Shown here: positions 1 to 64,000 of the stretch, in pieces | How the letters are laid out: every line of letters starts with the position of its first letter | Numbering within the stretch: the stretch's first letter is position 1 | DNA from: Thermoanaerobaculia bacterium | GTDB lineage: Bacteria > Acidobacteriota > Thermoanaerobaculia > Multivoradales > SZUA-115 | NCBI GenBank assembly: GCA_044869805.1 | Contig: JBIOXV010000005.1 | Span: 64,034-128,033 of the forward strand | Reading direction: 5' to 3' | DNA length: 64,000 nt | Made by a program: the position numbers and the translations under genes | Notes under the pieces: generated by a model | Databases searched by the model: none | Told to the model about the DNA's origin: nothing | The model's input: the letters and a program-made list of their open reading frames with translations, nothing else

Positions 1-1
1 C

Positions 2-151
2 GCCACCGGCATCCTGGGGCTCGACAAGCTGCTCGCCAGCTTCGCGCCCTCGGGCCTCGAGGCCGGCCACTACACCCTGCGCGTGGGCTTGACCGACCCG
101 GTCACCGGCCGCTCGTTCTCCAACTCGATCCCCTTCAGCGTCCCCAACTGA
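2..151 (+). CDS. 3' end of an upstream VWFA-related protein (partial, C-terminal 49 aa)
   Basis: Frame-2 translation ...GHYTLRVGLTDPVTGRSFSNSIPFSVPN* ends at a TGA at 149-151. The C-terminus is paralogous to the C-terminus of the next gene (GRYRLEVVVTDQGTGRSGSSSAEVTVAD). Confidence 0.5.
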   Translation, partial: ATGILGLDKLLASFAPSGLEAGHYTLRVGLTDPVTGRSFSNSIPFSVPN

Positions 152-311
152 GGCCCGGCCGACCCCGTTCGAGGACGCGGCAAGGGCCGCGCGCCGGCCT
201 TCCCGCTGGCTCGACTCTTGCTCGCGATTCGACTCTTCCCGAGCCCGGATCGCGCACGGCAGGGCTCTCGGGCCCTGATACAGTGACCGTCGAACGTGAA
301 GGAGGCCGACC

Positions 312-2495
312 GTGAAGCCGCAGACCCTGAAACCGAGCTGGAACTGGACCCTGCTCATCGCCCTCGCGCTGCTCCTGGTGCCGGTCGCCCGAGGGCAGAA
401 GAACTTCACCGAGACGGCGTCCGTGGTGGTCATCGAGGTCCCGGTCAACGTCACCGTCGGCGGTGAGCCGGTGCGTGGCCTGACGATCGAGAACTTCGAG
501 GTGCTGGACGGCCGCAAGCCGCAGCCCATCGTCGGCTTCGAGATCGTCGACCTGGGGGTCTCGCAAGCGGCCGGGGGCGGCGCCGCCCCCGGGCGCGCGC
601 TCCCCACCTCCAGCCGGCGCCACTTCCTGCTCTTCTTCGATCTCTCCTTCTCCGACCCCGGAGCCATTCTCCGGGCCCGTGACGCGGCAAAGGAGATGGT
701 CTCCTCCAACCTGCGGCCCGAGGACCTGGCCGGGGTCGTCTCCTACGCCGCCAACACCGGCCTCGCCGTGATCCTGAACTTCACCTCCGATCGCACCCAG
801 CTCCAGCTCGCCCTCGACACCCTCGGCGCGCCCAACCTGACAGCCACCAACGACCCTCTGGGCCTGATGATCGGCGCCCCGGGCGTGGGCGGGGTCGGAG
901 GGGCGGCCGGTCGGGGGGCTCGCCAGGAGTCCGCGGTGGCGGTCGAGACCTACGTCACCGACCTCTCCAAGATGATCAACCGCTCGGACCGGGACGAGAT
1001 GCAGGCCAAGGTCACCTCGATGACCCGGCAGCTCGGCGACCTCGGCCGCATGCTCGACGGCGTCGAAGGGCGCAAGTACGTCGTCTACCTCTCCGAGGGC
1101 TTTGACGATCAGCTCCTGGTCGGCGGCGGCGGCAGCGTTCGCTCGGGCGGTGGGGGCGGTGGGGGCAGCGGAGCCGGCGATCCCGACATCGCCACCTCCG
1201 CGGCTTCCTCGGCGAGCGACGACATCGCCTTCGGCAACATCGCCGGCGTGTCGACCGACGAGATGTTCGGCAGCGGCAAAGTGCAGAATGCCCTGCAGGC
1301 CGCTCTGCAGGCCTTCAAGCAGGCCAACTGCACCATCCACGCGGTCGACATCGGGGGTCTGCGGGCCGGCGGCAGCATCCGCGGCCAGATCTCGGGATCC
1401 AACGCGCTGTCGAGCATGGCGAGCGAGACCGGCGGCGAGGTGTTCCGAAACTTCAACGACCTGTCGCAGGCCATGGACCTGCTGCTGCAGAAGACCAGCG
1501 TCACCTACATCCTCGCCGTGCAGCCGGAGGACCTCAAGCGCGACGGCAAGTACCACGGACTCAAGGTGCGCTTGCGGAACGCGCCCAAGGGCGCCGAAGT
1601 CCAGGCGCGCCCCGGCTTCTACGCGCCGCTGCCGCTCACCCAGCAGAGCCGGATGGAGCGCAACCTGCGCGCCGCCGACGACCTCTTCGGCGCCGAGGGC
1701 GGCGCGCTGCAGACGGCGGTGGTGGCGGCGCCCTTCCGCGCCCCGGAAGGCAAGGCCTACGTGCCGGTGCTGATCGAGGCCAACGGCAAGTCGCTGATCG
1801 CGGGGGTCAAGGGCCCCATGCTGCCGCTCGAGATCTACACCTACGCCCTCGACCCCGCGGGCGCGGTGCACGACTTCTTCGCCCAGACCCTGGGGGTGGA
1901 CTTGAAGCAGGCGAGCGCCCTGCTCCAGCAGACCGGGCTCAAGTACTACGGCCACCTCGACCTCGACCCCGGCGAGTACTCGGTGCGCGTGCTGGTGCGC
2001 AACCTGGAGACCGGGATCTCGTCGCTGCGGGTGGTGCCGGTCACCGTGCCGGACTACGCCAAGGGCGAGGTCAGCCTCGCGCCGCCCGCCTTCCCCGAGC
2101 CGTTGGGCAAGTGGCTGATGGTGCGCGAGGCCCCCGAGCGCCAGCGCAACGTGCCCTTCCCCTTCATGCTCAGGGACCAGCCGTTCCTGCCCTCGGCGTC
2201 GCCGGCGTGGCCGGCCCAGGGAGAGACGCAGATTCCGGTGGCCGCCTTCAACCTCGGCCAGGGGCCGCTGGGCGCCGACGTCAAGCTGCGCTCCGCCGAG
2301 GGCGCGGAGCAGAAGGGCCTGCAAGTGGCCAAGATCGAGCGCGTGCCGGGCGCCATCCCGGGCTCGGAGACGCTGCTCGTCGGTCTCAAATACTCCGGCC
2401 TGGCGCCCGGCCGCTACCGGCTGGAGGTCGTGGTCACCGACCAGGGCACCGGCCGCAGCGGCTCGAGCTCGGCGGAGGTGACCGTCGCCGACTAG
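312..2495 (+). CDS. Secreted von Willebrand factor type A (VWA) domain protein, Acidobacterial VWFA-related family
   Basis: GTG start preceded by GGAGG. N-terminal signal peptide. VWA/MIDAS-like block (HFLLFFDLSFSD...). 727 aa with a long C-terminal extension. The opposite-strand 848-aa ORF is an antisense artefact. Confidence 0.8.
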   Translation: MKPQTLKPSWNWTLLIALALLLVPVARGQKNFTETASVVVIEVPVNVTVGGEPVRGLTIENFEVLDGRKPQPIVGFEIVDLGVSQAAGGGAAPGRALPTSSRRHFLLFFDLSFSDPGAILRARDAAKEMVSSNLRPEDLAGVVSYAANTGLAVILNFTSDRTQLQLALDTLGAPNLTATNDPLGLMIGAPGVGGVGGAAGRGARQESAVAVETYVTDLSKMINRSDRDEMQAKVTSMTRQLGDLGRMLDGVEGRKYVVYLSEGFDDQLLVGGGGSVRSGGGGGGGSGAGDPDIATSAASSASDDIAFGNIAGVSTDEMFGSGKVQNALQAALQAFKQANCTIHAVDIGGLRAGGSIRGQISGSNALSSMASETGGEVFRNFNDLSQAMDLLLQKTSVTYILAVQPEDLKRDGKYHGLKVRLRNAPKGAEVQARPGFYAPLPLTQQSRMERNLRAADDLFGAEGGALQTAVVAAPFRAPEGKAYVPVLIEANGKSLIAGVKGPMLPLEIYTYALDPAGAVHDFFAQTLGVDLKQASALLQQTGLKYYGHLDLDPGEYSVRVLVRNLETGISSLRVVPVTVPDYAKGEVSLAPPAFPEPLGKWLMVREAPERQRNVPFPFMLRDQPFLPSASPAWPAQGETQIPVAAFNLGQGPLGADVKLRSAEGAEQKGLQVAKIERVPGAIPGSETLLVGLKYSGLAPGRYRLEVVVTDQGTGRSGSSSAEVTVAD

Positions 2496-2505
2496 CACTA
2501 GCTCC

Positions 2506-3675
2506 ATGCCGGCACTGGTGCGTTTGAAGGCCGGTCGGGACAAGGCCGCCCGCCGTGGCCACCCCTGGATCTTCTCCGGCGCCGTCGCCTCCGCGGAGGG
2601 CGGCGAGCAGCCGGTCGCGCGCGTGCTCGGTGCCGGCGGCGAGGACCTGGGGCTCGGCTTCTTCCAGCCTGCGTCTCGCATCCCGGTGCGCCTCGTCGGC
2701 CACGGCTTCCCGGACCTCGATCGCGCCTTCTTCGCCGCCCGCCTGGCCGAGGCCGCGGCGCTGCGCGCCTCGCTGCTGCCGCCGGAAACCTCCGGCTACC
2801 GCGTGCTCAATGCCGAGGGCGACGGCGTGCCCGGCTGGACCGTCGACCGCTTCGGGGACGCGCTGGTCAGCCAGATCACGGCCGGCGGCCTGGAGCGCCT
2901 GCGCCACGAGGCCTACGCAGCGCTGGGCGCCGCTTTCCCCGGCCTCGCCATTCTTCAGCGCAACCGTTTGCGAGCCCGCCGCCAGGAGGGCCTGCCCGAG
3001 GTGGACGAGGCGGTGGCCGGTCAGCCGCCCGAGGTGGCGGGCTTCACCGAGCACGGCCTGGCCTTCACCGCCGCGCTCGCGGGTGGGCAGAAGACCGGTT
3101 TCTACTGCGACCAGCGCGAGAACCGCCGTCTGGCCGAGCGGCTGGCCGGCGGACGCGCGGTGCTCGACCTCTTCGCGCATACCGGTGCGTTTGCAGCCTA
3201 TGCTCTGCGCGGCGGCGCCCGCACGGTGGTGGCCGTGGAATCGGCACCGCGCCTGACGGCGGTCGCCTCGCACCACCTCGCGGCCAACGGCCTCGATGCC
3301 GGCCGGCTCGAGTGGGTGGAGGCCGACGTCTTCGCCGACCTCCGGCAGCGTGGCGACCGCTACGACCTGGTGGTCTGCGACCCGCCGCCCCTGGTGCCAC
3401 GCAAGAGCGACCTCGACCGCGGCAGCCGCGCCTACAAGGATTTGAACCGCCTGGCCCTGGGCCGCGTGGCGCCCGGCGGGTTCCTCCTGACCTTCACCTG
3501 CAGCGGCGCGGTCGACGCCCGCCTGTTTCGCCAGATCCTCTTCGCCGCCGCGGACGAGGCGCGCGCACGCGTCTCGCTCCTCGCTCCGCTCGCCGCCGCG
3601 CCCGACCATCCGATCGACGTGCGCCATCCGGAAGGGGAGTACCTCAAAGGCTGGCTCTGCATCCGCCTGGCGTAG
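2506..3675 (+). CDS. rlmI: 23S rRNA (cytosine1962-C5)-methyltransferase RlmI-like (PUA + class I SAM MTase)
   Basis: The KTGFYCDQRENR motif, the DLFAHTGAF SAM-binding motif and the DPPP catalytic motif are typical of RlmI/RlmK. Confidence 0.8.
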   Translation: MPALVRLKAGRDKAARRGHPWIFSGAVASAEGGEQPVARVLGAGGEDLGLGFFQPASRIPVRLVGHGFPDLDRAFFAARLAEAAALRASLLPPETSGYRVLNAEGDGVPGWTVDRFGDALVSQITAGGLERLRHEAYAALGAAFPGLAILQRNRLRARRQEGLPEVDEAVAGQPPEVAGFTEHGLAFTAALAGGQKTGFYCDQRENRRLAERLAGGRAVLDLFAHTGAFAAYALRGGARTVVAVESAPRLTAVASHHLAANGLDAGRLEWVEADVFADLRQRGDRYDLVVCDPPPLVPRKSDLDRGSRAYKDLNRLALGRVAPGGFLLTFTCSGAVDARLFRQILFAAADEARARVSLLAPLAAAPDHPIDVRHPEGEYLKGWLCIRLA

Positions 3676-3715
3676 ACGGTGCGCCGGCGTCCGCTCGCGG
3701 CCACGGCGCCGTCCT

Positions 3716-3743
3716 GCCGAGGCCACAGATCTCGGCCTTTTTG
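3716..3743 (+). terminator. Rho-independent terminator after rlmI
   Basis: GCCGAG-gccacagat-CTCGGC stem-loop followed by CTTTTTG, 41 nt after the rlmI stop. Confidence 0.6.
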
Positions 3744-3767
3744 CGCGTCCCTGTATGCAGCGCGGCG

Positions 3768-3783
3768 TGGCATCGGCGTTGCA
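3768..3783 (+). promoter_or_regulatory. Candidate sigma-54 (-24/-12) promoter upstream of the TPR-CRTAC1-TPR cassette
   Basis: TGGCAT-cggcg-TTGCA matches TGGCAC-N5-TTGCW with one mismatch. It lies about 130 nt upstream of the TPR gene start. An 8-bp stem-loop (CTCGAGGG...CCCTCGAG, 3836-3865) sits in the putative leader. Confidence 0.35.
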
Positions 3784-3913
3784 AAACCCTCCGTTGCCTA
3801 CGAGCCGATTCCTCTGATCGCACCCACCCCAACGGCTCGAGGGAGTGCCTGCGTGCCCCCTCGAGCTCCCGCCTCGCCAACCCGCACGGAACGCATCGAG
3901 TGAGCCGAGTATC

Positions 3914-5563
3914 ATGCGTTTGATGCGCGCCCTGGCGTTCGCAATGCTCTGTTGCTTCGCGATCGCCGCCCAGCGGTCGCCCGCTGCGACCGCGGACCCT
4001 CCGGCGTCTGCCTCCGCATCGCCCTCGCCTTCGCAGCAGGCCTTCGAGCAGGCGCTCGCCGAGGTCCGCGCCGGCAGGCCGCAGTCCGCGCTCGCCATCC
4101 TCGAGCCCCTGCGCGGCCAGGCGTCGACCGAGCCCCCGGTGCTGGCCTTGCTCGGCGCGGTGTACCTCGAGTCGGGCCGGCCGCAAGATGCGCTGGCGGT
4201 CCTCGAGCCGCTGGCCAGCTCCCAGGCGGCCGATCCCGCCGTGCTCTACAACGCGGCACGGGCGGCGAAGGCGAGCGGGCAGGAGGAGAAAGCTCTGGCA
4301 TGGCTGGCGCGCTCGGCGGCCCTGGCGCCGGTCTCCCCCGCGGCACGCGAGCTGGGCCTCGCGCACGGCCGGGAGGGACAGTGGGAGGACGCCTATCGGC
4401 TGCTGCGGCCATGGGCCAAGGCGGTGGCGGGCGACGTCGAGGGCCGCCAGGCCGCGGCCTTTGCGGCGGTGAGGCTGGGCCGGCCGGCCGAGGCGCGGGA
4501 CCTCCTCGCCGGCCTGCCGCCCGACCCACCGCCGCGCCGGGTGCTGGAAGCCGAGATCTGTTTCGCGGAAGGAGACCCGAACGCCGCGCTCGCCGCCCTG
4601 GAGCCACTGCTCAGAGTGCCGCCGCCGGGCCTCGCTCGCGAGGTACGGCGCCTCGCCGCCGACGCGAACCTGTCCACGGGCCGCGCTGCCGAAGCCGTGG
4701 CGCAGCTCGCCGGGCACACCGGGGGCGATGCCGCGCTCGCGCTGCTCCTCGCCCAGGCCCAGTTCCAGACCGGCGAGGTGGAAGCGGCGCTCGCGACGCT
4801 CGAGCCCTTCGTGCCTCGCGACGCCTCCCACGCCGGCGCCGGGCCGAGCCTCGACCTCGAGTACGGCCGCATGCTGGTGGCCGCCGGCCGCGCCACGGAA
4901 GCCATCGACATCGTGCGCCGCGGCCTCGCCCGCCTACCCGAGGACCGGCAGGGCTGGCAAACGCTCGCCCAGGCGCTGCTGGCGGCCGGCCGCCGCGACG
5001 AGGGCCAGCAGGCGCTGGAGCGCTTTCGCGCGCTCGCCGCCGCCGAGGCCTCGGCTGCCGAGCGCAAGCGCGAGCTCGAGGCCACGGCCCGCGATGCCAC
5101 CGCCGCCGGCCTCGAACGCGCCATGGCGGCGCTCGCCGCCGGCCGGCCGGAGGACGCGCTGGCCCTGGCGCGGCGCGAGGCTTCGCTGGTCGCCGACGAC
5201 CCGCGGCCGCCGCTCGTCGCCGGCCACGTGCTGTTGACTCTGGGGCGCTACCAGGAAGCGCTCGCCGCCACCGAAGCTTCCCTGCGCCTCGCTCCCGACC
5301 AACCGGATGCGCTCTACCAGCACGGTGTCGCGGCTCTGGGGTCGGGCGACGTGGCGCGGGCCGAGAGCGACCTGCGGCGGGCGCTGGAGCTCGCGCCCGG
5401 GCACCTCGCGGCGCTGAACGATCTCGCCGTGCTGCTGCTCGGGACCGGCCGGAAGGAGGAGGCCGGCGGGCTCCTCGAGCGCGCCCTCGCGCTCAAGCCG
5501 GACGACCCGCGCGCGCGGCAGAGCCTGGAGAAGCTGAGAACGAGCCCCCCAGGAAGCAGATGA
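3914..5563 (+). CDS. Secreted TPR-repeat protein
   Basis: Start at MRLMRALAFAMLCCFAIAA (signal peptide). The 5' extension shown in the track is unlikely. Repeated TPR-like A/L-rich helices. Paralog of 7361..8986. Confidence 0.75.
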   Translation: MRLMRALAFAMLCCFAIAAQRSPAATADPPASASASPSPSQQAFEQALAEVRAGRPQSALAILEPLRGQASTEPPVLALLGAVYLESGRPQDALAVLEPLASSQAADPAVLYNAARAAKASGQEEKALAWLARSAALAPVSPAARELGLAHGREGQWEDAYRLLRPWAKAVAGDVEGRQAAAFAAVRLGRPAEARDLLAGLPPDPPPRRVLEAEICFAEGDPNAALAALEPLLRVPPPGLAREVRRLAADANLSTGRAAEAVAQLAGHTGGDAALALLLAQAQFQTGEVEAALATLEPFVPRDASHAGAGPSLDLEYGRMLVAAGRATEAIDIVRRGLARLPEDRQGWQTLAQALLAAGRRDEGQQALERFRALAAAEASAAERKRELEATARDATAAGLERAMAALAAGRPEDALALARREASLVADDPRPPLVAGHVLLTLGRYQEALAATEASLRLAPDQPDALYQHGVAALGSGDVARAESDLRRALELAPGHLAALNDLAVLLLGTGRKEEAGGLLERALALKPDDPRARQSLEKLRTSPPGSR

Positions 5564-5576
5564 ACACGGGAAGCAG

Positions 5577-7289
5577 ATGAACAGATTTGCTGCGCGACGG
5601 CCTCTTCACCAGCTCCTGCGCACCATGCATCGCGTCTCGACACCGATGCTCCTCGCTTGGTTCGCCTTCCTCGCCGGGGCCCAGGAGCCGTCGGCAATCC
5701 GCTTCCGTGAGGTGGCGAACGCCTGGGGCCTCGACTTCCGGCACCACCACGGCGGCTCCGGCCAGTACTTCATGGTCGAGACCATGGGCGGCGGCGTGAT
5801 CCTCTTCGACTACGACGGCGATGGCGACGCCGACGCCTTCTTCGTCGACAGCGGCGCGCTGCCCGGCTATCAGGGCGAGCCCGCCCGCTCGCGCCTGCTG
5901 CGCAACGACGGCGGGGGCCGCTTCGTCGACGTCACCGGTGACTCCGGCCTCGCGCTCAAGAGCTATGGCATGGGCGGCTCCGCCGGCGACGTCGACGGCG
6001 ACGCCGATCTCGACCTCTACGTCACCGCCTTCGGCAAGAACCAGCTCTTCGTGAACCAGGGCGATGGGCGGTTCACCGACGCCGGCGCCGGCTCGGGCGC
6101 CGACCTCGACTCGTGGAGCGCCTCGGCGGCGTTGGCCGACGTGGACCACGACGCCGACCTCGACCTCTTCGTGACCACCTACGTCGACTTCCGGCTCGAC
6201 AACCACAAGTTCTGCGGCGACCGCGAGCGCGGCATCCAGAGCTACTGCTCGCCGGAGGTCTACCAGGGCCTGCCCGAGCGCTTCTTCCGCAACCGCGGCG
6301 ACGGCACCTTCGAGGACGCGACCGCGGCGGCGGGCCTCGGCGGCGCGCTCGGCAACGGCCTGGGCGTGGTGGCCGCCGACCTGACCGAGGACGGCTGGCC
6401 CGACGTCTACGTGGCCAACGACGCCTCACCCAACTTCCTGTTCAAGAACCGCGGCGACGGCAGCTTCGAGGACATTTCGCTCGCCTCGGGCACCGCCTTC
6501 GGCGACCGCGGGCGGCCGGAGGGAGGCATGGGGGTGGCGGTGGCCGACTACGACGCCGACCTGCTGCCCGACATCGTGGTCACCAACTCGGAGCTCGAAA
6601 CCAACTCGCTGTTCAAGAACCTGGGCGGCGAGCTGTTCCGCGACAGCCGCTACGTGGCGCGGATCGCCGAGCCGTCGCTGATGGAGGTGGCCTTCGGCGT
6701 CGCCTTCGCCGATCTCGACAACGACGGCGACCCCGACCTTGCGATCGCCAACGGCCACATCCTCGACAACGCAGAGTTGTTCGCTGCCCGCAACACCTAC
6801 AAGCAACGCAACCAGGTGTTCGAGAACCTGGGCGGTGGCAAGTTCCGCGAGCTCCTGGACACCGGCGTCGACGTGGTGCGGGCGAGCCGTGGCCTGGCGG
6901 TGGGCGACCTCGACGCCGACGGCACGCTCGACCTCGTGATCGTCAACTGCAACGACGTCGCCGAGGCCTACCAGAACGCGACGGCGGGCGGCCATTGGCT
7001 GGCGGTCGAGCTCGCCGGCACGGCGAGCAACCGCTCGGGGCTGGGCGCCACGATCGAAGTGAGAGCCGGCGCCAGCCGGCAGGTGCAGGAGGTGCAGAGC
7101 GCCTCCTCGTACCTGTCGCAGAACGAGGCGGCGCTGCACTTCGGCCTCGGCCCGGCGACAGCGATCAACGAGCTCATCGTGCGCTGGCCGAGCGGCAGGC
7201 GCCAGCGGTTCCTCGGCCTCGCCGCCGACCGGCGGTTGCGGATCGCGGAAGGCGAGCCGACGCCGGCGCCCGCCGCCAGAGCGCAGTAG
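5577..7289 (+). CDS. CRTAC1-family protein (FG-GAP/VCBS repeats + ASPIC/UnbV C-terminal domain)
   Basis: Signal peptide. Repeated DxDGDGxxD calcium-binding FG-GAP motifs (DYDGDGDAD, DVDGDADLD, DLDNDGDPD). C-terminal ASPIC/UnbV-like segment (GTASNRSGLGATIEV...SYLSQNE). Confidence 0.85.
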   Translation: MNRFAARRPLHQLLRTMHRVSTPMLLAWFAFLAGAQEPSAIRFREVANAWGLDFRHHHGGSGQYFMVETMGGGVILFDYDGDGDADAFFVDSGALPGYQGEPARSRLLRNDGGGRFVDVTGDSGLALKSYGMGGSAGDVDGDADLDLYVTAFGKNQLFVNQGDGRFTDAGAGSGADLDSWSASAALADVDHDADLDLFVTTYVDFRLDNHKFCGDRERGIQSYCSPEVYQGLPERFFRNRGDGTFEDATAAAGLGGALGNGLGVVAADLTEDGWPDVYVANDASPNFLFKNRGDGSFEDISLASGTAFGDRGRPEGGMGVAVADYDADLLPDIVVTNSELETNSLFKNLGGELFRDSRYVARIAEPSLMEVAFGVAFADLDNDGDPDLAIANGHILDNAELFAARNTYKQRNQVFENLGGGKFRELLDTGVDVVRASRGLAVGDLDADGTLDLVIVNCNDVAEAYQNATAGGHWLAVELAGTASNRSGLGATIEVRAGASRQVQEVQSASSYLSQNEAALHFGLGPATAINELIVRWPSGRRQRFLGLAADRRLRIAEGEPTPAPAARAQ

Positions 7290-7360
7290 CTCGCCGCTTT
7301 CGCCAGGCTGGCCCGCGCCCCGCGGCAGGGGGCACGAGAGATGCAAGCTAGAATCCCCCC

Positions 7361-8986
7361 ATGAGCCGACTCCCCGTCCACCTCTTCCTGGCGCTCGCAA
7401 CCCTCGCCTCGCTGCCGCCCGCGGCGGCGCAGGCACCTGCCCCCGCTCCCTCGGCCTCGCAACCGACCACGATCTTCGACCGCGCCGTGCGCGAGATGGA
7501 AGAGGGCCGCCCGCAAGCGGCGATCGCGCTGCTCGAGCCGCTGCGCCGCGACCCCAAGGCCCCGGGGCCGGCCCTCGCGCTGCTCGGCATCCTCTACCTC
7601 GAAACCGGCGACCCGGCGCTGGCGCTCGCCGTGCTCGAGCCGCTCGCCGCGGCCGAGAAGCCCGACCCGGCAGTGCTCTTCCACACCGCCCGCGCCGCGG
7701 CGGCTGCCGGCCAGCAGGACAAGGTCGAGCCGCTGCTCGAGCGCTCGGTGGCGATCTCGCCGCAGTCGCCGGCGGCGCGGGAGCTGGGGCTGCTGCGGCT
7801 ACGCCAGGGCCGGCTCGGCGACGCGCTCGCCCATCTCGGACCCTGGACCGAGTCGCAGCCGAACGACGTCGAGGCACGACTTGCCGCGGCGCAGGCTGCG
7901 GTGCGCATCGGCAACGCCCAAGCGGCTTCGGCGCTGATCGCGGGCCTGCCCCCGGAGGCCCCGGCCGCTCGCTTGCTCAGGGGCGAGCTCGCCCTGGCAC
8001 AGGGCGACGCGGCGGCGGCGCTCGAAGCCGTGAAGCCGCTACTCGAGAAGGACGAGGGCGGCCTGTCGAGCGACGCGCGGGGCATCGCGGCCGAAGCCCA
8101 TCTGCAGCAGAATGACCCTGCCGCGGCGGCGCGGGTGCTCGCCGGCAAGGTGGGTCAAGACCCGCAGCTCTCGCTGCTCTCGGCTCGCGCGCTCCGCCTG
8201 ACCGGAAAGCTCGGCGAGTCGGCGGCGGTGCTCAAGCCGTTCGCCGAGGAGGTGCTCGCCGCCCCCAACCCGCACCGTGTCTCGCCCTTCGCCAGCGCCA
8301 TCCTGCTCGACTACGGCCGCGTCATGGTGGCCTCCGGCCGCTCCCGCGAAGGGGCGGCCGCGCTCGAGCGCGCCGTGGCCTTGAACCCCGCGAGCCTTCA
8401 GGCCTGGCAGACCCTGGCCGAAGCCCAGACCAGCCTCGGCGAGACCCAGAAAGCCAACGCCGCCAAAGAGCGGGCGGCGCAGCTCATCGCGGCGCAGGAG
8501 CAGGCGCTCGCCGCCTCGCAGGCCGCGAGCCCGGGCGGCGCCGACCTGGCGCCGGTGATGGAGGCGCTCGCCACCGGCGAGCCCGACAAGGCGCTCGATC
8601 TTGCCCGCCAGCAGGCGCTGCGCGTGCCCGGCGACCCACGCCCGCGGATGATCGCGGTGCGCATCCTGGTGTCGTTCAACCGCCTCGACGAGGCGCTGCA
8701 GACCACCGAGGCGCTGGTGGCCCAGTTCCCCGGCAACGCCGACGCGGTCTACCAGCGCGGCGCGCTGCGCATGAACCGTGGCGACAGCTCCGGCGCCGAG
8801 CAGGATCTGCGCAAGGCGATCTCCCTCTCGCCCGATCACCCGGCGGCGATGAACGACCTCGCCGTGCTGCTGATGACCAGGAGACAGTTCCCCGAAGCGA
8901 AGAAGCTGCTCGAGCGGGTCCTCGAGCTCAACCCGCAGGACGCGCTGGCCGCCCAGAACCTGAAGCGCCTGGAAGAGAGCTCGTAG
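7361..8986 (+). CDS. Secreted TPR-repeat protein (paralog of 3914..5563)
   Basis: Signal peptide MSRLPVHLFLALATLASLPPAAAQA. Collinear similarity to the first TPR gene (AIALLEPLR..., PAARELGL..., AGLPPE...). Confidence 0.8.
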   Translation: MSRLPVHLFLALATLASLPPAAAQAPAPAPSASQPTTIFDRAVREMEEGRPQAAIALLEPLRRDPKAPGPALALLGILYLETGDPALALAVLEPLAAAEKPDPAVLFHTARAAAAAGQQDKVEPLLERSVAISPQSPAARELGLLRLRQGRLGDALAHLGPWTESQPNDVEARLAAAQAAVRIGNAQAASALIAGLPPEAPAARLLRGELALAQGDAAAALEAVKPLLEKDEGGLSSDARGIAAEAHLQQNDPAAAARVLAGKVGQDPQLSLLSARALRLTGKLGESAAVLKPFAEEVLAAPNPHRVSPFASAILLDYGRVMVASGRSREGAAALERAVALNPASLQAWQTLAEAQTSLGETQKANAAKERAAQLIAAQEQALAASQAASPGGADLAPVMEALATGEPDKALDLARQQALRVPGDPRPRMIAVRILVSFNRLDEALQTTEALVAQFPGNADAVYQRGALRMNRGDSSGAEQDLRKAISLSPDHPAAMNDLAVLLMTRRQFPEAKKLLERVLELNPQDALAAQNLKRLEESS

Positions 8987-8998
8987 GAGAAGCTGCGC

Positions 8999-9274
8999 AT
9001 GACGACCATCCGTAACACTGGCCGCAAACCGGTCCGCGTACCGCTGCCGCTGGGCAAGTCCCTCTTTCTCGGCCCCGGCAAGAGCGGGCAGATCACCGAT
9101 CACGCCGTCGACCATCCGGGAGTGCAGAAGCTGCTCGCGGCGGGTGAGATCGAGGTCTCCACCGAGGCCCAGCACGGGCAGCGGCCCGAGGGCACCGGCG
9201 GCGGTGGCCACCCGGCCACCCACGGGCACGTGCCCACCACGCAGGCACCGCGCCGCGGCGATCGTGGCGGCTGA
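8999..9274 (+). CDS. Small hypothetical protein (91 aa)
   Basis: Good SD (AGGAGAAG) 7 nt upstream of the ATG. Structured N-terminal 50 aa, then a low-complexity tail. No family recognised. Confidence 0.35.
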   Translation: MTTIRNTGRKPVRVPLPLGKSLFLGPGKSGQITDHAVDHPGVQKLLAAGEIEVSTEAQHGQRPEGTGGGGHPATHGHVPTTQAPRRGDRGG

Positions 9275-9338
9275 GGCGGAAGCCGAGCCCGCACCCACGG
9301 CCGGGCACTAGACTAGGGCGCACTCCTTCGGAGGTGCC

Positions 9339-10088
9339 ATGCTCGGGGCCGCCTTTGTCTACCTCGGCCTCACCCTGCTCTTCGTCGGCGGCGTGTCGAT
9401 CTTGAAGCCGCTGCGCTTGCTGGCCATCCGCAGCCGGCTCCACGGCGCTCTCGTCGCAACCTCGGGGCTCGCCGCCCTGCTGGTGGGCATCGTCCTGCCC
9501 GCGCCCGCGATCCGGGTGAGCGAGCCGCGCCATAGGCTGGACGAGATCATCCCCGAGTACCAGTTCTCGGAGCACCACTCGCTGGTGGTCCAGGCGCCGC
9601 CGTCTCGCGTCGCAGCCGCCACCCGGGAAGTCACCGCTCGCGAGATCCGCCTTTTCCGCTTCTTGACCTGGCTGCGGGCCCCACGCCTCGGCGAGAGAAG
9701 AGAGTCGATCCTCAATCCGTCGCCCGATCGACCGATCCTAGAAGTCGCCCTCTCCTCGGGCTTCGTGCCGCTCGCCGAGGTGGAGGATCGTGAGATCGTC
9801 TTCGGGACCCTGGTGATCGCTCCCCCCGGCTTCCGGCGGGACAGCATCGCCACCACCGGGGACTTCGCCATACTCCGCGATCCCGGCTACGCCAAGGCGG
9901 TGATGAACTTCCACTACGCCGCTCGTGGCGACGGCTCGACCCTGCTCGAGACCGAGACCCGCGTCTTCGCCACCTCGGCCGACGCCCGCCGCCGCTTCGC
10001 CCCGTACTGGCGGCTCATCTACCCCGGCAGCTCGCTGATCCGCCGGATGTGGCTTGAGGCGATCCGCAAGCGGGCAGTGATCGGCTGA
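9339..10088 (+). CDS. Hypothetical membrane-anchored protein
   Basis: GGAGG 5 nt upstream of the ATG. Two N-terminal TM helices, then a soluble domain of about 170 aa. No confident family. Confidence 0.55.
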   Translation: MLGAAFVYLGLTLLFVGGVSILKPLRLLAIRSRLHGALVATSGLAALLVGIVLPAPAIRVSEPRHRLDEIIPEYQFSEHHSLVVQAPPSRVAAATREVTAREIRLFRFLTWLRAPRLGERRESILNPSPDRPILEVALSSGFVPLAEVEDREIVFGTLVIAPPGFRRDSIATTGDFAILRDPGYAKAVMNFHYAARGDGSTLLETETRVFATSADARRRFAPYWRLIYPGSSLIRRMWLEAIRKRAVIG

Positions 10089-10250
10089 TCCTCGGGCTGC
10101 AAGGGACTGGCGACTCCATCCATCTTTTTCTAACAGGCCATGGACCTGGTCATATACCGGCAACTCTCCTGTCGGAAGGCTCTGATTGATGTCCGTCTAA
10201 GGGACTTGGATTGAGTCGAGCACTGGCCCGACGGACCAAAGGAGAGCCGG

Positions 10251-10931
10251 ATGAGAACCGAACGAAGAGTCTCGGCGGCGGGTGTCGCGCTAACGCTGAT
10301 CCTCTCGATGCTGGCAGCCTCTGAGGTTGGCGCAGAGGTCACGCTGACCCCGCGACAGGACGAAATCAAAGACAGCGAAGACAGCGCGCAGGACGCCGCT
10401 TCCCCCGAGGAACTCGCCCAAAAGGAGGCCGCTCTGAACAGCTTCCTCGGCTTCGACTGGAGCGCTGGGATCGCGGTCACTGGCGACTTCACCAGCGAGC
10501 GCCGGATCGACGACGCTGAGCTGGTGAATGGCGTAGTGCGGGTCAAGGACGAGTCTCGATATCTGCCCCGCATCATGCTCGAAGCACACTACCTCTTCCG
10601 CTCCTGGGGAGATCAAAAGATCGACCGAGCCCTGCGAGCCGACGGCAAGACGTACTTCGTCACCAAGGGGCATGGGCCCTTCGTAGCGATTCAGTCGAGC
10701 GACAAGCAGGCCCTCGATTCTTTCGCCGCGGGCTACCTCTTCGGCTGGCGTCCAGACTCTACCAAGGAATGGTCATTCGTCATGGGGGCCGGAGCGGTTC
10801 TCGATCCCAACGTTCAGATCCTCGGTGACGGGATCCAGGCCAACCAGGCGCTCCCCGAAGGAGAGACGGCGATCCGGTACAAGAAAGTGGACCGCTGGGG
10901 CTGGATGCTGATGTTCTCGTTCAAGCTCTGA
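10251..10931 (+). CDS. Secreted hypothetical protein, lower GC than the surroundings
   Basis: AAGGAGAG RBS. Signal peptide (LTLILSMLAASEVGAEV). C-terminus ends in aromatic-rich ...MLMFSFKL. GC is about 58% against a roughly 70% background. Confidence 0.6.
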   Translation: MRTERRVSAAGVALTLILSMLAASEVGAEVTLTPRQDEIKDSEDSAQDAASPEELAQKEAALNSFLGFDWSAGIAVTGDFTSERRIDDAELVNGVVRVKDESRYLPRIMLEAHYLFRSWGDQKIDRALRADGKTYFVTKGHGPFVAIQSSDKQALDSFAAGYLFGWRPDSTKEWSFVMGAGAVLDPNVQILGDGIQANQALPEGETAIRYKKVDRWGWMLMFSFKL

Positions 10932-11009
10932 GGCCGGGCGCCATCTGCTGCCGTCGGCCCTTGCCTCCTTACGAGCGGGGCGATACTCTCTCCGCCGTAA
11001 GGAGGAATC

Positions 11010-11306
11010 ATGGCGGTCAGCACTCTCACCTCCAAAGGTCAGCTCACCGTCCCACGAGAGGTCCGGGAACGGCTTGGGGTTTCGCAAGGCGACCGGATCA
11101 CTTTCCGCTTCGACGAGCATGGACGGCTGTTCCTGGAGCCGGAGAAGACCAGCGAGGGCCCGAGGATCTCTGGTCTGCTCCGACATCTGGCTCCCAGTCG
11201 CGCCGTGACCGTCGAGGAGATGGACGAGGGCATCGCCGAGTACGTGTCTCTCAAGGCCGAGGCGATTCGCACGAAGGGACGCTTCGATCCCGAGACGGAC
11301 GTTTGA
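11010..11306 (+). CDS. vapB: Type II antitoxin, AbrB/MazE/SpoVT family (VapB-like)
   Basis: N-terminal swapped-hairpin motif MAVSTLTSKGQLTVPREVRERLGV. Overlaps the downstream PIN gene start by 1 nt. Confidence 0.8.
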   Translation: MAVSTLTSKGQLTVPREVRERLGVSQGDRITFRFDEHGRLFLEPEKTSEGPRISGLLRHLAPSRAVTVEEMDEGIAEYVSLKAEAIRTKGRFDPETDV

Positions 11307-11704
11307 TGATCGCCGTCGACACCAACGTCCTGCTGCGCCTTCTGATCCATGACGACGCCCGCCAGAAGGAGACTGTCGATCGCTTGCTGCAAGCTGCGCG
11401 GGAGCAGGGTGAGGTTTGCTTGGTGAGCAACCCGGTCCTCTGCGAGATCGAATGGGTCTTGACGAGGACCTATCGCGCAAAGCGCAGGGACTGCGCGGTC
11501 GCGTTCCAAGGGTTGCTCGAAGATCCCTTCTTCGTCTTCGAGGATCGCAGTGCCGTCGGCCGGGCGCTGGTCCTCTTTCAAGAAGGCAGAGCCAGCTTTG
11601 CGGACTACCTGATCGGCGAGATCGGACAGACACAGGAAGCGCGGACGACTCTTACGTTCGATCGCGACCTGGCTGGTCATCCGGGGTTCACGGTACTCGG
11701 TTGA
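11306..11704 (+). CDS. vapC: PIN-domain ribonuclease toxin VapC
   Basis: MIAVDTNVLLRLL... with the acidic PIN residues (D5, E, D near the C-terminus). The ATG at 11306 overlaps the vapB stop (TGATG). Confidence 0.8.
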   Translation: MIAVDTNVLLRLLIHDDARQKETVDRLLQAAREQGEVCLVSNPVLCEIEWVLTRTYRAKRRDCAVAFQGLLEDPFFVFEDRSAVGRALVLFQEGRASFADYLIGEIGQTQEARTTLTFDRDLAGHPGFTVLG

Positions 11705-11757
11705 CCGCTGCGCCATCTCTCAACCCTCACCCAAACTCCGATGCCCAGGAGACTTCC

Positions 11758-13500
11758 ATGCCTCGAGCCCCTCGGCCCCCCGCTTTACTGTTCCTCGCTC
11801 TGCTCCTCGGCACGGTGATGCCAGCCGGCGCTGAAGGGCCAGCGGACCTCCGCTTCAGCGTCACCTACGACGCCGCGCTCTCCTCGGCGCCGCTCGACGG
11901 GCGGCTGCTGTTGCTGATCGCGAAGCAAGCCGAGCCCGAGCCGCGGCTGCAAGTGGCGGCGGGAGTGCGCGCGATCGAGGTGCTGGGGATCGACGTCGAC
12001 GGCTGGAAGGCGGGCGAAGCCGCGGTGATCGACGGAGGCGTGTTCGGCTACCCCGTGGCGAGCCTCGCGGACCTGCCGGCCGGGGACTACTCCGTGCAGG
12101 CGGTGCTCCACCGCTACGAGACCTTCCGCCGCGCCGACGGCCACGCGGTGAAGCTGCCCATGGACCGCGGCGAGGGCCAGCACTGGAACCTGGCACCGGG
12201 CAACCTGCTTTCGCAGCCGATGCCCGTCAAGCTCGACCCGGCGAAGGGCGGCAACGTCGCCGTGAAGCTCTCCTCCGCGATCCCGCCGATCGAGCCGCCT
12301 AAGGACACCAAGTATGTCCGCCACCTGAAGATCCAGAGCAAGCTGCTCTCCGACTTCTGGGGCCGGCCCATGCACCTGGGCGCGCACGTGCTGGTGCCGG
12401 AGGGCTTCGACGATCACCCGGAGGCGCGCTACCCGCTGATCGTCTTCCACGGCCACTTCCCGGAGGACTTCGGCGGCTTCCGCGAGGAGCCGCCCGACCC
12501 CAACCTGGAGCCGGACTACAGTGAGCGCTTCGGAATCCACGGCTACAACCGCATCCAGCAGCAGGAGGCTCATGCCTTCTTCAAGCAGTGGACAAGCCCC
12601 GGCTTTCCGCGTCTGCTGATCGTCGAGATCCAGCACGCCAACCCCTACTACGACGACTCTTACGCCGTGAACTCGGCCAACCTCGGGCCCTACGGTGACG
12701 CCATCAACCACGAGCTGATCCCGGAGATCGAGCGCCGCTTCCGGGGCCTCGGCGAGGGCTGGGCGCGCTTCACCTACGGCGGCTCGACCGGCGGCTGGGA
12801 GGCGCTGGCGACGCAGGTCTTCTACCCCGAGATGTACAACGGCTGCTTCGCCGCCTGCCCCGACCCGATCGATTTCCGCGCCTATACGCAGGTCAACGTC
12901 TACGAGGACGACAACGCCTACTACCGCCGCGGCCCCTTCGCCACCGTCAAGCGCCCCGGCCACCGCAACTACCTGGGCCAGGTGGACGTCACGCTCGAGG
13001 ACTACAACCACCTGGAGCTGGTGCTGGGCGAGAAGAGCCGCTCCGGCGACCAGTTCGACATCTGGGAGGCGGTGTACTCGCCGGTCGGGCCGGACGGCTA
13101 CCCGAAACGCATCTGGGACAAGCGCACCGGCGTGATCGACAAGGAGGTCGCGGCCCACTGGCGCGAGCACTACGACCTGCGCCACATCCTGGAACGCGAC
13201 TGGGCCAAGCTGGGGCCGAAGCTCACGGGCAAGATCCACGTCTACTGCGGCGACATGGACAACTACTACCTCAACAACGCCGTCTACCTGATGGAGGACT
13301 TCCTGGAGAAAACCACCGAGCCGTACTACGGCGGCGAGGTGGACTACGGCGACCGCGCCGAGCACTGCTGGAACGGCGATCACGCGAACCCCAACTACCT
13401 CTCCCGGCTGCGCTACAACACCCTGTACGTGCCGAAGATCCTGAAGCGCATCGAACAGAGCGCGCCGGCGGGCGCGGACCTCAAGAGCTGGAGGTACTGA
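11758..13500 (+). CDS. Secreted alpha/beta-hydrolase esterase (enterochelin-esterase-like / putative esterase family)
   Basis: Start chosen at MPRAPRPPALLFLALLLG (signal peptide), in frame within the longer track ORF. Esterase-family core FHGHFPEDFGG ... YGGSTGGWEALATQVFYPEMYNGCFAACPD. Confidence 0.75.
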   Translation: MPRAPRPPALLFLALLLGTVMPAGAEGPADLRFSVTYDAALSSAPLDGRLLLLIAKQAEPEPRLQVAAGVRAIEVLGIDVDGWKAGEAAVIDGGVFGYPVASLADLPAGDYSVQAVLHRYETFRRADGHAVKLPMDRGEGQHWNLAPGNLLSQPMPVKLDPAKGGNVAVKLSSAIPPIEPPKDTKYVRHLKIQSKLLSDFWGRPMHLGAHVLVPEGFDDHPEARYPLIVFHGHFPEDFGGFREEPPDPNLEPDYSERFGIHGYNRIQQQEAHAFFKQWTSPGFPRLLIVEIQHANPYYDDSYAVNSANLGPYGDAINHELIPEIERRFRGLGEGWARFTYGGSTGGWEALATQVFYPEMYNGCFAACPDPIDFRAYTQVNVYEDDNAYYRRGPFATVKRPGHRNYLGQVDVTLEDYNHLELVLGEKSRSGDQFDIWEAVYSPVGPDGYPKRIWDKRTGVIDKEVAAHWREHYDLRHILERDWAKLGPKLTGKIHVYCGDMDNYYLNNAVYLMEDFLEKTTEPYYGGEVDYGDRAEHCWNGDHANPNYLSRLRYNTLYVPKILKRIEQSAPAGADLKSWRY

Positions 13501-13501
13501 A

Positions 13502-13530
13502 AGACGGCCGGCACAGGTCCGGCCGTCTTC
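13502..13530. terminator. Bidirectional stem-loop terminator between convergent genes
   Basis: AGACGGCCGG-cacaggt-CCGGCCGTCT 10-bp perfect stem immediately after the esterase stop and 75 nt after the convergent gene. Confidence 0.5.
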
Positions 13531-13604
13531 CTCCGACGAGGGCAAGCGCAAAGCAGCCAGTCGGATCGAAGGGTCACGCCGTGAAATACCCTTGACAGCA
13601 GCAG

Positions 13605-14339
13605 CTAGAGAGCCAACACTGCCGCCGACAGATCCACCACCCACGCTCCCGGCACGCGGGCCTCGACCACCAGGCGCGCGAGGTTGAGCCATCGCGGGCA
13701 GCGGTCGAGGATGGCGCTGTCGGCGGTAGCGACGACCGCCGGCGAGGCGGCGAGCTCGCGGTCCGGGCTCACCGCCAGCTCCACCTGCCACGGCCAGCCG
13801 CGGGCCTCGGCCGTGGCCTCGATCAGCGCCTTGAGGCGCCCGCTGTTCGAGATCGGCCGGTCGAGCAGCCAGGAGACGCCGGCGGGGCCCAGCCCGGCGA
13901 GATAGCCGCCGATCTCCTCGAGGCCGGGCAGGGTCTGGCTCACGCGGCGGTAGTGGCCCGAGATCGAGGCCATGTCGCGCATCGTGCCGTCGCGGCCCAG
14001 CAGCACCACGCCGCCGCCGAGCGCCACCTCCACGGTGACCAGCAGGTTGTAGCCGTCGACGGCGAGCTCCTGGCCGGCCAGGGCCTCGGGTCCGACCCGC
14101 CGCTGCTCGCGCCGGGCACGATCCTCGTCGCTCGCCGCCACGCGTTGCAGGGCGATGCGCTGGCGGGCCCGCAGCGCGTGGCGGTCACCGACCAGGGTGA
14201 GGGCCGCCGCCTTCGAGTAACCGCGCGATAGCAGCCAGCACAGCTCCTCGGCCGCCGCGCGCAAGGTGGGGAGATGCTGCGGCGCAAACTCCTCGGCGTC
14301 CTTGGGGTGGGCGCCGCGGTTGGTGCGGCGGTCGGGCAT
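13605..14339 (-). CDS. Hypothetical protein, DUF434/DUF5616-like
   Basis: 244-aa ORF with coherent codon usage. Weak recollection of DUF434-type motifs (DGYNLLVTVEVALGGG...LGRDGTMRDMA). The overlapping + strand ORFs are artefacts. Confidence 0.45.
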   Translation of the reverse strand: MPDRRTNRGAHPKDAEEFAPQHLPTLRAAAEELCWLLSRGYSKAAALTLVGDRHALRARQRIALQRVAASDEDRARREQRRVGPEALAGQELAVDGYNLLVTVEVALGGGVVLLGRDGTMRDMASISGHYRRVSQTLPGLEEIGGYLAGLGPAGVSWLLDRPISNSGRLKALIEATAEARGWPWQVELAVSPDRELAASPAVVATADSAILDRCPRWLNLARLVVEARVPGAWVVDLSAAVLAL

Positions 14340-14470
14340 GGAGCCATCATCCCATGCCGCTCAGGGCGGCCTCGCCCAACTCTCCCCGTTGCAACCCGCA
14401 CCCGGTTTCGCCGTATCCTCAAGGCCATGGGAGCCGCCTCGCGCGGCGTCCGCCGCCCCTTGCCCCGACC

Positions 14471-16672
14471 ATGAGCCTGCGCAGCAAGCTGATCCTCGCC
14501 TTCCTCCTGCTCTCGGTGGTGCCGCTCTCGGCGCTGGTCCTCTACTCCTACCTCAACTCGACCGCGACTCTGCGGCGCGTCGCGTTCGAGGAGTCGACCG
14601 AGCTCGCCTCGGAGATGAAGGAGCGGATGAGCCTGGTAAAGGACGATCTCGCCCGCCGTGTGCGCCGCCTCGGGCGGCTGCCGCTGGGAGAGCTCGCGGC
14701 CCACGATGGCGGCGGGGACGGGCGCCGCGCCCTGCTCGCCGAGGTCGAGGCCGCCTTCGGCGAGGTCGCCCCCTTCGTCGAAGCCCTGGAGTTCGTGCCT
14801 CGGGAGGCGCCCGAAGCGCCGTCTTCGCTCGCGATGCCCCCGCCCCCGGCCGCCGCTCCCGTGGCCCCGGTCCCCCCCGCTCCCCGCGCGCCGCGGCCGC
14901 CCCGCACCCCGCGCGTGGCCGGGGCAGCGGCGGTGACGCCGCTGCCCGAGGTCGGGGTGGAGCACGCCGAGAGGGCGATGAGCCACCTGGTGATCCGGCT
15001 CGACTCGCCGGCCCGGACCGCGGGCGACGCGGAGCGCCGAGAGCTCGCGGCCGAGAAGGCGGAGAGGGTGCTGCTCCAGGACCTGATCGCCGCCCAGACG
15101 GACGCGGCCCTGAAGCTCGCCGGCAGGAGCCTCGAAGCATCGCTTCTCGCCGCGGCCCCGGTGGCGGGTGCCGCTCTCTCGCATTCCCTCGAGGCCGGCT
15201 TGCCGACCGTCGAGCCCGCGACGGGCCTCGATCCCGAGGCGCGCCGCGCCCTGGCCCAGAGGGCGGCCGAGTCGAAGAAGCTCCTCGGCCGCGACTTCAA
15301 CTGCCCGGTCGAGGCGAGCGGCAAGGCGATCGGCGCGCTCGAAGCGCGGGTGAGCGCCAAGCAGGTCCTGCACGCGGTGCTCGCCCTGTCGCGCCGCGAC
15401 CGCGGCGAGATCCCCTTCGCCCTCGACCCCGACGGTGCCGTCTACACCGCCAATCCCGCCGACCGTGCGACCCTCGAGCAGCTCCCGGTGCGCGGCGACC
15501 AGATGGGCAAGGTCAAGGCCGACGGCTGGGTGATGGTCAAGGTCAAAGACGCCGACTCCGGCCTGGTCTACGGCATCGCCAGCCCGCTGCAGCAGTCCCT
15601 GGTCGAGCTGCGCCGCACCGCGGCCCGCAACTTCGTGCTCGGCCTCGGCCTGATCGGCTTCGCGCTGGTGGGGATCGCGCCGCTGTCGCGCCGCATCACC
15701 CGCGAGCTCTCCGAGCTCGCCGAGGGCGCCCGCGCGCTCGCCTCCGGCAACCTCTCGGCGCGGGTGCCGGTGCGCACCAAGGACGAGGTGGGCCAGCTCG
15801 CCGCCAGCTTCAACCGCATGGCCGCCGACCTGGCCGAGCACCAGCGGCAGCTCATCGAGCAGCAGCGGCTGGCCCAGGAGCGGGAGATCGAGCGCCTGCT
15901 GCTCGCCACCGAGAACGAACGCAAGACCTGCGAGCTGGAAGAGGCGCGGCGCTTCCAGCTCTCGCTGCTGCCCAAGAAGCTGCCCGAGCACCCGCGCCTC
16001 GACCTCGCCGTCTTCATGCGCACGGCGACCGAGGTGGGCGGCGACTACTACGACTTCCTGCTCGGCGAGGGCGGCGCGCTGACCCTCGCGGTGGGCGACG
16101 CCACCGGCCACGGCGCCACTGCCGGCACGCTGGTGACGGTGGCGAAGAGCCTGTTCGTGGCCCGCGCCGCGGACTCGCCGCTCGCCGCCTTCCTGGGCGA
16201 GGCCAACCGGGCGATCAAGAGCATGGAGCTGGGCCGCATGGCCATGGCCCTGGCGCTCGCCAGGGTGGACGGCGGCCGCCTCACCCTGGCCGCCGCCGGC
16301 ATGCCGCCGGCGTTGGTCTACCGGGCGGCGACCGGCGCGGTCGACGAGCTCGCCGTGGAGGGCCTGCCCCTGGGCTCGCTCGCCGAGTGCACCTACCGCG
16401 AGGTGGAGACGGCGCTCGCGCCCGGCGACGCGGTGCTGCTGATGAGCGACGGCTTCCCCGAGCTCAGGGACGGGGCCGGCGAGCCGCTGGGGTACGCCCG
16501 CGCGCAGGCGATTTTCGCCGCCTCTGCGACGAAAGCCCCGGCCGACCTCATCGCCGACCTCGAGCACGCCGTCAGCAAGCGCAAGTCCGGCGCCCCGCCC
16601 GACGACGACGTGACCTTCGTGGCGATCAAAGTGCGCGGCTTCGGTATGCCATCGCCCCGGCAGCCGGCATGA
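14471..16672 (+). CDS. HAMP-domain PP2C-type serine phosphatase (SpoIIE/RsbU family)
   Basis: Start at MSLRSKLILAFLLLSVVPLSALVLYSY (TM). Second TM, then HAMP (LAEGARALASGNLSARVPVRTKDEVGQLAASFNRMAADL), a coiled coil, and a PP2C/SpoIIE core (EVGGDYYDF...GDATGHG...). Confidence 0.8.
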   Translation: MSLRSKLILAFLLLSVVPLSALVLYSYLNSTATLRRVAFEESTELASEMKERMSLVKDDLARRVRRLGRLPLGELAAHDGGGDGRRALLAEVEAAFGEVAPFVEALEFVPREAPEAPSSLAMPPPPAAAPVAPVPPAPRAPRPPRTPRVAGAAAVTPLPEVGVEHAERAMSHLVIRLDSPARTAGDAERRELAAEKAERVLLQDLIAAQTDAALKLAGRSLEASLLAAAPVAGAALSHSLEAGLPTVEPATGLDPEARRALAQRAAESKKLLGRDFNCPVEASGKAIGALEARVSAKQVLHAVLALSRRDRGEIPFALDPDGAVYTANPADRATLEQLPVRGDQMGKVKADGWVMVKVKDADSGLVYGIASPLQQSLVELRRTAARNFVLGLGLIGFALVGIAPLSRRITRELSELAEGARALASGNLSARVPVRTKDEVGQLAASFNRMAADLAEHQRQLIEQQRLAQEREIERLLLATENERKTCELEEARRFQLSLLPKKLPEHPRLDLAVFMRTATEVGGDYYDFLLGEGGALTLAVGDATGHGATAGTLVTVAKSLFVARAADSPLAAFLGEANRAIKSMELGRMAMALALARVDGGRLTLAAAGMPPALVYRAATGAVDELAVEGLPLGSLAECTYREVETALAPGDAVLLMSDGFPELRDGAGEPLGYARAQAIFAASATKAPADLIADLEHAVSKRKSGAPPDDDVTFVAIKVRGFGMPSPRQPA

Positions 16673-16696
16673 CGAACGCCGCAGACCCCCAGAAGG

Positions 16697-17656
16697 TCAT
16701 GGTGCCTTCTCTGTCTGCATCTCTCGATTCGGAGTTGGCCTGACTCTCCGGTGCAGCTTGATTCCGAGATCGATCAGCACGAAAGCGACGATGAGCGCCA
16801 TCAAGGACTTGGCCGTTCGATCGCCGCTCGGAGCGATGAGCACCGGACCATCCACGACGGTCCACACCATCACTGCGCAGGTGACCAGGCCCAGCCCCAT
16901 CTCGATGCGCCGCATCATGGCCGACCAGCGACCGTACACGATCACGGTGATGAACAAGGGGATATTGAGCAGGATGAGCGCAAGCAGGAAGGGAGCTTGG
17001 CGCTGGAGAAAGGTATCGGTGTAAGTGAGCGCCTCGTAAGCCGCAGGCGCCGCTCCACCGCCGAAAAGGACATCCAGCAACCTGCGCGGATCGAGGAGCA
17101 CGAACAGCCCGCACAGGATGCCGACGAGCCCCATCACCATGGCTGCGCGGCCCCCATGAATACGATCGCCCGCACGCGGCTTCCACTCTGAGGTCGGCGG
17201 CCATCGGCGGCGGGCCCACGAGGCCGCACCAAAGCCCACGACCAGCATACCCGGCCACCACAGGGAGGGGATCACCGTGGTTCCCCACCACTGGCCAAGG
17301 GCTCGGAGAAAGCCCCATCCGGAATCGATGGGTTGCCGCAGGCTCACCAACAGCCCCAGGAACCAGAGGATCGCCAGGCCGATGACAGCCGCTCGCAGAA
17401 AGGTGTGCCCGTCCGCTGGGTCGACGATGGTCAACGCCGGGCGATAGCGCGCGGCCACGTCCTCGGGCCGGCCGAAGGCGCGCAGGTACTCGGTCGCCAT
17501 GGCTGCATCGACGCCGCGCCCGGCGGCTTCGGCTTTGGCCTGCAACTCTTCGTTGATCAGTGCACGCAGCTCGAACGCCACGTCGTTGCGTTGCTTGCGT
17601 GGCAACTGCACGGCCACGTCGGTGACGTAGGACTCGATCACTTCATTCGCGTTCAT
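16697..17656 (-). CDS. DUF1700-like polytopic membrane protein (PadR-associated)
   Basis: N-terminal helical segment MNANEVIESYVTDVAVQLPRKQRNDVAFELRALINEEL, as in DUF1700/HAAS proteins. Multiple TM helices. Overlaps the upstream PadR gene by 14 nt. Confidence 0.55.
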   Translation of the reverse strand: MNANEVIESYVTDVAVQLPRKQRNDVAFELRALINEELQAKAEAAGRGVDAAMATEYLRAFGRPEDVAARYRPALTIVDPADGHTFLRAAVIGLAILWFLGLLVSLRQPIDSGWGFLRALGQWWGTTVIPSLWWPGMLVVGFGAASWARRRWPPTSEWKPRAGDRIHGGRAAMVMGLVGILCGLFVLLDPRRLLDVLFGGGAAPAAYEALTYTDTFLQRQAPFLLALILLNIPLFITVIVYGRWSAMMRRIEMGLGLVTCAVMVWTVVDGPVLIAPSGDRTAKSLMALIVAFVLIDLGIKLHRRVRPTPNREMQTEKAP

Positions 17657-17993
17657 TGTCGGCCTCTTTCAACAGTCGACCCATTGCGTCGTTCAAACCC
17701 TGCCATGACAAGGTGAGCTTCTCGAGCAACTCGCGGCCGTCCGCATTCAGCGAGTAGTAACGCCGTGGTGGCCCGTCCTCGATCTTCCACTCGCTCTTCA
17801 GCAAGCCTTGCGTTTCCAGGCGGCGCAGCAACGGATACAGGGTGCCCTCTTCGATGGGCATTCCCTGGTCCGCCAATGCCTGCCGCAGCTCATACCCGTA
17901 GCGCGGAGCGCGCAGTTGCGAGAGCGTGGCCAACACCACCACCCCGCGCCGTAGCTCGAGCTCCAGTTTTCCGAAGGCGTCCGCGTCACCCAT
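17643..17993 (-). CDS. PadR-family transcriptional regulator
   Basis: Winged-helix motif YGYELRQAL...GTLYPLLRRLETQGLL...RRYYSLN. Start taken at M13 (MGDADAF...) so that the upstream palindrome falls in the promoter. Confidence 0.7.
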   Translation of the reverse strand: MGDADAFGKLELELRRGVVVLATLSQLRAPRYGYELRQALADQGMPIEEGTLYPLLRRLETQGLLKSEWKIEDGPPRRYYSLNADGRELLEKLTLSWQGLNDAMGRLLKEADNERE

Positions 17994-18004
17994 GTCGCGC
18001 ACAG

Positions 18005-18023
18005 TACTATGCGCCGCATAGTA
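18005..18023. promoter_or_regulatory. Perfect 19-nt palindrome TACTATGCG-c-CGCATAGTA, candidate PadR autoregulatory operator
   Basis: Seen directly in the sequence, 12-30 nt upstream of the proposed PadR start. PadR-type operators are short inverted repeats. Confidence 0.4.
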
Positions 18024-18148
18024 TGTCAACCATGCTCTCCCCGTGGCTGGCGTCTCCCGCGCAGCCGGGGCCTTTCGCTGCCTTGGCGAGCTCTGTCTAA
18101 GTGCTAGAAAATAAGTCAGCTACAGGCAGTTCCATCCGACGACCGCGC

Positions 18149-19204
18149 TCAGCGATCCGCCTCCCGATGGGCCACGACCTCCTCCGTAGAGAGCCGGGGC
18201 TCCGCCGCTCGCCTGCGATCGCGGATACCAGGAAGCAGCTTCTCGCTCAGCGGGCGCGCACCAGGTTTCGCCAGGCGCGGATCCTCCCGCGTGCACAGGT
18301 AGACGCCCGCCAGCACCACGACGCCGCCCGCGACCCAGGCCGGCCCGGGCACGCGACCGAACCACAGCCACTCGAAGGCCACGGTGAGCGGCGCGTTGAG
18401 GAACACGAACGCCGCCGCGGTGGTGGCGGGCAGCCGCTTCAGGGCCTCGTACCACAGCCAGAAGGCGAGCACGGTGCAGGCCAGGGCGAGGAACAGCGCC
18501 GCCCCGTAGCGCTCGCCGCCCCAGGCGGCGAGCTTGGCGTGGAAGCCGCGGTCGAAGGCGGCGAGCGGCAGCGTCGGCAGGCTGGCGATCCCCAGCACGA
18601 GGAAATTCAGGTGCAAGGGCGAGAAGCGCCCGACCAGCGGCTTCGACAGCACGGTGTAGAAGGCCCAGGAGACCGGCGCGCCGAGCAGCACCAGGGCGTC
18701 ACGCAGGTAGGCGGGCTCGACCTTGCGCCCCGCGCCGTAGACCACCACCGTGTAGAGGCCGGCGCAGGCGAGCGCGATGCCCGCCGCCTTGCGCCAGGTC
18801 GGCCGCTCGAGGCCCACCAGCGCCGCGAGCACGAAGGTGAGCACCGGGTTGAGCACCGTGAACAGCGAGCCGGTGCCGGCCGGCACGCGGTGGTGCCCGA
18901 CCGCGAAGGCGAGGTTGTAGCCCCACACCGCGAGCAGGCCGAGCAGCACGGTGAGCGGCGCGTGGTGAGCGAGGATGTGCCGCGCCTCGCGCCGCGCCGC
19001 GCGGTGGCAAGCGAACCACAGCAGGCAGAAGACGGCCACCGGCGCGAAGCGGGCCTCGACGAATTCGAGCGGCCCCAGGCGCTCGGCCGAAGGCACGCCC
19101 TCGCCCACCAGCGCCCGCACGGCGATGAACGAGTTGGCCCAGATGACGAAGACGACGAGCAGGATGAGGAAGGCGGGTCGCATGGCGGCCGGGAGCCTAT
19201 CCAA
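18149..19204 (-). CDS. DMT-superfamily (EamA-type) transporter
   Basis: Ten predicted TM helices in two EamA-like halves. The true start may be M8 (MRPAFLILLVV). Confidence 0.75.
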   Translation of the reverse strand: MDRLPAAMRPAFLILLVVFVIWANSFIAVRALVGEGVPSAERLGPLEFVEARFAPVAVFCLLWFACHRAARREARHILAHHAPLTVLLGLLAVWGYNLAFAVGHHRVPAGTGSLFTVLNPVLTFVLAALVGLERPTWRKAAGIALACAGLYTVVVYGAGRKVEPAYLRDALVLLGAPVSWAFYTVLSKPLVGRFSPLHLNFLVLGIASLPTLPLAAFDRGFHAKLAAWGGERYGAALFLALACTVLAFWLWYEALKRLPATTAAAFVFLNAPLTVAFEWLWFGRVPGPAWVAGGVVVLAGVYLCTREDPRLAKPGARPLSEKLLPGIRDRRRAAEPRLSTEEVVAHREADR

Positions 19205-19252
19205 ATCGCTGCGAGGAGGCCGGGCGCTGCGCGCAGCCCCCTCCCAGCGATC

Positions 19253-19990
19253 TCACCGTACGCTGGCGAGCGGCAAAGCCGGTGCTGGAGGCGCGGTGAC
19301 CACGATGGTGTCCGCCATGTGGTCGTGGATGCAGCGGCGGTCGTCGCGGAAGAGGAAGAGCGAGTCCACCAGCCAGAAGACCGGTCCCACCAGCGGGATC
19401 ACCTGCAGGCCGGTGGGGAGAAGGAAGCGCAGGCCGACCAGCCGCCCCAGCGAGGCGGTCTCGCCGCTGGCGCGCACGATGCGGATGCCGACCGCTCGCT
19501 TGCCGAGCGTCTGGCCGCTCCTGGCGAGCAGCCGGAGCTGGACGAGGGCCAACGCCACCAGCCCCAGGAGCCCGAGCAGGATGAAGATCGCGCCTCGGCT
19601 GCTCACCTCTCGCTCACCGGCGCTCGTCACCGGCAGGAGCACGGCGAGGTAGGGGATCAGGAAGGCAAAGTTGTCGAGCAGCTTGGCCCCCAGCCGGGTC
19701 CCGCGCTCGGCCAGCTCGAGCTCACCGACCGACACCGGCGCCTGCCCCACGGCGGCGGTCGGAGGAGCATAAGGATTGAAGCGCGCACCGGAGCCTCCGA
19801 GGTCGGCCCGGATTTCCTCCGCGCCACGATAGGGGCTCTCCGGCGGTCTGCGAAAACGGGAGAACACGATGCCGCAGGCCAGGCACTCGTCGCTGTCCGG
19901 CGGCCGCGTGTAACCGCACTTTGGACACTTGTCGCCGGGCGCGGTCTCCACCTCGAGGTCCGGGGAAATGCCGCTCGAGGGTTGGATCAT
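19253..19990 (-). CDS. RDD-family membrane protein with N-terminal zinc ribbon
   Basis: CPKCGY...CLACG zinc ribbon, then an RDD-type core (GQTLGKRAVGIRIV) with TM helices. Confidence 0.7.
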   Translation of the reverse strand: MIQPSSGISPDLEVETAPGDKCPKCGYTRPPDSDECLACGIVFSRFRRPPESPYRGAEEIRADLGGSGARFNPYAPPTAAVGQAPVSVGELELAERGTRLGAKLLDNFAFLIPYLAVLLPVTSAGEREVSSRGAIFILLGLLGLVALALVQLRLLARSGQTLGKRAVGIRIVRASGETASLGRLVGLRFLLPTGLQVIPLVGPVFWLVDSLFLFRDDRRCIHDHMADTIVVTAPPAPALPLASVR

Positions 19991-20025
19991 GGCTCGTCCT
20001 CCGCGAGGGTTCTACTCATCAGACG

Positions 20026-21372
20026 CTAGAGTAGGCCGCAACGTTTAATCTCCAGGTAGCGGTTGACCATGGCGACCGGCAGCTTCTCGGGCTCGACGTC
20101 CAGGGTGAGGACGCCCAGGCCGCGCACCTGCTCGTGGGCGCGCTCGCGGGCCGCCAGGTACTGCCGGCAGGCGGCCACGAAGAGGGCGTCCTCGAGCTTT
20201 CCGATCGGCCCCGCCGCCGCGGCCGCGAGCGCCGACTCGCGCAGGCTGGCGAGCAGCACCAGGTGGCGCTGCGAGAGGAGCTTCAGGGCCGGCAGCAGCT
20301 CGCTCGCGTCCTCGTCGCGCAGGTTGGAGACCACCACTACCAGGGCGCGGCGGCGCTCGAGCGTCGCCAGCCGCACCGCCGCGGCCGCGTAGTCGGGCGG
20401 CTCCGCCGAGGTCTGGAGGTCGTAGACCGCGGCCAGCAGCCGCGCGATGGCCGCCGGCCCTTTGGCGGGCGGCACCCACCGCGGCTCGCCGCTGAAGGTG
20501 GCGAGGCCCACGGCGTCGCCGTAGCGCGTGGCGGCGTAGGCCAGCAGCAGCACGGCGTTGAGCGCGTGGTCGAAGTGGGCGAGGTCACCCTCGCGGGCGC
20601 GCATCCGGCGCCCGCAGTCGACCATGAACACCACCCGCTGGTCGGTCTCGTCGTGGAAGTCGCGGGTGATCGGCTTGCCGCGCCGCGAGGTCGCCTTCCA
20701 GTCGATCTGGCGCAGCGAGTCGCCCTGCCGGAAGTCGCGCAGCTCGCGGAACTCGCGGCCCTCGCCGCGGCGCTCGCGGTGGCGGATGCCCATCCGCGCC
20801 AGCCGGTCGTCGACCGCCAGGTGGGCGTAGCCGAGCAGGGGCCGGAAGTTGGGCAGCACCCGCACCACCTGCGCGGCCCCCGCCCACCTGCGGCGCCGCC
20901 ACAGGCCGAGGGGCGAGGCGAGCAGCAGCTCGGTGGCGCCGAAGGCGGCGTCGCCGCGCTCGAGGGGCCGCACCTGGTACTCGAGCTCGACCCATCCGCG
21001 GGCCGGCACCGCCGTCGCCCGCGGCAAGCCCTCGAGCTCGGAGGCGGGCGGGTAGTGATCGAAGACCGCGAGCGCCACCGGCCGCCGGCCGGGGTTGTCG
21101 ATCTTGAGCCGCACCCGGGTGGGCACCCCGAGGGGCACCGCCCCCGCCACCTGCCGCTCGACCCGGGGCGTGCGCGTGCGGCCCACCCACAGCGCGTCGG
21201 CGACGGCGAGCGCGGCCAGGGCGCCGCCGGCCGCCAGCCAGGCCGGCGCGAAGGGCGCGGGAGCGAACGCCGCCGCCAGCCCGGCGGCGAGCCAGACAGC
21301 GGCGCCCGCCAGGGCGCGCGGCGCAGGCGTCAGGGCCGGCCGGCCGGCCACGGCCGGCGCCACCGTGCTCAC
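20026..21372 (-). CDS. DUF58 domain protein (VWA-like, MoxR partner)
   Basis: FRELRDFRQGDSLRQIDWKATSRRGKPITRDF...VVFMVDCGRRM is the DUF58 signature. The GTG start overlaps the MoxR stop (GTGA). The Arg-rich N-terminal extension in the track is rejected. Confidence 0.8.
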   Translation of the reverse strand: MSTVAPAVAGRPALTPAPRALAGAAVWLAAGLAAAFAPAPFAPAWLAAGGALAALAVADALWVGRTRTPRVERQVAGAVPLGVPTRVRLKIDNPGRRPVALAVFDHYPPASELEGLPRATAVPARGWVELEYQVRPLERGDAAFGATELLLASPLGLWRRRRWAGAAQVVRVLPNFRPLLGYAHLAVDDRLARMGIRHRERRGEGREFRELRDFRQGDSLRQIDWKATSRRGKPITRDFHDETDQRVVFMVDCGRRMRAREGDLAHFDHALNAVLLLAYAATRYGDAVGLATFSGEPRWVPPAKGPAAIARLLAAVYDLQTSAEPPDYAAAAVRLATLERRRALVVVVSNLRDEDASELLPALKLLSQRHLVLLASLRESALAAAAAGPIGKLEDALFVAACRQYLAARERAHEQVRGLGVLTLDVEPEKLPVAMVNRYLEIKRCGLL

Positions 21373-22364
21373 TGGCGGGGCGCCTCCACCGCGGCGAGCA
21401 CGCCCTCGATCGCCCGCGCCGCGGTGTAGCCCTCGATCTCCATCTCCGGCGACACGATCACACGGTGCACGAGGGCCGCCGCCGCCAGCTCCTTGACGTC
21501 GTCGGGAACCACGAAGTCGCGGCCCGCGAGCACCGCCCGGGCACGCGCCGCGCGCACCAGGGCGATCGCCCCGCGCGGGCCGGCGCCGACCCGCAGGCCC
21601 GGCCACGAGCGGGTGGCGCGGGCGATCTTCACCGCGTAGTCGACGATGCGCTCGTCCACCTGCACCCGCGCCACGAGCTGCTGGATCGCCACCACCTCGG
21701 CCGGCGTGGTCACGGTGTCGACCGCCGAGACGTCGAGGCGGTCGCCCACCCGGCCGGCCGTCACCTGCCGTACCAGGGCCACCTCGTCGCTCTCGCTCGG
21801 GTAGTCGACAGCGATCTTGAGCAGGAAGCGGTCCACCTGCGCCTCGGGCAGCGGGTAGGTACCCTCCTGCTCGATCGGGTTCTGGGTGGCGAGGGTCATG
21901 AACGGCGGCGGCAGCAGGAAAGAGCGGCCCTCGATCGACACCTGCTGCTCCTGCATCACCTCGAGCAGGGCCGCCTGGGTCTTGGCCGGCGCGCGGTTGA
22001 TCTCGTCGGCCAGCAGCAGGTGGGTGAACACCGGCCCGCGGCGGATCTTGAACTCGCCGCTCTTCATGTCGAAGAGGGTGTGGCCGGTGATATCGGCCGG
22101 CATCAGGTCGGGGGTGAACTGGATGCGCGCGAACTGCCCGCCGAAGGTCTTGGCCAGGGCCAGCACCAGGAGCGTCTTGCCCAGGCCGGGCACGCCCTCG
22201 ACCAGCACGTGGCCGGCGGCGAGGAAGGCCACCAGCACCTGCTCCAGGGCCGCCTCCTGCGCCACTACCGCCTTCGCCACCTCCTGGCGCATGCGGGTGG
22301 CGACCGCCGCCGCCTGCTCGAAGCCGAGCTCCGTGGCCGCGCCGGCCGTCGCTTCGCTGCTCAT
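21369..22364 (-). CDS. MoxR-family AAA+ ATPase
   Basis: Walker A GVPGLGKT, Walker B LLADEINRA, and the MoxR C-terminal region. Start at MSSEATAG overlaps the upstream stop (ATGA). The 720-aa track ORF is a read-through artefact. Confidence 0.85.
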   Translation of the reverse strand: MSSEATAGAATELGFEQAAAVATRMRQEVAKAVVAQEAALEQVLVAFLAAGHVLVEGVPGLGKTLLVLALAKTFGGQFARIQFTPDLMPADITGHTLFDMKSGEFKIRRGPVFTHLLLADEINRAPAKTQAALLEVMQEQQVSIEGRSFLLPPPFMTLATQNPIEQEGTYPLPEAQVDRFLLKIAVDYPSESDEVALVRQVTAGRVGDRLDVSAVDTVTTPAEVVAIQQLVARVQVDERIVDYAVKIARATRSWPGLRVGAGPRGAIALVRAARARAVLAGRDFVVPDDVKELAAAALVHRVIVSPEMEIEGYTAARAIEGVLAAVEAPRQ

Positions 22365-23524
22365 AAGGGCCTCCGTAGGCGTTCCAGGGTCTCGATCATG
22401 CGCGTGAGGTCGTGCGGCCGCCCGGGCACGGCGCCGCCGAGCGCCCAGGCCACGGTCTCGCCCGGCAGCTCGGCGAGGGCGGCCAGCTTCTCCACCTTGG
22501 CACGGCTCGGCATCCTGGCGAAGCCCGGGAAGCGCACGCCGGCGCGCTTCAAGAGCGCCTGGCGCGAGCTCTCGACCAGCGAGCCGGCCTCGCCCTGCCG
22601 CCACAGGAACTCGGCCGAGGCGCGGATGTGCTCGATCAGGCTGCGGCGGGCGCGCGACGGGACGGGCAGCAGGGGCCCGAAGCGCGCTGCCCGCCGCCAC
22701 AGCCAGAAGGCGAGCAGCACGGCGCCGGCCGCCACCGCCCGCCAGCCGTGGCGCCAGAGCAGGGCGCCGAGCGTGGGGTACTGGAGCCACCGCACCAGGC
22801 GCGCGGACACCGGCTTGCCTGCCACGGTGACCGCCGACCAGAGGAAGGCGGCGTGCTCGTATTCGCCGAGCCTGGCGTTCGAAGGCAGGCCCGGGTCGGA
22901 GAGGATCGCCACCCAGCCGCTGCCGTGCGGCTTGCGGATCAGCAGGTGACCGTCCTCCCCGCCGGGGCCGGACACGAAGTAGTCGGGGTCGGCGGCGTCC
23001 GGCGCCGGTTCCTCGTCGTACTCGGGGACCAGCAGCCGGTCCGCAGCCGCGATCGCGACCTCGAAGCTCTCGCCGGGCCTCGCCTCCAGCCGCTGCGGGC
23101 GGCCGAGGAGCTCCCAGGGCTGGTCTTCGATCGGCTCCTCGACCTGCACGACACCGAGCAGGCTCAGGAGGACGGGATCGGGCGAGGCCAGGAGATAGCC
23201 GCCCTCTTCCGCCCAGGCCAGCACCTCGACGGCCCGCTCGTGCGACAGCATCGGCCGCTCCGCCATCAGCACCAGCAGCCCGCCGGGCGGCGGCAGGGGA
23301 TCGACCTCCTCGGCCGACTCGGATGGCACTCCCATCGCGGTCAGGAAGCGCTGCGCGGCCAGCAAAGGGTCGCGGCGCGCCGCCTGCGACCAGCCCGTGC
23401 GGACGGTGCGCTCCACCGGCTCGAAGAGGAGGAAGAAGGCCGCCACCCCGAGGGCGGCCAGCAGGCCGAGTGCCGGCATCGAGGAAAGGCGCAGGCGCGC
23501 AGCGCGTCGAGGTTTCACTGCCAT
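22361..23524 (-). CDS. DUF4350 domain protein
   Basis: N-terminal TM. Its position between the DUF4129 protein and MoxR matches the conserved cluster. Confidence 0.65.
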   Translation of the reverse strand: MAVKPRRAARLRLSSMPALGLLAALGVAAFFLLFEPVERTVRTGWSQAARRDPLLAAQRFLTAMGVPSESAEEVDPLPPPGGLLVLMAERPMLSHERAVEVLAWAEEGGYLLASPDPVLLSLLGVVQVEEPIEDQPWELLGRPQRLEARPGESFEVAIAAADRLLVPEYDEEPAPDAADPDYFVSGPGGEDGHLLIRKPHGSGWVAILSDPGLPSNARLGEYEHAAFLWSAVTVAGKPVSARLVRWLQYPTLGALLWRHGWRAVAAGAVLLAFWLWRRAARFGPLLPVPSRARRSLIEHIRASAEFLWRQGEAGSLVESSRQALLKRAGVRFPGFARMPSRAKVEKLAALAELPGETVAWALGGAVPGRPHDLTRMIETLERLRRPL

Positions 23525-23531
23525 CGTTCAC

Positions 23532-25037
23532 TCATCCCGCGGCACCGGGCCCGAAGTGACGGCCGTAGCCGGCGCAGAGCGCGAGCATCTCCTCGCCGGC
23601 GAGCGGCCGGTGGGCGTAGGCCACGCCTTGCCAGGCGCGGGTCAGGCGAGCCAGCTCCTCCGACGCCCCGCGCGAGAGCTGGCGCGCCAGCCGGCGCAGG
23701 CACTCGCCCTCGGTCCAGCTCGGCTCGATCTCCAGCCGGCGGCGCACGGCGAGCGTCGCGAGCGCGCCCCGGTAGAGGAGCGACAGCGCCTCGGCCACCC
23801 GCCCGGCCTCGTAGCGCTGCCAGGCCTCGGCCGCGACGTCGGCCGGCAGCGGCTCGGGAGCCGGCGCGGCGCCGGAGGTGATCGGCGAGGGCACGGGAAG
23901 CGAGCCCTGCGCCGGGCCGCCGTCCATCAGGCCACTCCTGCGCAGCGCGTAGATGGCGAGCGCCGCGACCCCGGCCCCGGCCAGCAGCCACAGCGCGCTC
24001 TCGGCGAGCGGCCCCAGCCAATCGAGCTCGAGGCCCGGGCCGTTCGAGCGCTGCTCGTCGCTCTCGAACCGCCACTTCCAGCGCCGCACCGTGCGCTCGC
24101 GGCCGAAGTCGGGTGCTTCGAGCACGCGGTCGATCGCCTCTTTGGGCGTAGGGTCCGCCCCGGCGGCCGCGGCCGGCAAGCCGATGGCGAGGAGCAGCAG
24201 CGCGGCGGCGATTCCTTGCCGCGTCTGGGCTTGCCGCGTCTGGGCCTGCCGTGCCCTGCCCCGCCGCCCGCCGCCGGCCTCGTCCCGCAGCCGCCGCGCG
24301 AGGCGGCGGAAGGCGATCTCCACGTCCCAGCCCTCGAGGTCGGTGCGCCGGTTGAGGTAGAGCGTGAAGCCCGCCGCCACGTAGAACGGCTCGATCACGG
24401 TGAGGGAGGCAAACCCCAGGAGGCCCCAGAGCAGGTGGTAGGCGAGCGGCGCCTCACCGCCGTCGAGGTAGGTCCTGAAGAGCAGGCCCCAGTCCGGAGA
24501 CAGGCCCTCCGGCACCATGATCATGACGAAGGCGAAGAAGGCGAAGAACAGCAGCACCTGGGCCACGATGCAGGCGAAGGTCAGCAGCATCGCCTCCAGG
24601 TGCCCGGAGCGGTTGAGCACGCTCTGGCGCTGCCAGCGGGCCCGGCCGCCGAGCTCCTCGAGCAGGCGCACCGGCAGGTGGAACGAGCGGGCCGGGTCGA
24701 GGCGCTCGAGGCCCAGGTAGGCGGGCGCAACCTTGAGCCACGACCGCAGCGCGGCGCCGAGCGTGCCGCGCAGCGTGGGCTTCTCTCCGAACAGCGCCCG
24801 GCTGACCACGTGCAGGGGGATCACGTCGAGCAGCGGCCGCAGCCACCAGAGGATGGCAAAGGCCACCAGCGGCGCGCCGCGGGCGGCGAGGAGCACGCCG
24901 AGCCACAGCGGAAAGCCGACGGCGAGCCACGGTCCCCAGATCCGCCGCCCCCACGCCTGCACCAGCGTCAGGCCGAGGTCGATGGCCTCCCAGGGGCGCC
25001 GCGGGCGGATGGCGGCCGCCACCCGCTCAAGGTCCAT
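23532..25037 (-). CDS. Polytopic membrane protein with C-terminal DUF4129 domain
   Basis: Several TM helices. C-terminal DUF4129-like motif (TEGECLRRLARQ...WQGVAYAHRP). Contains an in-frame tandem 15-nt repeat (QTRQA x2). Confidence 0.65.
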   Translation of the reverse strand: MDLERVAAAIRPRRPWEAIDLGLTLVQAWGRRIWGPWLAVGFPLWLGVLLAARGAPLVAFAILWWLRPLLDVIPLHVVSRALFGEKPTLRGTLGAALRSWLKVAPAYLGLERLDPARSFHLPVRLLEELGGRARWQRQSVLNRSGHLEAMLLTFACIVAQVLLFFAFFAFVMIMVPEGLSPDWGLLFRTYLDGGEAPLAYHLLWGLLGFASLTVIEPFYVAAGFTLYLNRRTDLEGWDVEIAFRRLARRLRDEAGGGRRGRARQAQTRQAQTRQGIAAALLLLAIGLPAAAAGADPTPKEAIDRVLEAPDFGRERTVRRWKWRFESDEQRSNGPGLELDWLGPLAESALWLLAGAGVAALAIYALRRSGLMDGGPAQGSLPVPSPITSGAAPAPEPLPADVAAEAWQRYEAGRVAEALSLLYRGALATLAVRRRLEIEPSWTEGECLRRLARQLSRGASEELARLTRAWQGVAYAHRPLAGEEMLALCAGYGRHFGPGAAG

Positions 25038-26023
25038 GCCGTCTCCCGCCCAGGAGGAGATAGGCGGCCACCAGCGCCCACAGGGCCGCGCCCACGCCGT
25101 AGCGCACGCCGGGAGCCAGGGTCACGGTCGACGACCAGAAGGCCTCGATGAAGGCCGCGATCAGCAGCATGATGGTGAGTCCGTAGAGCAGCGGCACGGC
25201 GCCGTGCGCCGCCTCGAGGATCGAACGGCCGCGCGTCAGGCGCCCCGGCGCCAGCAGGGCCAGGCCGAGGCGCAGGCCGGCGGCGCCGGCGAGCACGATC
25301 GCCGTCAGCTCGAAGGCACCGTGGGCGATCACGAACGGGTAGAAGGTCTCGCCCAGGCCAGCGTTGCCCAGGTGGCCGGCTACGGCGCCGATCACCAGGC
25401 CGTTGTAGACCAGGATGAAGACGGCGCCGATGCCCGCCACCAGACCGCTGGCGAAGGTACGGAAGGCGATCGAGATGTTGTTGTAGACGTAGCCGCCGAA
25501 CATGCCGAAGTCCGTCGCCGCCGGCCGCGACTCTTGCGACTCGGGGTCGTACATTTCCTCGAAGGCGGCGGTCTGCGCCGGGCCGAGAATCGAGTAGGCG
25601 AGGTCGGGCTCGAGCCGCACGCCGACCGCGGTGGCGAGCAAGGTGCCGAGGAAGAGCGCCGCGGCGACCCCCACCAGCTTCGCCTCCCGCCGCACGTGGC
25701 GTGGGAACTCGCGGGTGATGAAGCGCCCGATCCGCTCCCAGCTCGCGCCGCGGGCGCTCGCGTAGAGCTGCTGGTGGCCGCGCAGCGCCAGCCGGTTCAG
25801 GCGCTCCTCGAGGTCGCCGCCGTAGCGGCGGGCGCGCGCCAGCGCGAGCTGGTGGCAGAGCCGGCGATAGAGCTCGGGGAGCGCCGCCGCCGCGGCCTCG
25901 CCGGAAGCGGCACCACGGGTACCGCCGGCGGCGCGGGGCCTGCTGCCCTCCAGCCGGCTGAGCAGGGCCTCCAGCCGCTGCCAGCCGCCGGCGTGCCGCT
26001 CCACGAACTGGTCGCGGTTCAAC
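25027..26023 (-). CDS. Stage II sporulation protein M-like (DUF95) membrane protein
   Basis: SpoIIM/DUF95-type TM core (FITREFPRHVRREAKL...IAFRTFASGLVAGIGAVFILVYNGLVIG...). TTG start overlapping the RDD stop (TTGA) is proposed. The longer 583-aa track ORF has an Arg-rich artefactual N-terminus. Confidence 0.6.
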
Positions 26024-26726
26024 GCCGCCCCACCAGCCAGTTGGCGGCGCCGACGAGCCGCGCCAGGCCCTCGTCGCCGCGCGCGCCGGTCAACGGTGCG
26101 GCGAGGTCGGCGAGCTCCTGCGCCCGCTCTTCCGACCAGCGGGGAAGGCGGTGTGCGAAGTCGGTGATCGCCTTCTGCTCGGCGGCGGCCAACGGCACCG
26201 GCGGCGCCCAGGCGCGGGCACCGGCGAGCGGCGCCGGCGCAGCCTCGCGCTCCCGGTGCACCACAAGGGTGCCGGCGGCATGGTCGCCGAGCCGCTTGAA
26301 GTCGCGCGAGGCGAGCATCGAGAGCAGGCCGAGCCCATAGGCGACGGGCAGGAAGTCCGCGGCGAGCAGCAGATTGCGCAGCACAGAGGCGGTCCAGGAG
26401 ACGGGCGTACCGTCGTCGTGGAGGACCACCAGCCCCAGCGCGCGCTTGCCGGGCGTCGCGCCGGCCCACAGCACCTCGAAGAGCACGGGGTAGAACCACT
26501 CGCCCAGGAAGAGGAAGAGCAGAAAGAGTCCGCGGCCCACGTTGCCGAGCACCTCGAGAGCGGTGGCGAGCAGCGCGTAGCCCACCAGCCGGATCACCAG
26601 ATCGACGCCGCTGGCGAGCAGGCGCGCAGGGAACCCGGCGACCCGCAGACCCAGCTCGACGCCCTCCGGGGTCTCGATGGCGCGGTACGTATCCAACATA
26701 TTTTTCGAAGATCGTGACTCTAGCAC
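26019..26726 (-). CDS. RDD-family membrane protein
   Basis: RDD-type motif (LVIRLVGYALLATA...). First gene of the MoxR cluster. Confidence 0.7.
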   Translation of the reverse strand: MLESRSSKNMLDTYRAIETPEGVELGLRVAGFPARLLASGVDLVIRLVGYALLATALEVLGNVGRGLFLLFLFLGEWFYPVLFEVLWAGATPGKRALGLVVLHDDGTPVSWTASVLRNLLLAADFLPVAYGLGLLSMLASRDFKRLGDHAAGTLVVHREREAAPAPLAGARAWAPPVPLAAAEQKAITDFAHRLPRWSEERAQELADLAAPLTGARGDEGLARLVGAANWLVGRR

Positions 26727-26755
26727 CCCGCGATGTCAACGCCGCTCGCGGCTCT

Positions 26756-27604
26756 ATGATTGGCGCCTCCATGAGCACCGGCGGCGTGAGCGCGATCGAG
26801 GTCCGGGACCTCCGGAAGACCTACGCGGGAGGCGTCGAGGCTGTTCGCGGCATCTCCTTCTCCGTGCGCCAGGGCGAGGTATTCGGCCTGCTGGGACCGA
26901 ACGGTGCCGGCAAGTCGACGACCATCCGCATCCTCACCACCCTCGCGCACGCGACCGCCGGCAGCGCCCGGGTCGCCGGCTTCGACGTCGGGACCCAGGG
27001 CCGCGAGGTGCGGCGGGCGATCGGCTACGTGGCCCAGACCTCCGGGGTCGACGGCCTGGCGACCGGCCGCGAGAACCTGATGCTCCAGGGCCGTCTCTTC
27101 CACCTGCCGGCGGCCGAGATCGCCGCCCGCACGCGCAAGCTCCTGGCCCTCTTTCGACTCGACGACGCGGCCGACCGTTTAGCGCAGACCTACTCCGGCG
27201 GCATGAAGCGGCGCCTCGACGTGGCCATGGGCCTGATCCACCGGCCGCAGGTGCTGTTCCTGGACGAGCCCACCACCGGGCTCGACCCCGAGAGCGCCGG
27301 CTTCTCGAGCGCCTTGGCGCTCCTCACCCGCCGCCAGGAGATCATCATCGCCGCCTCCAACTTCACGCTCACGCCGATGATCTTCTCCTCGAGCATGCTG
27401 ATGTCCCAAGACCTGATGCCGGCCTGGCTCAAGGCCGTGGCGCGCATCAACCCCGTCGAGTGGGCGGTGATCGCGGCGCGCAACGGCTACGAAGGCCGCG
27501 CTCCCGGCCAGACCGCCTTCTTCCTGCTGCTCTCGGCCGGCTTCGCGCTAGCCTGCGGCGCCTTCGCCACGCGGGCCTTCGTGCGCTACCAGCGGTCGAT
27601 GTAG
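26756..27604 (+). pseudogene. ABC-transporter remnant: ATPase N-terminal half fused in frame to the C-terminal helices of an ABC-2 permease
   Basis: Walker A GPNGAGKST, signature YSGGMKRRLDVA, and Walker B VLFLDEPTTGLDPESAG are present. The D-loop, H-loop and C-terminal domain are missing. The sequence then continues directly into a permease C-terminus (PMIFSSSMLMSQDLMPAWLKAVARINPVEWAVIAARN...). Confidence 0.55.
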
Positions 27605-27683
27605 GGCCTCCGGAGACGAGGCTACGAACGAATGTGCTAGCGTTCGTTCTTTCGCGACAGATTTCCTCCCTACGGAGGTCACG

Positions 27684-28517
27684 ATGACCGAGAAGCGCGC
27701 AGCCGGCGCCCCCGCGCCCCCACCGCGTCCGGTCGCGGCTCACGTCGAGGCCGCAATGGGGCGGCGGATCCAGGCCAAGGCCGCGGGGCAGGAGAAGACA
27801 CAGTCCGTGCAAGCCGCCGCGGCCCACGTGCAGCGCGCGATCTCGGCCGCCGCTCAGGCAAGGTTGCCGCACCAGGAAAGGGCGGCGCCGACGAGGACCC
27901 CTTCCCCCCACGTCCAGCGCGCGACCGCGCCGCCCCAGCCCAGGTTCGGCACCGCGGCGAGCGTTCAGCCAACGGCGGGCGGCTCCGCGCGATCGCTTGC
28001 GCCCCATCGCCAAGTGCAACCTCTGCCTGTCCGGTCAGCCGGAACCGTCCAGAGGGCACAAAAGCCTAGCTGGGACGAGTTCACCAACAAAGGAAGCAAA
28101 GCGCCGCCAAAGGTGGCGTCGGTGCCATCAAAACACAACCTAAACGCAAAAGACAAAGAGTATTCTCGACTGGCGCGGGATCTGCTGAAAGCTTATGCAG
28201 CAATGACTGACGCAATGATCGACGCGGCCCTAAAAGTGGAATTGAAAGAAGACGAAATGGGCAAGTACAATGCCCAGAGCACGGCCCTGGAAACGGATAG
28301 ACACAACATTGCGGAGGCTTTGGACGCCTATTTCGGCGGGGACGAGTGGGATGGGCAGAAATACGCCGTGCTGGAGGGCATCAACGTATACGGCGAGGAG
28401 TTCAATACCCTCAGGCTCCGCGCGGGCAGCCCTAACGACAGCGATTTCCTTGGCTGGAAGGCCCTCGTGAACCTGCTGAGATTGGTCAAGAGGGGGGAAG
28501 GAAAGTGGATTAGCTAG
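27684..28517 (+). CDS. Hypothetical protein with an abrupt internal GC shift
   Basis: GGAGG 5 nt upstream. The N-terminal 125 aa are an Ala/Pro/Gln-rich low-complexity region at about 72% GC. The C-terminal 150 aa (from about nt 28050) are a Lys/Asp-rich helical domain at about 50% GC. No family recognised. Confidence 0.55.
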   Translation: MTEKRAAGAPAPPPRPVAAHVEAAMGRRIQAKAAGQEKTQSVQAAAAHVQRAISAAAQARLPHQERAAPTRTPSPHVQRATAPPQPRFGTAASVQPTAGGSARSLAPHRQVQPLPVRSAGTVQRAQKPSWDEFTNKGSKAPPKVASVPSKHNLNAKDKEYSRLARDLLKAYAAMTDAMIDAALKVELKEDEMGKYNAQSTALETDRHNIAEALDAYFGGDEWDGQKYAVLEGINVYGEEFNTLRLRAGSPNDSDFLGWKALVNLLRLVKRGEGKWIS

Positions 28518-28591
28518 GGAGCGGATTGAGAGTCAGCGCCCCCACCTTTTCCCCGGCGCGCCCACAGGCTTCGTTCACGCTCTCGAGAAAC

Positions 28592-28609
28592 GGGGCTCTC
28601 GCGAGCCCC
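28592..28609. terminator. Stem-loop between convergent genes (GGGGCTC-tcgc-GAGCCCC)
   Basis: 7-bp GC stem seen in the sequence. Weak U tract on the minus side only. Confidence 0.3.
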
Positions 28610-28635
28610 ACTTCGCATGGCGGAAAGGATCAAAC

Positions 28636-29250
28636 CTAGTACAGGTCCTGGATTCCCGCGCGGTCGTCGTTGGCGAGCGACGCGGGGCCGTTGTTGCAGG
28701 CGGAGACCGAGGGATACATGGTGGCGCCGGAGACGCCGGAGTGGCCGAGGCCCAGCAGGTGGCCGACCTCGTGGGTGTGGATCGCCTCGGTGTAGAACTC
28801 GTTCGAGCAGCTCTCGCCCAGCGACGCCCAGGCGTGCTGCCGGTTGGTGACGATGTCCGCGTCGGTGATGCGGTAGGTGCCGTTCGGGCGCTGCGTGTAG
28901 AAGCCGGTGAAGGTGGCCGCCAGGCAGTTGTTGCGGCAGGCGCCGGTCGGGTCCTGGAAGTTGAGCATCGGGCGGCCGTCGCCCAGCGAGAAGCCGGAGA
29001 TCGAGCCGACGGTGGCCGACAGGCGGGTGCCGGTGCCGGCGCTGTTCCAGGCGAGGATGGCGTTGCGCGTGCGGGTGCGGCCAAGGTCGCCGTCGGTGAT
29101 CGAGGAGTTGCCGCGGCTGTCGACGACGACGTTGGGCGGGCTGTCCCAGGTGCGGCGCGGGGACAGCAGGACGTAGCCCAGCGCGCTGCCGGCCGCCAGC
29201 GTGGCGACCACCGCGAGGGCGAGAAGCGTGCGGATCTTCAGGTTGTTCAT
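28636..29250 (-). CDS. Secreted metzincin (matrixin/M10-like) zinc metalloprotease, minimal catalytic domain
   Basis: Signal peptide. HTHEVGHLLGLGHS is the HExxHxxGxxH motif. A downstream Met-turn (GATMYPS) is present. Confidence 0.8.
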   Translation of the reverse strand: MNNLKIRTLLALAVVATLAAGSALGYVLLSPRRTWDSPPNVVVDSRGNSSITDGDLGRTRTRNAILAWNSAGTGTRLSATVGSISGFSLGDGRPMLNFQDPTGACRNNCLAATFTGFYTQRPNGTYRITDADIVTNRQHAWASLGESCSNEFYTEAIHTHEVGHLLGLGHSGVSGATMYPSVSACNNGPASLANDDRAGIQDLY

Positions 29251-29271
29251 GGTCTTTTGCCCCCTCGTGGA

Positions 29272-29826
29272 TTAGTACTCGAGGCGGCCGGCGCGCCGGG
29301 CCTCAGCAAGGATCGAGTCCTTGAGGTCAGTGAGCAGCACGGTCTTCGCCGCCGGGGCCGGGCGGCCGTCCGGGAACAGCAGGCGGCCGCCGTCGTCCAC
29401 CGTGGGCACGGCCCACTCGAAGCCGGAACGGTCCATCACCAGCCGGAAGTGCCCCTGCTGGTAGCCGGCCACCTTGGCCACGCCGTCCTGCTCGCGCTCC
29501 AGGAACAACAGCACACGCTCGTTGGCGCCGAACCTGGGGAAGCCGTGCGCCTCCACGGTATAGCCGTCCACCGTGCCCCCCCAGGTCTTGACCCGGACCT
29601 GTGAGCCGGGATCGCCCAGCACCGCCTCCTCCACCTCGATCACCGCCTCCGAGACGATGACGCGCCCCTCCGCATCCCAGAACGAGTGCACCTCGAGCAC
29701 CTTGCCCTGCACGATGGCCGCCGCGTCCCGAACCAGCTCCGCGCGCGACATCGCGAGGAAGGTCGAGGCCGTGGCGGGCAAAGCCGCCAGCAGAGCCACG
29801 AGGCAGACTACCGACCAACGCTTCAT
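29272..29826 (-). CDS. Secreted hypothetical protein (184 aa) immediately upstream of the metzincin
   Basis: Start at MKRWSVVCLVALLAALPATAS (signal peptide), inside a longer artefactual track ORF. 21-nt gap to the protease gene. Confidence 0.6.
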   Translation of the reverse strand: MKRWSVVCLVALLAALPATASTFLAMSRAELVRDAAAIVQGKVLEVHSFWDAEGRVIVSEAVIEVEEAVLGDPGSQVRVKTWGGTVDGYTVEAHGFPRFGANERVLLFLEREQDGVAKVAGYQQGHFRLVMDRSGFEWAVPTVDDGGRLLFPDGRPAPAAKTVLLTDLKDSILAEARRAGRLEY

Positions 29827-29990
29827 GAACGACCTCCTTACGCCTCGATCCGAGGCGACACCAGGCCGCTGACCACCAGCGGCCCGATCAGATCCAGGAT
29901 GTGGGGGCTCGAAAGATGTCGGCCTACGAGGGGAGGTGTCCGGCCGGGGTGGAGTGTGACACCCCGGCCGGAGCAGGGGCGGCGAAATCG

Positions 29991-30593
29991 CTACGGCGTG
30001 CGGTCGATGCGCTGGCGCACCGGGTCCGGAATCACGAAGCAGCCGGCGGCGTCGCTCGAGAAGACGACGAAGGAGTCGGCCAGGAACAGGTTGACGCCGT
30101 GCTGGTAGGTGCACTCGACGTAGACGTCGAGGCCCGGGTTGAACGGCGTGCCGCCGTAGTTGTACACCCGCCCCGGAACGCTGTAGACGATCACCCCGCC
30201 CGGAGACGTGGTCACCCCGGTGTTGGGGGCGGCGTCCCATTCCTTGCCCTTGAGCTGCCAGTGATCTCCAGGCACGCAGCAGTCGGAGATGTGGAAGTCG
30301 ACGAAGGTTCCGGCGCCGCAGATGATGCGGAAGCCCTGCACTTCGGCGGGCCCGGCCGAGCGGCAGATCCACTGCTCTCTCCACTGCACCGCCGGGTCGA
30401 GAATCGGGAAGGGGATGCCGGGGAATGGGTTCGGCCCGATAGCGTCCTTGACCGCCGTCGAGAGTGCCGCGTCCACCGACGTGGCATCCTTCGCGTAGTT
30501 GGGCGAGTTCAGAGGGTCCGGCGGCGCGGCGAAGGCCGGGGTTGCGAGAGCCAGGACGAGCAGGCAGAGCAGAGCGAGAGTGCGCTTCGACAT
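29991..30593 (-). CDS. Secreted Cys-rich hypothetical protein (200 aa)
   Basis: Signal peptide MSKRTLALLCLLVLALATPAFA. Seven Cys in the mature part. No family recognised. Confidence 0.6.
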   Translation of the reverse strand: MSKRTLALLCLLVLALATPAFAAPPDPLNSPNYAKDATSVDAALSTAVKDAIGPNPFPGIPFPILDPAVQWREQWICRSAGPAEVQGFRIICGAGTFVDFHISDCCVPGDHWQLKGKEWDAAPNTGVTTSPGGVIVYSVPGRVYNYGGTPFNPGLDVYVECTYQHGVNLFLADSFVVFSSDAAGCFVIPDPVRQRIDRTP

Positions 30594-30781
30594 TGCAGGT
30601 CTCCTTTCGTGAGTTAGCCGGTCAGCAACCGGCGTTGGCCCCTATCTCTCGTAGTACCAGAGACAGAAGAAATGTAGACGAGCGGCTTTTCGCATGAGCG
30701 TTACACATATATGAAACGCAGGAGGCGACAAAAAGAGCCATAATTCGCCGACGGTGATCAGGGAAAGCGAGCTACAATCGT

Positions 30782-30793
30782 GAAAACGTTTTC
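30782..30793. promoter_or_regulatory. 12-nt palindrome GAAAACGTTTTC in the divergent MarR promoter region
   Basis: Perfect inverted repeat about 80 nt upstream of the MarR GTG start, in an AT-richer intergenic region. Confidence 0.25.
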
Positions 30794-30872
30794 CTTGAGA
30801 GCCGGGCGTATGGGCCGACCTGAAGTCCAGGTGGAGCGCTGAGCGCGCGCCCTCTCTTATTCGGAGTCCGAA

Positions 30873-31541
30873 GTGAGCCAGCCAGACTCGCAGCCGCTGA
30901 CTTCCGTTCCCGCCGTCCACTCCACGGGTGCGCGCGTGGCGGTTGGCCTGGCGAAGATCGGGATGGTCCTCCGCAGCCATGCCTGGCAGGAGGGCTTTGC
31001 GCAGGACCTCACACCCACTCAGGGCCAGGTTCTGGCTCACCTCGAGCGCCAGCCTGGCCTGACCCTCAACCAGGTCGCCGACGGGCTCGGCGTGCGCGCC
31101 TCCACGGCCTCCGAGGCCGTGGGCGTGTTGGAAAAGAAGGGGCTGGTCATCAAGCAGCGCCCGCTCGAGGACGCGCGGCGCCTCTCGCTGTCGCTCACCG
31201 AGGCCGGCAAGCGGGAGGCCGCCCGCGTCGCCACCTGGCCGGATTTTCTGGCGCAGGTGGTCGAAGGCCTCTCCGAGGAGGAGCAGGGCGTGCTGCTGCG
31301 CCTGGTGCAGCGCATGATCCGCGAGCTGCAGCTCCGGGGCGAGGTCCCGGTGAGCCGCATGTGCTCGACCTGCCGGTACTTCCGCCCCTATGTCCACGAC
31401 GACGCCCGCAACCCCCACCACTGCGCCTACGTGAACCTGCCGTTCGGCAACCCTGACCTGCGCATGGACTGCCCCGAGCAGGATCCGGCGACGGGTGCCG
31501 AGGCGGACGCCGCCTGGGAGCGCTTCGCTGGCGTCGGCTAG
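30873..31541 (+). CDS. MarR-family regulator with C-terminal Cys/His-rich extension
   Basis: MarR wHTH (LTPTQGQVLAHLERQPGLTLNQVADGLGVRASTASEAVGVLEKKGLV). C-terminal 60 aa contain C-x2-C ... HHC ... C (CSTCRYF...HHCAY...MDCPE). Confidence 0.75.
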   Translation: MSQPDSQPLTSVPAVHSTGARVAVGLAKIGMVLRSHAWQEGFAQDLTPTQGQVLAHLERQPGLTLNQVADGLGVRASTASEAVGVLEKKGLVIKQRPLEDARRLSLSLTEAGKREAARVATWPDFLAQVVEGLSEEEQGVLLRLVQRMIRELQLRGEVPVSRMCSTCRYFRPYVHDDARNPHHCAYVNLPFGNPDLRMDCPEQDPATGAEADAAWERFAGVG

Positions 31542-32941
31542 CTGGGGGCGGGCGGGCGTAGCGGCGCGAGCGCCGCTGCCAGGTCGCTGCGGATCAGCTC
31601 GAAGAAGGTGCGGCTGCCTCTGGTGTTCCAGTGCATGTCGCCGCGCGGCATGAAGAACGAGCGGCCTTCCCGCGCGTGACGCTCGGCCATCGCCGCCGTG
31701 GGATCGAAGCAGGTGATGCCGCGCTCGCGGCAAAAGCGGGCCAGCCGCCGGTTGGCAGCCATCAGATCGAAGCGCCGGGGCTCGAGCCCGTAGCCCGCGA
31801 CCGTCGCCTGCCAGTCCGCGGGCTGGAGCTGGTAGCGCTGGGCGTGGACGGCGAGGAGGAAGCGCGCCCCGTGCGCCCGGCAGCGCTCGTCGTAGGCCGC
31901 GAGCAGCGCGAACAGCAGCTCGTAGGCGCGCTCGGTCTCGGGCGGCGCCGGCTCGAGGTACATGCCGAGGCCGTTGCCGTCGAAGAGCCGCGGCCTCGCG
32001 TACTCGTTCCAGATCGAGAGGATCGGGTAGGCGGTGGCGCGGTCTCGGCGGTCGGCCGCCGCCTGGCGCACGAAGCGCAGCAGGTGGAACCGCGACTCGA
32101 GGGCCGAGGGCGGCCCGGGCGCGGGCACCGCCGGCGGGCCGGGGCCAGGGCCTGAGAGCGCCTCCGGCGGCAGCAGCGGCTGCTCGACCCTGGCGAGGCT
32201 CGCCGGCCGGTCGGCGTCCGGGTTGAGCACCAGCGCCGGCGCGGAGCCCGGCGGCTCGAGGCGATAGTGCCCGCTGGCGCCGAGGTTGAAGTAGACCTGG
32301 GCGATGTCGTTGCCCAGGGTGAGGCCGAGCATCACCACCTGCGGCTCGAAGGCGAGCCCGTGACGCTCGAGGTAGTAGAGGCCGGTCGCCGGTTCCTCGA
32401 TCGCGGCGACCAGGACTTCGGCGCCCGGGAAGCTGCCCTCGCCGCCGAGCCAGGCCTCGACCTGCGCCGGCACGGTGTCCTCCTGGCCGAGCCGGTGCCC
32501 GACGACGAAAGAGTCGCCGAGCGCGAGGATGCGCAGCACTCCAGGTGGCCGCCGGCGCGCGTACTCGCGCCGGCTCCTGAAGCCGAGCGAGTTGTGGACC
32601 CACTCGACCGGCCTCCCCAGCTCGTCGGTGACCAGGCCCGAGAAGCCGGGGGCGAGGAAGCCGGCGTCGCCGAGCTCGCCGGTGCGGAAGGCGCTCGCCT
32701 GATACGCCTCTTCGTAGCGCGAGCGGCGCTGCTCGCCGATCGCGTGCCGGCGTTCCTGAAAGCGCACCCCGAGCTCGGCGAGGCCGAGCCCGGCGGCGAG
32801 AGAGAGGAGAACGGCCGAGACTGCGTAGAGCCGGCGGCGGCGCGATGGGCGCGGCTCGAGGTCCGGCGCCGCGCCGCGGGTCTCGCTCGAGAATGCCGTG
32901 GCGTGGGTCCTCGGGAGCTCGGCGCCTGGTTTCACGTGCAT
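31538..32941 (-). CDS. Membrane-anchored SGNH/GDSL-family hydrolase
   Basis: N-terminal TM. GDS block LALGDSFVVG. C-terminal DMHWNTRG (DxxH). Confidence 0.7.
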   Translation of the reverse strand: MHVKPGAELPRTHATAFSSETRGAAPDLEPRPSRRRRLYAVSAVLLSLAAGLGLAELGVRFQERRHAIGEQRRSRYEEAYQASAFRTGELGDAGFLAPGFSGLVTDELGRPVEWVHNSLGFRSRREYARRRPPGVLRILALGDSFVVGHRLGQEDTVPAQVEAWLGGEGSFPGAEVLVAAIEEPATGLYYLERHGLAFEPQVVMLGLTLGNDIAQVYFNLGASGHYRLEPPGSAPALVLNPDADRPASLARVEQPLLPPEALSGPGPGPPAVPAPGPPSALESRFHLLRFVRQAAADRRDRATAYPILSIWNEYARPRLFDGNGLGMYLEPAPPETERAYELLFALLAAYDERCRAHGARFLLAVHAQRYQLQPADWQATVAGYGLEPRRFDLMAANRRLARFCRERGITCFDPTAAMAERHAREGRSFFMPRGDMHWNTRGSRTFFELIRSDLAAALAPLRPPAPS

Positions 32942-33000
32942 GTGCGAACGCCGGAGCTTCGGCTCCGCGCGGCGGATGATAGCAGTGCCTCCGTGGCAAG

Positions 33001-34245
<1,245 letters not shown>

Positions 34246-34320
34246 GGCGACGCGCGAGCGCACGTCGCTCCCTGCTTTGGCATCGCCCTTGCTCGTACTC
34301 CCCTGCGGGAGGAACGCTCC

Positions 34321-35169
34321 ATGAAGAACTCCAGAGACCGCCGTTTGTTCCTCGTTGCGCTCCTCGTCTCGACTCTGCTGGCGGCCGGCGGCTGCTCTCG
34401 CAGGGCCGGTGACGCGGCGAGCTCCGACCAGCAGGCGGCGCTCGATGCGCAGGCGCTAGCCCAGCGCGAAGCCGAGCTCGAGCGCCGGGAAAAAGAGATC
34501 GCCGCCAAGGAAGAGGCCGCGCGGCAGGCCGCCGCGCTCGAGGCGCGCGACCGCGAGCTCGACCGCCGCGAGCGCGAGCTCGGCGAGGCCGAGCGCATCG
34601 TCCAGACACCCAACCCGCCTCCGCCGCCGCCCGCGCCGCGCTACGCCACGGTTCCCGCCGGCACCGGCGTCGAGATCGAGTTCCTCGATGGCGTTTCGAG
34701 CCGCCTCAGCGGCCCTGGCGATCGCTTCGCGGCGCGCGTGACGCGCAATGTCGTGGTGGACGGCGAGGTCGCCATTCCTGCGGGCGCCAAGGTTCGCGGC
34801 ACGGTGACCGAGGCCGTGTCGCTCAAGAAGATCGGCGGCCGCGCGCGCCTGGGGCTCGACTTCGAGCAGCTCGTGCTGCCGTCCGGCGGCTCGGTGCCGA
34901 TCGCCGCCAACTTCGCCACGGCCGGCCGTAGCGAGACCGGGCGCGATGCGGCGACCATCGGCGGCGCCGCGGCCGGCGGCGCGGTGCTCGGCCGTGCCAC
35001 CGGGGGCAGGGACGACCGCGACCGCAACACCGTGCTGGGCGCGATCGTGGGCGCCGCCGTCGGCACCGCCGTCGCCTCCCGCACCGCGGGCAAGGAGGTC
35101 GAGATCCCGGCCGGCACGGTGATCGACATCGTGCTCGACGCCCCGGTCGAGGTGCGGTTGCGAAGATGA
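34321..35169 (+). CDS. Lipoprotein with coiled-coil and Gly-zipper-like C-terminal domain
   Basis: Lipobox LAAGGCS. E/R/A-rich coiled coil. Poly-Pro linker. C-terminal Gly/Ala-rich segment (GGAAAGGAVLGRATGG...GAIVGAAVGTAVA). Confidence 0.65.
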   Translation: MKNSRDRRLFLVALLVSTLLAAGGCSRRAGDAASSDQQAALDAQALAQREAELERREKEIAAKEEAARQAAALEARDRELDRRERELGEAERIVQTPNPPPPPPAPRYATVPAGTGVEIEFLDGVSSRLSGPGDRFAARVTRNVVVDGEVAIPAGAKVRGTVTEAVSLKKIGGRARLGLDFEQLVLPSGGSVPIAANFATAGRSETGRDAATIGGAAAGGAVLGRATGGRDDRDRNTVLGAIVGAAVGTAVASRTAGKEVEIPAGTVIDIVLDAPVEVRLRR

Positions 35170-35228
35170 GGGCAGGAAAAAACTGCTGACTACCAGGAGC
35201 GCCTACGAATCCGCCGCAGCAGGTTTCG

Positions 35229-36488
35229 TTAGGCACTCCTGGTCAGTGAGATCTCCGCCGCCAGTCCATCGGCCACCGCCAGGCCTTTCATAGTGAGCGC
35301 CAGGCGGCCCCCGGTCAGGGTGAGGAGACCCTGGCCGGCAAGCCGCGAGAAGCGCTCGCCGTTCGCCGCCTCGAGATCGAAGCCGTGGCGGCCACGGAAG
35401 GCCGCGAGGTCGATGCCTGCCGCCGTCCGCAACCCCAGCATCAGCGCTTCGAGCGCGAGCTGCTCGTGGGTGAGCGTCTCCCCTCCGGCGATGGGGCGGT
35501 TTCCGTCCTCGACCTGCTGCGTGTAGGCGCCCAGGTTGCGCTCGTTCCAGAAGCGGCGCCGGCCGTCGAAGGAGTGCGCGGAGGGACCGAGGCCGAGGTA
35601 GGCAGTGTGGTCCCAGTACTTGGCGTTGTGCCGTGAGCGATGCGCCTCGCCGGCCGCGAAGTTGGAAACCTCGTAAGCCGGGTACCCCGCGGCGGCCAGC
35701 AGCTCGTGGGTGAAGACGAAGCGCTCCGCCTGCTGGGGCTCGGGCATCTCGTGCAGCCGGCCCCGCTCCCGCTGCCGGCCGAACGGCGTTCCCTCGTTGA
35801 CCGTGAGCTGATAGCAGGACAGGTGCTCTGGCGCGAGAGCGATGGCGGTTTCCATGCTGCGCCGCCAGGCCGCGCGCTCCTGGCCCGGCAGGCCGTAGAT
35901 CAGGTCCACCGAGACGGTATCGAACCCCGCACCGAGCGCCAGCTCGACGGCCCCTCGCGCCTCGGCCGCGCTGTGCCGGCGGCCCAGGAAATGCAGCTCG
36001 GCGTCGTCGAACGACTGCACGCCGAGCGAGAGCGTGCGCACCCCCAGCCGCCGCCACGCGGCGAGCGACGCGGGTGAAACGTCCTCCGGGTTGGCTTCGA
36101 GGAAGATCCAGGCGTCCACCCGCGCGCCGAGCTTCTCGCGCGCTGCCGCCAGAACCCGCGCCAGCTCCTCCTCCGCCAGCAGCGAGGGCGTGCCGCCCCC
36201 GAAGTAGAGGGTGTCGAACGGCTGCGCCTCCCCCGCGGCCAGCTCGATCTCCGCCAGCAGCGTCTCGACGAACCTCCCCCGCCGCGCCGCGCTCCCCTTC
36301 ACCACCGCGAAGTCACAGTACGGGCAGATCGCCGAGCAGAACGGGACGTGGACGTAGAGGCCGGGGGCGGGAGCAGAAGCCTCGCTCACGACGGAGATCG
36401 TATCGAGTCGCAAGCCTCCTGGTTTGACGGTGCTGCGCGAAGAGACCAGACAGGAGCTGCCAGCCTCGATTGCCCCGTCTGTGGCCAT
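35229..36488 (-). CDS. hemW: Radical-SAM heme chaperone HemW (HemN-like oxygen-independent coproporphyrinogen oxidase family)
   Basis: CSAICPYC radical-SAM motif and YFGGGTPS. C-terminal HemN_C region. The true start may be an internal GTG about 33 codons in. Confidence 0.8.
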   Translation of the reverse strand: MATDGAIEAGSSCLVSSRSTVKPGGLRLDTISVVSEASAPAPGLYVHVPFCSAICPYCDFAVVKGSAARRGRFVETLLAEIELAAGEAQPFDTLYFGGGTPSLLAEEELARVLAAAREKLGARVDAWIFLEANPEDVSPASLAAWRRLGVRTLSLGVQSFDDAELHFLGRRHSAAEARGAVELALGAGFDTVSVDLIYGLPGQERAAWRRSMETAIALAPEHLSCYQLTVNEGTPFGRQRERGRLHEMPEPQQAERFVFTHELLAAAGYPAYEVSNFAAGEAHRSRHNAKYWDHTAYLGLGPSAHSFDGRRRFWNERNLGAYTQQVEDGNRPIAGGETLTHEQLALEALMLGLRTAAGIDLAAFRGRHGFDLEAANGERFSRLAGQGLLTLTGGRLALTMKGLAVADGLAAEISLTRSA

Positions 36489-36575
36489 GACATCGCTGTC
36501 CCTGCGCAGGCGCCCCGGCTTCGATGCCGGCCCTTCTCCTGGTAGGATTCACGGAGAATAGACGAGGTAAGGTGA

Positions 36576-36827
36576 ATGGAAATCGCACGGATCACCACCA
36601 AAGGTCAGGTCACCATCCCAAAGGCGATCCGCGAGCGGCTGCGGGCCAAGCAGGGCGACTTGCTGGTGTTCGAGCTGACGGACAAGGGTGGGGTTACCCT
36701 GCGCGCCGTAGAGCAGAAGCCGCTGGCAGAGCTCTACGGAGCCCTGGCGGCGACTCGTCCGTTTCCCGGGAAGGCAGCCGTCCGCGACGAGGTGGGCAAG
36801 AAGCTGGGTGAGCGGCGGCGGCGATGA
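36576..36827 (+). CDS. vapB: Type II antitoxin, AbrB/SpoVT family (VapB)
   Basis: MEIARITTKGQVTIPKAIRERL... 4-nt overlap with the downstream PIN gene. Confidence 0.8.
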   Translation: MEIARITTKGQVTIPKAIRERLRAKQGDLLVFELTDKGGVTLRAVEQKPLAELYGALAATRPFPGKAAVRDEVGKKLGERRRR

Positions 36828-37231
36828 ATCGGCTGTGGGTCGATGCCAATGTCCTGCTCCGCTACCTGACGGGAGAGCCTCCAGCTCAAGCGGCAAGGGC
36901 GGCGCGTCTGATGGCGCGAGCCGAGGCCGGTGACGTGAGCATCTATGTCGCCCCGCTGGTGCTGGCGGAGGTGGTGTGGGTGCTCAAGTCCTTCTACGGG
37001 CATCCCATGACGGTGATCCGGGAGACCCTCGTGCCCCTGGTCGGCGCCCCGGGGATCGAGGTGGACGACGTCGCGATCGTGGTCGAGGCCCTGGAGCTGG
37101 CCGCCGACCGCAACGTGGACTTCATCGACGCCTTCCTCGCCGTCCAGGCCGCCGCGGCCGGCGAAACCGTCTGCACCTTCGACGTCAAGGACTTCAGACG
37201 CCTTCCTGCGACCTGGGTCGCCCCAGAGTAG
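36824..37231 (+). CDS. vapC: PIN-domain toxin VapC
   Basis: MNRLWVDANVLLRYL...FIDAFL PIN motifs. Confidence 0.8.
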   Translation: MNRLWVDANVLLRYLTGEPPAQAARAARLMARAEAGDVSIYVAPLVLAEVVWVLKSFYGHPMTVIRETLVPLVGAPGIEVDDVAIVVEALELAADRNVDFIDAFLAVQAAAAGETVCTFDVKDFRRLPATWVAPE

Positions 37232-37238
37232 GCTCGCC

Positions 37239-40046
37239 CTACCAGCTCACCCTCACCCCAAATCTCACCGTGGTCGGCGGGGTTCGCAACACCGCCTTCT
37301 TGTAGCCCGGGTTGACGGGTGTAGGTGAGGAGTTGTCGGCCTCCTGGAAGCCCCAGCGCTGGTCGAGGAGGATGGCGCGTTGGGCGTCGAGGACGTTGAA
37401 GACGTCGAGCAGCAGGTTGACCTTGGCCGGGCCGATCGCGAGGGGGTAGCCCAAGTGCAGATCGCCCTCGTAGATCGCCGGCATCCTGCCCTCGCCGCCG
37501 CGCTCGGTCAAGAAGAACTCGTAGCGGCCGTAGGCGTCGGAGAAGCCGTAGCGGGTGAAGGGCGTGCCGCTCTTGTAGTAGGCGGCGGCGCCGATCGAGA
37601 GCTTGAACGGCGTCAGGTACACGCCCGAGACCTTGAACTGGTGGCGGCGGTCGTTCGACAGCGGGCCGTTGTTGGTGATGCGCGTCAGGTCGCTGCCGTT
37701 GGTGAAGAAGTCGAAGTAGTCGTAGGCGGCGGTGATGTTGGGGTCGGCGCCGATGTTGGTGAACGGCGCATAGAGGCCGTCGAAGTTGCCCTCGAGCTTG
37801 GAGTAGAGGTAGGAGGCGAGACCCTGCCAGCTCTCCGAGAACCGCTTGCTGGCCGTGAGCTCGACTCCCTTGAACTCGCGCTCCGGCTTGGGCGCCGGCA
37901 GGGTGCGCGAGTAGTCGAGGGTGAAGACGCGGCTCATGATGCCTTCGCCCGGGTTGCCGATGCAGTAGGTGCCGTCGTCGGCGCAGAGGAAGTCCTCGAT
38001 CACCTGGCCGTACTCGCGATAGATCCCCTTGACGCCGACCGCGAGGTCGGGCAGCACTTGCCGCTCGTAGCCCAGCAGCGCCTCGGTGATGTACTGGTTC
38101 TCGAGGTTGGGGTCGGAGGGCTCGGTGAAGCCGCCCAGGATCGCCGACTCGGTGCCGAAATCGGCCTCGGCCTGCGGGTCGGGCACGTTGCTGGTGGGCG
38201 AGAAGTTGATGATGCGCGGCTGGCGCTCGAAGGAGAAGGAGCGGATCACGAGGTCCATCGGCAACTGCTCGTAGAAGCGGCCATAGGAGCCGAAGACCTT
38301 GGAGCTGCCGTCGGTGGCCGGGTCCCAGATGAAGCCCAGGCGCGGCGCATAGTCGTCTTTCAAGTCGATCTGCTTGGTGCCCGCGGCGTCGAAGATCTGC
38401 TGGCGGTCCCAGCGCACGCCGAAGGAGAGCGTGAAGCTCGGCCGAATCGCCCATTTGTCCTGCAGGAAGACCGTGGTGTTCTCGTGCGACGGCGAAGCGA
38501 CGAGCTGCGAGATCGGCGCGTTGCCGATGGTGGCGCCGGGGGTCGTCCAGTAGAAGTGGCGGAAGATCGGCCGCGACGGGTTGATGGAGTTCTCGAATAC
38601 GTCCACCTGCTGGCCGCCGGACATGCGCTTGGTGACCGTGGCGTCCTGGTCCTCGAGCTCGACGCCGAGCTTGACCTCGTGGCCGGTGAAGTAGCGGGTG
38701 GCCGAAGCGCCGAAGAAGTCGCGCTCGAACTCCTTGGTCTGGATCAGGCCGAAGCCGCCGGTCTGGAAGAAGTCGGCCGCCACGTCGCGGAACTGCACCA
38801 CGTCGCCGGCGGCGGTGGCCGGGCCGACCGAGTTTTCCTCCTCGTGCCGCGCCGCCTGCGCCGAGAGCACCCAGCCGGAGCCGAAGATGCCTTCGTAGCG
38901 CACGGCATAGTCCTTGCCGCCCAGCTCCTGCTTGCCGGTGTAGGTCAGCGGCTCGCCGTTGATCGAGTGCGAGGCGTCGGAGATGGCGCCGGTGTCCTCG
39001 CGCGGGTCCTGGAAAAAGGAGCCGACCAGCGACTGGCCTTCGGTGAGCTTGTAGGTCAGCTTCAGGGCGCCTAAGTCGCGCTGGCTCTCGCCGTCCGCCA
39101 CGATGCGGTTCAGGTCGGTGAACACCTGGTTGGTGTTGGTGTTCTCGACCCGGTCGTAGGCGGCGAAGAACCACAGCCGGTCCTTGATCATGTAGCCGCC
39201 GAGGTCGAAGCCGTAGTCCTCGCGCCCGAACCCGACGGTGGTGCCGCTGGTGGCGACGATGGTCTCGGCGTCTCTCTGCACCGAGTCGCTGTCGTAGTAG
39301 GCGAACACGTCGCCGTGGAGCTCGTTGCCGCCGGACTTGGTGATGACGTTGATGATGCCGCCGGTCGACTTGCCGAACTCCGCCTCGTAGCCGCCGGTCT
39401 TGACGTCGATCGCCTCGATGAACTCGAAGTTCAGCTCCTTGCCCTGGAAGCCGTACTCGACGCCGGTGGTGTTGACGCCGTCGATGTAGAACACGTTCTC
39501 GGCGCCGGTCGAGCCGTAGACCGTGATCGTCGACTGGTTGCGGTTCTCGGGGTTGGCGTCGGAGGAGGTGCCGGGCGCGATCTGCACCAGCGAGCTGTAG
39601 TTGCGGCCGGTGGGCAGGGTCTCGATGGCCAGCGTGTCGAGGTTGGTGCCGAGAGCGGTCGAGGTGCCGTCGATCACCGGCACGACCCCGGTGACAGTGA
39701 TCTCCTCGCTCGCCGCGGCCGACAGCTCGACGTTCAAGGTGGTGTCGCGGTCGAGGGCGACGGCGACCTCTTCCCGCCGCGCGGTGGCGAAGCCCGAGAG
39801 GCTGGCGGTCAAGGTGTAGCTGCCGGGAGGCAGCAGGGTGAGGCGGTAGGTGCCGGTCGCGTCCGTGGTGGCGACGCGGGCGCCCTGCAGCGCCGGGCTG
39901 GTGGCCTCGACGGTGACGCCGGGCAGCGCGCCCTGCTGCTCGTCGGTCACCCGCCCGACGATGCCGCCCGTGGTCTGCGCGAGCACGGGTACGGTAACCA
40001 GCGCGAGCAACGGCAACACCGAGAGCGATCTGTGGACGGGCCTCAT
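37239..40046 (-). CDS. TonB-dependent outer-membrane receptor with N-terminal carboxypeptidase-regulatory-like domain (Acidobacterial Oar-like)
   Basis: Start at MRPVHRSLSVLPLLALVTVPVLAQ (ATG at 40046), inside the 1664-aa fused track ORF. CarboxypepD_reg (GIVGRVTDEQQGALPGVTV...TGTYRL), plug (ITVYGSTGAENVFYIDGVNTT), beta-barrel, and a C-terminal aromatic residue (RVSW). Confidence 0.85.
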   Translation of the reverse strand: MRPVHRSLSVLPLLALVTVPVLAQTTGGIVGRVTDEQQGALPGVTVEATSPALQGARVATTDATGTYRLTLLPPGSYTLTASLSGFATARREEVAVALDRDTTLNVELSAAASEEITVTGVVPVIDGTSTALGTNLDTLAIETLPTGRNYSSLVQIAPGTSSDANPENRNQSTITVYGSTGAENVFYIDGVNTTGVEYGFQGKELNFEFIEAIDVKTGGYEAEFGKSTGGIINVITKSGGNELHGDVFAYYDSDSVQRDAETIVATSGTTVGFGREDYGFDLGGYMIKDRLWFFAAYDRVENTNTNQVFTDLNRIVADGESQRDLGALKLTYKLTEGQSLVGSFFQDPREDTGAISDASHSINGEPLTYTGKQELGGKDYAVRYEGIFGSGWVLSAQAARHEEENSVGPATAAGDVVQFRDVAADFFQTGGFGLIQTKEFERDFFGASATRYFTGHEVKLGVELEDQDATVTKRMSGGQQVDVFENSINPSRPIFRHFYWTTPGATIGNAPISQLVASPSHENTTVFLQDKWAIRPSFTLSFGVRWDRQQIFDAAGTKQIDLKDDYAPRLGFIWDPATDGSSKVFGSYGRFYEQLPMDLVIRSFSFERQPRIINFSPTSNVPDPQAEADFGTESAILGGFTEPSDPNLENQYITEALLGYERQVLPDLAVGVKGIYREYGQVIEDFLCADDGTYCIGNPGEGIMSRVFTLDYSRTLPAPKPEREFKGVELTASKRFSESWQGLASYLYSKLEGNFDGLYAPFTNIGADPNITAAYDYFDFFTNGSDLTRITNNGPLSNDRRHQFKVSGVYLTPFKLSIGAAAYYKSGTPFTRYGFSDAYGRYEFFLTERGGEGRMPAIYEGDLHLGYPLAIGPAKVNLLLDVFNVLDAQRAILLDQRWGFQEADNSSPTPVNPGYKKAVLRTPPTTVRFGVRVSW

Positions 40047-40105
40047 CGACTCCTCCTCCCCTCGCGGGGCCGGCGATTTCACAGCTTTGTGACGCGGCAA
40101 GTCTA

Positions 40106-42121
40106 CTACGGCGAGTTGGGGATCGAAGCCAGGAACTCCCGCACCTCGGGCTGGTTTGGATCGAGCTGGAGCGAGCGCGCCAGCGCCGCGCGGGCCCCCG
40201 CCGCATCGCCCAGGCAGGCGCGCGCCAGGCCGAGCGACGCGTGGGCCATGGGGTCGTCGGGCGCCAGCGCGGCGACCTGCACGAAGTCTGCGAGCGCACC
40301 GGGGCAGTCCGGGGCCTCGAGCCGGTAGCGCCCTCGCCACAGCCGCAGCATGGCGTCGTTGGGCTGTGAGGCGAGCGCCTGGTCGAGGAGCGCCGTGCCG
40401 CGCTCGCCGGCGCCCAGCGCCCGCCAGGCGCGGGCCCGCGCCACCACGTGCTCGGCGCCCTGCGGCAGGCCGGCGGCCACCGCCGCGAGCAGCAGCCGAT
40501 CGGCGCGCTCGCGCTCCCGCCCGCCGGCAAAGAGCAGGTCGGAGAGATTCCACAGCGCCGAGGCATGGGCGGGGTCCAGGGCCAGAGCACGCTCGAAGGC
40601 CTGCGCGGCCCGCTCCCCCTCGCCCCGGCCGCGCAGGATCAGGCCCTCGTTGTTGAAGGAGCCGGGGGTGCGGCTCGCCTCCGCGGCCGGCGCCGATTCC
40701 CGCGCCGGGGCCGTCTCGCCGCTGCCGATGTAGCCCAGCGCCTCGAGGCGGGCGAGCGCGGCCTCGTCCATCTCCGGGGTGCCGCGCGGCGCCGGGCGCA
40801 ACGGCGGCCGCCAGGAGCGCCGGTAGTCGACCTCCACCGCGCCCGTCGGCTCGACCCCCGGCAACGGCGGCCCGTAGAGGCCGACGCCGGGCGGCAGGCC
40901 GGCGAGCGCGGCAAGCGTGGCGCACACCCGCTCCACCCCCGCCTCCTCGCGCGGGCCGGGCGCGATCCCCTCCCCCCACAGCAGCGACACGCCTTCCCGC
41001 CGGTGCCATTTGCCGGCGGTGGCCGCGGCGGCGCTCGCCAGCGCCCGCGGCCGGCCTTCCCGCCACTGGAAACCGTGGTCCGAGGCGATCACCAGCACGG
41101 CGCCTTTGCGCTCGGCCAGCTCCCGGTACTCGGCCAGGTAGCGGTCGATTTCGCGGAAATACTGCTCGGGCACGGCGTGGTAGCGCGCGAAGTCCTCTTC
41201 GCGGATCGTCGCCTGGCGCGGCGGCGCGAAGGGCGCGAAGAGGTGGCCCACCAGGTCGGTGCCCTGGAAGTAGACGACCGCGAGGTCGGTCTCCTCGTGC
41301 GCCAGCCAGTCGGTCGCCATGCGGTGCACTGCGCGGGTCTCGAGCAGGATGCGCCGCAGGCCGGAGACGGGATGGGCGAGGGGTTCGGGCTCGGCCAGGG
41401 CGGTCTGGAAGTCGGCATCGGTGAGCCAGGGGAGATAGCCGGCGAGGGCCGAGCGGTCGAGCTCGCGCTCGGCCGCGGCGAGCGCGTCCTTCACCCACGC
41501 CTCCCGCTGCGCCGGATAGACGGCGCCCGGCGGCGGCTCGGTGGTGCTCTGCGCGGACACCATGCGGTCCGCGACCAGGAGCCCGCGCACCGGCTCGGCC
41601 GGCCAGGTGGCCCACAGGCCGAAGACCGCGACCCTTCTGCCCGCCGCTGTCGCCATGTTCCACAGCGCGGGCACCCGGCGGTCTTCGCTGCCGATGGGCT
41701 CGCGGGCGCCGGTCGCGGGGTCGAAGCGGGTGAAGTCGAGGATGCCGTGCTCGACCGGCGAGACGCCGGTCATCATCGTCGTCCAGATCAGGGGCGAGAG
41801 CGGCGGCTCGAGCGAGGTGAGCACCCCGGCGCGGCCCTCGGCCAGCAGCGCGGCCAGGGTGGGCATCACGCCGGAGGAGGCGTAGGCGTCGAGCAGCTCC
41901 CAGTCGGCGCCGTCGAGGCCGAGGAAGATCACCGGCCGGCCCGCGACCGCGGCGCGGGCGACGGCGGGCACCGGCTCGGGTGCCGGCAGCTCGCCGTGGC
42001 GCCAGCGCCGCGACCAGGCGAAGTAGGCGAGCACCGCCAACGCCGCGACGACGAAGAGGGCGGGCAGCCACGGGCGCCGCCTGCGCCTGGGCTCGGGCGG
42101 CAAGCGGGGCTTGGTGCGCAC
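40106..42121 (-). CDS. Alkaline-phosphatase-superfamily (type I phosphodiesterase/nucleotide pyrophosphatase-like) protein with C-terminal TPR domain
   Basis: N-terminal TM. Metal-site motif IFLGLDGADWELL, then SDHGF. C-terminal TPR repeats (AAQAFERALALDPAHASALWNLSDLL...). Confidence 0.75.
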   Translation of the reverse strand: MRTKPRLPPEPRRRRRPWLPALFVVAALAVLAYFAWSRRWRHGELPAPEPVPAVARAAVAGRPVIFLGLDGADWELLDAYASSGVMPTLAALLAEGRAGVLTSLEPPLSPLIWTTMMTGVSPVEHGILDFTRFDPATGAREPIGSEDRRVPALWNMATAAGRRVAVFGLWATWPAEPVRGLLVADRMVSAQSTTEPPPGAVYPAQREAWVKDALAAAERELDRSALAGYLPWLTDADFQTALAEPEPLAHPVSGLRRILLETRAVHRMATDWLAHEETDLAVVYFQGTDLVGHLFAPFAPPRQATIREEDFARYHAVPEQYFREIDRYLAEYRELAERKGAVLVIASDHGFQWREGRPRALASAAAATAGKWHRREGVSLLWGEGIAPGPREEAGVERVCATLAALAGLPPGVGLYGPPLPGVEPTGAVEVDYRRSWRPPLRPAPRGTPEMDEAALARLEALGYIGSGETAPARESAPAAEASRTPGSFNNEGLILRGRGEGERAAQAFERALALDPAHASALWNLSDLLFAGGRERERADRLLLAAVAAGLPQGAEHVVARARAWRALGAGERGTALLDQALASQPNDAMLRLWRGRYRLEAPDCPGALADFVQVAALAPDDPMAHASLGLARACLGDAAGARAALARSLQLDPNQPEVREFLASIPNSP

Positions 42122-42222
42122 GGCCGGCGGTTATAGCACGGGGCGGCCGCCGTGCCTGCCAGCAGGTGTACACTGCCCGCGCCGGCACGGTTCGTCCCAG
42201 CCGGCGTGCGAGGGAGGGAGCG

Positions 42223-43932
42223 ATGGCGGCCACGCGAGCGGGGCTCCGGCCGGGTGAAGAGCGCGCGATCTTCTGGGCGCTCGTCGTGGCGCAGCTCGTT
42301 CCTCTCTGGCTCTACCCCCACTTCCCTTCCCAGGACGGCCCGATCCACCTCGAGATCGCGAACCTCCTGCTGCGCCTCGTCGGCGAGCACGACCCCGGCG
42401 CCGCCCACTACTTCGCGGTCAACGACGCGCTCGCACCCACCTGGCTGATCTATCTCCCGCTCGCCGGGCTGATGGCCGTGGCGCCGCCGGAGATCGCGGA
42501 GCGGCTGCTCCTCACCGCCTACGCCCTGCTGTTCGCGGTCGGGCTGCGCTACGCCCTCGAGGGAGTGCGGCCTGGTGCCGGCTTCCTGGCGGTGCTCGGC
42601 TTGCCGTTCGTCTTCAGCTACCTGCTGCACATGGGTTTTTACAGCTTCTGCTTCGCCACCGCTCTCTCCCTCCTGGTGCTCGGCTTCTGGCTCCGGAGGC
42701 GGAAACACCTGAGCGCTCGCGCTGCGGCGGTGATGGCCATTCTCCTCCTCCTCGTCTACTGGTGCCACCTGGTGCCGCTGGCGATCACCCTGCTCGCCAT
42801 CGGAACGGTCGCTGTCGCCGAGCTCTCGGTCGAGCTCCGCGCCATCCGCCAAAGTGGTGAGCCGTGGCGCCGGCGAGCCCTGGTGCTCCTCGGCCGCAGC
42901 GGTCTGCCCGTGGCGGCGTGCGTCCCGGCGGCGGCCCTGCTCGTGGGATTCATGGCGCGGCAGCGTGGCGGCGAGGTCAGGCTCGTCCCGGAGCTCGACC
43001 TGGTCAAGCACCTGGCGGTGCTCTCCTCGCTGGTCTCTTTCGACTACCGCGAGCTGGTCTTCTCGGTCGGGACTCAGGCGGTCTTCGTGGTCCTCACCTT
43101 CGCCCTCCTGGTCGACCGCTATCGCCGCTGGAGCCTGAGGCGCGACGACGCGCTGCTCCTCATGGCGGTCGCGGTGGCCCTCCTCTACTTCGCGGCCCCG
43201 GTCGCCGTGGTGGGGGGCGGGCTGGTCAACCAGCGGCTGCAGCTCTTCGTGTGCTTGCTGCTCCTCCCGTGGTTCGCGAGCGACGCCGCGCTCGAACGCT
43301 GGCGCCCGGCGATCGTCGCCGCCGGCGCCGTGCTGACCCTCGGCTTCGCGGCGGTCCACGCCTGGCAGTACCGTGGCCTGAACGACCAGCTCGAGGAGTA
43401 CCTTTCGGGCGAGCCGTCCCTCCCACCGTATTCCACCATCCTCTCGCTCTCCCTGGCGCACGCCGGCGTGGGGCCGGATGGCGGGCGCCTGTCGCGGCGA
43501 GTGGAGCCCTTCCAGCACGCCTCGGGCCTGCTGGCGACGCGACGCGGCCTGATCGACCTCGACAGCTACCAGGCCTCGACCGGCTACTACCCGGTGGTCT
43601 ACCGGCCGGAGTGCGATCCCTACGCTCACCTGGGGAGCGCCGTGGATCTCGAGGAGCTTGCGGTCCCGCGCCCGCACCTCGATGGCTACCGTGGCCTCGG
43701 CTGCTCGATCGACTACCTGCTGCTCTGGGGCCTCACCGCGAGGCGCCGGAGCGATCCCGCCGTCGGCCGGCTGCTGCAGGAGATCGAGAGCCGCTCCGAG
43801 CTGGTCTTCGTGTCTCCCCCTCGCGGCCTGCTGCGCATCTACCGCACCAGAGCCGGCGGTCGGCTCACGGTCGACCCGTCGCGCTCCGCGGAAGCAGTCC
43901 CAGCCGCGCAAGCTCGCGTGCCAGTACCGTAG
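42223..43932 (+). CDS. Polytopic membrane protein of unknown function (about 12 TM)
   Basis: Start at MAATRAGLRPGE. Hydrophobic helices throughout. Convergent 68-nt overlap with the SGNH hydrolase gene. Confidence 0.6.
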   Translation: MAATRAGLRPGEERAIFWALVVAQLVPLWLYPHFPSQDGPIHLEIANLLLRLVGEHDPGAAHYFAVNDALAPTWLIYLPLAGLMAVAPPEIAERLLLTAYALLFAVGLRYALEGVRPGAGFLAVLGLPFVFSYLLHMGFYSFCFATALSLLVLGFWLRRRKHLSARAAAVMAILLLLVYWCHLVPLAITLLAIGTVAVAELSVELRAIRQSGEPWRRRALVLLGRSGLPVAACVPAAALLVGFMARQRGGEVRLVPELDLVKHLAVLSSLVSFDYRELVFSVGTQAVFVVLTFALLVDRYRRWSLRRDDALLLMAVAVALLYFAAPVAVVGGGLVNQRLQLFVCLLLLPWFASDAALERWRPAIVAAGAVLTLGFAAVHAWQYRGLNDQLEEYLSGEPSLPPYSTILSLSLAHAGVGPDGGRLSRRVEPFQHASGLLATRRGLIDLDSYQASTGYYPVVYRPECDPYAHLGSAVDLEELAVPRPHLDGYRGLGCSIDYLLLWGLTARRRSDPAVGRLLQEIESRSELVFVSPPRGLLRIYRTRAGGRLTVDPSRSAEAVPAAQARVPVP

Positions 43933-44941
43933 CCACTCTCTGGTGCCCCTCGGTGTTCCAGTGCCGATCGCGAGGGAAGCGCAGGCGCTCGAGGCCCTCG
44001 CCGGCGAGCAGGCGGTCGAGCAGCACCGGCTCGAGGCCGCGCTCGCCCAGGAAGCGGGCGGCGGCGGCCGTCGCCTCGGCGGCGCCCGGCTCGGCGCTCT
44101 CGATCAATACCACCACCAGCCTCGCGCCCTCCCGCGCGGCGTCGGCGCGGGCACCGACCAGGCTCTCGAGGCAGCTCTCCGCCGGGCGCTCGGCGGGCCG
44201 CGGCGCCACCCCACGAAGCCTCGCCGGGAGGCGCCGGAGCGCAGGCAGAGTGAGCCGCGCGAGGTGCGAGCGGCCCTCCAGGTGGGCGGTCAGAGGCCCT
44301 GCCAGCGGCCACCCCACCTCGGCCGGGTAGAGGTTGCCGCCGACGAGGTACAGCCGGTCGCGCCAGCTCGCGGCCACCAGGTAGCCGTCGAGGTAGACGA
44401 AGCCGCTGGCGCAGCGCGGGCGATCCCAGACGGCCATCAGGCTCACCAGCACCAGGCCCGGGCGCAGCACCGGGAGCAGGCGGCGCAGGCGGCAGGCCAT
44501 CTGCTCGCTGCCGTAGCCCGGCACGCCGCCGTTGTAGACGCGAAGGCTGATCTCGGCCTCGAGCACCGCCGGGTAGGCCTGACCGGCCTCGACCCCTTCG
44601 CCGAAGGTCATCGAGTCGCCGAGGGCGAGGACCGAGGGCGCCGCGGGCGCCGAGTGCGGGTGGTCGCGCAGGCCGTGGCCGTCGATCACGACCGGCACCT
44701 CGAACTCGCCCCAGCTCGAGACCTCGCGGCCGCTGAAGCCGGGGCGCAACGCATAGCCGCACGAGGCGTCCTCCTCGACCAGGAAGCGCGGGTGGTTGCC
44801 GCCGGCGAACCAGCGCGAGCCGCGGCCCGGCGCGCCGATCCCCGCGAGGCGCAGAGCTCCTTCCGCGAGCAGCAGGGCGGCGAGAATCGAGATGGCGACG
44901 AGGGCCAGCTTGCCGCGGCGGCCGGAGCGGGGGGAGGCCAT
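43865..44941 (-). CDS. SGNH/GDSL-family hydrolase (paralog class of 31538..32941)
   Basis: N-terminal TM, LALGDSMTFG, and C-terminal DRHWNTEGH. Confidence 0.65.
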   Translation of the reverse strand: MASPRSGRRGKLALVAISILAALLLAEGALRLAGIGAPGRGSRWFAGGNHPRFLVEEDASCGYALRPGFSGREVSSWGEFEVPVVIDGHGLRDHPHSAPAAPSVLALGDSMTFGEGVEAGQAYPAVLEAEISLRVYNGGVPGYGSEQMACRLRRLLPVLRPGLVLVSLMAVWDRPRCASGFVYLDGYLVAASWRDRLYLVGGNLYPAEVGWPLAGPLTAHLEGRSHLARLTLPALRRLPARLRGVAPRPAERPAESCLESLVGARADAAREGARLVVVLIESAEPGAAEATAAAARFLGERGLEPVLLDRLLAGEGLERLRFPRDRHWNTEGHQRVATVLARELARLGLLPRSATGRP

Positions 44942-44962
44942 CCGCGCGCGACTCCGAGCGGG

Positions 44963-45394
44963 TCAGAGGAGGACGAGATGCTCAGGGCCGGCACCGAGCG
45001 CCGCCGAGCGAGGGATCGAGCCGTCGAACGTCACCAGCCTGCCGCCCCGTTCGACGGCCAGCGCCAGCAGGTAGACGTCCGTCACCTGGCGCGGCCCATG
45101 AACGCGGCTGGGATCCACGCGGCCCGGATCGAGGAAGCTCATCGAGCAGGGCCAGTAGTCGTGGTGCTCCGTACTCGTCGCGTGGCGCAGGCGGGCGACC
45201 GCCTCCGGGGTCGTAACGGGGCTCGGGTAGCGCGGCTGGCTGACCACGCGCACGAAGCCATTCTGCGTCACGGCGCAGGAGGCCCAGCCGTGGCGGATCT
45301 CAGCGGAGAGCCACTGCCTGGCCCGCAGATGGTCGACGTGATCCGCGTCGAGCAGCGCCACGAGGACATTCACGTCGAGCAGGGCTCGCATCAC
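44963..45394 (-). CDS. vapC: PIN-domain toxin VapC (Rv0624-like)
   Basis: MMRALLDVNVLVALLDADH... 4-nt overlap with the upstream antitoxin. Confidence 0.75.
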   Translation of the reverse strand: MMRALLDVNVLVALLDADHVDHLRARQWLSAEIRHGWASCAVTQNGFVRVVSQPRYPSPVTTPEAVARLRHATSTEHHDYWPCSMSFLDPGRVDPSRVHGPRQVTDVYLLALAVERGGRLVTFDGSIPRSAALGAGPEHLVLL

Positions 45395-45636
45395 TCGAGT
45401 TCTTCCTCGCGCAGCTTGTCGATCAGCTCGTTGGAGACCGCCCGGCCGCGGTTCGGCAGGGGCTCGAAGCCGAAGAAGCTCTCAGGTTTCGTGGTCGTAA
45501 CCGGAGCCTGCGAACGGCGCGTCAAGGCATCCCGAGCGACCTCCGACAGGATCTCTCCGGCACTTCGCCTTTCGCGGCGTGCCCTCTCCTTGATCGCCAG
45601 GAGCACATCATCGGCAATGTCTAAGGTGGTGCGCAC
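45391..45636 (-). CDS. vapB: VapB-family antitoxin (RHH-like, MRTTLDI type)
   Basis: MRTTLDIADDVLLAIKERARRE is typical of the PF09957 VapB antitoxin family. Confidence 0.75.
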   Translation of the reverse strand: MRTTLDIADDVLLAIKERARRERRSAGEILSEVARDALTRRSQAPVTTTKPESFFGFEPLPNRGRAVSNELIDKLREEELE

Positions 45637-45702
45637 GCATCAGATGCTAGCACATCGCTTCGCGGACTCCCGGCCACCCATCGGCCACAGAGGCGATGGC
45701 AA

Positions 45703-47376
45703 TCAGATCGCTCGCCGCCAGCGCTCGACAAGCCAGGCGCAGGCGAGGAGGGCGAGCGCGGCAGCGAGGAAGGCATAGGGCGTCGAGGTGAGCCGCGGGC
45801 CCATGGCGCCGCTCCAGTCGAGGCTCGGGCTGCCGTTGACCGCCGCGTACCAGAGGGCGACGTAGAGGCCGGTGAAGAGCTTGCCGCCGCCGGTCAAGGC
45901 TCCCGCGGCAGTGGCGAAGACGGCCACGAAAGCGAGCCCCGCCAGGCCCGCGACGCCGCGGGCCGGCGACGACAGGGTGAGGCTCGCCAGTGCCGGCAGG
46001 CCGAGCGCGAGCACGAAACCGAGCGCCGCGGCGAGCTTCCAGCCCACCCGCGAGCGCGGCATGCCCGGCTGCGAGAAGACCAGTGCGGTGGTGCCGGCCA
46101 GCTTCTCGCGCGCCGCGGCCTCGGAGAGCACCGGCGCGAGAAGCAGCAGGAACGCCGCCAAGCCCAGGCGCGGCGGCGGCACGGGCACGGCCGCCGCCAG
46201 CGCGGCGGCGAGGAGCGGCCACCGCAGCGATCCGGCGCCGTGCCAGAGGAGCCGCACCTCCGCTTCCACCGACCGCCGGAAGCTCGGAGCCACGGCAACC
46301 GGCGGCAGCGACCCGAGATCCTTGGCGGCGAACCCCGAGGCATCCGCCGCCGCGCTCTCCGCCATCCCGGCCGAGAGCCGCGGCCGGTCGCGCCAGGTCC
46401 GGCGCTTCGACTTCTCCCGGCCGCGGCGGCGCGACGGGTCGAAACGATCGAAGGCGGCGACCGCGAGCCCGAGGACTCCCAAGCTCCACAGGAAGACGAG
46501 CCCGCGCGATTGCGCAAAGCCCCCGGCCAGGCGCACGCCCGGCAGCAGCACCCGCCTCAGGGGCTCGTCGGTCTGGATCAGGCCGAGCGAGATTCCCTCG
46601 ACCACGCCGCCGGGCACAGCGTCGGTGATCCACTGCGTGAAGCCGGCGAGACCGGCGGGATCGAAGAGCGGGTAGCCCTGGCCGGGCCGGTGCTCGCTGA
46701 AGCCGCCGGAGCCGAGCACCGGGAGCATGAGGAAGACGAAGGTCCAGGCGAAGAAGAACAGCACCAGGCCGGCGCGCCGTCGCAGGCCCGGCGTAACGTC
46801 GAAGAGCACGGCGAAGGCGGCGGTGAAGGCCAGCCCGGGCACCACCAGCGCGGCGAAGGGAACGACGAAGTCCGCCAGCACGAAGGGACCGCTGCCGTGG
46901 AGCAAGAAGACCAGCACCCCGGCGGCGAGCGAGACGGCGCCGAGCGCCACCAGGTAGACGAAGTGCGCCGCGAGCTTGCCGGAGAGGTAGGCGGCCTTCG
47001 ACAGCGGCGTCGCGGCGAGGATGGCGCCGAGCCGCGTCTCCTCGTCGCGGCGCACCGAGCCCGCCACCAGGTAGAAGCCGATGAGGGTGAGAAAGAGTGC
47101 GGCGAGGACCGCCGCCGAGGCGCCGACGTAGGCCGAGTTGTGGACCCCGGTCGAGAGCTCGCCCGCGGCGCTCCCCCAGGACATCGACACCCAGCGGGAC
47201 TCCGGGTCGGGGATCCAGAGGAACGACAGCGCGAAGAGCGCGAAGGCGGCGACGACGGTGGACGGCGAACGCAGCCGCGTCTTGACCTCGGCCTCGACCT
47301 GGGCCCGCACCAGGCGCGCCAACCTCGGTGTGAAGGTGCTCGCTCCGACGGAGCTCGCTGTGGAGGAGGAGCTCAC
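45703..47376 (-). CDS. ABC-2 family exporter permease
   Basis: Multiple TM helices. 4-nt overlap with the upstream ATPase. Confidence 0.7.
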   Translation of the reverse strand: MSSSSTASSVGASTFTPRLARLVRAQVEAEVKTRLRSPSTVVAAFALFALSFLWIPDPESRWVSMSWGSAAGELSTGVHNSAYVGASAAVLAALFLTLIGFYLVAGSVRRDEETRLGAILAATPLSKAAYLSGKLAAHFVYLVALGAVSLAAGVLVFLLHGSGPFVLADFVVPFAALVVPGLAFTAAFAVLFDVTPGLRRRAGLVLFFFAWTFVFLMLPVLGSGGFSEHRPGQGYPLFDPAGLAGFTQWITDAVPGGVVEGISLGLIQTDEPLRRVLLPGVRLAGGFAQSRGLVFLWSLGVLGLAVAAFDRFDPSRRRGREKSKRRTWRDRPRLSAGMAESAAADASGFAAKDLGSLPPVAVAPSFRRSVEAEVRLLWHGAGSLRWPLLAAALAAAVPVPPPRLGLAAFLLLLAPVLSEAAAREKLAGTTALVFSQPGMPRSRVGWKLAAALGFVLALGLPALASLTLSSPARGVAGLAGLAFVAVFATAAGALTGGGKLFTGLYVALWYAAVNGSPSLDWSGAMGPRLTSTPYAFLAAALALLACAWLVERWRRAI

Positions 47377-48239
47377 GCCGCCTCGAGATTGGCCAGCAGG
47401 TAGGCGTCCTCGAGGGTGGGCTCGACGCGCGCGGCCCCGGCGAGAGCGTCGCCGCGACCGACGAAGCGCACGTGCACGCCGTCCGCGCGCCGCACCAGGC
47501 CCGAGACGGCGAGCGAGCGCTGCACCTCGGGCAGGCGCTCGGAGGGCACCACGGCGGCGTAGACCTTTCCCGCGGCCCGCGACAGCAGCTCCTCGGGCGT
47601 GGCCACGAGGAGCAGGTGGCCGCGCTTGAGCACCGCGATCTGCGACGCCACGGCCTCGACGTCGGAGACGATGTGCGTGGAGAGGATCACCAGCCGGCCG
47701 TGCGCGATCTCCGCCAGCAGGTTGCGGAACCGTACGCGCTCCTCGGGGTCGAGCCCCACGGTGGGCTCGTCCACGATCAGCAGCTTGGGCTCGCCGAGCA
47801 GGGCCTGGGCGATGCCCACCCGCTGCCGCATGCCGCCGGAGTAGCCGCCGAGGCGGCGGTCGGCCACCCCGTGCAGGTTGACCAGCTCGAGCAGCGCCAT
47901 CACGCGATCGCCCAAGGTTCGCTCGGGCAGGCCCTTGAGCCGGCCCAGGTAGGCGAGGAATTCGCGCGCCGTGAGCTTGTCGTAGACGCCGAAGTCCTGC
48001 GGCAGATAGCCCAGCGCCCGCCGCACGGCGAGAGGGTTGGCGAGCGCGTCCTCGCCGTCCCAGAGCACCGAGCCCCGCGTCGGCGTGGTCACCGTGGCGA
48101 GGATCGACATCAGGGTCGTCTTGCCGGCGCCGTTGGCCCCCAGCAGGCCCAGCACTCCGGCTCCCAGGGTCAGGGAAACATCGGAGAGCGCCGTCGTGCC
48201 CCCGGGGTAGATCTTGGTCAGCGATCGGATCTCGAGCAT
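47373..48239 (-). CDS. ABC transporter ATP-binding protein
   Basis: Walker A GANGAGKTT, signature YSGGMRQRVGIA, Walker B LLIVDEPTVGLD, H-loop STHIV. Confidence 0.85.
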   Translation of the reverse strand: MLEIRSLTKIYPGGTTALSDVSLTLGAGVLGLLGANGAGKTTLMSILATVTTPTRGSVLWDGEDALANPLAVRRALGYLPQDFGVYDKLTAREFLAYLGRLKGLPERTLGDRVMALLELVNLHGVADRRLGGYSGGMRQRVGIAQALLGEPKLLIVDEPTVGLDPEERVRFRNLLAEIAHGRLVILSTHIVSDVEAVASQIAVLKRGHLLLVATPEELLSRAAGKVYAAVVPSERLPEVQRSLAVSGLVRRADGVHVRFVGRGDALAGAARVEPTLEDAYLLANLEAA

Positions 48240-48397
48240 CGGCTTACCTCTACCCGCTGGGAACGCAGGGATTGCGCGAAGGTTCTGGAAGCGGCGGGCC
48301 GCCGCCGGCTGATGCTGCCCGCAGCCCGTCTGTGTGACAATCCCCCTCCCCGGCGGCGCCTCGCCGCCACGCAGGCCGCAACTTCTCTGGAGACACC

Positions 48398-50056
<1,659 letters not shown>

Positions 50057-50116
50057 GGCCGCCGCCCGAGGCCCTGCGGGAAGGTGCCCGCCAGCCGCTG
50101 GCGCCGTAGCCCGTGC

Positions 50117-50851
50117 TCACTCCGCCACGAAGCCCTGCTTGTGGCTGCCGTCGCAAAGCGGTTTCTTCTGCGACCGGCCGCAGCGGCAGAGGGCGCCGCG
50201 GGTGCCCGAGGCGCAGACCGAGCGGTCGGCGGCGAGGATCTTGACCGGGCCTTCGAGGACCAGGGGGCCGTTCGGCCGCAGGTGGATGCGCAGGCGCGGC
50301 GAGCCGGCGAGCGCCGGGTCGTCGCGCAGCGTGACCGCCTCCGGCAGCCCGGGCTCGACGAACTCGACCTCGGCGTGGGAGCCGTCGCAGAACGGCTTGT
50401 TGGCCGAGGCGCCGCAGCGGCAGAGGGCGACGCGGGTGTCGGTCCACAGTACCGTGGGGCCCTCGGCCGCGCCCTCCCCGCTCGCTGCCTGCCCACTCGC
50501 GCTCGGCCCGCTCACGATTGACCCACTTACAATCTCCAAATCGCCGCGCGCGTAGAACGGTCCGTCCGGGCAGAGCTCGACCACGTTCTCGGCCGGCACC
50601 GGCTCGACCTTCGTGCCGTCCGCGCGCTCGGCCCTGAGCGCGCCGGTCGGGCAGGAGAGCACGGTGGCCAGGAGCTCCGCCGCGCCCGCCGCGCCCGGCT
50701 CGACCCAGGGCGTCTCGCGCGGCCGGAACACGTCGGGCAGGCCGCGCACGCAGGAGCCGGCGTGGATGCAGCGCTTGCGCTCGTAGAGCACGGTCACGCG
50801 CTCTCCTTCATAGCGGTGGATGCGGCCGCGGCCGGGTTCGCCGGTGTTCAT
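50117..50851 (-). CDS. Fe-S protein: divergent 4Fe-4S mono-cluster-like N-domain plus two CDGSH [2Fe-2S] domains
   Basis: Two C-x-C-x(8)-C-DGSH motifs (CRCGASANKPFCDGSH, CRCGRSQKKPLCDGSH). N-terminal Cys pattern CIHAGSC...CPTGAL. Confidence 0.8.
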   Translation of the reverse strand: MNTGEPGRGRIHRYEGERVTVLYERKRCIHAGSCVRGLPDVFRPRETPWVEPGAAGAAELLATVLSCPTGALRAERADGTKVEPVPAENVVELCPDGPFYARGDLEIVSGSIVSGPSASGQAASGEGAAEGPTVLWTDTRVALCRCGASANKPFCDGSHAEVEFVEPGLPEAVTLRDDPALAGSPRLRIHLRPNGPLVLEGPVKILAADRSVCASGTRGALCRCGRSQKKPLCDGSHKQGFVAE

Positions 50852-50859
50852 CGCTGCTC

Positions 50860-51588
50860 CTACCCGATCAGCGAGCGCAGGCCGGTGAGGTCGCGGACGT
50901 GCACGCGGTGCGCGGAGTCGGTGGCGAGAAGGCCGCGCGCCTTCAAGTCGCCCATCACCTGGTTAACGCGCTCGCGCGAGGCGCCCACCAGCTCCGCTAA
51001 ATCGGTCTGGGTCAGGCGCAGGCCGATACACACGCCGGGCTCGCCGTCGACCGCCCGCCCGTGCCGCTCGGCGAAGGCGAGGAGCTGGCGCGCCAGACGG
51101 CCGGCCACGTCGAGCGTCGACAGCGATTGGATCTGGGCGTTGGCCAGGCGCAGTCGGGAGGAGAGCAGCCGCACCAGGTTGTAGGTCATGCGCGGCATGG
51201 TCGCGAGGCAGGAGTTGAAAGCCGCGCGGTCCATCGCCAGCACCGTGCACGGCTCGAGCGCCACCACCGTGGCCGAGCGGCCGGCGCTGTCGATGAGCGA
51301 CATTTCACCCACCGTGTCTCCCACTCCCAGGAACGCCAGGATCACCTGCTTGCCGTCCGCCATCTCGGCCACGATCTTGACCGTGCCCGAGTAGAGGACG
51401 TAGATCGCCTCCCCCGGCTGCTCGGCGGTGATCAGCACCGTGCCGGGGGCGAGGTGGCGGCGGCGGAAGAGCCTGGCGAGGCGCTCGAGGTCGGCGCCCG
51501 GCAGCTCGGCGAAGAGCGGGAACTCCGCCAGCAGGGAGAGGTCCACGACGGCGGAACCCGGCTCTCGCGACGCGCTGGGTGCCTGCAC
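50860..51588 (-). CDS. Crp/Fnr-family transcriptional regulator
   Basis: cNMP-binding fold and C-terminal HTH (LTQTDLAELVGASRERVNQVMGDLKARGLL). A GTG start 2 nt after the lepA stop is proposed. The track N-terminus is an artefact. Confidence 0.7.
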   Translation of the reverse strand: MQAPSASREPGSAVVDLSLLAEFPLFAELPGADLERLARLFRRRHLAPGTVLITAEQPGEAIYVLYSGTVKIVAEMADGKQVILAFLGVGDTVGEMSLIDSAGRSATVVALEPCTVLAMDRAAFNSCLATMPRMTYNLVRLLSSRLRLANAQIQSLSTLDVAGRLARQLLAFAERHGRAVDGEPGVCIGLRLTQTDLAELVGASRERVNQVMGDLKARGLLATDSAHRVHVRDLTGLRSLIG

Positions 51589-51590
51589 GC

Positions 51591-53390
<1,800 letters not shown>

Positions 53391-53592
53391 CGGTTCGTTC
53401 CTCTGACGTGGGGGCCTGCACGGGGCGCGGCGCGCCGCGCTCGGGTGGCGGATTCGAGACGCCGGGCCGCTCGGAGGCGATAGTCTATCCTGCGTCCGGG
53501 GGCCATCGCGATGCGCCCGGCCGACCCCCGACTGCACAGACCGGCTCGCCCGCCGGGCGCGGCTCGAAGCTCAACCGCCCAGGAGGTGCTCC

Positions 53593-54456
53593 ATGATGCG
53601 TGACTTCGTCGTCTCCGGCCTCGTCCTTCTCGCCCTGCCCGCGGCCGCCGCCGGGCCCCCTTCTGCCGCCGGCCCAGCGGCCGGCTACGCCGACCAGATG
53701 GCCCACCAGCACGCCGGCGACGCGCCGGTGGCGAGCCCGGCGGCCGCCGCCGAGCCCGCCTCGCCCGTGGAGTCGAGCCGCGTCACCTACGCAACGATCG
53801 ACGGCAAGGCGGTCGAAGGCTACCTGGCCAAGCCGAAGCAGGCCGCGGCCGGCGCCCCGGGGATCATCGTCATCCACGAGTGGTGGGGCCTGAACGAGAA
53901 CATCGAGTCCATGGCCCGGCGCCTCGCCGGCGAGGGCTACACGGCGCTCGCCGTGGACCTCTACGAGGGCCAGAAGGCGGCCAACCCCGAGGACGCGCGC
54001 AAGCTCACCGCCGCGGCGGGCGAGCGCAGGGAGAAGCTCGAGGACAACCTGCGCCAGGCCTACACCTACCTGGAGAAGGGCGGCGCCAGGAAGGTTGGCG
54101 TCATCGGCTGGTGCTTCGGCGGCGGCTGGTCGCTCGGCACGGCGCTCCTGCTGCCGGACAAGATCGACGCCGCGGTCGTCTACTACGGCCGCCTGGTGAC
54201 CGACTCCGAGAAGCTCGAGCCCTTGACCATGCCCGTGCTCGGCCTCTTCGGCAGCGAGGACCAGGGCATCCCCGTGGCCTCGGTGCGCGAGTTCGAGTCG
54301 GCGATGAAGGCGCTGGGCAAGAACGTCGAGATCCACGTCTACGAGGGCGCCAACCACGCCTTCGCCAACCCCTCCGGCACCCGCTACAAGGCCGACGCGG
54401 CCGAGGACGCGTGGCGGAAGACGGTCGCCTTCTTCGCCAAGCACCTGAAGGGGTAG
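53593..54456 (+). CDS. Secreted dienelactone hydrolase family protein
   Basis: AGGAGG RBS. Signal peptide. DLH fold motifs (GIIVIHEWWGL, GWCFGGG, ANHAF). Confidence 0.8.
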   Translation: MMRDFVVSGLVLLALPAAAAGPPSAAGPAAGYADQMAHQHAGDAPVASPAAAAEPASPVESSRVTYATIDGKAVEGYLAKPKQAAAGAPGIIVIHEWWGLNENIESMARRLAGEGYTALAVDLYEGQKAANPEDARKLTAAAGERREKLEDNLRQAYTYLEKGGARKVGVIGWCFGGGWSLGTALLLPDKIDAAVVYYGRLVTDSEKLEPLTMPVLGLFGSEDQGIPVASVREFESAMKALGKNVEIHVYEGANHAFANPSGTRYKADAAEDAWRKTVAFFAKHLKG

Positions 54457-54496
54457 GGCGGGCCACAGCACCCCGAGCTGCTGCATCAGCCGGAGC

Positions 54497-54871
54497 TCAG
54501 GACTTCCGGGCCGCGACCTCGGCGGCGAGCTTCTTGGGCGCTGCCAGGCGGTAGCTGGAAACCACCAGCTCCTCGACCTCCTGCCAGTCGACCTCGCCGG
54601 TGTCCAGGCGCAAGGCGACCCAGCCTCGGACCCCGATGTAGGCCGGCAGGTAGAACCGCTCCGGCTCCCGTCGCGCCAGCTCCTCGTGCTCGCCCATCGC
54701 GGTCTTGCAAGCGACCGCCACGATGCCGTCGCCGTGGTGATTGTCGAGGAAGTAGGCGAAGACTCTCTTGCGTACCCGGTAGGTGGCGTGGCTCCCCGTG
54801 CGCTCGCACGTCGCCTCGGGCAGGGCGAGGCAGATGCGCGAGATGGCGGAGAGGAGGGCGGCGGCGGCCAT
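54497..54871 (-). CDS. MmcQ/YjbR-family protein
   Basis: 124 aa with the family size and conserved pattern (SHATYRVRKRVFAYF...). Confidence 0.65.
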   Translation of the reverse strand: MAAAALLSAISRICLALPEATCERTGSHATYRVRKRVFAYFLDNHHGDGIVAVACKTAMGEHEELARREPERFYLPAYIGVRGWVALRLDTGEVDWQEVEELVVSSYRLAAPKKLAAEVAARKS

Positions 54872-54949
54872 GGGCCGTTCAGCCTATCGCGCCTCCGCGT
54901 TCGCCCAGACCGGCGCGACGACAGGTCGCTGCCAGCCTCGCACAAGGCC

Positions 54950-56266
54950 TCACGTGCGAGCCTTCTTCAACCTCACGCTGCCGCTGACCGCCGACAGCTC
55001 GAGCGCCGCGGTGGAGGTGGGGTCGGTGGCGGGGGACGCCAGGACATCGGTGGGGTCCCCTTTGGTGAGGCTGCCGGGGAAGTCGCTCTCGAGGTCGCCG
55101 TAGGTGCACTCGAGCGTGAAGGCCGGCGCCGGGGCGGCGGCCGGCCACTCGAAGTCGATCGAGCCGTAGCGCGTCTTCACCTGATGGCGGGCGGTCAGGG
55201 CGGCGCCGGCGAGGCCGGCCACCGCGACCTCGCCGCTCTCGTTGGAGATCGTCACCGCCCCGCCCACGCCGTCGACCGAGACCCCGGCGTACTGGTTGCG
55301 GATCGAGACCTCGCGCGCCGCGCCGGTGACCTTCACCGTGCCGCTGCCGCTCACCACTTCGACCGGGCCGGCGACCTCGGAGACCTCGACCGAGCCGTAC
55401 TCGCCGTCGATCTTCACCCGGCCGCCGATGCGCGCCAGCCGGATGGGGCTCGACTGCGTGCTGACCGTCACGTCGCCGGTCGCGTCCTCGATGGTCACCG
55501 CGCCGTAGGTGTCCTTCACCGAAACGGCCCCGCCGGCCTCCCGGACCTCGACCTCGCCGCTCGTCACCGCGATCTCGACCGGCCCGGTGACGCGCGACAG
55601 CACCAAGTTCCCGTACTGGTTTTCGAGCCGCGCCCCTCCCGCGAGGTTGCTGATTTCGACCGAGCCGCTGCCAGCCTCGAGGACCAGGTCGCCCTCCACG
55701 TCGGAGAGCTCCACGTCGCCGTAGCGGTTGTCGATCTCGGCACCGCCGCGCAGGTTGGCGGCCGTGAGGTCGCCCGAGGTGAGCGCCACCGCGAGCGCGC
55801 CCTCGACGCCCGTGACCGTCACGTCGCCATAGCGGTTGTCGAGATCGAGGCGGGTTCCCTTGGGCACCTCGAGCACGATCCTCAGGTCGTAGGACCGGTT
55901 GACCTCGAAGCGGAAGAAGTCCCCGTCGCCCCAGGAATCGTCCTGCACCGGGCCGGTGGGCTCGATTTCGAGGCCGTCCGCCGCCTCGCGGATGGCGACG
56001 TCGAAACGCTGGTCGATCGCCGCCATCCACTGCTTGTCGCGCGAGGCGAACTCCAGGTCGGCCGTCACCTTGACCTCGGTGCCGGTACCGGCCCGCACCG
56101 TCAGCTCGGCGGACTCGGCCCTGAGGCGCACCGGCCGGCCGCCGGCCGCGGTCTTCTCGAGGTGCCTGGTCTTGCGCTCGAGGGGGCCGGTGGGCGCCGC
56201 CAGCAGCACGAAGAGGGCGAGGCCCGAAAGCATGGCGATGATCCGGTACATAGACAGGGGCCGCAT
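54950..56266 (-). CDS. DUF4097-family beta-repeat protein (putative adhesin-like), membrane-anchored
   Basis: N-terminal TM. Many repeats of the form (NRYGDV/ENQYGNL/DTYGAV)-x-(VSLT)-x-V-x-G. Confidence 0.75.
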   Translation of the reverse strand: MRPLSMYRIIAMLSGLALFVLLAAPTGPLERKTRHLEKTAAGGRPVRLRAESAELTVRAGTGTEVKVTADLEFASRDKQWMAAIDQRFDVAIREAADGLEIEPTGPVQDDSWGDGDFFRFEVNRSYDLRIVLEVPKGTRLDLDNRYGDVTVTGVEGALAVALTSGDLTAANLRGGAEIDNRYGDVELSDVEGDLVLEAGSGSVEISNLAGGARLENQYGNLVLSRVTGPVEIAVTSGEVEVREAGGAVSVKDTYGAVTIEDATGDVTVSTQSSPIRLARIGGRVKIDGEYGSVEVSEVAGPVEVVSGSGTVKVTGAAREVSIRNQYAGVSVDGVGGAVTISNESGEVAVAGLAGAALTARHQVKTRYGSIDFEWPAAAPAPAFTLECTYGDLESDFPGSLTKGDPTDVLASPATDPTSTAALELSAVSGSVRLKKART

Positions 56267-56384
56267 GGGGTCTTCTCCTCGCCAAGCAAGACGAGAAGGG
56301 AGGGCGAATTGTTCGCGGCGGAGGCTCGGAGCCAGAGCAGGAACCGTGGCGGGTGGACCGCGCAGCAGGCTCCTGCTCGAACTC

Positions 56385-56780
56385 TCAGGCTGCGTGGCTC
56401 AGCAGGCGATCCGCCAGCGCCGCCAGCTCGGGCAGGGGCATGGGCTTGCCGAGCATGGCGTCGGCGCCCAGCCCCAGGGCCTCGGCCTCGGCCTCGGGCG
56501 AGCCGTAGGCGGTGAGCACCACGATGCGCATGCCCGGCCGCCGGCGGCGGGCGAAGGCCACCAGGTCGAGGCCCTCGGCAGGCTCGCGGGCGGAGAGGCG
56601 GAGATCGACGATCATCAGCGCGTAGGGCCGCTCGGCGATCAGCGCTTCGGCGGCCGAGCGTTCGCCGGCGGCGTCGACTGCGTACCCGCGGGCGGAAAAA
56701 AAGTCGCGCAGAGCGAAGAGGATCGTGGTCTCGTCGTCGACCACCAAGAGGCGAGGCAGGGGTGGCTCGGGGAAGACCAC
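56385..56780 (-). CDS. Single-domain response regulator (REC)
   Basis: LLVVDDE...DLRL...GADAMLGKP receiver motifs. A GTG start at 56780 is proposed because the track ATG (56810) lies inside a sigma-54 promoter. TTG at 56747 is an alternative. Confidence 0.65.
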   Translation of the reverse strand: MVFPEPPLPRLLVVDDETTILFALRDFFSARGYAVDAAGERSAAEALIAERPYALMIVDLRLSAREPAEGLDLVAFARRRRPGMRIVVLTAYGSPEAEAEALGLGADAMLGKPMPLPELAALADRLLSHAA

Positions 56781-56793
56781 GCTTCCCTGTCGC

Positions 56794-56809
56794 CGCAAGC
56801 CACGTGCCA
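56794..56809 (-). promoter_or_regulatory. Sigma-54 -24/-12 promoter (TGGCACG-tggc-TTGCG)
   Basis: Exact TGGCAC-N5-TTGC on the minus strand, 50 nt downstream of the NtrC-family activator gene and immediately upstream of the REC/DUF4097 genes. Confidence 0.55.
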
Positions 56810-56858
56810 TGGCCCAGGGCGGGCCGGGCCCGCGCTTCCCGGCCCAGCGCGTCCCGAT

Positions 56859-58217
56859 TCAGGACGGCTGTCCGGATTCTGGAAACCTGATCCCGAAACG
56901 CTTGAGCTTCTGGTACAGCGTGCTGCGCGGCACGCCGAGCCGCTCGGCGACGCGCGCCACGCGCCCACCCTCCTCCGCCAGCACGCGCTCGATCAGCCGC
57001 CGCTCCATCTGCTCGAGGGTGAGGCGGGTGTCGATCGCCTCGCCCGCGGCTACGCCCGGGGCGAAGCGCAGGTCACGGGCATCGACCACCGCGCCTTCGG
57101 CCAGCAGGATGGCCCGCTCGAGCACATTGCGCAGCTCGCGGAGGTTGCCCGGCCAGCGGTAGGCGGCGAGCGCCTTCATGGCCTCGGAGGTGAGCTCGAC
57201 CTCGCCGCGGCCGAGCTCCGGCCGCAGCCGCTCGAGCACCGTCGCCACGAGCTGCGGCAGGTCGTCCAGGCGCTCGCGCAGCGGCGGGATCACCAGCGGG
57301 ATCGCCGCCAGCCGGTAGTAGAGATCGCTGCGGAAGGTGCGCCGCTCGACGAGCAGCGAGAGGTCCCAGTGGGTGGCCGAGATCAGGCGGATGTCCACGG
57401 CCCGGTCCTTGACGTCGCCCAGCCTGCGGAACCGCTTCTCCTCCAGCACCTTGAGCAGCTTGGGCTGGACTCCGACCTCGAGGTCGCCGATCTCGTCCAG
57501 GAACACCGTGCCGCGGTGCGCGGCCTCGAGCAGGCCGGCTTTGTGGAACGCGGCGCCGGTGAAGGCGCCCTTGACGTGCCCGAAGAGCTCGCTTTCGACC
57601 AGCTCCCGTGACAGGCCGGCGCAGTTCAAGTCCACGAACGCCTCCTCCGCGCGCGGGCCGCGGGCGTGCAGCCAGGCGGCGAGCACCCCCTTGCCGGAGC
57701 CGGTCTCGCCCTGGATCAGCAGCGGGCTCTCGCTGTCCACCACCTTCGCCGCCTGGGCCCGGAGCTCCCGGATGCCGCGGCTCGAGCCCACGAACGGGTC
57801 GAGGGGCCGGCGCAGCCCCCCGGCCTTGCCCGCCATCGTCTTCTGCCGGTTGCGCTGGTTCTCGAGCGCCCGCTCGAGGATCACCTCCAGCGCCGAGAGC
57901 TCCACCGGCTTGGTCAGGAAGTGCTCGGCTCCCTCGCGGATCGCCTCGACGGCGAGGTCGATCGAGCCGTAGGCGGTGAGGATCACCACCGGCAGCCGCA
58001 GGTGGGCCTCTCGGAGGCCGGCCAGCAGCGCCAGGGCGTTGCCGTCCGGCAGGTGGTGATCGACCACCGCGGCGGCGAACGGCTGCGCCTGCAGCCGCTC
58101 CAGCGCTTCGCGCTGGGTGGCGGCCTCGGCCACCTCGAAGCCCCGGCTCTCCAGGAAGGCGCGGACGCCGAAGCGGACGGCGTCCTGGTCGTCGACGACG
58201 AGGATGCGCCCGCGCAT
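56859..58217 (-). CDS. Sigma-54-dependent response regulator (NtrC family: REC + AAA+ + Fis HTH)
   Basis: Start at MRGRILVVDD. GAFTGA loop (FGHVKGAFTGA), Walker A GETGSGKG, R-finger region. C-terminal HTH (RVAERLGVPRSTLYQKLKRFGI). Confidence 0.85.
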   Translation of the reverse strand: MRGRILVVDDQDAVRFGVRAFLESRGFEVAEAATQREALERLQAQPFAAAVVDHHLPDGNALALLAGLREAHLRLPVVILTAYGSIDLAVEAIREGAEHFLTKPVELSALEVILERALENQRNRQKTMAGKAGGLRRPLDPFVGSSRGIRELRAQAAKVVDSESPLLIQGETGSGKGVLAAWLHARGPRAEEAFVDLNCAGLSRELVESELFGHVKGAFTGAAFHKAGLLEAAHRGTVFLDEIGDLEVGVQPKLLKVLEEKRFRRLGDVKDRAVDIRLISATHWDLSLLVERRTFRSDLYYRLAAIPLVIPPLRERLDDLPQLVATVLERLRPELGRGEVELTSEAMKALAAYRWPGNLRELRNVLERAILLAEGAVVDARDLRFAPGVAAGEAIDTRLTLEQMERRLIERVLAEEGGRVARVAERLGVPRSTLYQKLKRFGIRFPESGQPS

Positions 58218-59497
58218 CAGCCGGGGGCCGCCGGCTGCGAGGCGGCGCCGCGCTCGAGGGGCAGGCGCAGCAGCAGCTCGCCACCGCCGCCGTCGCGGTT
58301 GCCGGCCTGGATGGCGCCGCCGTGCTGCTCGACGATGCGATGGACGATCGACAACCCCAGGCCGGTGCCGTCCCGGCGGCGGCTGAAGAACGGCTCGAAG
58401 ACCTTGGGCAGATCCTCGGGCCGGAAGCCGGGGCCGGAGTCGCGCACCGCGCAGACCAGGGCCGGCGGCCGCCCTTCCGGGTCCAGCCCGCCCTCGACCT
58501 CGACCACCCCCGGCGCGGGGCTGTGCTGGATGGCGTTCTCGAGCAGGTTCTGGAGCACCTGCAGGATGCGTTGGCGGTCCATCGGCACCGGCGGCAGCCC
58601 GGGGGCGAGCCGCGGCAGGATTTCCACTTGCTCGCGCCCGGCGAGCGATGAACAGTTGGCGATCGCCTCCGCCACCACGTCGGCCAGGCTCTCGGTGCCG
58701 ACCTCGAGCCGCGGCGGCTTGCCGTAGTCGAGCAACTGGTTCATCAGCCGGTTCAGGCGCGCGAGCTGGCTGCGCAGCACGTAGAGGTACTGGCCGTACT
58801 CCTCGCGGCTGCCGAAGCGGCTCTCGAAGGCGTCGAGCGCCGCCGAGATGCCGAACAGGGGATTGCGCACCTCGTGCGCCACGCCCGCCACCAGCGAGCC
58901 CATGGCCGACATCACCTCGCTCTTGCGCAGCGACTCTTGGAGTCGCACCAGGCCGGTCACCTCGCGCGCCACCACGATCACGCGGTCCTCGCCCGGCGGC
59001 CCGTCCACCGATTCCGAAACGCTGGCTGACCCCGAGACACTGGCGGACCCCGAAACGCTCGCCGATAAATCCCAGGTGGCACCGGACACCAGGTCGACGG
59101 CCGAACGGGAGCGCGACACCCGGCCGCGGCCGACCTCCGCCGCCAGGGCCTCGGCGGCCGCCCACGGCTCCCCCCGCCCCAGCTCCCCCACCGCCAGGCC
59201 GAGGAGCTCGCGGTAGGGCCGGCCGGCGAGCAGGCTCGCGGCCAGGTTCATGCGCCGCACGCGCAGCCGCCCGTCCACCACCAGCAGCACGGACTCGACG
59301 GCGTCGAAGGTGAGCTGCCACTCGCGGGCCGCGTTGGCGATCGCCTCGCGCAGCCGCTCCTGCTCGCCCACCTCCCGCTCCCGCGCCTTGAGCGCCGCGT
59401 TCTCCCGCGCCAGGCGCAGGTTGCGCCGCCGGGCGGCGAGCAGCCCGAGGCTCAAGCCCAGGGCCGAAGCCGTGGCGAGTGCCGTGGTGCGCTTCAT
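58217..59497 (-). CDS. Sensor histidine kinase (TM, PAS-like, HisKA, HATPase_c)
   Basis: H-box VAGVAHEVRNPL, N-box LLENAIQHS, G-boxes DSGPGF and GTGLGLSIV. 1-nt overlap with the RR gene. Contains an SASVSG x3 repeat. Confidence 0.8.
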   Translation of the reverse strand: MKRTTALATASALGLSLGLLAARRRNLRLARENAALKAREREVGEQERLREAIANAAREWQLTFDAVESVLLVVDGRLRVRRMNLAASLLAGRPYRELLGLAVGELGRGEPWAAAEALAAEVGRGRVSRSRSAVDLVSGATWDLSASVSGSASVSGSASVSESVDGPPGEDRVIVVAREVTGLVRLQESLRKSEVMSAMGSLVAGVAHEVRNPLFGISAALDAFESRFGSREEYGQYLYVLRSQLARLNRLMNQLLDYGKPPRLEVGTESLADVVAEAIANCSSLAGREQVEILPRLAPGLPPVPMDRQRILQVLQNLLENAIQHSPAPGVVEVEGGLDPEGRPPALVCAVRDSGPGFRPEDLPKVFEPFFSRRRDGTGLGLSIVHRIVEQHGGAIQAGNRDGGGGELLLRLPLERGAASQPAAPG

Positions 59498-59690
59498 CAG
59501 TCCTCCTAAAAGCAGACAGTGTGTCTGGATCTCAGACGACGGGACACGAAATCATTTCAACGCGTGGCCAAAGACGGTCGCAAACTGCTAACCCTCACCG
59601 CGCGGCCCCTGGTACGCCTCTTGCTGAGTCTCGGATTGTTTCTAGCTACACCTGAAGTGCGTCGGCTCGTATCACGACATTTCTCGTAGT

Positions 59691-61061
59691 ATGGATCTAC
59701 AGAATGTCGAACCCTTGGTAGGGCCGTCCGCGCAGAGCCAAGGGCGGAGGAACGCGATCTTGATCGAGAAGACCGTGCTCGACAACGGTATCCGGGTCCT
59801 CACCGAGGCGGTCCCGGGCTCGCGCTCGATCTCGATCGGCGTGCTGGTCGACGCCGGACCGGCCGACGAGCAGGGCGGTGCCCGCGGCATCGCCCACCTG
59901 GTGGAGCACCTGCTGTTCCAGGGCACGGCGAGCCGCGACGCCCTGTCGATCGCCCGTCTGATGGACGGCGCCGGCGGGCAGGTCGGGGGCTTCGTCACCC
60001 GCGACTACACCTGTTTCACCGCCCATGTGCTCGACGACTACCGCTACCACGCGCTCGACCTGCTGGGCGACGCGCTGCTCAACTCCACCTTCCCCGAGGC
60101 GGCCGTGGAGCGACAGAAGGAGGCGATCGCCTGCGAGATCGAGGCGCGACGCGACTCCCCGCCCCACTTCGCTGAGGACCTGGTCAAGCAGCTCGCCTGG
60201 AGCGGCCACCCGCTCGGCCGCCCGGTGGCCGGCACCCCGGAGGCGGTGCGCGGCCTGACGCGCGAGGACGCCATCTACTTCGTCGCCCGCCACTACACGC
60301 CGGACCGCATCCTGGTCGCCGCCGCCGGCCACCTCGAGCACGCCGACTTCGTGGCCCAGGCCCGCGACGCCTTTTGGCGCCTGCTGGGCGAGGGCGTGCC
60401 CCGCAGGCGCGAGGCCGCCGGCCACTGCGGCGGCGTGGTGGTGCAGCACGCGCCGATCGCTCAGGCCTACTTCGCGCTCTCGCTTCCGGCCTTCGCCTTC
60501 GCCGCCCCCGAGCGCTACGCGCTGCACGTGCTCGACCGCCTGCTGGGCGGAGGCATCTCCTCGCGGCTCTTCCGGCGGGTGCGGGAGGAGCGCGGGCTGG
60601 TCTACTCGATCGGCAGCTCCTACCAGGCCTACGCCCAGGGCGGCACGCTGCTGGTCGAGGGCTCGACCACGCCCGAGAACCTGCCCGCCGTGCTGCGGCT
60701 CGTCTGCGCCGAGCTGGGCAAGCTGGCGACCGGCGAGGAGCCGGTCGACGACGAGGAGCTGTCGCGCTCCGTCACCTCGCTCATCAACCAGCACCTGATC
60801 GCCGCCGAGAGCTCGGCGGCGCGCATGAGCCGCCTGGCCACCCAGGAGCTCTACCTCGGCCGGCCGCTGCCGGCCGAGGAGATCGTCTACGCCCTGTCCC
60901 AGGTCGATCGCCGGTGCCTGGCGGAGCTCGCCCAGGGCTGGCTCGCGCCGGGCCTCGAGCACGCCGCGCTCGCCGTGGTGGCCGCCGAGGATCGCCTGGA
61001 CGCCGGCGCCGACTCGCTCCGCGTCCTCCTGGCCGAGGGCTGCCCTGCTGCCGTTCTGTAA
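59691..61061 (+). CDS. M16-family (insulinase/pitrilysin-like) zinc peptidase
   Basis: Inverted zinc motif HLVEHLLFQG (HxxEH) and downstream E residues. 456 aa. Confidence 0.8.
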   Translation: MDLQNVEPLVGPSAQSQGRRNAILIEKTVLDNGIRVLTEAVPGSRSISIGVLVDAGPADEQGGARGIAHLVEHLLFQGTASRDALSIARLMDGAGGQVGGFVTRDYTCFTAHVLDDYRYHALDLLGDALLNSTFPEAAVERQKEAIACEIEARRDSPPHFAEDLVKQLAWSGHPLGRPVAGTPEAVRGLTREDAIYFVARHYTPDRILVAAAGHLEHADFVAQARDAFWRLLGEGVPRRREAAGHCGGVVVQHAPIAQAYFALSLPAFAFAAPERYALHVLDRLLGGGISSRLFRRVREERGLVYSIGSSYQAYAQGGTLLVEGSTTPENLPAVLRLVCAELGKLATGEEPVDDEELSRSVTSLINQHLIAAESSAARMSRLATQELYLGRPLPAEEIVYALSQVDRRCLAELAQGWLAPGLEHAALAVVAAEDRLDAGADSLRVLLAEGCPAAVL

Positions 61062-61081
61062 ACCTACGGAGGAAACCGCCA

Positions 61082-61237
61082 TGCCACTGGACCCTGCCAT
61101 CAAGAGGACCTGGATCGAGATCCAGAAGAGCCACAACGTGCCGGTCAACGCCATCGGCGTGCCCATCGACCCCAAGGATCAGATGACCCTGCGGGTGTGG
61201 CGCGAGGAAGGCATCGACAAGTTCATCCGCACCTGAG
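61082..61237 (+). CDS. Small ORF (51 aa), absent from the track, with a strong SD
   Basis: GGAGGA 8 nt upstream of the ATG. Genome-typical GC3-rich codons. MPLDPAIKRTWIEIQKSHNVPVNAIGVPIDPKDQMTLRVWREEGIDKFIRT. No family recognised. Confidence 0.4.
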
Positions 61238-61280
61238 CCGCACGCCGCAGCGGAGGGAGCTCAAGGAGAGAGGCGACAGC

Positions 61281-62312
61281 ATGCTGGCCGTCGATCGACA
61301 ACGGGATCTGCTGAAGAAGGGGATCGCCGCCGCCAAGCAGGGCGACAAGGCGGCGGCGCGAGAGAAGCTGCTGGAGGCGGCCGAGCTCGCGCCGCACCAG
61401 GAGCTGGCCTGGCTTTGGCTCGCCTCGGTGGGGGCCAACCGCGACGAGACCATCTCCTTCCTGGAGAAGGCGCTCGCCATCAACCCCGGCGACGAGCGCA
61501 CCCGGAGCTGGCTCGAGCGGGTGCGCGCCGGGCGCACCCAGAAACGCAAGCACTGGCGCTGCCCGTTCTGCCACGGCGAGTCGCTGGTGGAGGTCGCCAA
61601 GTGCCCGCAGTGCAAGGCGATGGTGCGTCTCGACGACCTCGACGGCCTGCTCGCCAACGCCGAGGCCGACGGCGACATCCTGCGCGCCGCCCTCGACCGG
61701 CTGGAGGCCTTGAGCGGCGACGCGGTCACCTTCGAGGTGCACCTGGCGATCGCCCTGGGCTACCTCAACCTGCGGCGTACCTACGAGGGCCTGACGCGGC
61801 TGCGCGTGGCGCGGCAGCTCAAGCCCGACGATCCCCGGCTCGCCGCGGTGATCGAGGATCTGGCCCGCCGCCAGGAGGCGAGTGCCCGCACCGCCGCCTA
61901 CCTGGCGCGGCCGCCGGCGCCGGGCCGGCCGGGACGCAAAGTGCTGGTGGTCGACGACAGCCCGACCGTGCTCAAGATCGTCGGCGTGGCGCTCGAACGC
62001 CACGGCCACGAGGTGCTGGTGGCTGGCAACGCCCTGCAGGCCCTGGCCAAGCTCGACGAGCTGGTGCCCGACCTCATCCTGCTCGACGTCTCGATGCCGC
62101 ACATGGACGGCTACCAGCTCTGCAAGCTGGTACGCGCCAACCCCAGCACCAGCGCCGTGCCGGTGGTGATGCTGTCGGGCAAGGACGGCTTCCTCGACAA
62201 GGTCCGCGGCCGTCTGGCCGGCGCCACGGACTACATCACCAAGCCGTTCGACCCCGCCCACCTGGTCAGGGCCGTCGAGCTTCACTGCCCGCGGGAGGCG
62301 CATGCCGGTTGA
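61281..62312 (+). CDS. Response regulator with N-terminal TPR-like/zinc-ribbon domain and C-terminal CheY-like receiver
   Basis: AAGGAGAG RBS. Start at MLAVDRQRDLL. CPFCHGESLVEVAKCPQCK zinc ribbon. REC motifs KVLVVDDSP...LILLDVSMP...DYITKPF. Confidence 0.75.
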   Translation: MLAVDRQRDLLKKGIAAAKQGDKAAAREKLLEAAELAPHQELAWLWLASVGANRDETISFLEKALAINPGDERTRSWLERVRAGRTQKRKHWRCPFCHGESLVEVAKCPQCKAMVRLDDLDGLLANAEADGDILRAALDRLEALSGDAVTFEVHLAIALGYLNLRRTYEGLTRLRVARQLKPDDPRLAAVIEDLARRQEASARTAAYLARPPAPGRPGRKVLVVDDSPTVLKIVGVALERHGHEVLVAGNALQALAKLDELVPDLILLDVSMPHMDGYQLCKLVRANPSTSAVPVVMLSGKDGFLDKVRGRLAGATDYITKPFDPAHLVRAVELHCPREAHAG

Positions 62313-63210
62313 CGGGGATCTGAGGGACTTCGAGATCGGGAGCGTCGTGCAGCTGCTGTGCACGGAGGGGCGCTCGGTGGGCTTGGTGGTGCGCCGCCGC
62401 GGCGAGGAGGGGGTGCTCTACCTCGAGGAGGGCGAGATCGTCCACGCCTTGCTCGGCCCGCTCGAGGGCGAGAAGGCGGTGTTCGAGCTCCTGACCTGGC
62501 AGGACGGCACCTTCCGCATCACCGACCGCGTGCGCTCGCCGGGTAGGAGCATCCACACCGGCTGGCGGCACTTGATGCTGGAGGCGGCGCGGCAGATGGA
62601 CGAGAGCCTGCGCGACCGCGCCGATGCCGCGGAGCTCTCTCTGGCAGGTTTCGCCCCCGGGCTCCCGATCGCCAACGACGAGCTCGGCTGGGAGGTCGCC
62701 GAGAGCGACGACGACCTCGAGGGCGAGCTCATGCTGCTGCTGTCGCAGCTCGAGCAGGGCATGGCGCGGCTGAGCTCCGACAAGACCAGGAAGCGGCCCC
62801 TGGCCGCGCTCGAAGGGTTGGCCGACATGCTCAACCAGGCGGTGGCCTTCGCCGAGAGCTCCGCGCACGGGAAGGCGGCGGCGGGGCTCGCCCTGAGCAC
62901 CGCGTTCTCGGCCTCCTCGGTGCTCAAGGGCGCCATCGCCCGCCATCCGATGGCGCGCCTGTTGACCGTGCAGTCGAACCGCCTCTCGGTCGCCAACGCC
63001 GCCAGCTTCTACCGCACCTGGGCCGCCGACGCGGCGGAGCGGGGGCGGGTGTTCCGCGACATCGCCCGCGCCCTGGGCCTGGCTCTCGAGACCTTCCTCG
63101 AGCTCTGTGGCCGTCGCCTGCGCTCGCCCGCCGCCGCGACCGAATGGCGCGAAAGCTACGGCGTCTTCCTCCGTGACCTGGCGGTCGCCATCGACCGCAT
63201 CCCTTTCTGA
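62302..63210 (+). CDS. PATAN/DUF4388 domain protein
   Basis: N-terminal GDLRDFEIGSVVQLLCTEGRSGLV...YLEEGEIVHA matches the DUF4388 (PATAN) core, then an alpha-helical C-terminus. 11-nt overlap with the upstream REC gene. Confidence 0.65.
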   Translation: MPVDGDLRDFEIGSVVQLLCTEGRSVGLVVRRRGEEGVLYLEEGEIVHALLGPLEGEKAVFELLTWQDGTFRITDRVRSPGRSIHTGWRHLMLEAARQMDESLRDRADAAELSLAGFAPGLPIANDELGWEVAESDDDLEGELMLLLSQLEQGMARLSSDKTRKRPLAALEGLADMLNQAVAFAESSAHGKAAAGLALSTAFSASSVLKGAIARHPMARLLTVQSNRLSVANAASFYRTWAADAAERGRVFRDIARALGLALETFLELCGRRLRSPAAATEWRESYGVFLRDLAVAIDRIPF

Positions 63211-63232
63211 TCGGTTCGTGAAGGAGATCTCG

Positions 63233-63598
63233 ATGCCCGGCCAGACGATCCTGCTAGTCGACGACAGCCCCACCGACCTGAAGCTGATGACGCAGGCGCT
63301 CTCGCCACGGGGCTACCACCTGCTGACCGCGGCGGACGGCGAGGAGGCGCTGGAGAAGGCGGCGAGCGTGCGGCCCGACCTCATCTTCCTCGACGTCGTG
63401 CTGCCGAAGAAGAACGGCTTCCAGGTCTGCCGTCAGTTGAAGACCACGCCCGACACCAAGGACATCAAGATCGTGCTGGTGACCAGCAAGACGCAGGACA
63501 GCGACCGCTTCTGGGGTTTGAAGCAGGGCGCCGACGAGTACCTGACCAAGCCGTTCTCCGACGACGAGCTGCGCGCCGCCGCGGCTCGCAACCTGTAG
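63233..63598 (+). CDS. CheY-like single-domain response regulator
   Basis: AAGGAGA RBS. ILLVDDSPTDL, LIFLDVVLP, KIVLVTSK, and EYLTKPF receiver motifs. Confidence 0.85.
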   Translation: MPGQTILLVDDSPTDLKLMTQALSPRGYHLLTAADGEEALEKAASVRPDLIFLDVVLPKKNGFQVCRQLKTTPDTKDIKIVLVTSKTQDSDRFWGLKQGADEYLTKPFSDDELRAAAARNL

Positions 63599-63620
63599 CG
63601 GAGGCCGAGGAGGAAACGCC

Positions 63621-64000
63621 ATGGACGAGCACGGCACCGGCGAGGACGGCGGCCAGGCCGACGCGCTGGCGGCGCTTCTCGGGGCGCTCGACTCCGAGGT
63701 CGCGAGCCATCCCGAGCCGCCTCGCCGGCGAACGCCCGCAACGGCGACCGGCTCGCCGGCGCCCCCGGGGGCCGAGCCGGTGCGCGAGGCTCTCGAGGAG
63801 GCCGGCACTGAGCGCTACATCGTCTTCTCTCTCGGCCGCGCCCGCTACGCGGTGCCGATCGGCGCCGTGATCGAGGTCGGCGCCGTGCCGCCCGTCACCC
63901 CGGTGCCCCACCTGCCGGCCTGGGTGCTGGGCGTCACCAACCTGCGCGGCGAGATCCTGTCGGTGGTGGACCTCGCCGGCTTCCTCGGCGCCAGCCCCGA
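63621..64000 (+). CDS. CheW-like domain protein (5' partial; runs off the window)
   Basis: GAGGAGGA RBS. RYIVFSLGRARYAVPIGAVIEV...LPAWVLGVTNLRGEILSVVDLAGFLG is a CheW-like fold. Confidence 0.7.
   Translation, partial: MDEHGTGEDGGQADALAALLGALDSEVASHPEPPRRRTPATATGSPAPPGAEPVREALEEAGTERYIVFSLGRARYAVPIGAVIEVGAVPPVTPVPHLPAWVLGVTNLRGEILSVVDLAGFLGASP

Follow-up and report, generated by a model that had tools for sequence, protein, structure and literature searches.

Organization of the locus

The window analyzed, a 64,000-nt stretch of DNA from a Thermoanaerobaculia bacterium (Acidobacteriota), carries on its + strand a cluster of three genes: TPR1 (3914-5563, 549 aa), a CRTAC1-family gene (5577-7289, 570 aa) and TPR2 (7361-8986, 541 aa). 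The products of the two outer genes consist entirely of TPR repeats and are putatively exported. The initial annotation, which had described two paralogous TPR genes around a CRTAC1-family gene, all in the same direction, agrees with coordinates, Pfam matches and the 44% identity of the flanking products. The gaps of 13 and 71 nt reported there hold for a central gene beginning at ATG 5577. A database copy of its product (P0001, 554 aa) and the N-termini of homologs speak for ATG 5625 as the likely start, with which the TPR1-CRTAC1 gap becomes 61 nt.

The cluster is preceded by an rlmI-like gene (2506-3675), whose product features the Pfam domains PUA_3 and Methyltrans_SAM and is, from its sequence, consistent with RlmI. 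The clean terminator previously assigned to this gene is indeed present (3716-3745, + strand): a GC-rich stem of 7 bp, capped by a loop of 7 nt (3716-3736), is followed by CTTTTT (CTTTTTGCGC). It is the sole terminator-like site on the + strand in the scanned region, 3400-9500, and none was found between 3745 and 9500. Location on one strand, short gaps and this terminator-free interval suggest a single transcription unit. The TPR1/CRTAC1 junction also features a 15-nt direct repeat, GGAAGCAGATGAACA, with a period of 17 (5552-5583, + strand): the TPR1 stop lies within an ATGA in the first copy, and ATG 5577 in the second. At the equivalent junction of three related loci (L158, L159, L147), 4-nt start/stop overlaps are found. 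As read from the sequence, the repeat looks like a duplicated remnant of such an ATGA overlap, and was counted in favour of the single transcription unit.

A small ORF of 91 aa (8999-9274, + strand), starting 12 nt past the TPR2 stop and endowed with a GGAG Shine-Dalgarno sequence, may be co-transcribed with the cluster. Its product has a His/Gly-rich C-terminus, no signal peptide and no Pfam or NCBIfam match. Homologs are absent from all 160 fetched loci, and the ORF is not a conserved partner of the cluster.

Candidate promoter and leader

A candidate sigma-54 (-24/-12) promoter, TGGCATCGGCGTTGCA, is located at 3768-3783 (+ strand), in the intergenic region and co-oriented with TPR1. The sigma-54 consensus is TGGCAC-N5-TTGCW, as in glnAp2. 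The sequence TGGCAT-N5-TTGCA, already noted in the initial annotation as one mismatch away, is found there as described, with 15 of the 16 consensus positions conserved and the GG (3769-3770) and GC (3781-3782) pairs at canonical spacing. A transcript from it is predicted to begin near 3795, which leaves about 119 nt of leader ahead of the TPR1 ATG. Spacing and intergenic position upstream of a gene are those of classical sigma-54 promoters; unlike in these, no activator-binding sites were recognised around the candidate, and any enhancer would overlap rlmI, which ends only 92 nt upstream, or its terminator.

Near-consensus motifs are more frequent in the window than expected: TGGCAY-N5-TTGCW is observed twice against 0.05 expected, and near-consensus motifs as a class five times against 0.95, a number reached in none of 100 shuffles. 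Of these five, four clearly occupy intergenic DNA and precede a start in the same orientation by 27-131 nt. The remaining one (56809-56794, - strand) is found directly after a gene for an enhancer-binding protein (bEBP), at a response-regulator gene: it overlaps ATG 56810, the start of the longest ORF, but is 14 nt upstream of the GTG at 56780. The near-consensus motifs of the window are thus found almost exclusively within promoter zones; as these make up only 3.2% of the strand positions, about 0.03 chance matches are expected there. Of the ten matches with two mismatches, only GGGCACGAGAGATGCA (7330-7345, + strand) falls in a promoter zone, where about 0.3 are expected by chance over all zones of the window. 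It lies in the 71 nt between CRTAC1 and TPR2, with its end 16 nt short of the TPR2 ATG, and is a low-confidence candidate for a weak second site.

The bEBP gene (56859-58268, - strand) codes for an NtrC-family activator, with receiver, Sigma54_activat (9.1e-60) and HTH_8 domains and a GAFTGA loop at 57569. Its presence shows that this genome makes use of sigma-54 transcription; it is not put forward as the cluster's own activator, and rpoN is not present within the window.

In the predicted leader, a stem-loop is formed by CTCGAGGG and CCCTCGAG. The perfect 8-bp hairpin originally reported at 3836-3865 (+ strand) is present, and extends to 3834-3867, with a 10-bp outer and a 4-bp inner stem (dG = -23.0 kcal/mol). 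It sits 40-73 nt into the leader, clear of the ribosome-binding site, and is the only element retained in the leader centroid fold. The description of the leader as structured was not supported by the folding analysis: the hairpin is one stem of a type often met in DNA with a 71% GC content, and the fold of the whole leader is not distinguished from shuffled sequences (z = -0.32; 63 of 200 shuffles at least as stable). The hairpin probably has no role of its own, or at most stabilises the mRNA.

Different readings of both elements may be considered. The sigma-54 motif could be a chance, non-functional match, the cluster being read from a housekeeping or ECF-type promoter that escaped recognition, or being transcribed by read-through of the rlmI gene. 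Several results point this way. The motif is identical in three contigs of the same species, whose closeness makes the match uninformative, and is not conserved beyond them: in 63 related metagenomic loci the DNA upstream of the TPR gene contained no motif with up to one mismatch, nor did the DNA before the first gene in six co-directional TPR/CRTAC1 runs, and in the full set of fetched loci these motifs are about as frequent as chance predicts (28 matches in 3.36 Mb of strand positions). Neither an upstream activator site nor a shared upstream element was found for the cluster promoter. A simple scan gave no sigma-70 consensus promoter, although acidobacterial sigma-70 promoters may escape it. 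Against this reading stand the low numbers expected in the whole window (0.05 exact and 0.95 one-mismatch matches), the near confinement of the observed motifs to promoter zones, the bEBP encoded in the window and the good terminator between rlmI and the motif. A chance motif is thus considered rather unlikely, and a sigma-54 promoter at 3768-3783 credible: enrichment and position of the motif class and the presence of a bEBP speak for it, its absence from the related loci examined against it. Much less probable is that the leader hairpin acts as a cis-regulatory RNA or DNA element, be it by attenuation, by sensing in the manner of a riboswitch or, through its palindrome with CTCGAG, as an operator for a repressor. 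The stability and position of the stem fit such a role, and perfect 8-bp stems are in excess in the window (125, against 73 by a first-order Markov model), so that some of them do have a function somewhere. Yet a stretch of 120 nt is expected to hold about 0.23 stems of this kind, the stem lacks a trailing U-tract and pairs with neither the ribosome-binding site nor the start codon, an Rfam search with the leader gave nothing even at E <= 1, and the two arms do not recur together in the rest of the window. The copies available for comparison are all 99% identical.

The encoded proteins

Each of the three proteins begins with what reads as a Sec signal peptide (MRLMRALAFAMLCCFAIAAQ, MHRVSTPMLLAWFAFLAGAQ and MSRLPVHLFLALATLASLPPAAAQ). 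TPR1 and TPR2 match TPR_19 (1.6e-38 and 6.7e-35, respectively) along with many further TPR families, and align over their full length (44% identity over 507 residues, E = 4e-98). They are paralogous TPR superhelices, of roughly 14 repeats each, with putative Sec export. The AF2 model of TPR1 is an all-helical superhelix (pLDDT 92.1); about 65 full-length homologs, 40-52% identical, come mostly from Thermoanaerobaculia. Its Foldseek matches are generic TPR scaffolds, including LbcA, the periplasmic adaptor of the CtpA protease (PDB 8SXF chain C, E = 3.5e-9). Like LbcA, TPR1 is an all-TPR superhelix (about 530 aa in the comparison), putatively exported, and by analogy TPR1 and TPR2 might be adaptors for a partner protein encoded nearby. 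The likeness is a generic TPR similarity (TM about 0.3) and the analogy a functional one: LbcA is a lipoprotein, while no lipobox is seen in the cluster proteins, and its partner is a protease, while the CRTAC1-family protein is not.

The CRTAC1-family protein (FG-GAP_3, 2.3e-45; UnbV_ASPIC, 3.7e-22) features a seven-bladed FG-GAP propeller with seven DxDxDG-type Ca-loop motifs, followed by a C-terminal UnbV_ASPIC domain. The top structural match of its AF2 model (pLDDT 89.9, pTM 0.91) is murine CRTAC1 (9ETN; E = 7.6e-31, TM 0.68), also a sequence match (1.3e-18); fungal GlcNAc lectins and integrin alpha come next. Domain order, Ca2+-type loops and, here putatively, secretion are shared with vertebrate CRTAC1/ASPIC; in contrast, identity is only about 20%, Pfam detected no EGF-type domain, and the conserved N-terminal region FRHHHGGSG falls outside the stretch alignable to 9ETN (residues 217-526). 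More than 7,900 homologs are found at E <= 1e-20, the close bacterial ones being annotated as "CRTAC1 family protein", "ASPIC/UnbV domain protein" or "enediyne biosynthesis protein E4". The searched literature reports no experimental function for any bacterial member.

Association of TPR and CRTAC1 genes in other genomes

The association was evaluated in 82 distant CRTAC1 loci, from Acidobacteriota, Gemmatimonadota, Planctomycetota, Latescibacterota, Poribacteria and others. A TPR gene lies within 400 nt of CRTAC1 in 34 of them, on the same strand in 31 of the 34. Up to 2.5 kb from a CRTAC1 gene there are 1.06 TPR genes per 10 kb, against 0.083 in the rest of the same loci, a roughly 13-fold enrichment. 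Moreover, the homologs nearest to TPR1 are those adjoining CRTAC1 genes.

In Acidobacteriota and Latescibacterota, TPR, FG-GAP and UnbV_ASPIC are also found within single polypeptides (L009:9717-13160, L012, L014, L061:7740-10877 and the L081 gene at 16936). The TPR part is N-terminal in L009, L012 and L014 and C-terminal in L061, mirroring the TPR1-CRTAC1 and CRTAC1-TPR2 arrangements. These proteins share both modules with the window, where, in contrast, they are separate genes; the TPR portions of the fusions, at about 200-400 aa, are shorter and resemble TPR1 and TPR2 only weakly (phmmer, 23-28 bits).

The TPR-CRTAC1 association is non-random across phyla. Profiling of the adjacency supports the pairing, but not the TPR-CRTAC1-TPR order: TPR genes on both sides of CRTAC1 occur in 3 of the 82 loci (L041, L058, L060), where they match the TPR family of the window only weakly, and close relatives do not show this order. 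The cluster is genuine, but is an ordinary local form of a pairing that is widespread, its members belonging to known families.

Among relatives, order and orientation vary: CRT>TPR<CRT and TPR>U<CRT arrangements are found, U being an unannotated protein. In related Thermoanaerobaculia contigs (L147/L086, L159), a TPR gene is followed by a gene for an unannotated protein of about 600-680 aa, absent from the window, and by a CRTAC1 gene on the opposite strand. L147 and L086 share with the window the upstream VWA and rlmI genes (46% and 63% identity), a TPR1-type gene (364 bits) and the CRTAC1 ortholog (678 bits). Unlike the window, contigs of this type lack the second TPR gene and the sigma-54 motif, the TPR gene shares a 4-nt overlap with the unannotated one, and the CRTAC1 ortholog converges on them.

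Possible role of the cluster

The best overall explanation, with moderate confidence, is a sigma-54-driven cluster for exported TPR scaffolds and a propeller with Ca2+ loops. The three genes would be transcribed together from the promoter at 3768-3783, just past the rlmI terminator; expression would therefore require an ATP-dependent enhancer-binding protein and the signal to which it responds. Once exported, the TPR proteins may act as adaptors or scaffolds, binding or positioning the propeller protein, and it is in this sense that we infer the dedicated complex proposed in the initial annotation. The propeller would most likely be a Ca2+-dependent ligand-binding module, for a glycan or matrix ligand, and less likely an enzyme.

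The three genes may instead be mere neighbours, forming no complex, in expanding and rearranging islands of TPR and CRTAC1 paralogs whose products act singly; the protein to which the TPR family is really coupled may then be the unannotated one of about 600 aa. This is a possible reading, if not the favoured one. It fits the wide variation in order and orientation, the common occurrence of tandem CRTAC1 paralogs (L029, L044, L074) and the syntenic relatives, in which the TPR gene overlaps the unannotated gene rather than CRTAC1. Furthermore, in 20 loci the TPR family is paired with that protein, with no CRTAC1 gene nearby, and in L082 the CRTAC1 ortholog occurs without any TPR gene. A coincidence of neighbours, however, does not readily account for the enrichment of TPR genes beside CRTAC1 in many phyla, nor for the adjacency of the closest TPR1 homologs to CRTAC1 genes; fusions in both domain orders are, in addition, classic Rosetta-stone evidence of joint function.

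Organization of the gene cluster

The window has a GC content of 71% and, as judged by its homologs, is assigned to Thermoanaerobaculia, Acidobacteriota. The three genes under study are located on its + strand, downstream of a VWA-domain gene (312-2495, +; TIGR03436 acidobact_VWFA) and of an rlmI-like methyltransferase gene (2506-3675, +; PUA_3 and Methyltrans_SAM), the latter followed by a terminator (3716-3745, +). They are TPR1 (3914-5563), the CRTAC1-family gene (5577/5625-7289; FG-GAP_3 and UnbV_ASPIC) and TPR2 (7361-8986); the two outer genes match Pfam TPR families and encode proteins 44% identical over their full length (E = 4e-98). For the CRTAC1 gene, two starts are to be considered: ATG 5625 appears more likely than 5577, because P0001, the 554 aa database copy of the protein, begins there, and because the homologs feature a leader of about 22 aa ahead of a conserved IRFREV. 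With this start, the first intergenic gap is 61 nt, not 13; the second one is 71 nt. Apart from this caveat, the coordinates, gaps, sigma-54-like motif and hairpin reported by the initial annotation were all found to be correct on recheck.

Features of the encoded proteins

The assignment of the middle protein to the CRTAC1/ASPIC-UnbV family is well founded, as it rests on domains, on a confident model and on the best structural match. FG-GAP_3 is detected at 2.3e-45 in six stretches, together with FG-GAP (Pfam); the protein also features seven loops of the DxDxDG type and, towards the C-terminus, an UnbV_ASPIC domain (PF07593, 3.7e-22, residues 488-554). The AF2 model, built on a 33-sequence alignment (pLDDT 89.9, pTM 0.91), has beta structure only, its strands being grouped in repeating units of four, a pattern compatible with propeller blades. 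In Foldseek the top hit is 9ETN_A, the crystal structure of murine CRTAC1 (E = 7.6e-31, TM 0.68/0.69), also matched by phmmer at 1.3e-18; next come propeller lectins of fungi that bind GlcNAc, and alpha subunits of integrins. The family is large, with at least 7,909 homologs at E <= 1e-20 (7,909 of the 8,000 scored candidates), and its genes are often present in several copies per genome.

For each of the TPR1 and TPR2 proteins, more than 15 Pfam TPR families score above threshold. The TPR1 model (AF2, pLDDT 92.1) contains 29 helices after the signal peptide, arranged in an unbroken helical-repeat superhelix; its structural matches are generic TPR scaffolds only, including LbcA, a periplasmic protease adaptor. 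The TPR family is small and specific: about 65 full-length homologs are found, with 40-52% identity.

Judged by eye, each of the three proteins appears to open with a Sec-type signal peptide, which in the CRTAC1 protein is seen as a hydrophobic segment ending in AGA/QEP. A Tat signal was considered for the long form of this protein, where RR is found at residues 7-8, and was rejected: the hydrophobic core is located 13 residues further on, and the leaders of the homologs are short and of Sec type.

Besides the calcium-loop aspartates, residues W34, H40, H41, E52, C197, Y207, C208, H378 and H505 (counted from ATG 5625) are invariant in 33 CRTAC1 orthologs, 56-63% identical to the window protein. 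The FRHHHGGSG stretch, which falls outside the part that can be aligned by sequence to murine CRTAC1, may represent a metal or active site.

Association of TPR and CRTAC1 genes

The initial annotation had described the locus as a TPR-CRTAC1-TPR cassette and had indicated the profiling of TPR-CRTAC1 adjacency as a check. A CRTAC1 profile scan, performed on one genome per species, produced at least 80 loci from many phyla, which became 82 with two more obtained by direct look-up. Among the matches listed, a TPR gene is found within 400 nt of the CRTAC1 gene in 34 of the 82 loci, on the same strand in 31 of these 34, and on both sides in three of the 82 (L041, L058 and L060). The density of TPR genes within 2.5 kb of CRTAC1 genes, also among the matches listed, is about 13 times that of the rest of the same loci (46 genes versus 4, the amounts of DNA compared being similar). 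Single proteins are also found in which TPR, FG-GAP and UnbV_ASPIC domains are combined, TPR being either N-terminal or C-terminal: their existence is the strongest argument for TPR and CRTAC1 modules physically working together.

In the reverse test, where the TPR-family profile was run on metagenomes, 72 loci were found, 27 of which carry a CRTAC1 gene on the same contig; the TPR homologs closest to TPR1 are those adjoining CRTAC1 genes. The lack of co-conservation between TPR and CRTAC1 that, for the initial annotation, would refute the cassette is thus not seen. The linkage is real but loose.

In the searched literature, no paper was found on the function of bacterial CRTAC1/ASPIC-UnbV proteins, nor any discussing their association with TPR proteins, which is visible in domain architectures. 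The only paper found to contain the phrase "CRTAC1 family protein" deals with an unrelated neighbourhood in anammox-related bacteria (PMC12758564).

Gene order in related loci and the U family

The co-directional TPR-CRTAC1-TPR order is found in none of the close relatives, where common arrangements are CRT>TPR<CRT and TPR>U<CRT; U indicates an unannotated protein family, encoded directly 3' of TPR genes. L147 and L086, the relatives with the best synteny, have VWA and rlmI genes upstream, as in the window, followed by TPR>U and by a convergent CRTAC1 ortholog, with no second TPR gene. In 20 loci TPR>U is present with no CRTAC1 gene in range, while L082 contains a CRTAC1 ortholog without a TPR neighbour.

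Members of the U family are encoded at L147:8578-10626, L159:2474-4318, L158:2259-3689, L131:8338-10326 and in about 20 further loci, often with a 4-nt overlap with the TPR-family gene. The proteins are 600-680 aa long, share 47-48% identity among themselves and feature conserved PWPRDP and C-terminal GGYRCAS motifs, which, we presume, recall enzymes modifying guanidino groups (penteins). The family is absent from the window, and no sequence match was found for it in Pfam, NCBIfam or PDB. L158 contains the homolog closest to TPR1; the protein encoded next, on its downstream side, was considered as a possible CRTAC1 and rejected, and belongs to this family. A relation of U to the upstream VWA protein was also considered and rejected. 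In one relative an insertion, at L160:2733-3400, separates the TPR gene from the CRTAC1 gene, which is convergent; it is a toxin-antitoxin pair, made of a FitA-like RHH antitoxin and a PIN toxin.

Sigma-54 promoter candidates

A candidate sigma-54 promoter, TGGCATCGGCGTTGCA, is located at 3768-3783 (+), in the intergenic region between the rlmI terminator and the TPR1 ATG, 131 nt before and co-oriented with TPR1. It differs by one mismatch from TGGCAC-N5-TTGCW and has the canonical GG-to-GC spacing. Its occurrence by chance may be evaluated over the whole window, where two exact matches to TGGCAY-N5-TTGCW are found versus 0.05 expected, and five motifs with at most one mismatch, on both strands, versus 0.95 expected, a count that no shuffle out of 100 attained. 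Three of the other four are on the + strand, each ahead of a gene: 207-222 (VWA gene at 312, distance 90 nt), 34278-34293 (gene for a glycine-zipper protein at 34321, 28 nt) and 59610-59625 (gene for an M16 peptidase at 59691, 66 nt). The last one, TGGCACGTGGCTTGCG (56794-56809, -), is found 14 nt before the likely GTG of a response-regulator gene and directly 3' of an NtrC-type regulator gene; as it overlaps the longest-ORF ATG of the response-regulator gene, it is ambiguous. Only 3.2% of strand positions fall in promoter zones, defined as non-coding sequence no more than 200 nt 5' of a gene in the same orientation, so that about 0.03 chance motifs are expected there: four or five are seen.

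The NtrC-type regulator is a sigma-54 enhancer-binding (activator) protein (56859-58268, -), with receiver, Sigma54_activat (9.1e-60) and HTH_8 domains and a GAFTGA loop. As no rpoN gene was found within the window (no RpoN box), it is from this activator that the presence of sigma-54 in the organism is inferred. The clustering of motifs in promoter zones, together with a complete activator, leads us to regard sigma-54 promoters as being in use in the source genome. A series with the look of a classical sigma-54 regulatory cascade is formed by a histidine kinase gene (58217-59497, -), the activator gene, TGGCACGTGGCTTGCG and a response-regulator gene standing alone (about 56385-56780).

Other observations are less favourable to the promoter. 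No inverted repeat, as a possible activator site, was found in 3450-3770, besides one inside rlmI (3462-3479), and no 8-mer except a GC-only word is common to the stretches preceding the five candidates. No motif with at most one mismatch is present upstream of 63 TPR-family loci or before six cluster-first genes, in relatives which are distant (40-52% protein identity) and rearranged. Across the 3.36 Mb of fetched sequence such motifs occur at chance-level frequency, and nothing significant was found upstream of TPR or CRTAC1 genes in the 160 fetched loci. Three same-species contigs keep the promoter core unchanged; being 99% identical, they are uninformative on the conservation of either promoter or hairpin. 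As to sigma-70, a consensus scan of 3400-9500 and 8800-14500 found no site. The promoter proposed by the initial annotation is therefore sustained as to its one-mismatch motif, spacing, intergenic position and the presence of an activator in the window, and not as to conservation in non-identical relatives; overall, we regard the site at 3768 as rather likely to be functional.

No terminator-like site was found on the + strand between 3745 and 9500, and TPR1, CRTAC1 and TPR2 are predicted, with good confidence, to be co-transcribed. Room for a separate TPR2 transcript start is left by GGGCACGAGAGATGCA (7330-7345, +), a weak sigma-54-like motif with two mismatches and correct spacing, located in the CRTAC1-TPR2 gap and ending 16 nt before TPR2. 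It could be an internal promoter or a chance match, about 0.3 being expected over all promoter zones.

In L001, from a related Thermoanaerobaculia MAG, a CRTAC1 > TPR-like > CRTAC1 cluster is preceded by TGGCACGGAGGCTGCT (4182-4197), which is intergenic and separated by 24 nt from the GTG of the leading gene; a minus-strand gene located upstream diverges from the cluster. Since about 0.5 chance matches are expected over all the sequence scanned, this motif may be due to chance and was not counted as support. Look-ups with TPR1 returned only short, 99%-identical Logan contigs, and exact look-ups of the CRTAC1 protein, either in the long form or as P0001, returned no contig. In one of the same-species contigs (L156:1236-1506), 8 of the 271 positions differ from the window (3660-3930). 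Five of these are grouped at 3790-3794, just where transcription is predicted to start, and both the 16-nt promoter core and the hairpin are free of differences, numbers being too small for significance.

The leader hairpin

A stem-loop is present in the TPR1 leader at 3834-3867 (-23 kcal/mol), and had been presented by the initial annotation as a structured leader. The hairpin is real; the structured leader, as a distinct feature, is not supported. Folding of the whole 127-nt leader is at the level of shuffled sequences (z = -0.32; 63 of 200 shuffles fold at least as well), an Rfam search of 3400-9600 gave no match at E <= 1, the stem is not followed by a U-tract and leaves the ribosome-binding site free, and perfect 8-bp short-loop stems are common (125 in the window, about 0.23 per 120 nt). 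For these reasons the hairpin is unremarkable. In relatives more distant than the same species the upstream regions are unrelated. A regulatory role for this structure is quite improbable.

Proposed function

All parts of the locus are of known kinds: the domain families are known, the promoter type is standard and the hairpin ordinary. What may be proposed is how they work together. A sigma-54-dependent, activator-gated transcript, starting near 3795, would cover TPR1, CRTAC1, TPR2 and possibly a small ORF at 8999. All three products would be exported by Sec, and the TPR superhelices would serve the Ca2+-loop propeller as adaptors or scaffolds; the propeller in turn would bind an extracellular or periplasmic ligand, a glycan being the first candidate. 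Physical contact between TPR proteins and propeller is predicted with somewhat less than even confidence; the prediction of a glycan as the ligand is distinctly more tentative.

In more general terms, TPR and CRTAC1-type Ca2+ propeller might constitute a conserved two-part extracytoplasmic module, made of an adaptor and of a ligand-binding or catalytic propeller, present in more than ten phyla, sometimes fused and sometimes joined by U, and here rebuilt as TPR-CRTAC1-TPR under a sigma-54 promoter; such a reading is speculative and, taken as a whole, doubtful. If it were true, expression of a bacterial CRTAC1 protein would answer a signal sensed by an enhancer-binding protein, thus offering a genetic handle on the role of the family, and the promoter, if real, would provide an experimental route to the inducing condition. 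The useful result is to be seen in the approximately 13-fold enrichment of adjacent TPR genes, among the matches listed, and in the fusions, rather than in the cassette itself: they point to a TPR partner.

Minor features of the locus

The small ORF (8999-9274, +) starts 12 nt past the TPR2 stop, is preceded by a GGAG ribosome-binding site and encodes 91 aa, with a His/Gly-rich C-terminus and no signal peptide; no family match was found for it. Together with the ORFs at 9339, 10251 and 11416 it was considered as a conserved partner and rejected, as none of the four has a homolog in any of the fetched related loci. No informative family match was found for these ORFs, 11416 alone giving a hit, to Esterase, below threshold.

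The TPR1 stop and the long-form CRTAC1 start are spanned, at 5552-5583, by GGAAGCAGATGAACA, a direct repeat of 15 nt with a period of 17. Had the duplication not occurred, TPR1 and CRTAC1 would overlap at a common ATGA stop/start, of the type that joins the TPR gene to the gene following it in L158, L159 and L147. As the repeat duplicates this overlap, it suggests that the TPR1/CRTAC1 junction was formerly translationally coupled, like the TPR>U junctions.

Follow-up and report, generated by a model that had tools for sequence, protein, structure and literature searches.

MoxR ATPases and their VWA partners have been described as factors that mature specific complexes (PMC12067865, PMC3893208). 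In Mycobacterium tuberculosis, the Rv3689-Rv3695 cluster (moxR2 region) encodes DUF4350, MoxR, DUF58, SpoIIM-like and RDD proteins together with a membrane protein, a family make-up taken from the orthologue table of Mycobacterium chelonae, in which the homologous set was found to be jointly down-regulated (PMC8191103). Zhang and Aravind (2012, PMC3495828) predicted that operons of the MoxR-vWA(DUF58)-YebA/TgpA type encode a degradation system proximal to the membrane. In archaea, the neighborhood of arCOG01314 (DUF4350), MoxR and vWA genes was predicted to encode a secretion or membrane-remodeling complex, and vWA and COG0714 genes were noted together with those of SpoIIM homologs in several bacteria; a six-gene bacterial set including RDD and DUF4129 genes is not described in this study (Makarova et al., 2015, PMC5898192).

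The operon presented here occupies positions 20026..26726 of the window, i.e., the whole stretch of 64,000 nt that was analyzed, and consists of six co-directional ORFs on the minus strand (g1 to g6). The domain calls of the initial annotation were borne out for all six, as each product passes the Pfam gathering score for its family, in gene order RDD, SpoIIM/DUF95, multi-TM with DUF4129, DUF4350, MoxR AAA_3 and DUF58. The same families come together in the M. tuberculosis cluster, which is likewise functionally uncharacterized. Going by its annotation, the mycobacterial SpoIIM and RDD genes presumably depart from this collinear order, and the equivalent of g3 appears to be split. As in TgpA-type operons, the MoxR and DUF58/vWA pair is coupled to a multi-TM protein. 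Unlike in these operons, however, there is no transglutaminase-like core but four different membrane proteins, and no TGL/transglutaminase match was obtained in any product (E<=0.01) or in 26 g3 homologs (E<=5). The succession of a MoxR gene, a DUF58 gene and genes for membrane-anchored partners is also seen in Bacteroides aerotolerance (Bat)/BatI-type operons, which are envelope-associated and poorly understood, as is the operon described here. In Bat operons, the partners comprise TPR proteins and the VWA-TM proteins BatA and BatB, and we know of no RDD, SpoIIM, DUF4129 or DUF4350 genes in them. Here, the genes downstream of the DUF58 gene encode an RDD protein and an EamA transporter, and no VWA-TM or TPR product was identified among those scanned. 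The archaeal arCOG01314 neighborhood likewise combines the gene of a membrane-anchored DUF4350 protein with those of a vWA protein and a MoxR ATPase (COG0714), but the partners there are Ig-like and S-layer-like proteins, unlike those found here (PMC5898192). To these descriptions, the present analysis adds the loss of the MIDAS motif in DUF58, the predicted domain folds of g3 and the linkage of NPYxxP-tailed proteins, including the downstream RDD gene.

Direct reading of the gene junctions revealed a tight arrangement. The initial annotation had stated that every junction overlaps by 1-4 nt, which holds for g1/g2 (TTGA), g4/g5 (ATGA) and g5/g6 (GTGA), each with an overlap of 4 nt. Instead, g2 and g3 overlap by 11 nt (ATGGACCTTGA), and g3 and g4 are separated by a 7-nt gap, or by 52 nt in the NCBI gene call, which places the g4 start further downstream. 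An ATGA at the g3 stop was rejected as a start of g4, as it is out of frame with this gene and opens an ORF of only 6 codons. A terminator scan detected no credible terminator inside the operon and no terminator-like site in the gap between g6 and the next gene, g7, which begins 35 nt past the g6 stop with a GGAGGA upstream. The genes of this interval form a single operon of six core cistrons, joined here by a seventh.

Of the 60 related loci whose flanking DNA is long enough, 55 exhibit the same gene order and strand, a conservation exceeding chance, and the modal junctions across loci, from g1 to g6, are -4, -11, -4, -4 and -4 nt. The carriers belong to at least five phyla (Acidobacteriota, Beta/Gammaproteobacteria, Verrucomicrobiota, Planctomycetota and Myxococcota), and the same operon is found in Pseudomonas lactucae and Catenovulum. 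The core is rigid and single-copy, with identities of 27-56% between phyla and an ordinary chromosomal setting; the flanking genes vary between lineages. This survey of order and strand supports a recurrent, co-directional and translationally coupled unit in bacteria. Its proposed recurrence in archaea was not supported, as none of the 80 loci fetched was archaeal; archaea carry a different set of DUF4350, MoxR and vWA genes, and their SpoIIM homologs are mostly stand-alone (PMC5898192). In one locus (L092), DUF4129 and DUF4350 are joined in a Rosetta-stone fusion, and in another (L093) and in a JGI contig g3 is split into two genes; fusion and splits argue that these parts act together. It had also been stated that no molecular function is established, in agreement with the literature searched, which offers only partial mentions of the neighborhood (PMC5898192, PMC8191103) and in which no functional study or experiment on any member of the operon family was found.

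This gene set is still best read along the lines of the earlier suggestion, as a MoxR/DUF58 chaperone that acts on a membrane complex. Tentatively, and at slightly less than an even chance, we consider the operon to encode a machine, driven by an AAA+ ATPase, for assembling or remodeling a dedicated inner-membrane complex. This complex would be formed by the four integral membrane proteins (the RDD protein g1, g2, g3 and g4), and g6 would be the adaptor which links them to the MoxR hexamer g5. By hydrolyzing ATP, MoxR may pull on the cytoplasmic portions of the complex or its clients, or rearrange them. The six core proteins carry no recognizable catalytic or substrate-binding signature, and a cellular role in envelope or membrane homeostasis or in transport is a guess.

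The gene for the ATPase g5 (21369..22364, minus strand) is preceded by a GGAGG 7 nt upstream of its start, and its product matches AAA_3 (PF07726; 1e-62) over the full profile (1-131 of 131) and AAA_lid_2 (1.5e-20). The Walker A motif GVPGLGKT (22173..22196, minus strand) and the Walker B motif LLLADEINR (21993..22019, minus strand) are intact. Lys of the former and Asp of the latter are present in all 70 orthologs, and the Walker B Glu, the sensor-1 Asn (TQNP) and the Arg finger (DRF) in 69/70 each. The nearest solved structure is 2r44_A (E 5.5e-75), and midasin AAA modules match at 4e-19. By these matches and motifs, g5 is a MoxR-proper (MRP-type) AAA+ ATPase, which would act as a hexameric chaperone. 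The gene of its putative VWA/DUF58 partner g6 adjoins it, as is the case in the related loci, and the modal -4 junction of the pair is found in 36 of 66 related loci.

The DUF58 protein g6 (20026..21372, minus strand) matches its family (PF01882) at 1.8e-30 and 106 bits, against a cut-off of 23.4, and its VWA_2 score of 23.6 bits lies under the cut-off of 27. A crude hydropathy scan predicts an N-terminal TM hairpin, which would tether the protein to the membrane, followed by a DUF58/VWA-like region that would face the cytoplasm. At the site equivalent to the MIDAS motif DxSxS, g6 reads D252-C-G-R-R-M257 (20602..20619, minus strand), with both serines replaced. Across 62 orthologs, these residues are conserved as D (62), C (57), G (60), R (48), R (61) and M (60), which leaves Gly in 60/62 and Arg in 61/62 cases at the two serine positions. 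In other systems, cofactors or metals are inserted by MoxR-class ATPases that have a VWA partner. Metal insertion had been proposed for this operon as an alternative, and its target could be a membrane enzyme, as with NorQ/NorD, CoxD/CoxE or chelatases; g5 does display a weak NCBIfam similarity to chelatase ATPase subunits, far under the cut-offs. This proposal is weakened by the conserved D-C-G-R-R-M in place of DxSxS, by the variable flanking genes and by a survey in which no metalloenzyme or redox protein was conserved in or beside the operon, and it is very improbable. Since DUF58 lacks the MIDAS serines, the adaptor contact is probably metal-independent, and a cofactor-insertion device is unlikely.

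For the membrane complex favored here, g4 (22361..23524, minus strand; alternative start at ATG 23479; public gene call of 372 aa) would provide the DUF4350 domain (PF14258, 6.3e-14), for which a GldG-like flavodoxin fold was described (PMC5898192). Its predicted layout comprises an N-terminal signal-anchor, the DUF4350 domain, a second TM helix (residues ~252-275) and a tail of ~110 aa; DUF4350 would thus be placed in the periplasm between two TM helices, with the tail in the cytoplasm. The SpoIIM/DUF95-like protein g2 (25027..26022, minus strand, TTG start; PF01944, 8.5e-35) is predicted to consist of a cytoplasmic three-helix bundle (residues ~1-112, DUF8413 in newer Pfam releases) and a SpoIIM domain with 5-6 TM helices. 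It shares this Pfam family with Bacillus subtilis SpoIIM, the scaffold of the SpoIID/SpoIIM/SpoIIP engulfment machine, and both are polytopic membrane proteins thought to organize partners. Unlike SpoIIM, g2 has the additional N-terminal bundle, no SpoIID or SpoIIP domains were detected in the operon products or in the ten flanking products scanned, and the carriers identified come from phyla in which endospore formation is not known. The core RDD protein g1 (26019..26726 as longest ORF, minus strand) has 3 predicted TM helices and a C-terminal soluble tail of ~90 aa according to a crude hydropathy scan. Its longest ORF opens at GTG 26726, but the start is more likely ATG 26699, giving 226 aa, because conservation begins there (residue 10 of the longest ORF), because the public gene call (226 aa) starts there and because the upstream start would overlap the 5' end of a divergent ABC gene.

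A second RDD gene with a zinc-ribbon, mentioned in the initial annotation as a side detail, is real and belongs to an accessory class specifically linked to the operon. This gene, g7 (19253..19990, minus strand), encodes a protein that combines a zinc-ribbon and an NPY tail with an RDD membrane domain. The zinc-ribbon match is weak (18.8 bits, under the cut-off of 25), and the RDD matches (PF06271) are above the gathering score for both g7 (9.2e-20) and g1 (2.3e-15), which are distant relatives only (BLASTP E 0.002). Its NPYAPP motif (residues 72-77; 19760..19777, minus strand) lies in a predicted cytoplasmic tail before the RDD domain, and no other [NDS]PYxxP match occurs in any of the six reading frames of the window. 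The motif occurs in 102 of 120 g7 homologs, and all eight homologs sampled adjoin the operon. More generally, 31/76 loci (41%; Fisher p 2e-22) have genes beside the operon for membrane proteins with an NPYxxP tail at the N-terminus. These genes come from several unrelated families, NPY-tail RDD genes range from 1 to 4 copies among loci, and the Pseudomonas copy of the operon has no adjacent NPY-tail gene. Likely variable subunits or clients of the machine are the small membrane proteins, here g7, whose N-terminal NPYxxP tail is predicted to face the cytoplasm.

NPY tails on unrelated proteins linked to the operon would also fit a tag-like motif. They could serve as degrons in a membrane-proximal quality control or degradation system, in which DUF58 recruits, MoxR unfolds and a membrane protein cleaves or disposes of the substrate. 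DUF4129 is also found at the C-terminus of TgpA-like transglutaminase-fold proteins. Such a system would be analogous to that proposed by Zhang and Aravind for the MoxR-vWA-YebA/TgpA operon type, which has the MoxR and DUF58 pair in common (PMC3495828). However, a peptidase or transglutaminase domain was found in none of the seven proteins, the models of g2 and g3 match no protease fold, and the invariant residues include no conserved Cys-His-Asp or HExxH-type signature, which renders degradation unlikely.

In the assembly or remodeling machine considered above, g3 (23532..25037, minus strand, ATG start, 501 aa; DUF4129, PF13559, 2e-09) would contribute three parts, namely a 4-TM domain of CysZ-like type, a hairpin of TM helices and the DUF4129 bundle on the cytoplasmic side. 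A crude hydropathy scan predicts, in this order, the 4-TM domain, a cytoplasmic linker, the hairpin with an outside loop of ~50 aa and the cytoplasmic DUF4129 domain, which is matched in all 26 aligned homologs. The family comprises about 2,195 cluster representatives (E<=1e-30), with ~500 aa in nearly all of the 150 listed. The N-terminal membrane domain (residues ~11-255; 24273..25007, minus strand) carries the near-invariant motif EPFYVAAGFxLYLNRRTxLEGWDVE, and its fold in the AF2 model (pLDDT 79) shows no more than a suggestive resemblance to CysZ. A CysZ-like domain could, with the RDD and SpoIIM-like proteins, form the ion or solute pathway of a regulated transporter or channel, with the periplasmic GldG-like DUF4350 as accessory or substrate-facing part and MoxR/DUF58 as gating or assembly factor. 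The Foldseek match to CysZ is, however, statistically unsupported (E 3.0, probability 0.15), no link to CysZ/EI24 was found at the sequence level, and the operon encodes no nucleotide-binding transporter subunit. To our knowledge, there is no precedent for AAA+ MoxR proteins as transport energizers, and a transporter seems rather unlikely. Transporter and membrane-complex machine overlap in part.

The C-terminal DUF4129 domain of g3 (residues ~401-495; 23553..23837, minus strand) is modeled as a four-helix bundle with a HEPN-like fold, and its invariant residues include L421, Y422, R423, T442, E443, W469, Y474 and R477. As MoxR-vWA conflict systems have been described (Kaur et al., as cited in later papers), this domain might be considered the effector of such a defense system, with the multiplying NPY-tail RDD paralogs (1 to 4 copies) as variable sensors; g5 also matches the Pfam family bpMoxR (4.1e-10). 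This match is far weaker than that to AAA_3, and in the homolog alignment DUF4129 lacks the HEPN RNase motif Rx4-6H, as the His is not strictly conserved and the spacing does not fit. PADLOC returned no specific match, only generic P-loop-level matches (E>=1e-4), and no beta-propeller, kinase/FHA or toxin modules and no sensor or effector domains were found. Together with the rigid, single-copy core in ordinary contexts, diverged to 27-56% identity between phyla, this makes a defense role highly doubtful.

The 15-nt in-frame tandem duplication previously noted in the DUF4129 gene was recovered by TRF as 2.5 copies with 95% matches (24215..24251, minus strand). It encodes RQAQT-RQAQT-RQ within the variable cytoplasmic linker and is gapped in the 25 other aligned homologs, including one at 63% identity (BLASTP; 69% in the alignment). 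The repeat is lineage-specific and probably neutral, and the identical g3 protein is present in three independent assemblies.

Six successive ORFs occupy the minus strand of the window at 20026..26726, and Pfam recovered above gathering scores all six domain names that the initial annotation had assigned to them. These genes are g1 (26019..26726; RDD, E = 2.3e-15), g2 (25027..26022; SpoIIM, E = 8.5e-35), g3 (23532..25037; DUF4129, E = 2e-09), g4 (22361..23524; DUF4350, E = 6.3e-14), g5 (21369..22364; AAA_3, E = 1e-62, and AAA_lid_2, E = 1.5e-20) and g6 (20026..21372; DUF58, E = 1.8e-30). The second RDD gene reported downstream, g7 (19253..19990, minus strand), was confirmed as well (RDD, E = 9.2e-20), with a weak zinc-ribbon match. 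The G+C content of the window is ~72%, and GC3 is 0.89-0.95 in the four operon ORFs kept by a codon-position G+C filter, which left out g2 and g5, as their longest ORFs overlap kept ones. The locus is a MoxR-DUF58 operon of a known kind, largely as first described.

All junctions were read directly. The earlier claim of 1-4 nt overlaps throughout is true of three of the five junctions, namely g1/g2 (TTGA, a 4-nt overlap), g4/g5 (ATGA) and g5/g6 (GTGA). It fails for g2/g3, which overlap by 11 nt (ATGGACCTTGA), and for g3/g4, which are separated by a 7-nt gap, the ATGA at the g3 stop not being in the g4 frame. Despite these two non-conforming junctions the operon is tightly packed. A terminator and promoter scan found no convincing internal terminator, as its four matches all lie within coding sequence and have weak T-tails. 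A gap of 35 nt separates g6 from g7, whose ATG is preceded by GGAGGA. For g1, the ATG at 26699 is the likely start rather than the GTG at 26726, from which the gene would run into the 5' end of a divergent ABC gene.

The window matches contigs of the MAG assembly GCA_044868515.1; the closest g3 relative has 63% identity, and the best relatives with a taxonomic label are Thermoanaerobaculia. With each species represented by one genome, a scan turned up at least 561 stretches encoding a g3 relative, 80 of which were analysed as a locus sample. Of the 60 loci whose flanking DNA was long enough, 55 keep all six genes in identical order and orientation, so that the unit is indeed recurrent in bacteria. 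These loci belong to Acidobacteriota (Thermoanaerobaculia, Holophagae), Beta- and Gammaproteobacteria, Verrucomicrobiota, Planctomycetota and Myxococcota; the further statement that the unit also occurs in archaea found no support, as none of the loci recovered was archaeal. The junction architecture of the operon is itself conserved across loci, with a modal spacing of -4 for g1/g2 (46/69 loci), g3/g4 (29/70), g4/g5 (32/72) and g5/g6 (36/66), and of -11 for g2/g3 (54/76). The unusual 11-nt g2/g3 overlap (25027..25037 in the window) spans phyla and is tied to a conserved M-[DQK]-L-E start of g3. With a g3-family profile, 2,195 representatives of 50%-identity clusters were matched at E<=1e-30, and nearly all of the 150 matches listed are ~500 aa long. 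The six-gene version of the operon has thousands of members, carried by thousands of genomes, including one in the tractable genus Pseudomonas: Pseudomonas lactucae has the same operon, with 48, 52, 30, 27, 56 and 47% identity to g1-g6 of the window. It is also present on a 647-kb replicon of Catenovulum adriaticum, where the RefSeq gene names agree with those of the initial annotation. On the actinobacterial Curtobacterium flaccumfaciens plasmid pCff1 (related locus L086, 132463-147135), a copy of the cluster exists in fragments, comprising an RDD gene, short “hypothetical” pieces matching the g3 N-terminal domain and a 141-aa “AAA family ATPase” piece; this copy looks decayed or mis-assembled.

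Few prokaryotic gene clusters without an assigned function are as widespread as MoxR-DUF58 operons. The literature yielded no functional study, in line with the view of the initial annotation that no molecular function is established, and no account of the six-gene unit itself. SpoIIM homologs have been described beside vWA and COG0714 genes in several bacteria, and the DUF4350 domain has been related to GldG (Makarova et al., PMC5898192). The same work describes an archaeal neighborhood of DUF4350, MoxR and vWA genes, whose partners, however, differ from those of the window operon (PMC5898192). Homologous genes of the Rv3689-Rv3695 type are jointly down-regulated in a transcriptome table of M. 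chelonae (PMC8191103), and, according to a 2025 review, it is unknown what DUF58 does beside MoxR (PMC12067865).

The catalytic motifs of the g5 MoxR ATPase are intact and conserved across orthologs, and among solved structures the Cytophaga MoxR 2r44 is the nearest to it. The g6 protein has a predicted N-terminal TM hairpin (from hydropathy) and a VWA-like domain lacking the MIDAS metal site DxSxS, with D-C-G-R-R-M at the motif position. Of 62 orthologs, 60 have Gly and 61 have Arg at the two serine positions of this site. The loss of the motif disfavors the metal-insertion module suggested earlier, which we now regard as highly improbable; chaperone or remodelling models are therefore to be tested over metal insertion. 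For g4 and g6, phmmer detected no relative of solved structure among PDB sequences. Degradation close to the membrane, after the proposal made for MoxR-vWA-TgpA (PMC3495828), is a reading that we consider distinctly unlikely; a peptidase domain is absent.

Among the membrane proteins, g3 is modular, as judged from hydropathy and an AF2 model (pLDDT 79). A conserved N-terminal domain with four TM helices and the motif EPFYVAAGFxLYLNRRTxLEGWDVE is followed by a variable cytoplasmic linker, a TM hairpin and the cytoplasmic four-helix bundle of DUF4129. The linker is the site of the 15-nt tandem repeat noted previously, which was found at 24215..24251 in 2.5 copies; it codes for RQAQT-RQAQT-RQ at a position gapped in every other aligned homolog. 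An assembly artefact was ruled out because the identical protein is found in three independent assemblies. In some loci, g3 exists as two separate genes, one for the N-terminal membrane domain and one for the TM-DUF4129 part (related locus L093, 10928-12470; a contig of JGI 3300048101). In another lineage (L092, 11120-13126), a single 668-aa protein combines the DUF4129 part with DUF4350; as a Rosetta-stone fusion, it hints at joint action of the two. In the g3 model, the N-terminal membrane domain may resemble CysZ. An alignment profile of g3 gave only chance-level matches to PDB sequences, and a scan for weak Pfam matches in 26 g3 homologs found no family over the N-terminal domain common to more than two members. 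That the operon encodes a regulated transporter appears unlikely.

The modelled DUF4129 bundle is HEPN-like, with the HEPN motif missing. This absence argues against a conflict system, as do the rigid core of the operon and the PADLOC result; such a role is very improbable. Neither PADLOC nor NCBIfam gave a specific match for any of the seven proteins. The g2 model (pLDDT 88.6) consists of an N-terminal three-helix bundle and a SpoIIM membrane domain, the latter with no analogue in the PDB. In g4, a periplasmic DUF4350 domain is predicted from hydropathy to lie between two TM helices, followed by a cytoplasmic tail. Comparison by hhalign of the g1 C-terminal tail, g2 N-terminal bundle, g3 DUF4129 domain, g4 C-terminal tail and g3 N-terminal domain revealed no relationship among them (all probabilities <3%).

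We tentatively favor a model in which MoxR could assemble or remodel a membrane complex via a DUF58 adaptor. The four membrane proteins would form one complex, DUF58, held at the cytoplasmic face by its membrane tether, would connect it to the MoxR hexamer, and the hexamer would remodel or assemble either this complex or partner proteins encoded next to the operon. The adaptor without MIDAS site, the modular g3 (split in some lineages and fused in another) and these partners, as candidate clients or subunits, are concrete handles that make the function of the operon more testable.

A survey of conserved neighbors identified these partners as small multi-TM proteins with [NDS]PYxxP in an N-terminal tail (NPY tail), for example FNPYAPPTAAV or MTDFNPYEAPSAVVAD; nothing on this tail was found in the literature. 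Of 76 loci, 31 have an NPY-tail ORF no more than 250 bp from the operon. The motif occurs in 31/196 ORFs within that distance, in 3/430 at 250-1500 bp and in 1/820 at 1.5-4.5 kb (Fisher p = 2e-22, for loci that are phylogenetically clustered). In six frames of the 64 kb, its single match falls in g7 (NPYAPP, 19760..19777). Among g7 homologs, 102 of 120 carry the motif, and all eight sampled, chosen on contig size alone, lie directly beside a six-gene operon. In view of these forward and reverse tests, we reject the idea that g7 is a chance neighbor. The Pseudomonas copy of the operon has no NPY-tail neighbor. Extra RDD genes adjoin the operon in some loci, and two motif-bearing paralogs are present in L089 and L093. 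In the Xanthomonadales-like L089, moxR and the DUF58 gene are separated by a DUF2628 gene (14255-14686) whose product has NPYEVAP in its N-terminal tail; the similarly placed insert of the Xanthomonadales-like L090 (14113-14550) has neither a Pfam match nor the motif.

The membrane domains behind the tail vary (RDD, DUF805, DUF7847/DUF2189-like, DUF5362-like and others). Counting RDD, DUF805, DUF2628, DUF5362-like and DUF7847/BPSS1780-like proteins, the tail is found on at least five unrelated membrane families, sometimes behind a zinc ribbon or GYF_2 domain. The name BPSS1780 may cover DUF7847-like NPY-tail neighbors of Betaproteobacteria; in Catenovulum adriaticum, a gene named “BPSS1780 family membrane protein” (L087, 14569-14699), truncated where the locus ends, is located ~2.4 kb downstream of the operon. 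A more speculative and fairly unlikely proposal is that the operon specifies an AAA+ machine for one class of small inner-membrane proteins, whose cytoplasmic N-terminal NPYxxP tail serves as a short linear recognition motif. The tail would be read by one of the cytoplasmic domains (the DUF4129 bundle, the three-helix bundle of g2, the tail of g4 or DUF58), and MoxR would insert, extract, assemble or turn over these proteins. If true, this would provide a first function for the operon and several large DUF families; the tail as a recognition signal would give functional context to several large families of small uncharacterised membrane proteins.

The flanks of the operon in the window are unrelated to it (EamA transporter, ABC chimera, matrixin-like peptidase, MarR regulator), and tRNA and Rfam scans of the window gave no matches. 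The divergent ORF at 26714..27604 (plus strand) is a chimera in which an ABC ATPase domain (residues 45-188) leads without a break into no more than the final third of an ABC-2 permease (profile positions 146-208 of 211). It has the look of a deletion product in which an ATPase gene was joined to its permease gene, and the genome's public gene call (L001) shows the same structure. The G+C content dips to 0.63 at 10001..12000 and to 0.66 at 28001..30000, compared with ~0.72 as background; the latter region spans the gene of the matrixin-like peptidase (28636..29250) and ORFs lacking a Pfam match. A gene for a DUF434/DUF5616 protein (13605..14339, minus strand) adjoins that of a HAMP-SpoIIE PP2C-type phosphatase (14354..16672, plus strand), a pair unrelated to the operon that adds another “sporulation-named” gene in a host not expected to sporulate.

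Follow-up and report, generated by a model that had tools for sequence, protein, structure and literature searches.

A putative orphan gene with an internal base-composition break in a small variable slot of a Thermoanaerobaculia genome

Genes and features of the locus

Within a 64-kb stretch of DNA from a Thermoanaerobaculia bacterium (64,000 nucleotides, 71.2% GC; hereafter the window), an open reading frame (ORF) of 277 amino acids lies between the 3′ ends of a degraded ABC transporter and a convergent gene for a secreted M10 peptidase (Table 1). Its overall GC3 is the lowest among the ~43 likely genes of the window. A preliminary description of this DNA had named a degraded ABC transporter and a protease operon as the neighbours of the ORF, and both were confirmed, the transporter upstream and the M10 protease operon downstream. 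The ABC remnant has its junction at 27295 and a deletion of 904–928 bp compared with the intact genes of relatives.

Table 1 Features of the locus, in window coordinates
Feature	Position	Strand	Description
Degraded ABC transporter	26714–27604	+	In-frame fusion of the N-terminal ATPase part with the C-terminal ~100 aa of the ABC-2 permease
Lineage-specific segment	27605–28635		1,031 bp, from the stop of the ABC permease to that of M10; core ~27619–28591 (junction alignment)
Terminator-like stem-loop	27626–27649	+	10-bp stem, then UUU; 20 nt past the stop of the ABC remnant; inside the lineage-specific segment
Shine–Dalgarno motif GGAGG	27674–27678	+	5-nt spacer to the ATG
Putative orphan ORF	27684–28517 (stop codon included)	+	277 aa; overall GC3 0.74
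N-terminal region, codons 1–125	27684–28058	+	GC 0.75; Ala/Pro/Arg/Gln-rich, basic, presumed disordered
23-nt repeat, two copies (CCCACGTSCAGCGCGCGA..., coding PHVQRA)	27823–27929	+	87% identity, 84 nt apart
Synonymous-site trough, codons 96–205	27969–28298	+	GC3 0.60, against 0.87 before, 0.79 after and ~0.94 native
C-terminal segment, codons 126–277	28059–28514	+	GC 0.545; Lys-rich linker, then putative helices
GC-rich hairpin GGGGCTC-TCGC-GAGCCCC	28592–28609		Right edge of the variable slot; by the M10 stop
Secreted M10 (matrixin-type) peptidase	28636–29250	−	Conserved convergent neighbour; right flank of the slot

The ORF starts at ATG 27684, and the GGAGG ahead of it could, by prediction, pair with CCTCC at 27665–27669; the fold was not significant against shuffles. 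Other ORFs in alternative frames within the segment are Arg-rich shadows or short only, and Rfam and tRNA scans of the ORF region were empty. The palindrome at 27626–27649 is unique in the window and is therefore not a repeated element. The hairpin at 28592–28609 has an equivalent next to the M10 stop in two related loci, L004 and L045, and is probably the terminator of the M10 gene.

The N-terminal region carries 17 Lys and Arg residues against 4 Asp and Glu, and contains three or four motifs of the form H/T-V-Q/E-R/A-A (AHVEAA, AHVQRA, PHVQRA and TVQRA) at a spacing of ~28 aa. The HVQRA-like repeats noted earlier in the 5′ 375 nt are thus present, and they extend to the DNA as a 23-nt repeat at 84-nt spacing. 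A lag of 84 gives the strongest in-frame autocorrelation of the ORF (p ~0.03 against codon shuffles).

A slot of variable content in related genomes

For comparison, we collected 40 related loci from genomes and metagenomes, anchored on the M10 peptidase, and reached further loci through M10 homologues. The closest species-level genome, L004, is collinear with the window, with nucleotide identities of 91% for the ABC genes and 86% for M10. Its ABC ATPase and permease genes are intact and match window positions 23318–27295 and 27295–27604, leaving a 904-bp deletion in the window, and the alignment resumes in its M10 gene from 28636 onward; the 1,031 bp in between (27605–28635) correspond to only 51 bp in L004. 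In L045, where the nucleotide identity is 95% over the ABC remnant and 84% over the M10 region and the ABC genes are intact, the same place holds 3,982 bp encoding a 1,290-aa patatin-like phospholipase with a native-like GC3 of 0.93. In L044, the ABC genes are absent and an unrelated secreted protein of 309 aa is encoded convergently with M10.

No relative of the ORF is encoded in any of the 40 other related loci. The 51-bp spacer of L004 shares only the junction motifs with the insert, and blastn of the insert against the 40 loci gave no match. Because the segment is absent from the relatives while its flanks are conserved at 84–95% nucleotide identity, these comparisons show that the whole ORF, including the N-terminus that had been supposed native, is lineage-specific.

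A motif with a single copy in L004 is imperfectly duplicated at the edges of the insert, as GGAGACG on the left and GAGAAACG on the right. This pair is the sole candidate for a target-site duplication, for which it is weak evidence. We found no integrase or transposase, no tRNA in the window and no significant flanking repeats.

For an origin de novo from local non-coding DNA, no homologous non-coding sequence was found at the orthologous site of the relatives. Two other local sources of the inserted DNA were tried and rejected. For an origin from the deleted 0.9-kb ABC piece by inversion or rearrangement, Smith–Waterman scores were within the shuffle range on both strands. For a duplication of other DNA in the window or the related loci, blastn returned nothing and the tblastx matches were noise from GC-rich composition.

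Lineage-specific (ORFan) accessory genes occur in chromosomal gene-turnover hotspots between conserved core genes, and an orphan gene of atypical composition in a variable chromosomal slot is a well-known kind of feature. The slot described here resembles such hotspots in its conserved flanks, in what the relatives hold at this place (nothing, a patatin or an unrelated secreted protein), in the atypical codons of its gene and in the lack of homologues. It differs from them in being a very small islet of one gene and ~1 kb, in showing no integrase, tRNA or mobile-element signature and in that one alternative occupant, the patatin of L045, is compositionally native.

A break in GC content within the ORF

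An abrupt change in base composition inside one ORF, from about 72% to about 50% GC, had been reported from inspection of the sequence, and the computed values come near to it. GC is 0.749 over nt 1–375 of the ORF and 0.545 over nt 376–834, and 150-nt windows along the ORF fall from 0.74–0.78 to 0.50. The sliding-window profile proposed as a check in the preliminary description is not uniform, and its best change point lies at window nt 28012, with a GC of 0.765 before and 0.553 after (z = 6.2).

Across the window, 450-nt stretches have a mean GC of 0.712 (sd 0.041). The lowest of them in all 64 kb starts at 28061, in the sole region below 0.58. Among 1,264 sliding windows of 834 nt, breaks with z of at least 6.2 occur in two places only. 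The second of these, at ~59493, and the next strongest break, at ~30801, both fall in gaps between likely genes, which leaves the ORF with the sole intragenic break of that size.

Amino-acid and synonymous contributions to the break

Fifteen neighbouring genes (4,307 codons) served as the native codon table; their GC3 is 0.80–0.98, and at least 0.88 except in a MazE/PIN pair. With native codon usage, the protein would be encoded at a GC of 0.796 over codons 1–119 and 0.642 over codons 120–277, compared with observed values of 0.754 and 0.551. The expected difference of ~0.15 against the observed 0.20 means that about three quarters of the drop is amino-acid composition, the N-terminal half being dominated by Ala, Pro, Arg and Gln and the C-terminal half by Ala, Leu, Lys, Asp and Glu. 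The break thus arises mainly from protein architecture, with a synonymous component of ~25% on top. It mainly reflects amino-acid composition, not codon usage, and so gives no support to its earlier reading as a junction of foreign and native DNA. As a worked example of an intragenic GC break split into its amino-acid and synonymous components, the locus illustrates why a break in raw GC is no direct sign of a domain swap.

The synonymous component has a shape of its own. The N-terminal half has a GC3 of 0.82 and codons 120–277 one of 0.68; among equal-size native windows, which have a mean of ~0.94 and whose few low members are over-extended 5′ ends, only 1.7% and 0.4%, respectively, are as low. 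By zone, GC3 is 0.87 in codons 1–95, 0.60 in codons 96–205 and 0.79–0.83 in codons 206–277. The pattern along the ORF is therefore a trough, not a step, with a return to ~0.8 in the last ~70 codons. These values show un-ameliorated codon usage, the whole gene lying below native GC3 and deepest at codons ~96–205, and the anomaly of the AT-rich part at synonymous sites (0.60 or 0.68, against ~0.94) fits a short residence in a 71%-GC genome.

Counting against the explanation preferred below, the first 95 codons are only mildly under native GC3 and could derive from high-GC DNA.

Origin of the gene

Judged from sequence comparison, our best explanation is that the ORF is a genuine orphan gene, specific to its strain or species within this acidobacterial (Acidobacteriota, Thermoanaerobaculia) lineage, and that it was recently gained as an accessory gene in a small slot of gene turnover where the 3′ ends of the ABC-2 permease and M10 peptidase genes converge. 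We give this explanation, taken as a whole, a little better than even odds (about 0.55). The whole cassette would have been gained recently from an unsampled source of lower GC and would have entered the intergenic spacer by illegitimate recombination, in an episode that may also have removed 0.9 kb from the adjoining ABC transporter. The N-terminal tail of 125 aa, which seems to have grown in part by duplication of the 84-nt unit, needs GC-rich codons, and the putatively helical, Lys/Asp/Glu/Leu-rich C-terminal domain of 150 aa needs AT-rich ones.

Gain here rather than loss in the relatives, a donor of lower GC and a link between the insertion and the ABC deletion are what we infer from these data. 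As no outgroup has the same flanks, gain here is not formally separable from loss in the relatives. Because neither a donor nor a homologue was found, the case for a foreign origin consists of composition and absence from the relatives only, and since the patatin in the slot of L045 has a native-like GC3, variability of the slot need not mean distant transfer.

The preliminary description had seen in the ORF a recently acquired foreign module on a native N-terminal region. Of this proposal, the foreign-like codon usage stands. The native N-terminus does not, given that the whole 1,031-bp segment is absent from the two closest relatives and that the GC3 of 0.82 is below native, and the domain swap has likewise not been borne out.

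A related but improbable account is a chimeric fusion, in which a high-GC piece, native or native-like (codons ~1–95), and a foreign low-GC module (codons ~96–277) were joined before arrival or at insertion. The contrast in GC3 within the ORF (0.84 against 0.66 at a codon-110 cut, Fisher p = 0.001; best change point at codon 102) speaks for such a fusion, but the rise of GC3 to ~0.8 in the last 70 codons makes the profile a trough and not two blocks. The near-native GC3 of codons 1–95 and the local growth of repeats in the N-terminal part also favour it, as does a recombination-prone site with an adjacent deletion and mosaic identity to the relatives; yet no relative has the N-terminal part at this locus, nothing similar to its DNA occurs elsewhere in the 64-kb window or among the 40 related loci, it did not come from the deleted ABC piece, and no database protein contains either half alone. 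Recent gain of the whole cassette is our preferred reading of the locus.

Evidence that the ORF is coding

In the AT-rich part, internal stops interrupt every frame but that of the ORF, with 3–8 in each of the other five. The chance of an open frame of 158 codons in DNA of 55% GC is ~0.0009, the share of nucleotide shuffles (0.09%) that kept the frame open. Of the six frames of the GC-rich part, three are stop-free, so openness there is little evidence of coding. Codons 1–95, however, have G or C at positions 1, 2 and 3 in 72, 62 and 83 of 95 cases (position 3 against position 2, p = 0.0005), and this order, with position 3 above position 1 and position 1 above position 2, is the coding pattern of the genome and supports coding in this frame. 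Codon-position periodicity is present in both halves, with position 2 lowest in GC. Last, identical protein and DNA of the ORF were found on four independent contigs or assemblies, and the ORF is thus not an assembly chimera or artefact.

These data also bear on the unlikely case that the ORF is over-extended and that translation covers its AT-rich part only, starting for example at GTG 28122 (codon 147) and giving a protein of ~131 aa, the break then being a gene boundary and the GC-rich 5′ part an untranslated leader that is open by chance. Such a reading could draw on the three stop-free frames of the GC-rich half, on the longest-ORF calls elsewhere in the window that are visibly over-extended at their 5′ ends and on the Shine–Dalgarno-like motif AAAGGTGG ahead of GTG 28122, but the best Shine–Dalgarno motif (GGAGG with its 5-nt spacer) belongs to ATG 27684. 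In addition, codons 1–95 are periodic (83 of 95 at position 3 against 62 of 95 at position 2), whereas 'GC3' collapses to 0.42–0.47 in the over-extended 5′ ends of other ORFs, and an untranslated stretch of 440 bp at 75% GC would stand apart from the window's two clearest intergenic regions (~0.47–0.55 GC).

We are similarly doubtful that the ORF is a non-functional, decaying remnant of inserted DNA that selection does not keep. Its protein is a singleton in about 15 billion proteins and has low structure confidence, the adjoining ABC transporter is itself degraded, and every known copy is 100% identical, so that the search for relatives through the M10 neighbour, made to obtain variants for dN/dS, left none for a test of selection. 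Decay is nevertheless hard to reconcile with a 158-codon frame that is open at 55% GC while the other five are closed (P ~0.0009), with a strong Shine–Dalgarno motif, and with the low GC of position 2 and the helical predictions, which are those of a normal protein.

Searches for homologues

In a word-index search of 5.8 billion clusters, the C-terminal domain and the full-length protein gave self-matches only. With residues 120–277, an exhaustive phmmer search of 1.84 billion representatives returned the query and three matches to internally repetitive proteins, namely a satellite-like translation (P0002), a protein with DUF4214 repeats (P0003) and one with Myb repeats (P0004). All three have repeat-inflated scores and are taken as leads only. 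Neither half of the ORF was found alone as a protein in the 5.8-billion or the 1.84-billion set, and searches of Pfam, NCBIfam, PADLOC, PHROGs and PDB sequences gave no significant match for either half. Metagenome and viral contigs scanned with the ORF yielded nothing, and tblastn against phages and plasmids yielded nothing significant (best E-value 0.2). The expectation that the C-terminal module might recur in other genomes, fused to other N-termini, was accordingly disappointed, as neither protein nor DNA searches produced a credible homologue.

Predicted structure and distant resemblances

The C-terminal part is rich in Lys, Asp, Glu and Leu. It had been described as an AT-richer, Lys/Asp-rich helical domain of ~150 aa with no recognizable family; the composition and the lack of a family are confirmed, and the helices are a low-confidence prediction. 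AlphaFold run without an alignment places putative helices at residues ~155–184, 189–217, 222–245 and 253–270, that is, a possible helical hairpin at ~155–217 and two or three further helices at ~222–270, with a low mean pLDDT of 39.8 over residues 126–277 and 50.4 over residues 201–277. The model of this last piece of 77 aa contains three helices, and Foldseek against the PDB found no match to it below E = 4. The structure prediction suggested earlier for residues 125–277 has thus returned helices, at low confidence, and no fold match.

Two resemblances over residues ~209–273 are offered as leads only. First, the DUF4214 (PF13946) repeats of P0003 share 38–44% identity over 36–43 residues with residues ~209–246 of the ORF (IAEALDAYFGGDEWDGQKYAVLEGINVYGEEFNTLRL), with an hhalign probability of 82% that is post hoc, after a search of 1.84 billion sequences. 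The library E-value is inflated by five tandem repeats in the target, the Pfam model does not match the ORF even at E ≤ 10, and the likeness is further weakened because the unrelated Myb/SANT family matches an overlapping stretch equally well. Second, residues ~226–273 align to Myb repeats (PF00249) of P0004 at 39% identity, with an hhalign probability of 81%, again post hoc. Read from the sequence, W222, F240 and W258 have the Myb-type spacing of 18-residue intervals (W-x17-F-x17-W). Here too, no Pfam match to the ORF is obtained even at E ≤ 10, the target is a eukaryote-like repeat protein with a repeat-inflated score, and the three-helix model of the ORF, at a pLDDT of 50, is too low for a fold comparison and has no Foldseek match.

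In its architecture, a basic Ala/Pro-rich repeat tail with a small helical domain, the ORF product bears a resemblance, offered as a lead only, to bacterial nucleoid-associated proteins with basic low-complexity tails, such as the histone H1-like Ala/Pro/Lys tails. It differs from these in that its tail is based on Arg, Gln and His rather than Lys and is N-terminal, and it has no homology to any nucleoid-associated protein domain in Pfam, NCBIfam or PDB sequences. The product lacks a signal peptide, a transmembrane segment and a catalytic motif. It would be a cytoplasmic protein, with a basic flexible tail tethered to a small helical binding module, and these features faintly suggest an accessory factor that binds nucleic acid or protein, more than they do an enzyme or a toxin for secretion.

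A bolder idea, which we regard as quite improbable, is that the gene is a chimera newly assembled in a recombination-prone intergenic slot, where a repeat-expanded, basic, disordered tail would have been joined to a captured low-GC fragment coding for a new small helical binding module, perhaps a three-helix unit of Myb/SANT- or DUF4214-like type, to make a DNA- or protein-binding accessory factor. If true, it would mean a new acidobacterial binding factor and a datable birth of a gene by fusion in a bacterium.

A toxin, effector or immunity function

An effector, toxin or immunity-type domain swap had also been raised as a possibility. We consider it very unlikely that the ORF encodes a polymorphic toxin, effector or immunity protein whose C-terminal domain has been swapped: the modular architecture (a low-complexity N-terminal region and a distinct C-terminal domain) and the variable slot, with a patatin-like phospholipase in L045, would suit it, but no trafficking, toxin or immunity domain (LXG, PAAR, Rhs, WXG, DUF4157 and similar) is matched in Pfam, NCBIfam, PADLOC or PHROGs, the C-terminal domain never occurs with another N-terminus (phmmer, 1.84 billion representatives), no same-strand immunity gene follows (the convergent M10 gene lies 118 bp past the stop, with no credible coding ORF between), neither the annotated ±10 kb nor 10 further large ORFs compared with Pfam showed genes of a secretion system or a phage tail, and the L045 patatin protein has no PADLOC match. 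The same annotation, together with PADLOC, revealed no mobility or phage genes. A 'VQR' leader of eCIS/DUF4157 type was also considered and rejected, as there was no DUF4157 match and there were no injection-system genes among the annotated neighbours or the sampled ORFs.

A micro-hotspot of gene turnover

By itself, the ORF is of little weight, being one more singleton accessory gene. What stands out is a possible birth by fusion and the slot as a micro-hotspot. The 50-bp spacer between the ABC-permease and M10-peptidase genes is empty in L004, holds the 1,290-aa patatin in L045 and holds the 277-aa orphan here, and it could serve as a site at which to follow how uncultured Acidobacteriota gain and lose genes.

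Mosaic identity and an ABC transporter remnant at the slot

Comparison of the DNA on both sides of the M10-adjacent insertion with two related loci, L045 and L004, revealed unequal nucleotide identity. Against L045, the ABC remnant (window 27191-27603) was 95% identical and the M10 region (28635-29987) 84%; against L004, the values were 91% and 86%. Mosaicism of this kind is suggestive of homologous recombination around the slot. Both loci carry intact genes for the ABC ATPase and the ABC-2 permease. A 904-928-bp deletion in the window joined the ATPase in frame to the permease, and this fusion probably inactivated the transporter. The junction lies only 310 bp from the insertion.

Features in the window and at related loci
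Feature	Location	Strand	Details
Chimeric ABC ORF, 296 aa	window 26714-27604; junction 27295		deletion joining two genes in frame; ABC_tran residues 45-188, permease tail residues 195-257
Orphan-gene leader	window 27626-27678		hairpin and RBS stem
Sigma-70-like match TTGAAA-18-TACAAT	window 28242-28271		10/12 positions; within AT-rich coding part
In-frame 12-nt tandem duplication, GCAATGACYGAC x2.2	window 28200-28225		encodes AMTD/AMID; within AT-rich coding part
Second lineage-specific gene, 200 aa	window 29991-30593; segment 29885-30920	-	
MazE-type antitoxin and PIN-domain toxin	window 36576-37231		GC3 0.80-0.86
Longest-ORF calls over-extended at 5′ end	window 11416-11880, 21277-21606, 51478-51732		three genes
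Patatin-like phospholipase, 1290 aa	L045 7254-11126	-	hydrophobic segments; slot next to M10
Secreted protein, 309 aa	L044 8681-9610	-	unrelated; slot next to M10
Two p184-M10 pairs each	L005-L007, L009		
M10-M10 tandem	L047 5001-6305		

Other genes of the slot and the M10 module

The position next to M10 holds other genes in L045 and in L044, a further related locus that lacks the ABC genes; neither occupant had a PADLOC match. The second lineage-specific gene of the window, located 1.5 kb from the orphan gene and upstream of the p184-M10 pair, is missing in L004 and L045. Its product has an N-terminus resembling a signal peptide and gave no match in Pfam or PADLOC, and its GC3 of 0.90 is native-like. 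The p184-M10 module, made up of an uncharacterised 184-aa protein and the M10 peptidase, occurs as tandem duplicates in several relatives within the Thermoanaerobaculia.

Leader of the orphan gene

In the leader, a 10-bp hairpin and the UUU after it resemble a terminator for the ABC remnant. A predicted stem, CCUCC (27665-27669) with GGAGG (27674-27678), would sequester the ribosome-binding site of the orphan gene. The overall fold of the leader was no better than that of shuffled sequences (z = -0.9).

Base composition elsewhere in the window

In the neighbourhood, GC3 is next lowest in the MazE/PIN pair, which would fit a further mobile accessory module. Low GC alone, in this 71%-GC window, marks non-coding as well as foreign DNA, because the two clearest intergenic regions (30600-30850 and 59498-59690) have a GC of only ~0.47-0.55. 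Three genes called by longest ORF visibly extend too far at the 5′ end, where apparent GC3 falls to 0.42-0.47; the true starts of these genes are further downstream.

Follow-up and report, generated by a model that had tools for sequence, protein, structure and literature searches.

The conserved unit at this locus is a two-gene secreted module, in which a gene for a 184-aa protein (gene B) directly precedes a gene for a secreted matrixin (gene C), and the third secreted gene beside them (gene A) is an unrelated neighbour. In the window, by which we mean the whole 64,000-nt stretch of Thermoanaerobaculia bacterium DNA that was analysed, the three genes all lie on the minus strand and all encode signal peptides, as a preliminary description of this DNA had reported. 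Gene B is predicted to adopt the fold of TIMP/NTR modules, and we give slightly better than even chances to the reading that it is a cysteine-free TIMP-fold inhibitor or latency partner of matrixin C. The features of the locus are as follows.

28585..28609, minus strand: terminator-like hairpin 3' of gene C, GGGGCUC-GCGA-GAGCCCC then GUUUCUC (sequence and folding)
28636..29250, minus strand: gene C, 204 aa, secreted matrixin (MEROPS M10A-like), catalytic domain only
29251..29271, minus strand: B-C spacer, 21 nt, with the gene C ribosome-binding site GAGGGGG (sequence)
29272..29826, minus strand: gene B, 184 aa, secreted, predicted TIMP/NTR-like OB fold (sequence and fold prediction)
29827..29936, minus strand: gene B upstream region, probable B-C promoter and 5' UTR (conserved with the closest relative)
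29841-29857, minus strand: stem-loop CGCCUCG-GAU-CGAGGCG adjoining the gene B Shine-Dalgarno (sequence)
29937..29975, minus strand: strong GC hairpin just 3' of the gene A stop (folding)
29991..30593, minus strand: gene A, 200 aa, secreted 6-Cys jelly-roll protein, a neighbour outside the conserved module
30873..31541, plus strand: divergent MarR gene, PF12802, with a C-terminal CxxC...HHC...C cluster (sequence and Pfam)

A conserved gene pair and its neighbours

A metzincin lies directly downstream of the gene B homologue in all 49 related genome loci, so the synteny is found elsewhere, and in 48 of these loci the downstream same-strand metzincin is a close gene C homologue; in the 49th, L049, which is a distant locus, the metzincin is one of 420 aa with HEAGHYIGMCH. 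The 48 loci with a close gene C homologue supply 56 B-C pairs, whose spacer has a median length of 23 nt and measures 10-40 nt in 52 of the 56. At the present locus, the gene B stop is separated from the gene C start by exactly 21 nt, as the preliminary description had it, with the Shine-Dalgarno inside. The hairpin that follows gene C folds with a dG of -29.2 kcal/mol (z -2.9), and at the other end of the pair an alignment with the closest relative, L001, which has no gene A, is near-identical over the ~70 nt preceding the gene B ATG. Genes B and C share a reading frame.

Old paralogous B-C pairs occur in several loci and genomes, a pattern of co-duplication. The distance matrices of B and C are also correlated (r 0.67; Mantel test, 0/2000 permutations), a correlation that is confounded by shared phylogeny and that we do not take as evidence of contact between the two proteins. 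Among the more distant representatives, the gene B homologue precedes or overlaps an M10 gene in L054, L058 and L059, and in L055 the next gene is truncated and looks like the first half of a metzincin; no metzincin gene neighbours P0448, another distant B-like protein. In natural fusions the B domain takes the prodomain position, ahead of the M10 catalytic domain: P0368 runs from a signal peptide through a B domain and a short linker to an FVLLSP... M10 domain, P0369 is N-truncated and comprises the B domain, a short linker and an FVLLSP... M10 domain, and P0420 joins a B-like domain to M10 and Ig repeats. As the junctions of all of these lack the gene C signal peptide, they do not represent stop-codon read-through.

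Gene A was rejected as a member of the module given its absence from the related loci and the hairpin between A and B. It is missing from all 49 loci, the closest relative included, within flanks of up to 6 kb on each side, and its homologues elsewhere stand alone among unrelated genes. Its product has the signal peptide MSKRTLALLCLLVLALATPAFA, followed by AP, and seven cysteines, six of them in the mature part. The 164 nt between gene A and gene B contain a 13-bp GC hairpin (dG -35 kcal/mol, z -4.93; 0/200 shuffles fold as well) that probably marks the end of the A transcript, parting it from B-C. Co-transcription of all three genes, which had been proposed initially, is thus unsupported by sequence, and of the suggested trio the B-C pair was recovered in 48/49 loci and gene A in none. 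The divergent MarR gene does carry the C-terminal Cys/His cluster attributed to it; as it is linked only at the closest relative's locus, however, no regulatory tie can be drawn, and it was rejected as a conserved regulator of B-C.

The matrixin and its predicted TIMP-fold partner

Gene C belongs to the matrixins. It matches PF00413 (Peptidase_M10) with an E-value of 3.8e-15 and a score of 56.6 bits (cut-off 24), a match that covers profile positions 84-158 only, and its best PDB relatives are MMP-1, -7, -8, -12 and karilysin; its N-terminal two-thirds have no PDB sequence match. The zinc motif and Met-turn claimed for it are present.

29176..29250, minus strand: gene C signal peptide, residues 1-25, ending ...AAGSALG before YVLL (sequence)
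28741..28773, minus strand: gene C zinc motif H160-EVG-H164-LLGLG-H170 (sequence)
28717..28719, minus strand: gene C Met-turn M178 (ATMYP), aligning with MMP-1 ALMYP

H160, E161, H164 and H170 do not vary across 34 homologues, and the Met-turn methionine is likewise invariant in homologues. Gene C had been taken for a metzincin reduced to its core, but its ~179 mature residues form a catalytic domain of full size, with neither a canonical prodomain nor a hemopexin domain. No cysteine-switch prodomain (PRCGxPD, ~80 residues) is present in gene C; the signal peptide leads directly into the predicted mature N-terminus YVLLSPRRTW, in which YVLLSP...W may resemble the start of mature MMP-1 and of mature karilysin. 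A Y[VA]L-type N-terminus directly follows the predicted gene C signal peptide in 56/56 pairs and reads YVLLSPRRTW in most. Ahead of the active-site helix, gene C exceeds the MMP-8 catalytic domain by only ~23 residues, and it may carry a short N-terminal propeptide of <25 residues. Its homologues have no conserved His outside the catalytic motif and so lack the MMP structural zinc site (3 His + Asp, S-loop); gene C has four conserved cysteines (105, 109, 148 and 185) in its stead. Equivalence of motifs to MMP LAHAF and DAHFD is our assumption.

Gene B encodes a secreted protein whose type I signal-peptidase site, with cleavage between A-T-A and S, follows the -3/-1 rule and leaves a mature part of 164 residues.

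29767..29826, minus strand: gene B signal peptide, residues 1-20, MKRWSVVCLVALLAALPATA, then STFL (sequence)
29758..29766, minus strand: gene B S21-T22-F23 codons, predicted mature N-terminus and proposed zinc-binding tip

STF stands right after the A-x-A site in 55 of the 56 B-C pairs, with GTF in L047, and is invariant in an alignment of 30 sequences. Across 138 B-family representatives sharing at most 50% identity, the domain begins exactly at the predicted signal-peptidase site: its first residue is Ser in 80 and Thr in 48 (128/138), the -1 residue is Ala in 122, and cleavage is predicted at precursor residue 19-30. The mature protein contains no cysteine, and none is conserved across the family. 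Gene B was rejected as a lipoprotein for want of a lipobox Cys (the +1 residue is Ser) and as a pilin-like protein for want of a prepilin motif.

Sequence comparison gives gene B no family. It has no match in Pfam or NCBIfam at E up to 1, TIMP/NTR profiles included, and thus no unrelated family assignment there; an hmmsearch of its profile against PDB sequences returned no match and no TIMP, and hhalign against the N-domains of TIMP-1 to -4 gave a probability of 0.15%. B-like proteins are nevertheless numerous in profile searches, amounting at 50% identity to ~11,000 clusters at E <= 1e-3 and ~2,900 at E <= 1e-10. The predicted structure, on the other hand, matches the OB fold of NTR modules, and its strongest Foldseek matches are TIMP/NTR modules, with target-normalised TM-scores of ~0.5-0.65. 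The model also follows a TIMP-like order of elements, with an N-terminal strand, a short helix, a long beta-A/B hairpin and, at the far end, a C-terminal helix. The preliminary description had compared the pair with systems such as serralysin-Inh but with unrelated sequences; this holds at the level of sequence and does not extend to the predicted fold, which makes TIMP-MMP the closest analogue rather than serralysin-Inh. One may postulate that B and C are secreted proteins that are merely co-expressed, with independent functions, and that the TIMP resemblance reflects either chance likeness among OB folds in general or a model artefact; we regard this as very improbable.

A proposed latency mechanism and its alternatives

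The gene of a small secreted MMP-like protease that has no canonical propeptide always comes just after that of a secreted protein with a predicted TIMP fold, which suggests that members of this unannotated bacterial family serve such proteases as an inhibitor or prodomain that can detach. The linkage at all 49 loci and the B-M10 fusions likewise give strong contextual support to the original proposal that gene B may be a cognate inhibitor or chaperone of the protease. In the mechanism that we propose, gene B would be translated just ahead of gene C from the same mRNA, its cleavage by signal peptidase would create the first mature residue Ser21 (S-T-F), and gene C would leave the Sec translocon as a matrixin catalytic domain without a canonical prodomain. 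Gene B would bind 1:1 in the active-site cleft of gene C, either in the periplasm or extracellularly, and would hold it latent, a role that may be called that of an inhibitor or, just as well, that of a prodomain provided in trans. Where lineages have the B domain fused ahead of the catalytic domain, the same action would take place in cis.

Both TIMP (Cys1-Thr2) and Inh/AprI (Ser1) place a free N-terminus on the catalytic zinc of the protease. By analogy, the alpha-amino and carbonyl groups of the N-terminal Ser/Thr might chelate the catalytic zinc of gene C while residues 2-4 fill the primed subsites, a geometry to which we assign chances not far short of even. A broader conjecture, which we put forward more tentatively still, is that the B family as a whole comprises the latency devices native to prokaryotic matrixins, which would work in trans or in cis through zinc chelation by the alpha-amine of a Ser/Thr laid bare by signal peptidase.

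The strict operon pairing and the prodomain position of the B domain in fusions would also suit a dedicated folding or secretion chaperone, that is, a steric foldase released once gene C has folded, and Foldseek relates the gene B model weakly, through the OB fold, to CsaA, a secretion chaperone (TM 0.3-0.4). MMP catalytic domains, however, generally fold without prodomains, the strongest structural matches of gene B are TIMP/NTR modules and not chaperones, and an invariant free N-terminal Ser/Thr has no obvious role in a foldase; we consider this reading distinctly improbable. NTR modules are not always inhibitors, given that the NTR of PCOLCE is part of an enhancer and that laminin is the ligand of agrin NtA, and both PCOLCE and agrin NtA, as enhancer or matrix-binding modules, are among the top structural matches of gene B. 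Gene B could on this basis be a non-inhibitory partner, either an adaptor or enhancer that targets gene C to a substrate or to a surface polymer (compare the PCPE NTR) or the physiological substrate of gene C, releasing an active fragment when cleaved, which has been suggested for Listeria Tim. The conserved basic helix at its C-terminus (...EARRAGR) is compatible with this, as is the Listeria protease Mtz, which cleaves its partner Tim, inhibition being undemonstrated in that system (PMC8235301). Yet gene B contains neither a tether nor a lipobox to be cleaved; its domain starts at the signal-peptidase site; the fusions put it exactly where a latency domain would sit; and an invariant N-terminus is a hallmark of inhibitors that act by N-terminal insertion, such as TIMP and Inh. 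A non-inhibitory role is accordingly one that we judge unlikely, if less so than a foldase, and latency remains our preferred reading. As the B-C pair is small (164 + 179 mature residues), these proposals are directly testable.

Known systems and wider significance

In the comparison with TIMP (PF00965, MEROPS I35) and MMP (M10A), for which TIMP sequences were validated against PDB, the putative target is a matrixin and the fold predicted for gene B is an NTR/OB module. The functional domain in both follows immediately on the signal peptide (as predicted in gene B), and residue 2 of gene B is Thr, the same as in TIMP-1 and TIMP-3. Gene B nonetheless has no sequence homology to TIMP; its residue 1 is Ser/Thr rather than Cys, and its mature protein is ~40 residues longer than the TIMP counterpart. 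Three disulfides, Cys1-Cys70 among them, keep the inhibitory ridge of N-TIMP rigid, whereas gene B has none and no Cys. Unlike TIMP, gene B is bacterial, lies in an operon with its protease and is fused N-terminal to the protease in some lineages.

The Mtz-Tim system of Listeria monocytogenes, a metzincin and a TIMP-like partner whose genes are always paired (PMC8235301), is one partial precedent for B-C. There the protease gene comes first, the reverse of the B-C order, and Tim is a lipoprotein whose TIMP-like part lies behind a ~50-residue tether that Mtz cleaves; gene B has no tether. Mtz-Tim is borne by phages or mobile elements in Firmicutes; in tblastn searches against phages, gene B gave chance-level matches only and gene C none, and gene B had no significant match in PHROGs. 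The phenotype reported for Mtz-Tim is cell-wall sensitisation, with cleavage of Tim by Mtz reported and inhibition undemonstrated (PMC8235301).

Inhibitor genes co-transcribed with protease genes are also known from the potempins and KLIKK proteases (PMC9890683). The potempin A-karilysin pair of Tannerella forsythia is alike in that the inhibitor gene lies immediately upstream of an MMP-like protease gene and is co-transcribed with it (PMC9890683), and in that PotA, which guards the producer from its own protease, is an OB-type beta-barrel. PotA is, however, a 98-residue outer-membrane lipoprotein that inhibits through an internal loop (Tyr63/Asp64) and not its N-terminus, in contrast to the 164 mature residues of gene B and their lack of a lipobox Cys, and karilysin is made with a short propeptide and carries a C-terminal domain of the T9SS type; PotA was absent from the top structural matches of gene B. 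Inh/AprI (MEROPS I38) resembles gene B in that it is small, is exported by Sec and has its gene next to that of the metzincin it inhibits, although its fold is an eight-stranded up-and-down beta-barrel rather than the OB/NTR fold predicted here, its targets are T1SS-secreted M10B serralysins, and Inh was absent from the structural matches of gene B. The mature N-terminal Ser of Inh (S-S-L...) reportedly inserts in the active site with its amine on the zinc (Hege et al. 2001, cited in PMC8235301).

TIMPs are regarded as an animal family (PMC4860685), and a study of bacterial MMP evolution nowhere mentions inhibitors (PMC12587646). If bacteria widely pair matrixins with a TIMP-fold protein, this would bear on the origin of MMP/TIMP regulatory logic and on the dispute over which way MMP genes passed between bacteria and animals. 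If our reading is true, thousands of clusters of 'hypothetical proteins' would gain a function, it would become clear how bacterial matrixins without a canonical prodomain spare their producer, and a disulfide-free TIMP-like scaffold, easy to produce in E. coli, would be available for engineering metalloprotease inhibitors. Under the broader conjecture of zinc-chelating latency devices, TIMP-style inhibition of MMPs would not have originated with animals; either it would be an ancient bacterial device, or there would have been a striking convergence on one fold and on one way of using the N-terminus.

Organization of the locus

The window has a GC content of ~71%, and the region is most closely related to MAGs of Thermoanaerobaculia (Acidobacteriota). 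A preliminary description had proposed that three minus-strand genes for secreted proteins (A, B and C) are co-transcribed beside a divergent MarR gene, with B possibly acting as the cognate inhibitor or chaperone of the metzincin C. All three open reading frames were found, each preceded by a Shine-Dalgarno sequence and starting with a classical Sec signal peptide whose cleavage site is of the A-x-A type, and the metzincin motif, the Met-turn, the 21-nt B-C spacer and the Cys/His cluster of the divergent MarR were likewise confirmed in the sequence.

27684 to 28517, plus strand: 277-aa basic protein, convergent with C; low-complexity N-terminal half, no family matches
28636 to 29250, minus strand: gene C, 204-aa secreted M10 matrixin
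29272 to 29826, minus strand: gene B, 184-aa secreted protein
29991 to 30593, minus strand: gene A, Cys-rich 200-aa secreted protein
30873 to 31541, plus strand: MarR gene, divergent, with a C-terminal CxxC...HHC...C cluster
31538 to 32941, minus strand: 467-aa SGNH/GDSL-like hydrolase; weak PF13472 and AlgX-like family matches

We aligned 30 B homologues (alignment A1) and scanned one genome per species, and the gene content of the resulting 49 loci was assessed by tblastn with all six local proteins. Conservation of the trio elsewhere held for B and C and not for A: at 48 of 49 loci the next gene after B, in the same orientation, is a C homologue, and gene A was absent from all 49 (flanks up to 6 kb on each side). 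At the remaining locus (L049), a 420-aa metzincin (HEAGHYIGMCH) with a weak PF00413 match lies 15 nt beyond a B-like gene of 36% identity. Once two-copy loci are counted there are 56 B-C pairs, with a median spacer of 23 nt (10-40 nt in 52 of the 56). We consider it very improbable that B and C do not interact.

The proposal of a three-gene unit was therefore abandoned, given that A is missing even from the closest relative's locus (L001), where the SGNH hydrolase, MarR, B and C are arranged as in the window, and that a 13-bp GC hairpin without a U-tract directly follows the A stop codon (29937-29975, minus strand; dG -35 kcal/mol, z -4.9). Homologues of A in other genomes neighbor unrelated genes, and A was rejected as a module member; AlphaFold2 models it (pLDDT 83) as a generic jelly-roll beta-sandwich for which no specific functional match was found. 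The ~110-130 nt preceding B show conservation in the nucleotide comparison with L001, suggesting that B-C has its own promoter and 5′UTR. The 3′ half of the hairpin and the sequence downstream are kept in L001, though it lacks gene A. A 7-bp stem-loop (CGCCUCG-GAU-CGAGGCG; 29841-29857, minus strand), identical in L001, abuts the B Shine-Dalgarno and might be a 5′UTR stabilizer or a translational control element.

A tie of MarR to the locus was not supported either, as the linkage to B-C occurs only in the window genome and L001. The L001 MarR homologue (about 5035-5655) has 80% identity and conserves all four Cys and the HH of the ~60-residue C-terminal extension, a candidate metal- or redox-sensing module.

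The protease and its lack of a canonical prodomain

Protein C carries the motif H160-EVG-H164-LLGLG-H170 and Met-turn M178, and matches Pfam Peptidase_M10 (E 3.8e-15). Its closest PDB relatives are MMP-1, -7, -8, -12 and karilysin, with alignments that extend from the active-site helix through the C-terminal residue; the end of C coincides exactly with that of MMP catalytic domains. The signal peptide of C is followed immediately by YVLLSPRRTW, the start of a mature protein of ~179 residues. All 56 pairs share a Y[VA]L-type N-terminus at this predicted position, and most have YVLLSPRRTW. Since only ~23 more residues precede the active-site helix than in the MMP-8 catalytic domain, C has no room for a canonical ~80-residue prodomain, while a short propeptide is possible. 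Among C homologues the only conserved His residues are those of the catalytic motif, and the MMP structural zinc site is therefore absent; the four conserved Cys are probably paired in two disulfides.

PPC-like and small Cys-knot C-terminal domains are typical of secreted proteases. By eye, some C homologues (L027, L034, L037-L046) carry such additions after a Gly-rich linker: a PPC-like domain of ~100 residues or a Cys-knot of ~35 residues (C..C..SNSxCCSNxC...C).

Fold, N-terminus and fusions of B

Protein B had no match in Pfam, NCBIfam or PHROGs, nor did its family profile among PDB sequences. Its AlphaFold2 model (30 sequences) is nonetheless confident (pLDDT 88.5, pTM 0.82), and agrin NtA, TIMP-1 and TIMP-2 rank at the top in Foldseek (E ~1e-3, target-normalized TM 0.5-0.65). 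The modeled elements, an N-terminal strand (22-24), a short helix (28-34), a long hairpin (37-50 and 57-70), further strands and a C-terminal helix, appear in the order of N-TIMP. Sequence homology to a TIMP-1 to -4 N-domain alignment was not found (hhalign probability 0.15%); a profile of the latter retrieved TIMP-1, -2 and -3 PDB chains over full N-domains. Mature B contains no cysteines, and on both sequence and disulfides it was rejected as a TIMP family member. Besides the N-terminus, the family-wide invariants are G83-G84 (100%), G71 and G125 (99%), and W50 and G95 (97%), which the model places in loops that follow strands C and D.

The predicted mature N-terminus, right after the signal-peptidase site, is S-T-F-[LVIMA] in 55 of 56 pairs and G-T-F in the other (L047). 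We extended this with hmmalign to 151 sequences (149 profile-search representatives at <=50% identity plus P0001 and P0019), of which 138 had an aligned residue at the Ser21 position and enough upstream sequence. This residue is Ser in 80 and Thr in 48, falls at precursor position 19-30, and is preceded by Ala in 122; because these residues sit at the predicted cleavage position, the B domain is predicted to begin at the very first mature residue family-wide. In TIMPs, the catalytic zinc is chelated by the Cys1 alpha-amine and carbonyl, with Thr/Ser2 at S1′, and TIMPs lose activity upon N-terminal extension or carbamylation; Inh/AprI use the amine of an N-terminal Ser likewise. A similar chelation of the C zinc by the N-terminal amine of B is conceivable, and we put this geometry forward tentatively.

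Searching 1.84 billion representatives with the A1 profile gave 11,333 matches at E<=1e-3, 2,883 at E<=1e-10 and 60 at E<=1e-30, and natural B-M10 fusions were found among the best 150. These and adjacent gene pairs at distant loci are as follows.

P0368 (635 aa): signal peptide ending SG, then STFLPMS..., B domain, linker ...ALRRTAEP, FVLLSPARTW..., M10 domain (HEVGHGLGLAH; PF00413 E 3e-12)
P0369: junction as in P0368; N-terminally truncated
P0420 (1071 aa): AGA, then TVVVPM..., B-like domain, M10 domain (HELGHVLGLDH), Ig-like repeats
L054: B-like gene, then M10 gene
L055: B-like gene, then truncated gene resembling a metzincin N-terminal half
L058: B-like gene, then M10 gene (HEIGHMIGLAH), 17-nt overlap
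L059: B-like gene, then M10 gene (HEAGHFLGLDH), 4-nt overlap
L060: B-like gene, then metzincin-like protein without HExxH

The fusions are genuine, as their junctions lack the internal C signal peptide, and in them the B domain occupies the position of the metzincin prodomain. The L060 partner (4608-6611; 667 aa, metzincin-like in its N-terminal half, with a CarboxypepD_reg domain) may be a pseudo-protease; in P0372, CarboxypepD_reg is joined to a fragment of a B-like domain, and no metzincin neighbor was found for the orphan B-like protein P0448.

A proposed latency model and known systems

The most economical reading, which we hold to be probable, is that B is an inhibitor or trans-supplied prodomain keeping C latent; binding, inhibition and geometry are inferred. 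The earlier inhibitor-pair idea is strengthened by the conserved adjacency and made more specific. From a bicistronic mRNA, B would be made first, exported and relieved of its signal peptide, exposing Ser21, and would bind the C cleft as soon as C folds; the same domain would act in cis where fused in other lineages.

TIMP-MMP is the closest functional analogue. Inh/AprI share the N-terminal Ser principle with B but differ in fold. In potempin A-karilysin the inhibitor gene is upstream and co-transcribed, an arrangement that B-C would share, whereas PotA is a lipoprotein that inhibits via an internal loop (PMC9890683). The only bacterial precedent found in our literature search, in which neither "bacterial TIMP" nor "prokaryotic TIMP" occurred as a phrase, is Listeria Mtz-Tim, a phage-borne metzincin gene followed by one for a lipoprotein, TIMP-like by Phyre2 prediction; the authors of that study found no further TIMP-like records in bacteria (PMC8235301). 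Tim is cleaved by Mtz, and its inhibition of Mtz was not demonstrated (PMC8235301); that B is likewise a cleaved effector, as proposed for Tim, or a non-inhibitory adaptor, is unlikely. We consider it quite unlikely that B serves as a foldase for C.

Distances of B and C are correlated (r 0.67, Mantel 0/2000), a correlation confounded by phylogeny. Two pairs, divergent or tandem, occur at several loci, and in several MAGs the pairs are spread over more than one contig. B paralogues within a locus are 0.46-0.49 apart and hence old, so each pair was duplicated and retained as a unit. Divergent double pairs occur at L002, L006, L008, L013 and L035, and tandem ones at L037, L041 and L043. Many Thermoanaerobaculia genomes hold at least two B-C pairs that are old paralogues, in some cases placed back to back at a single locus, which suggests cognate inhibitor-protease specificities diversifying together.
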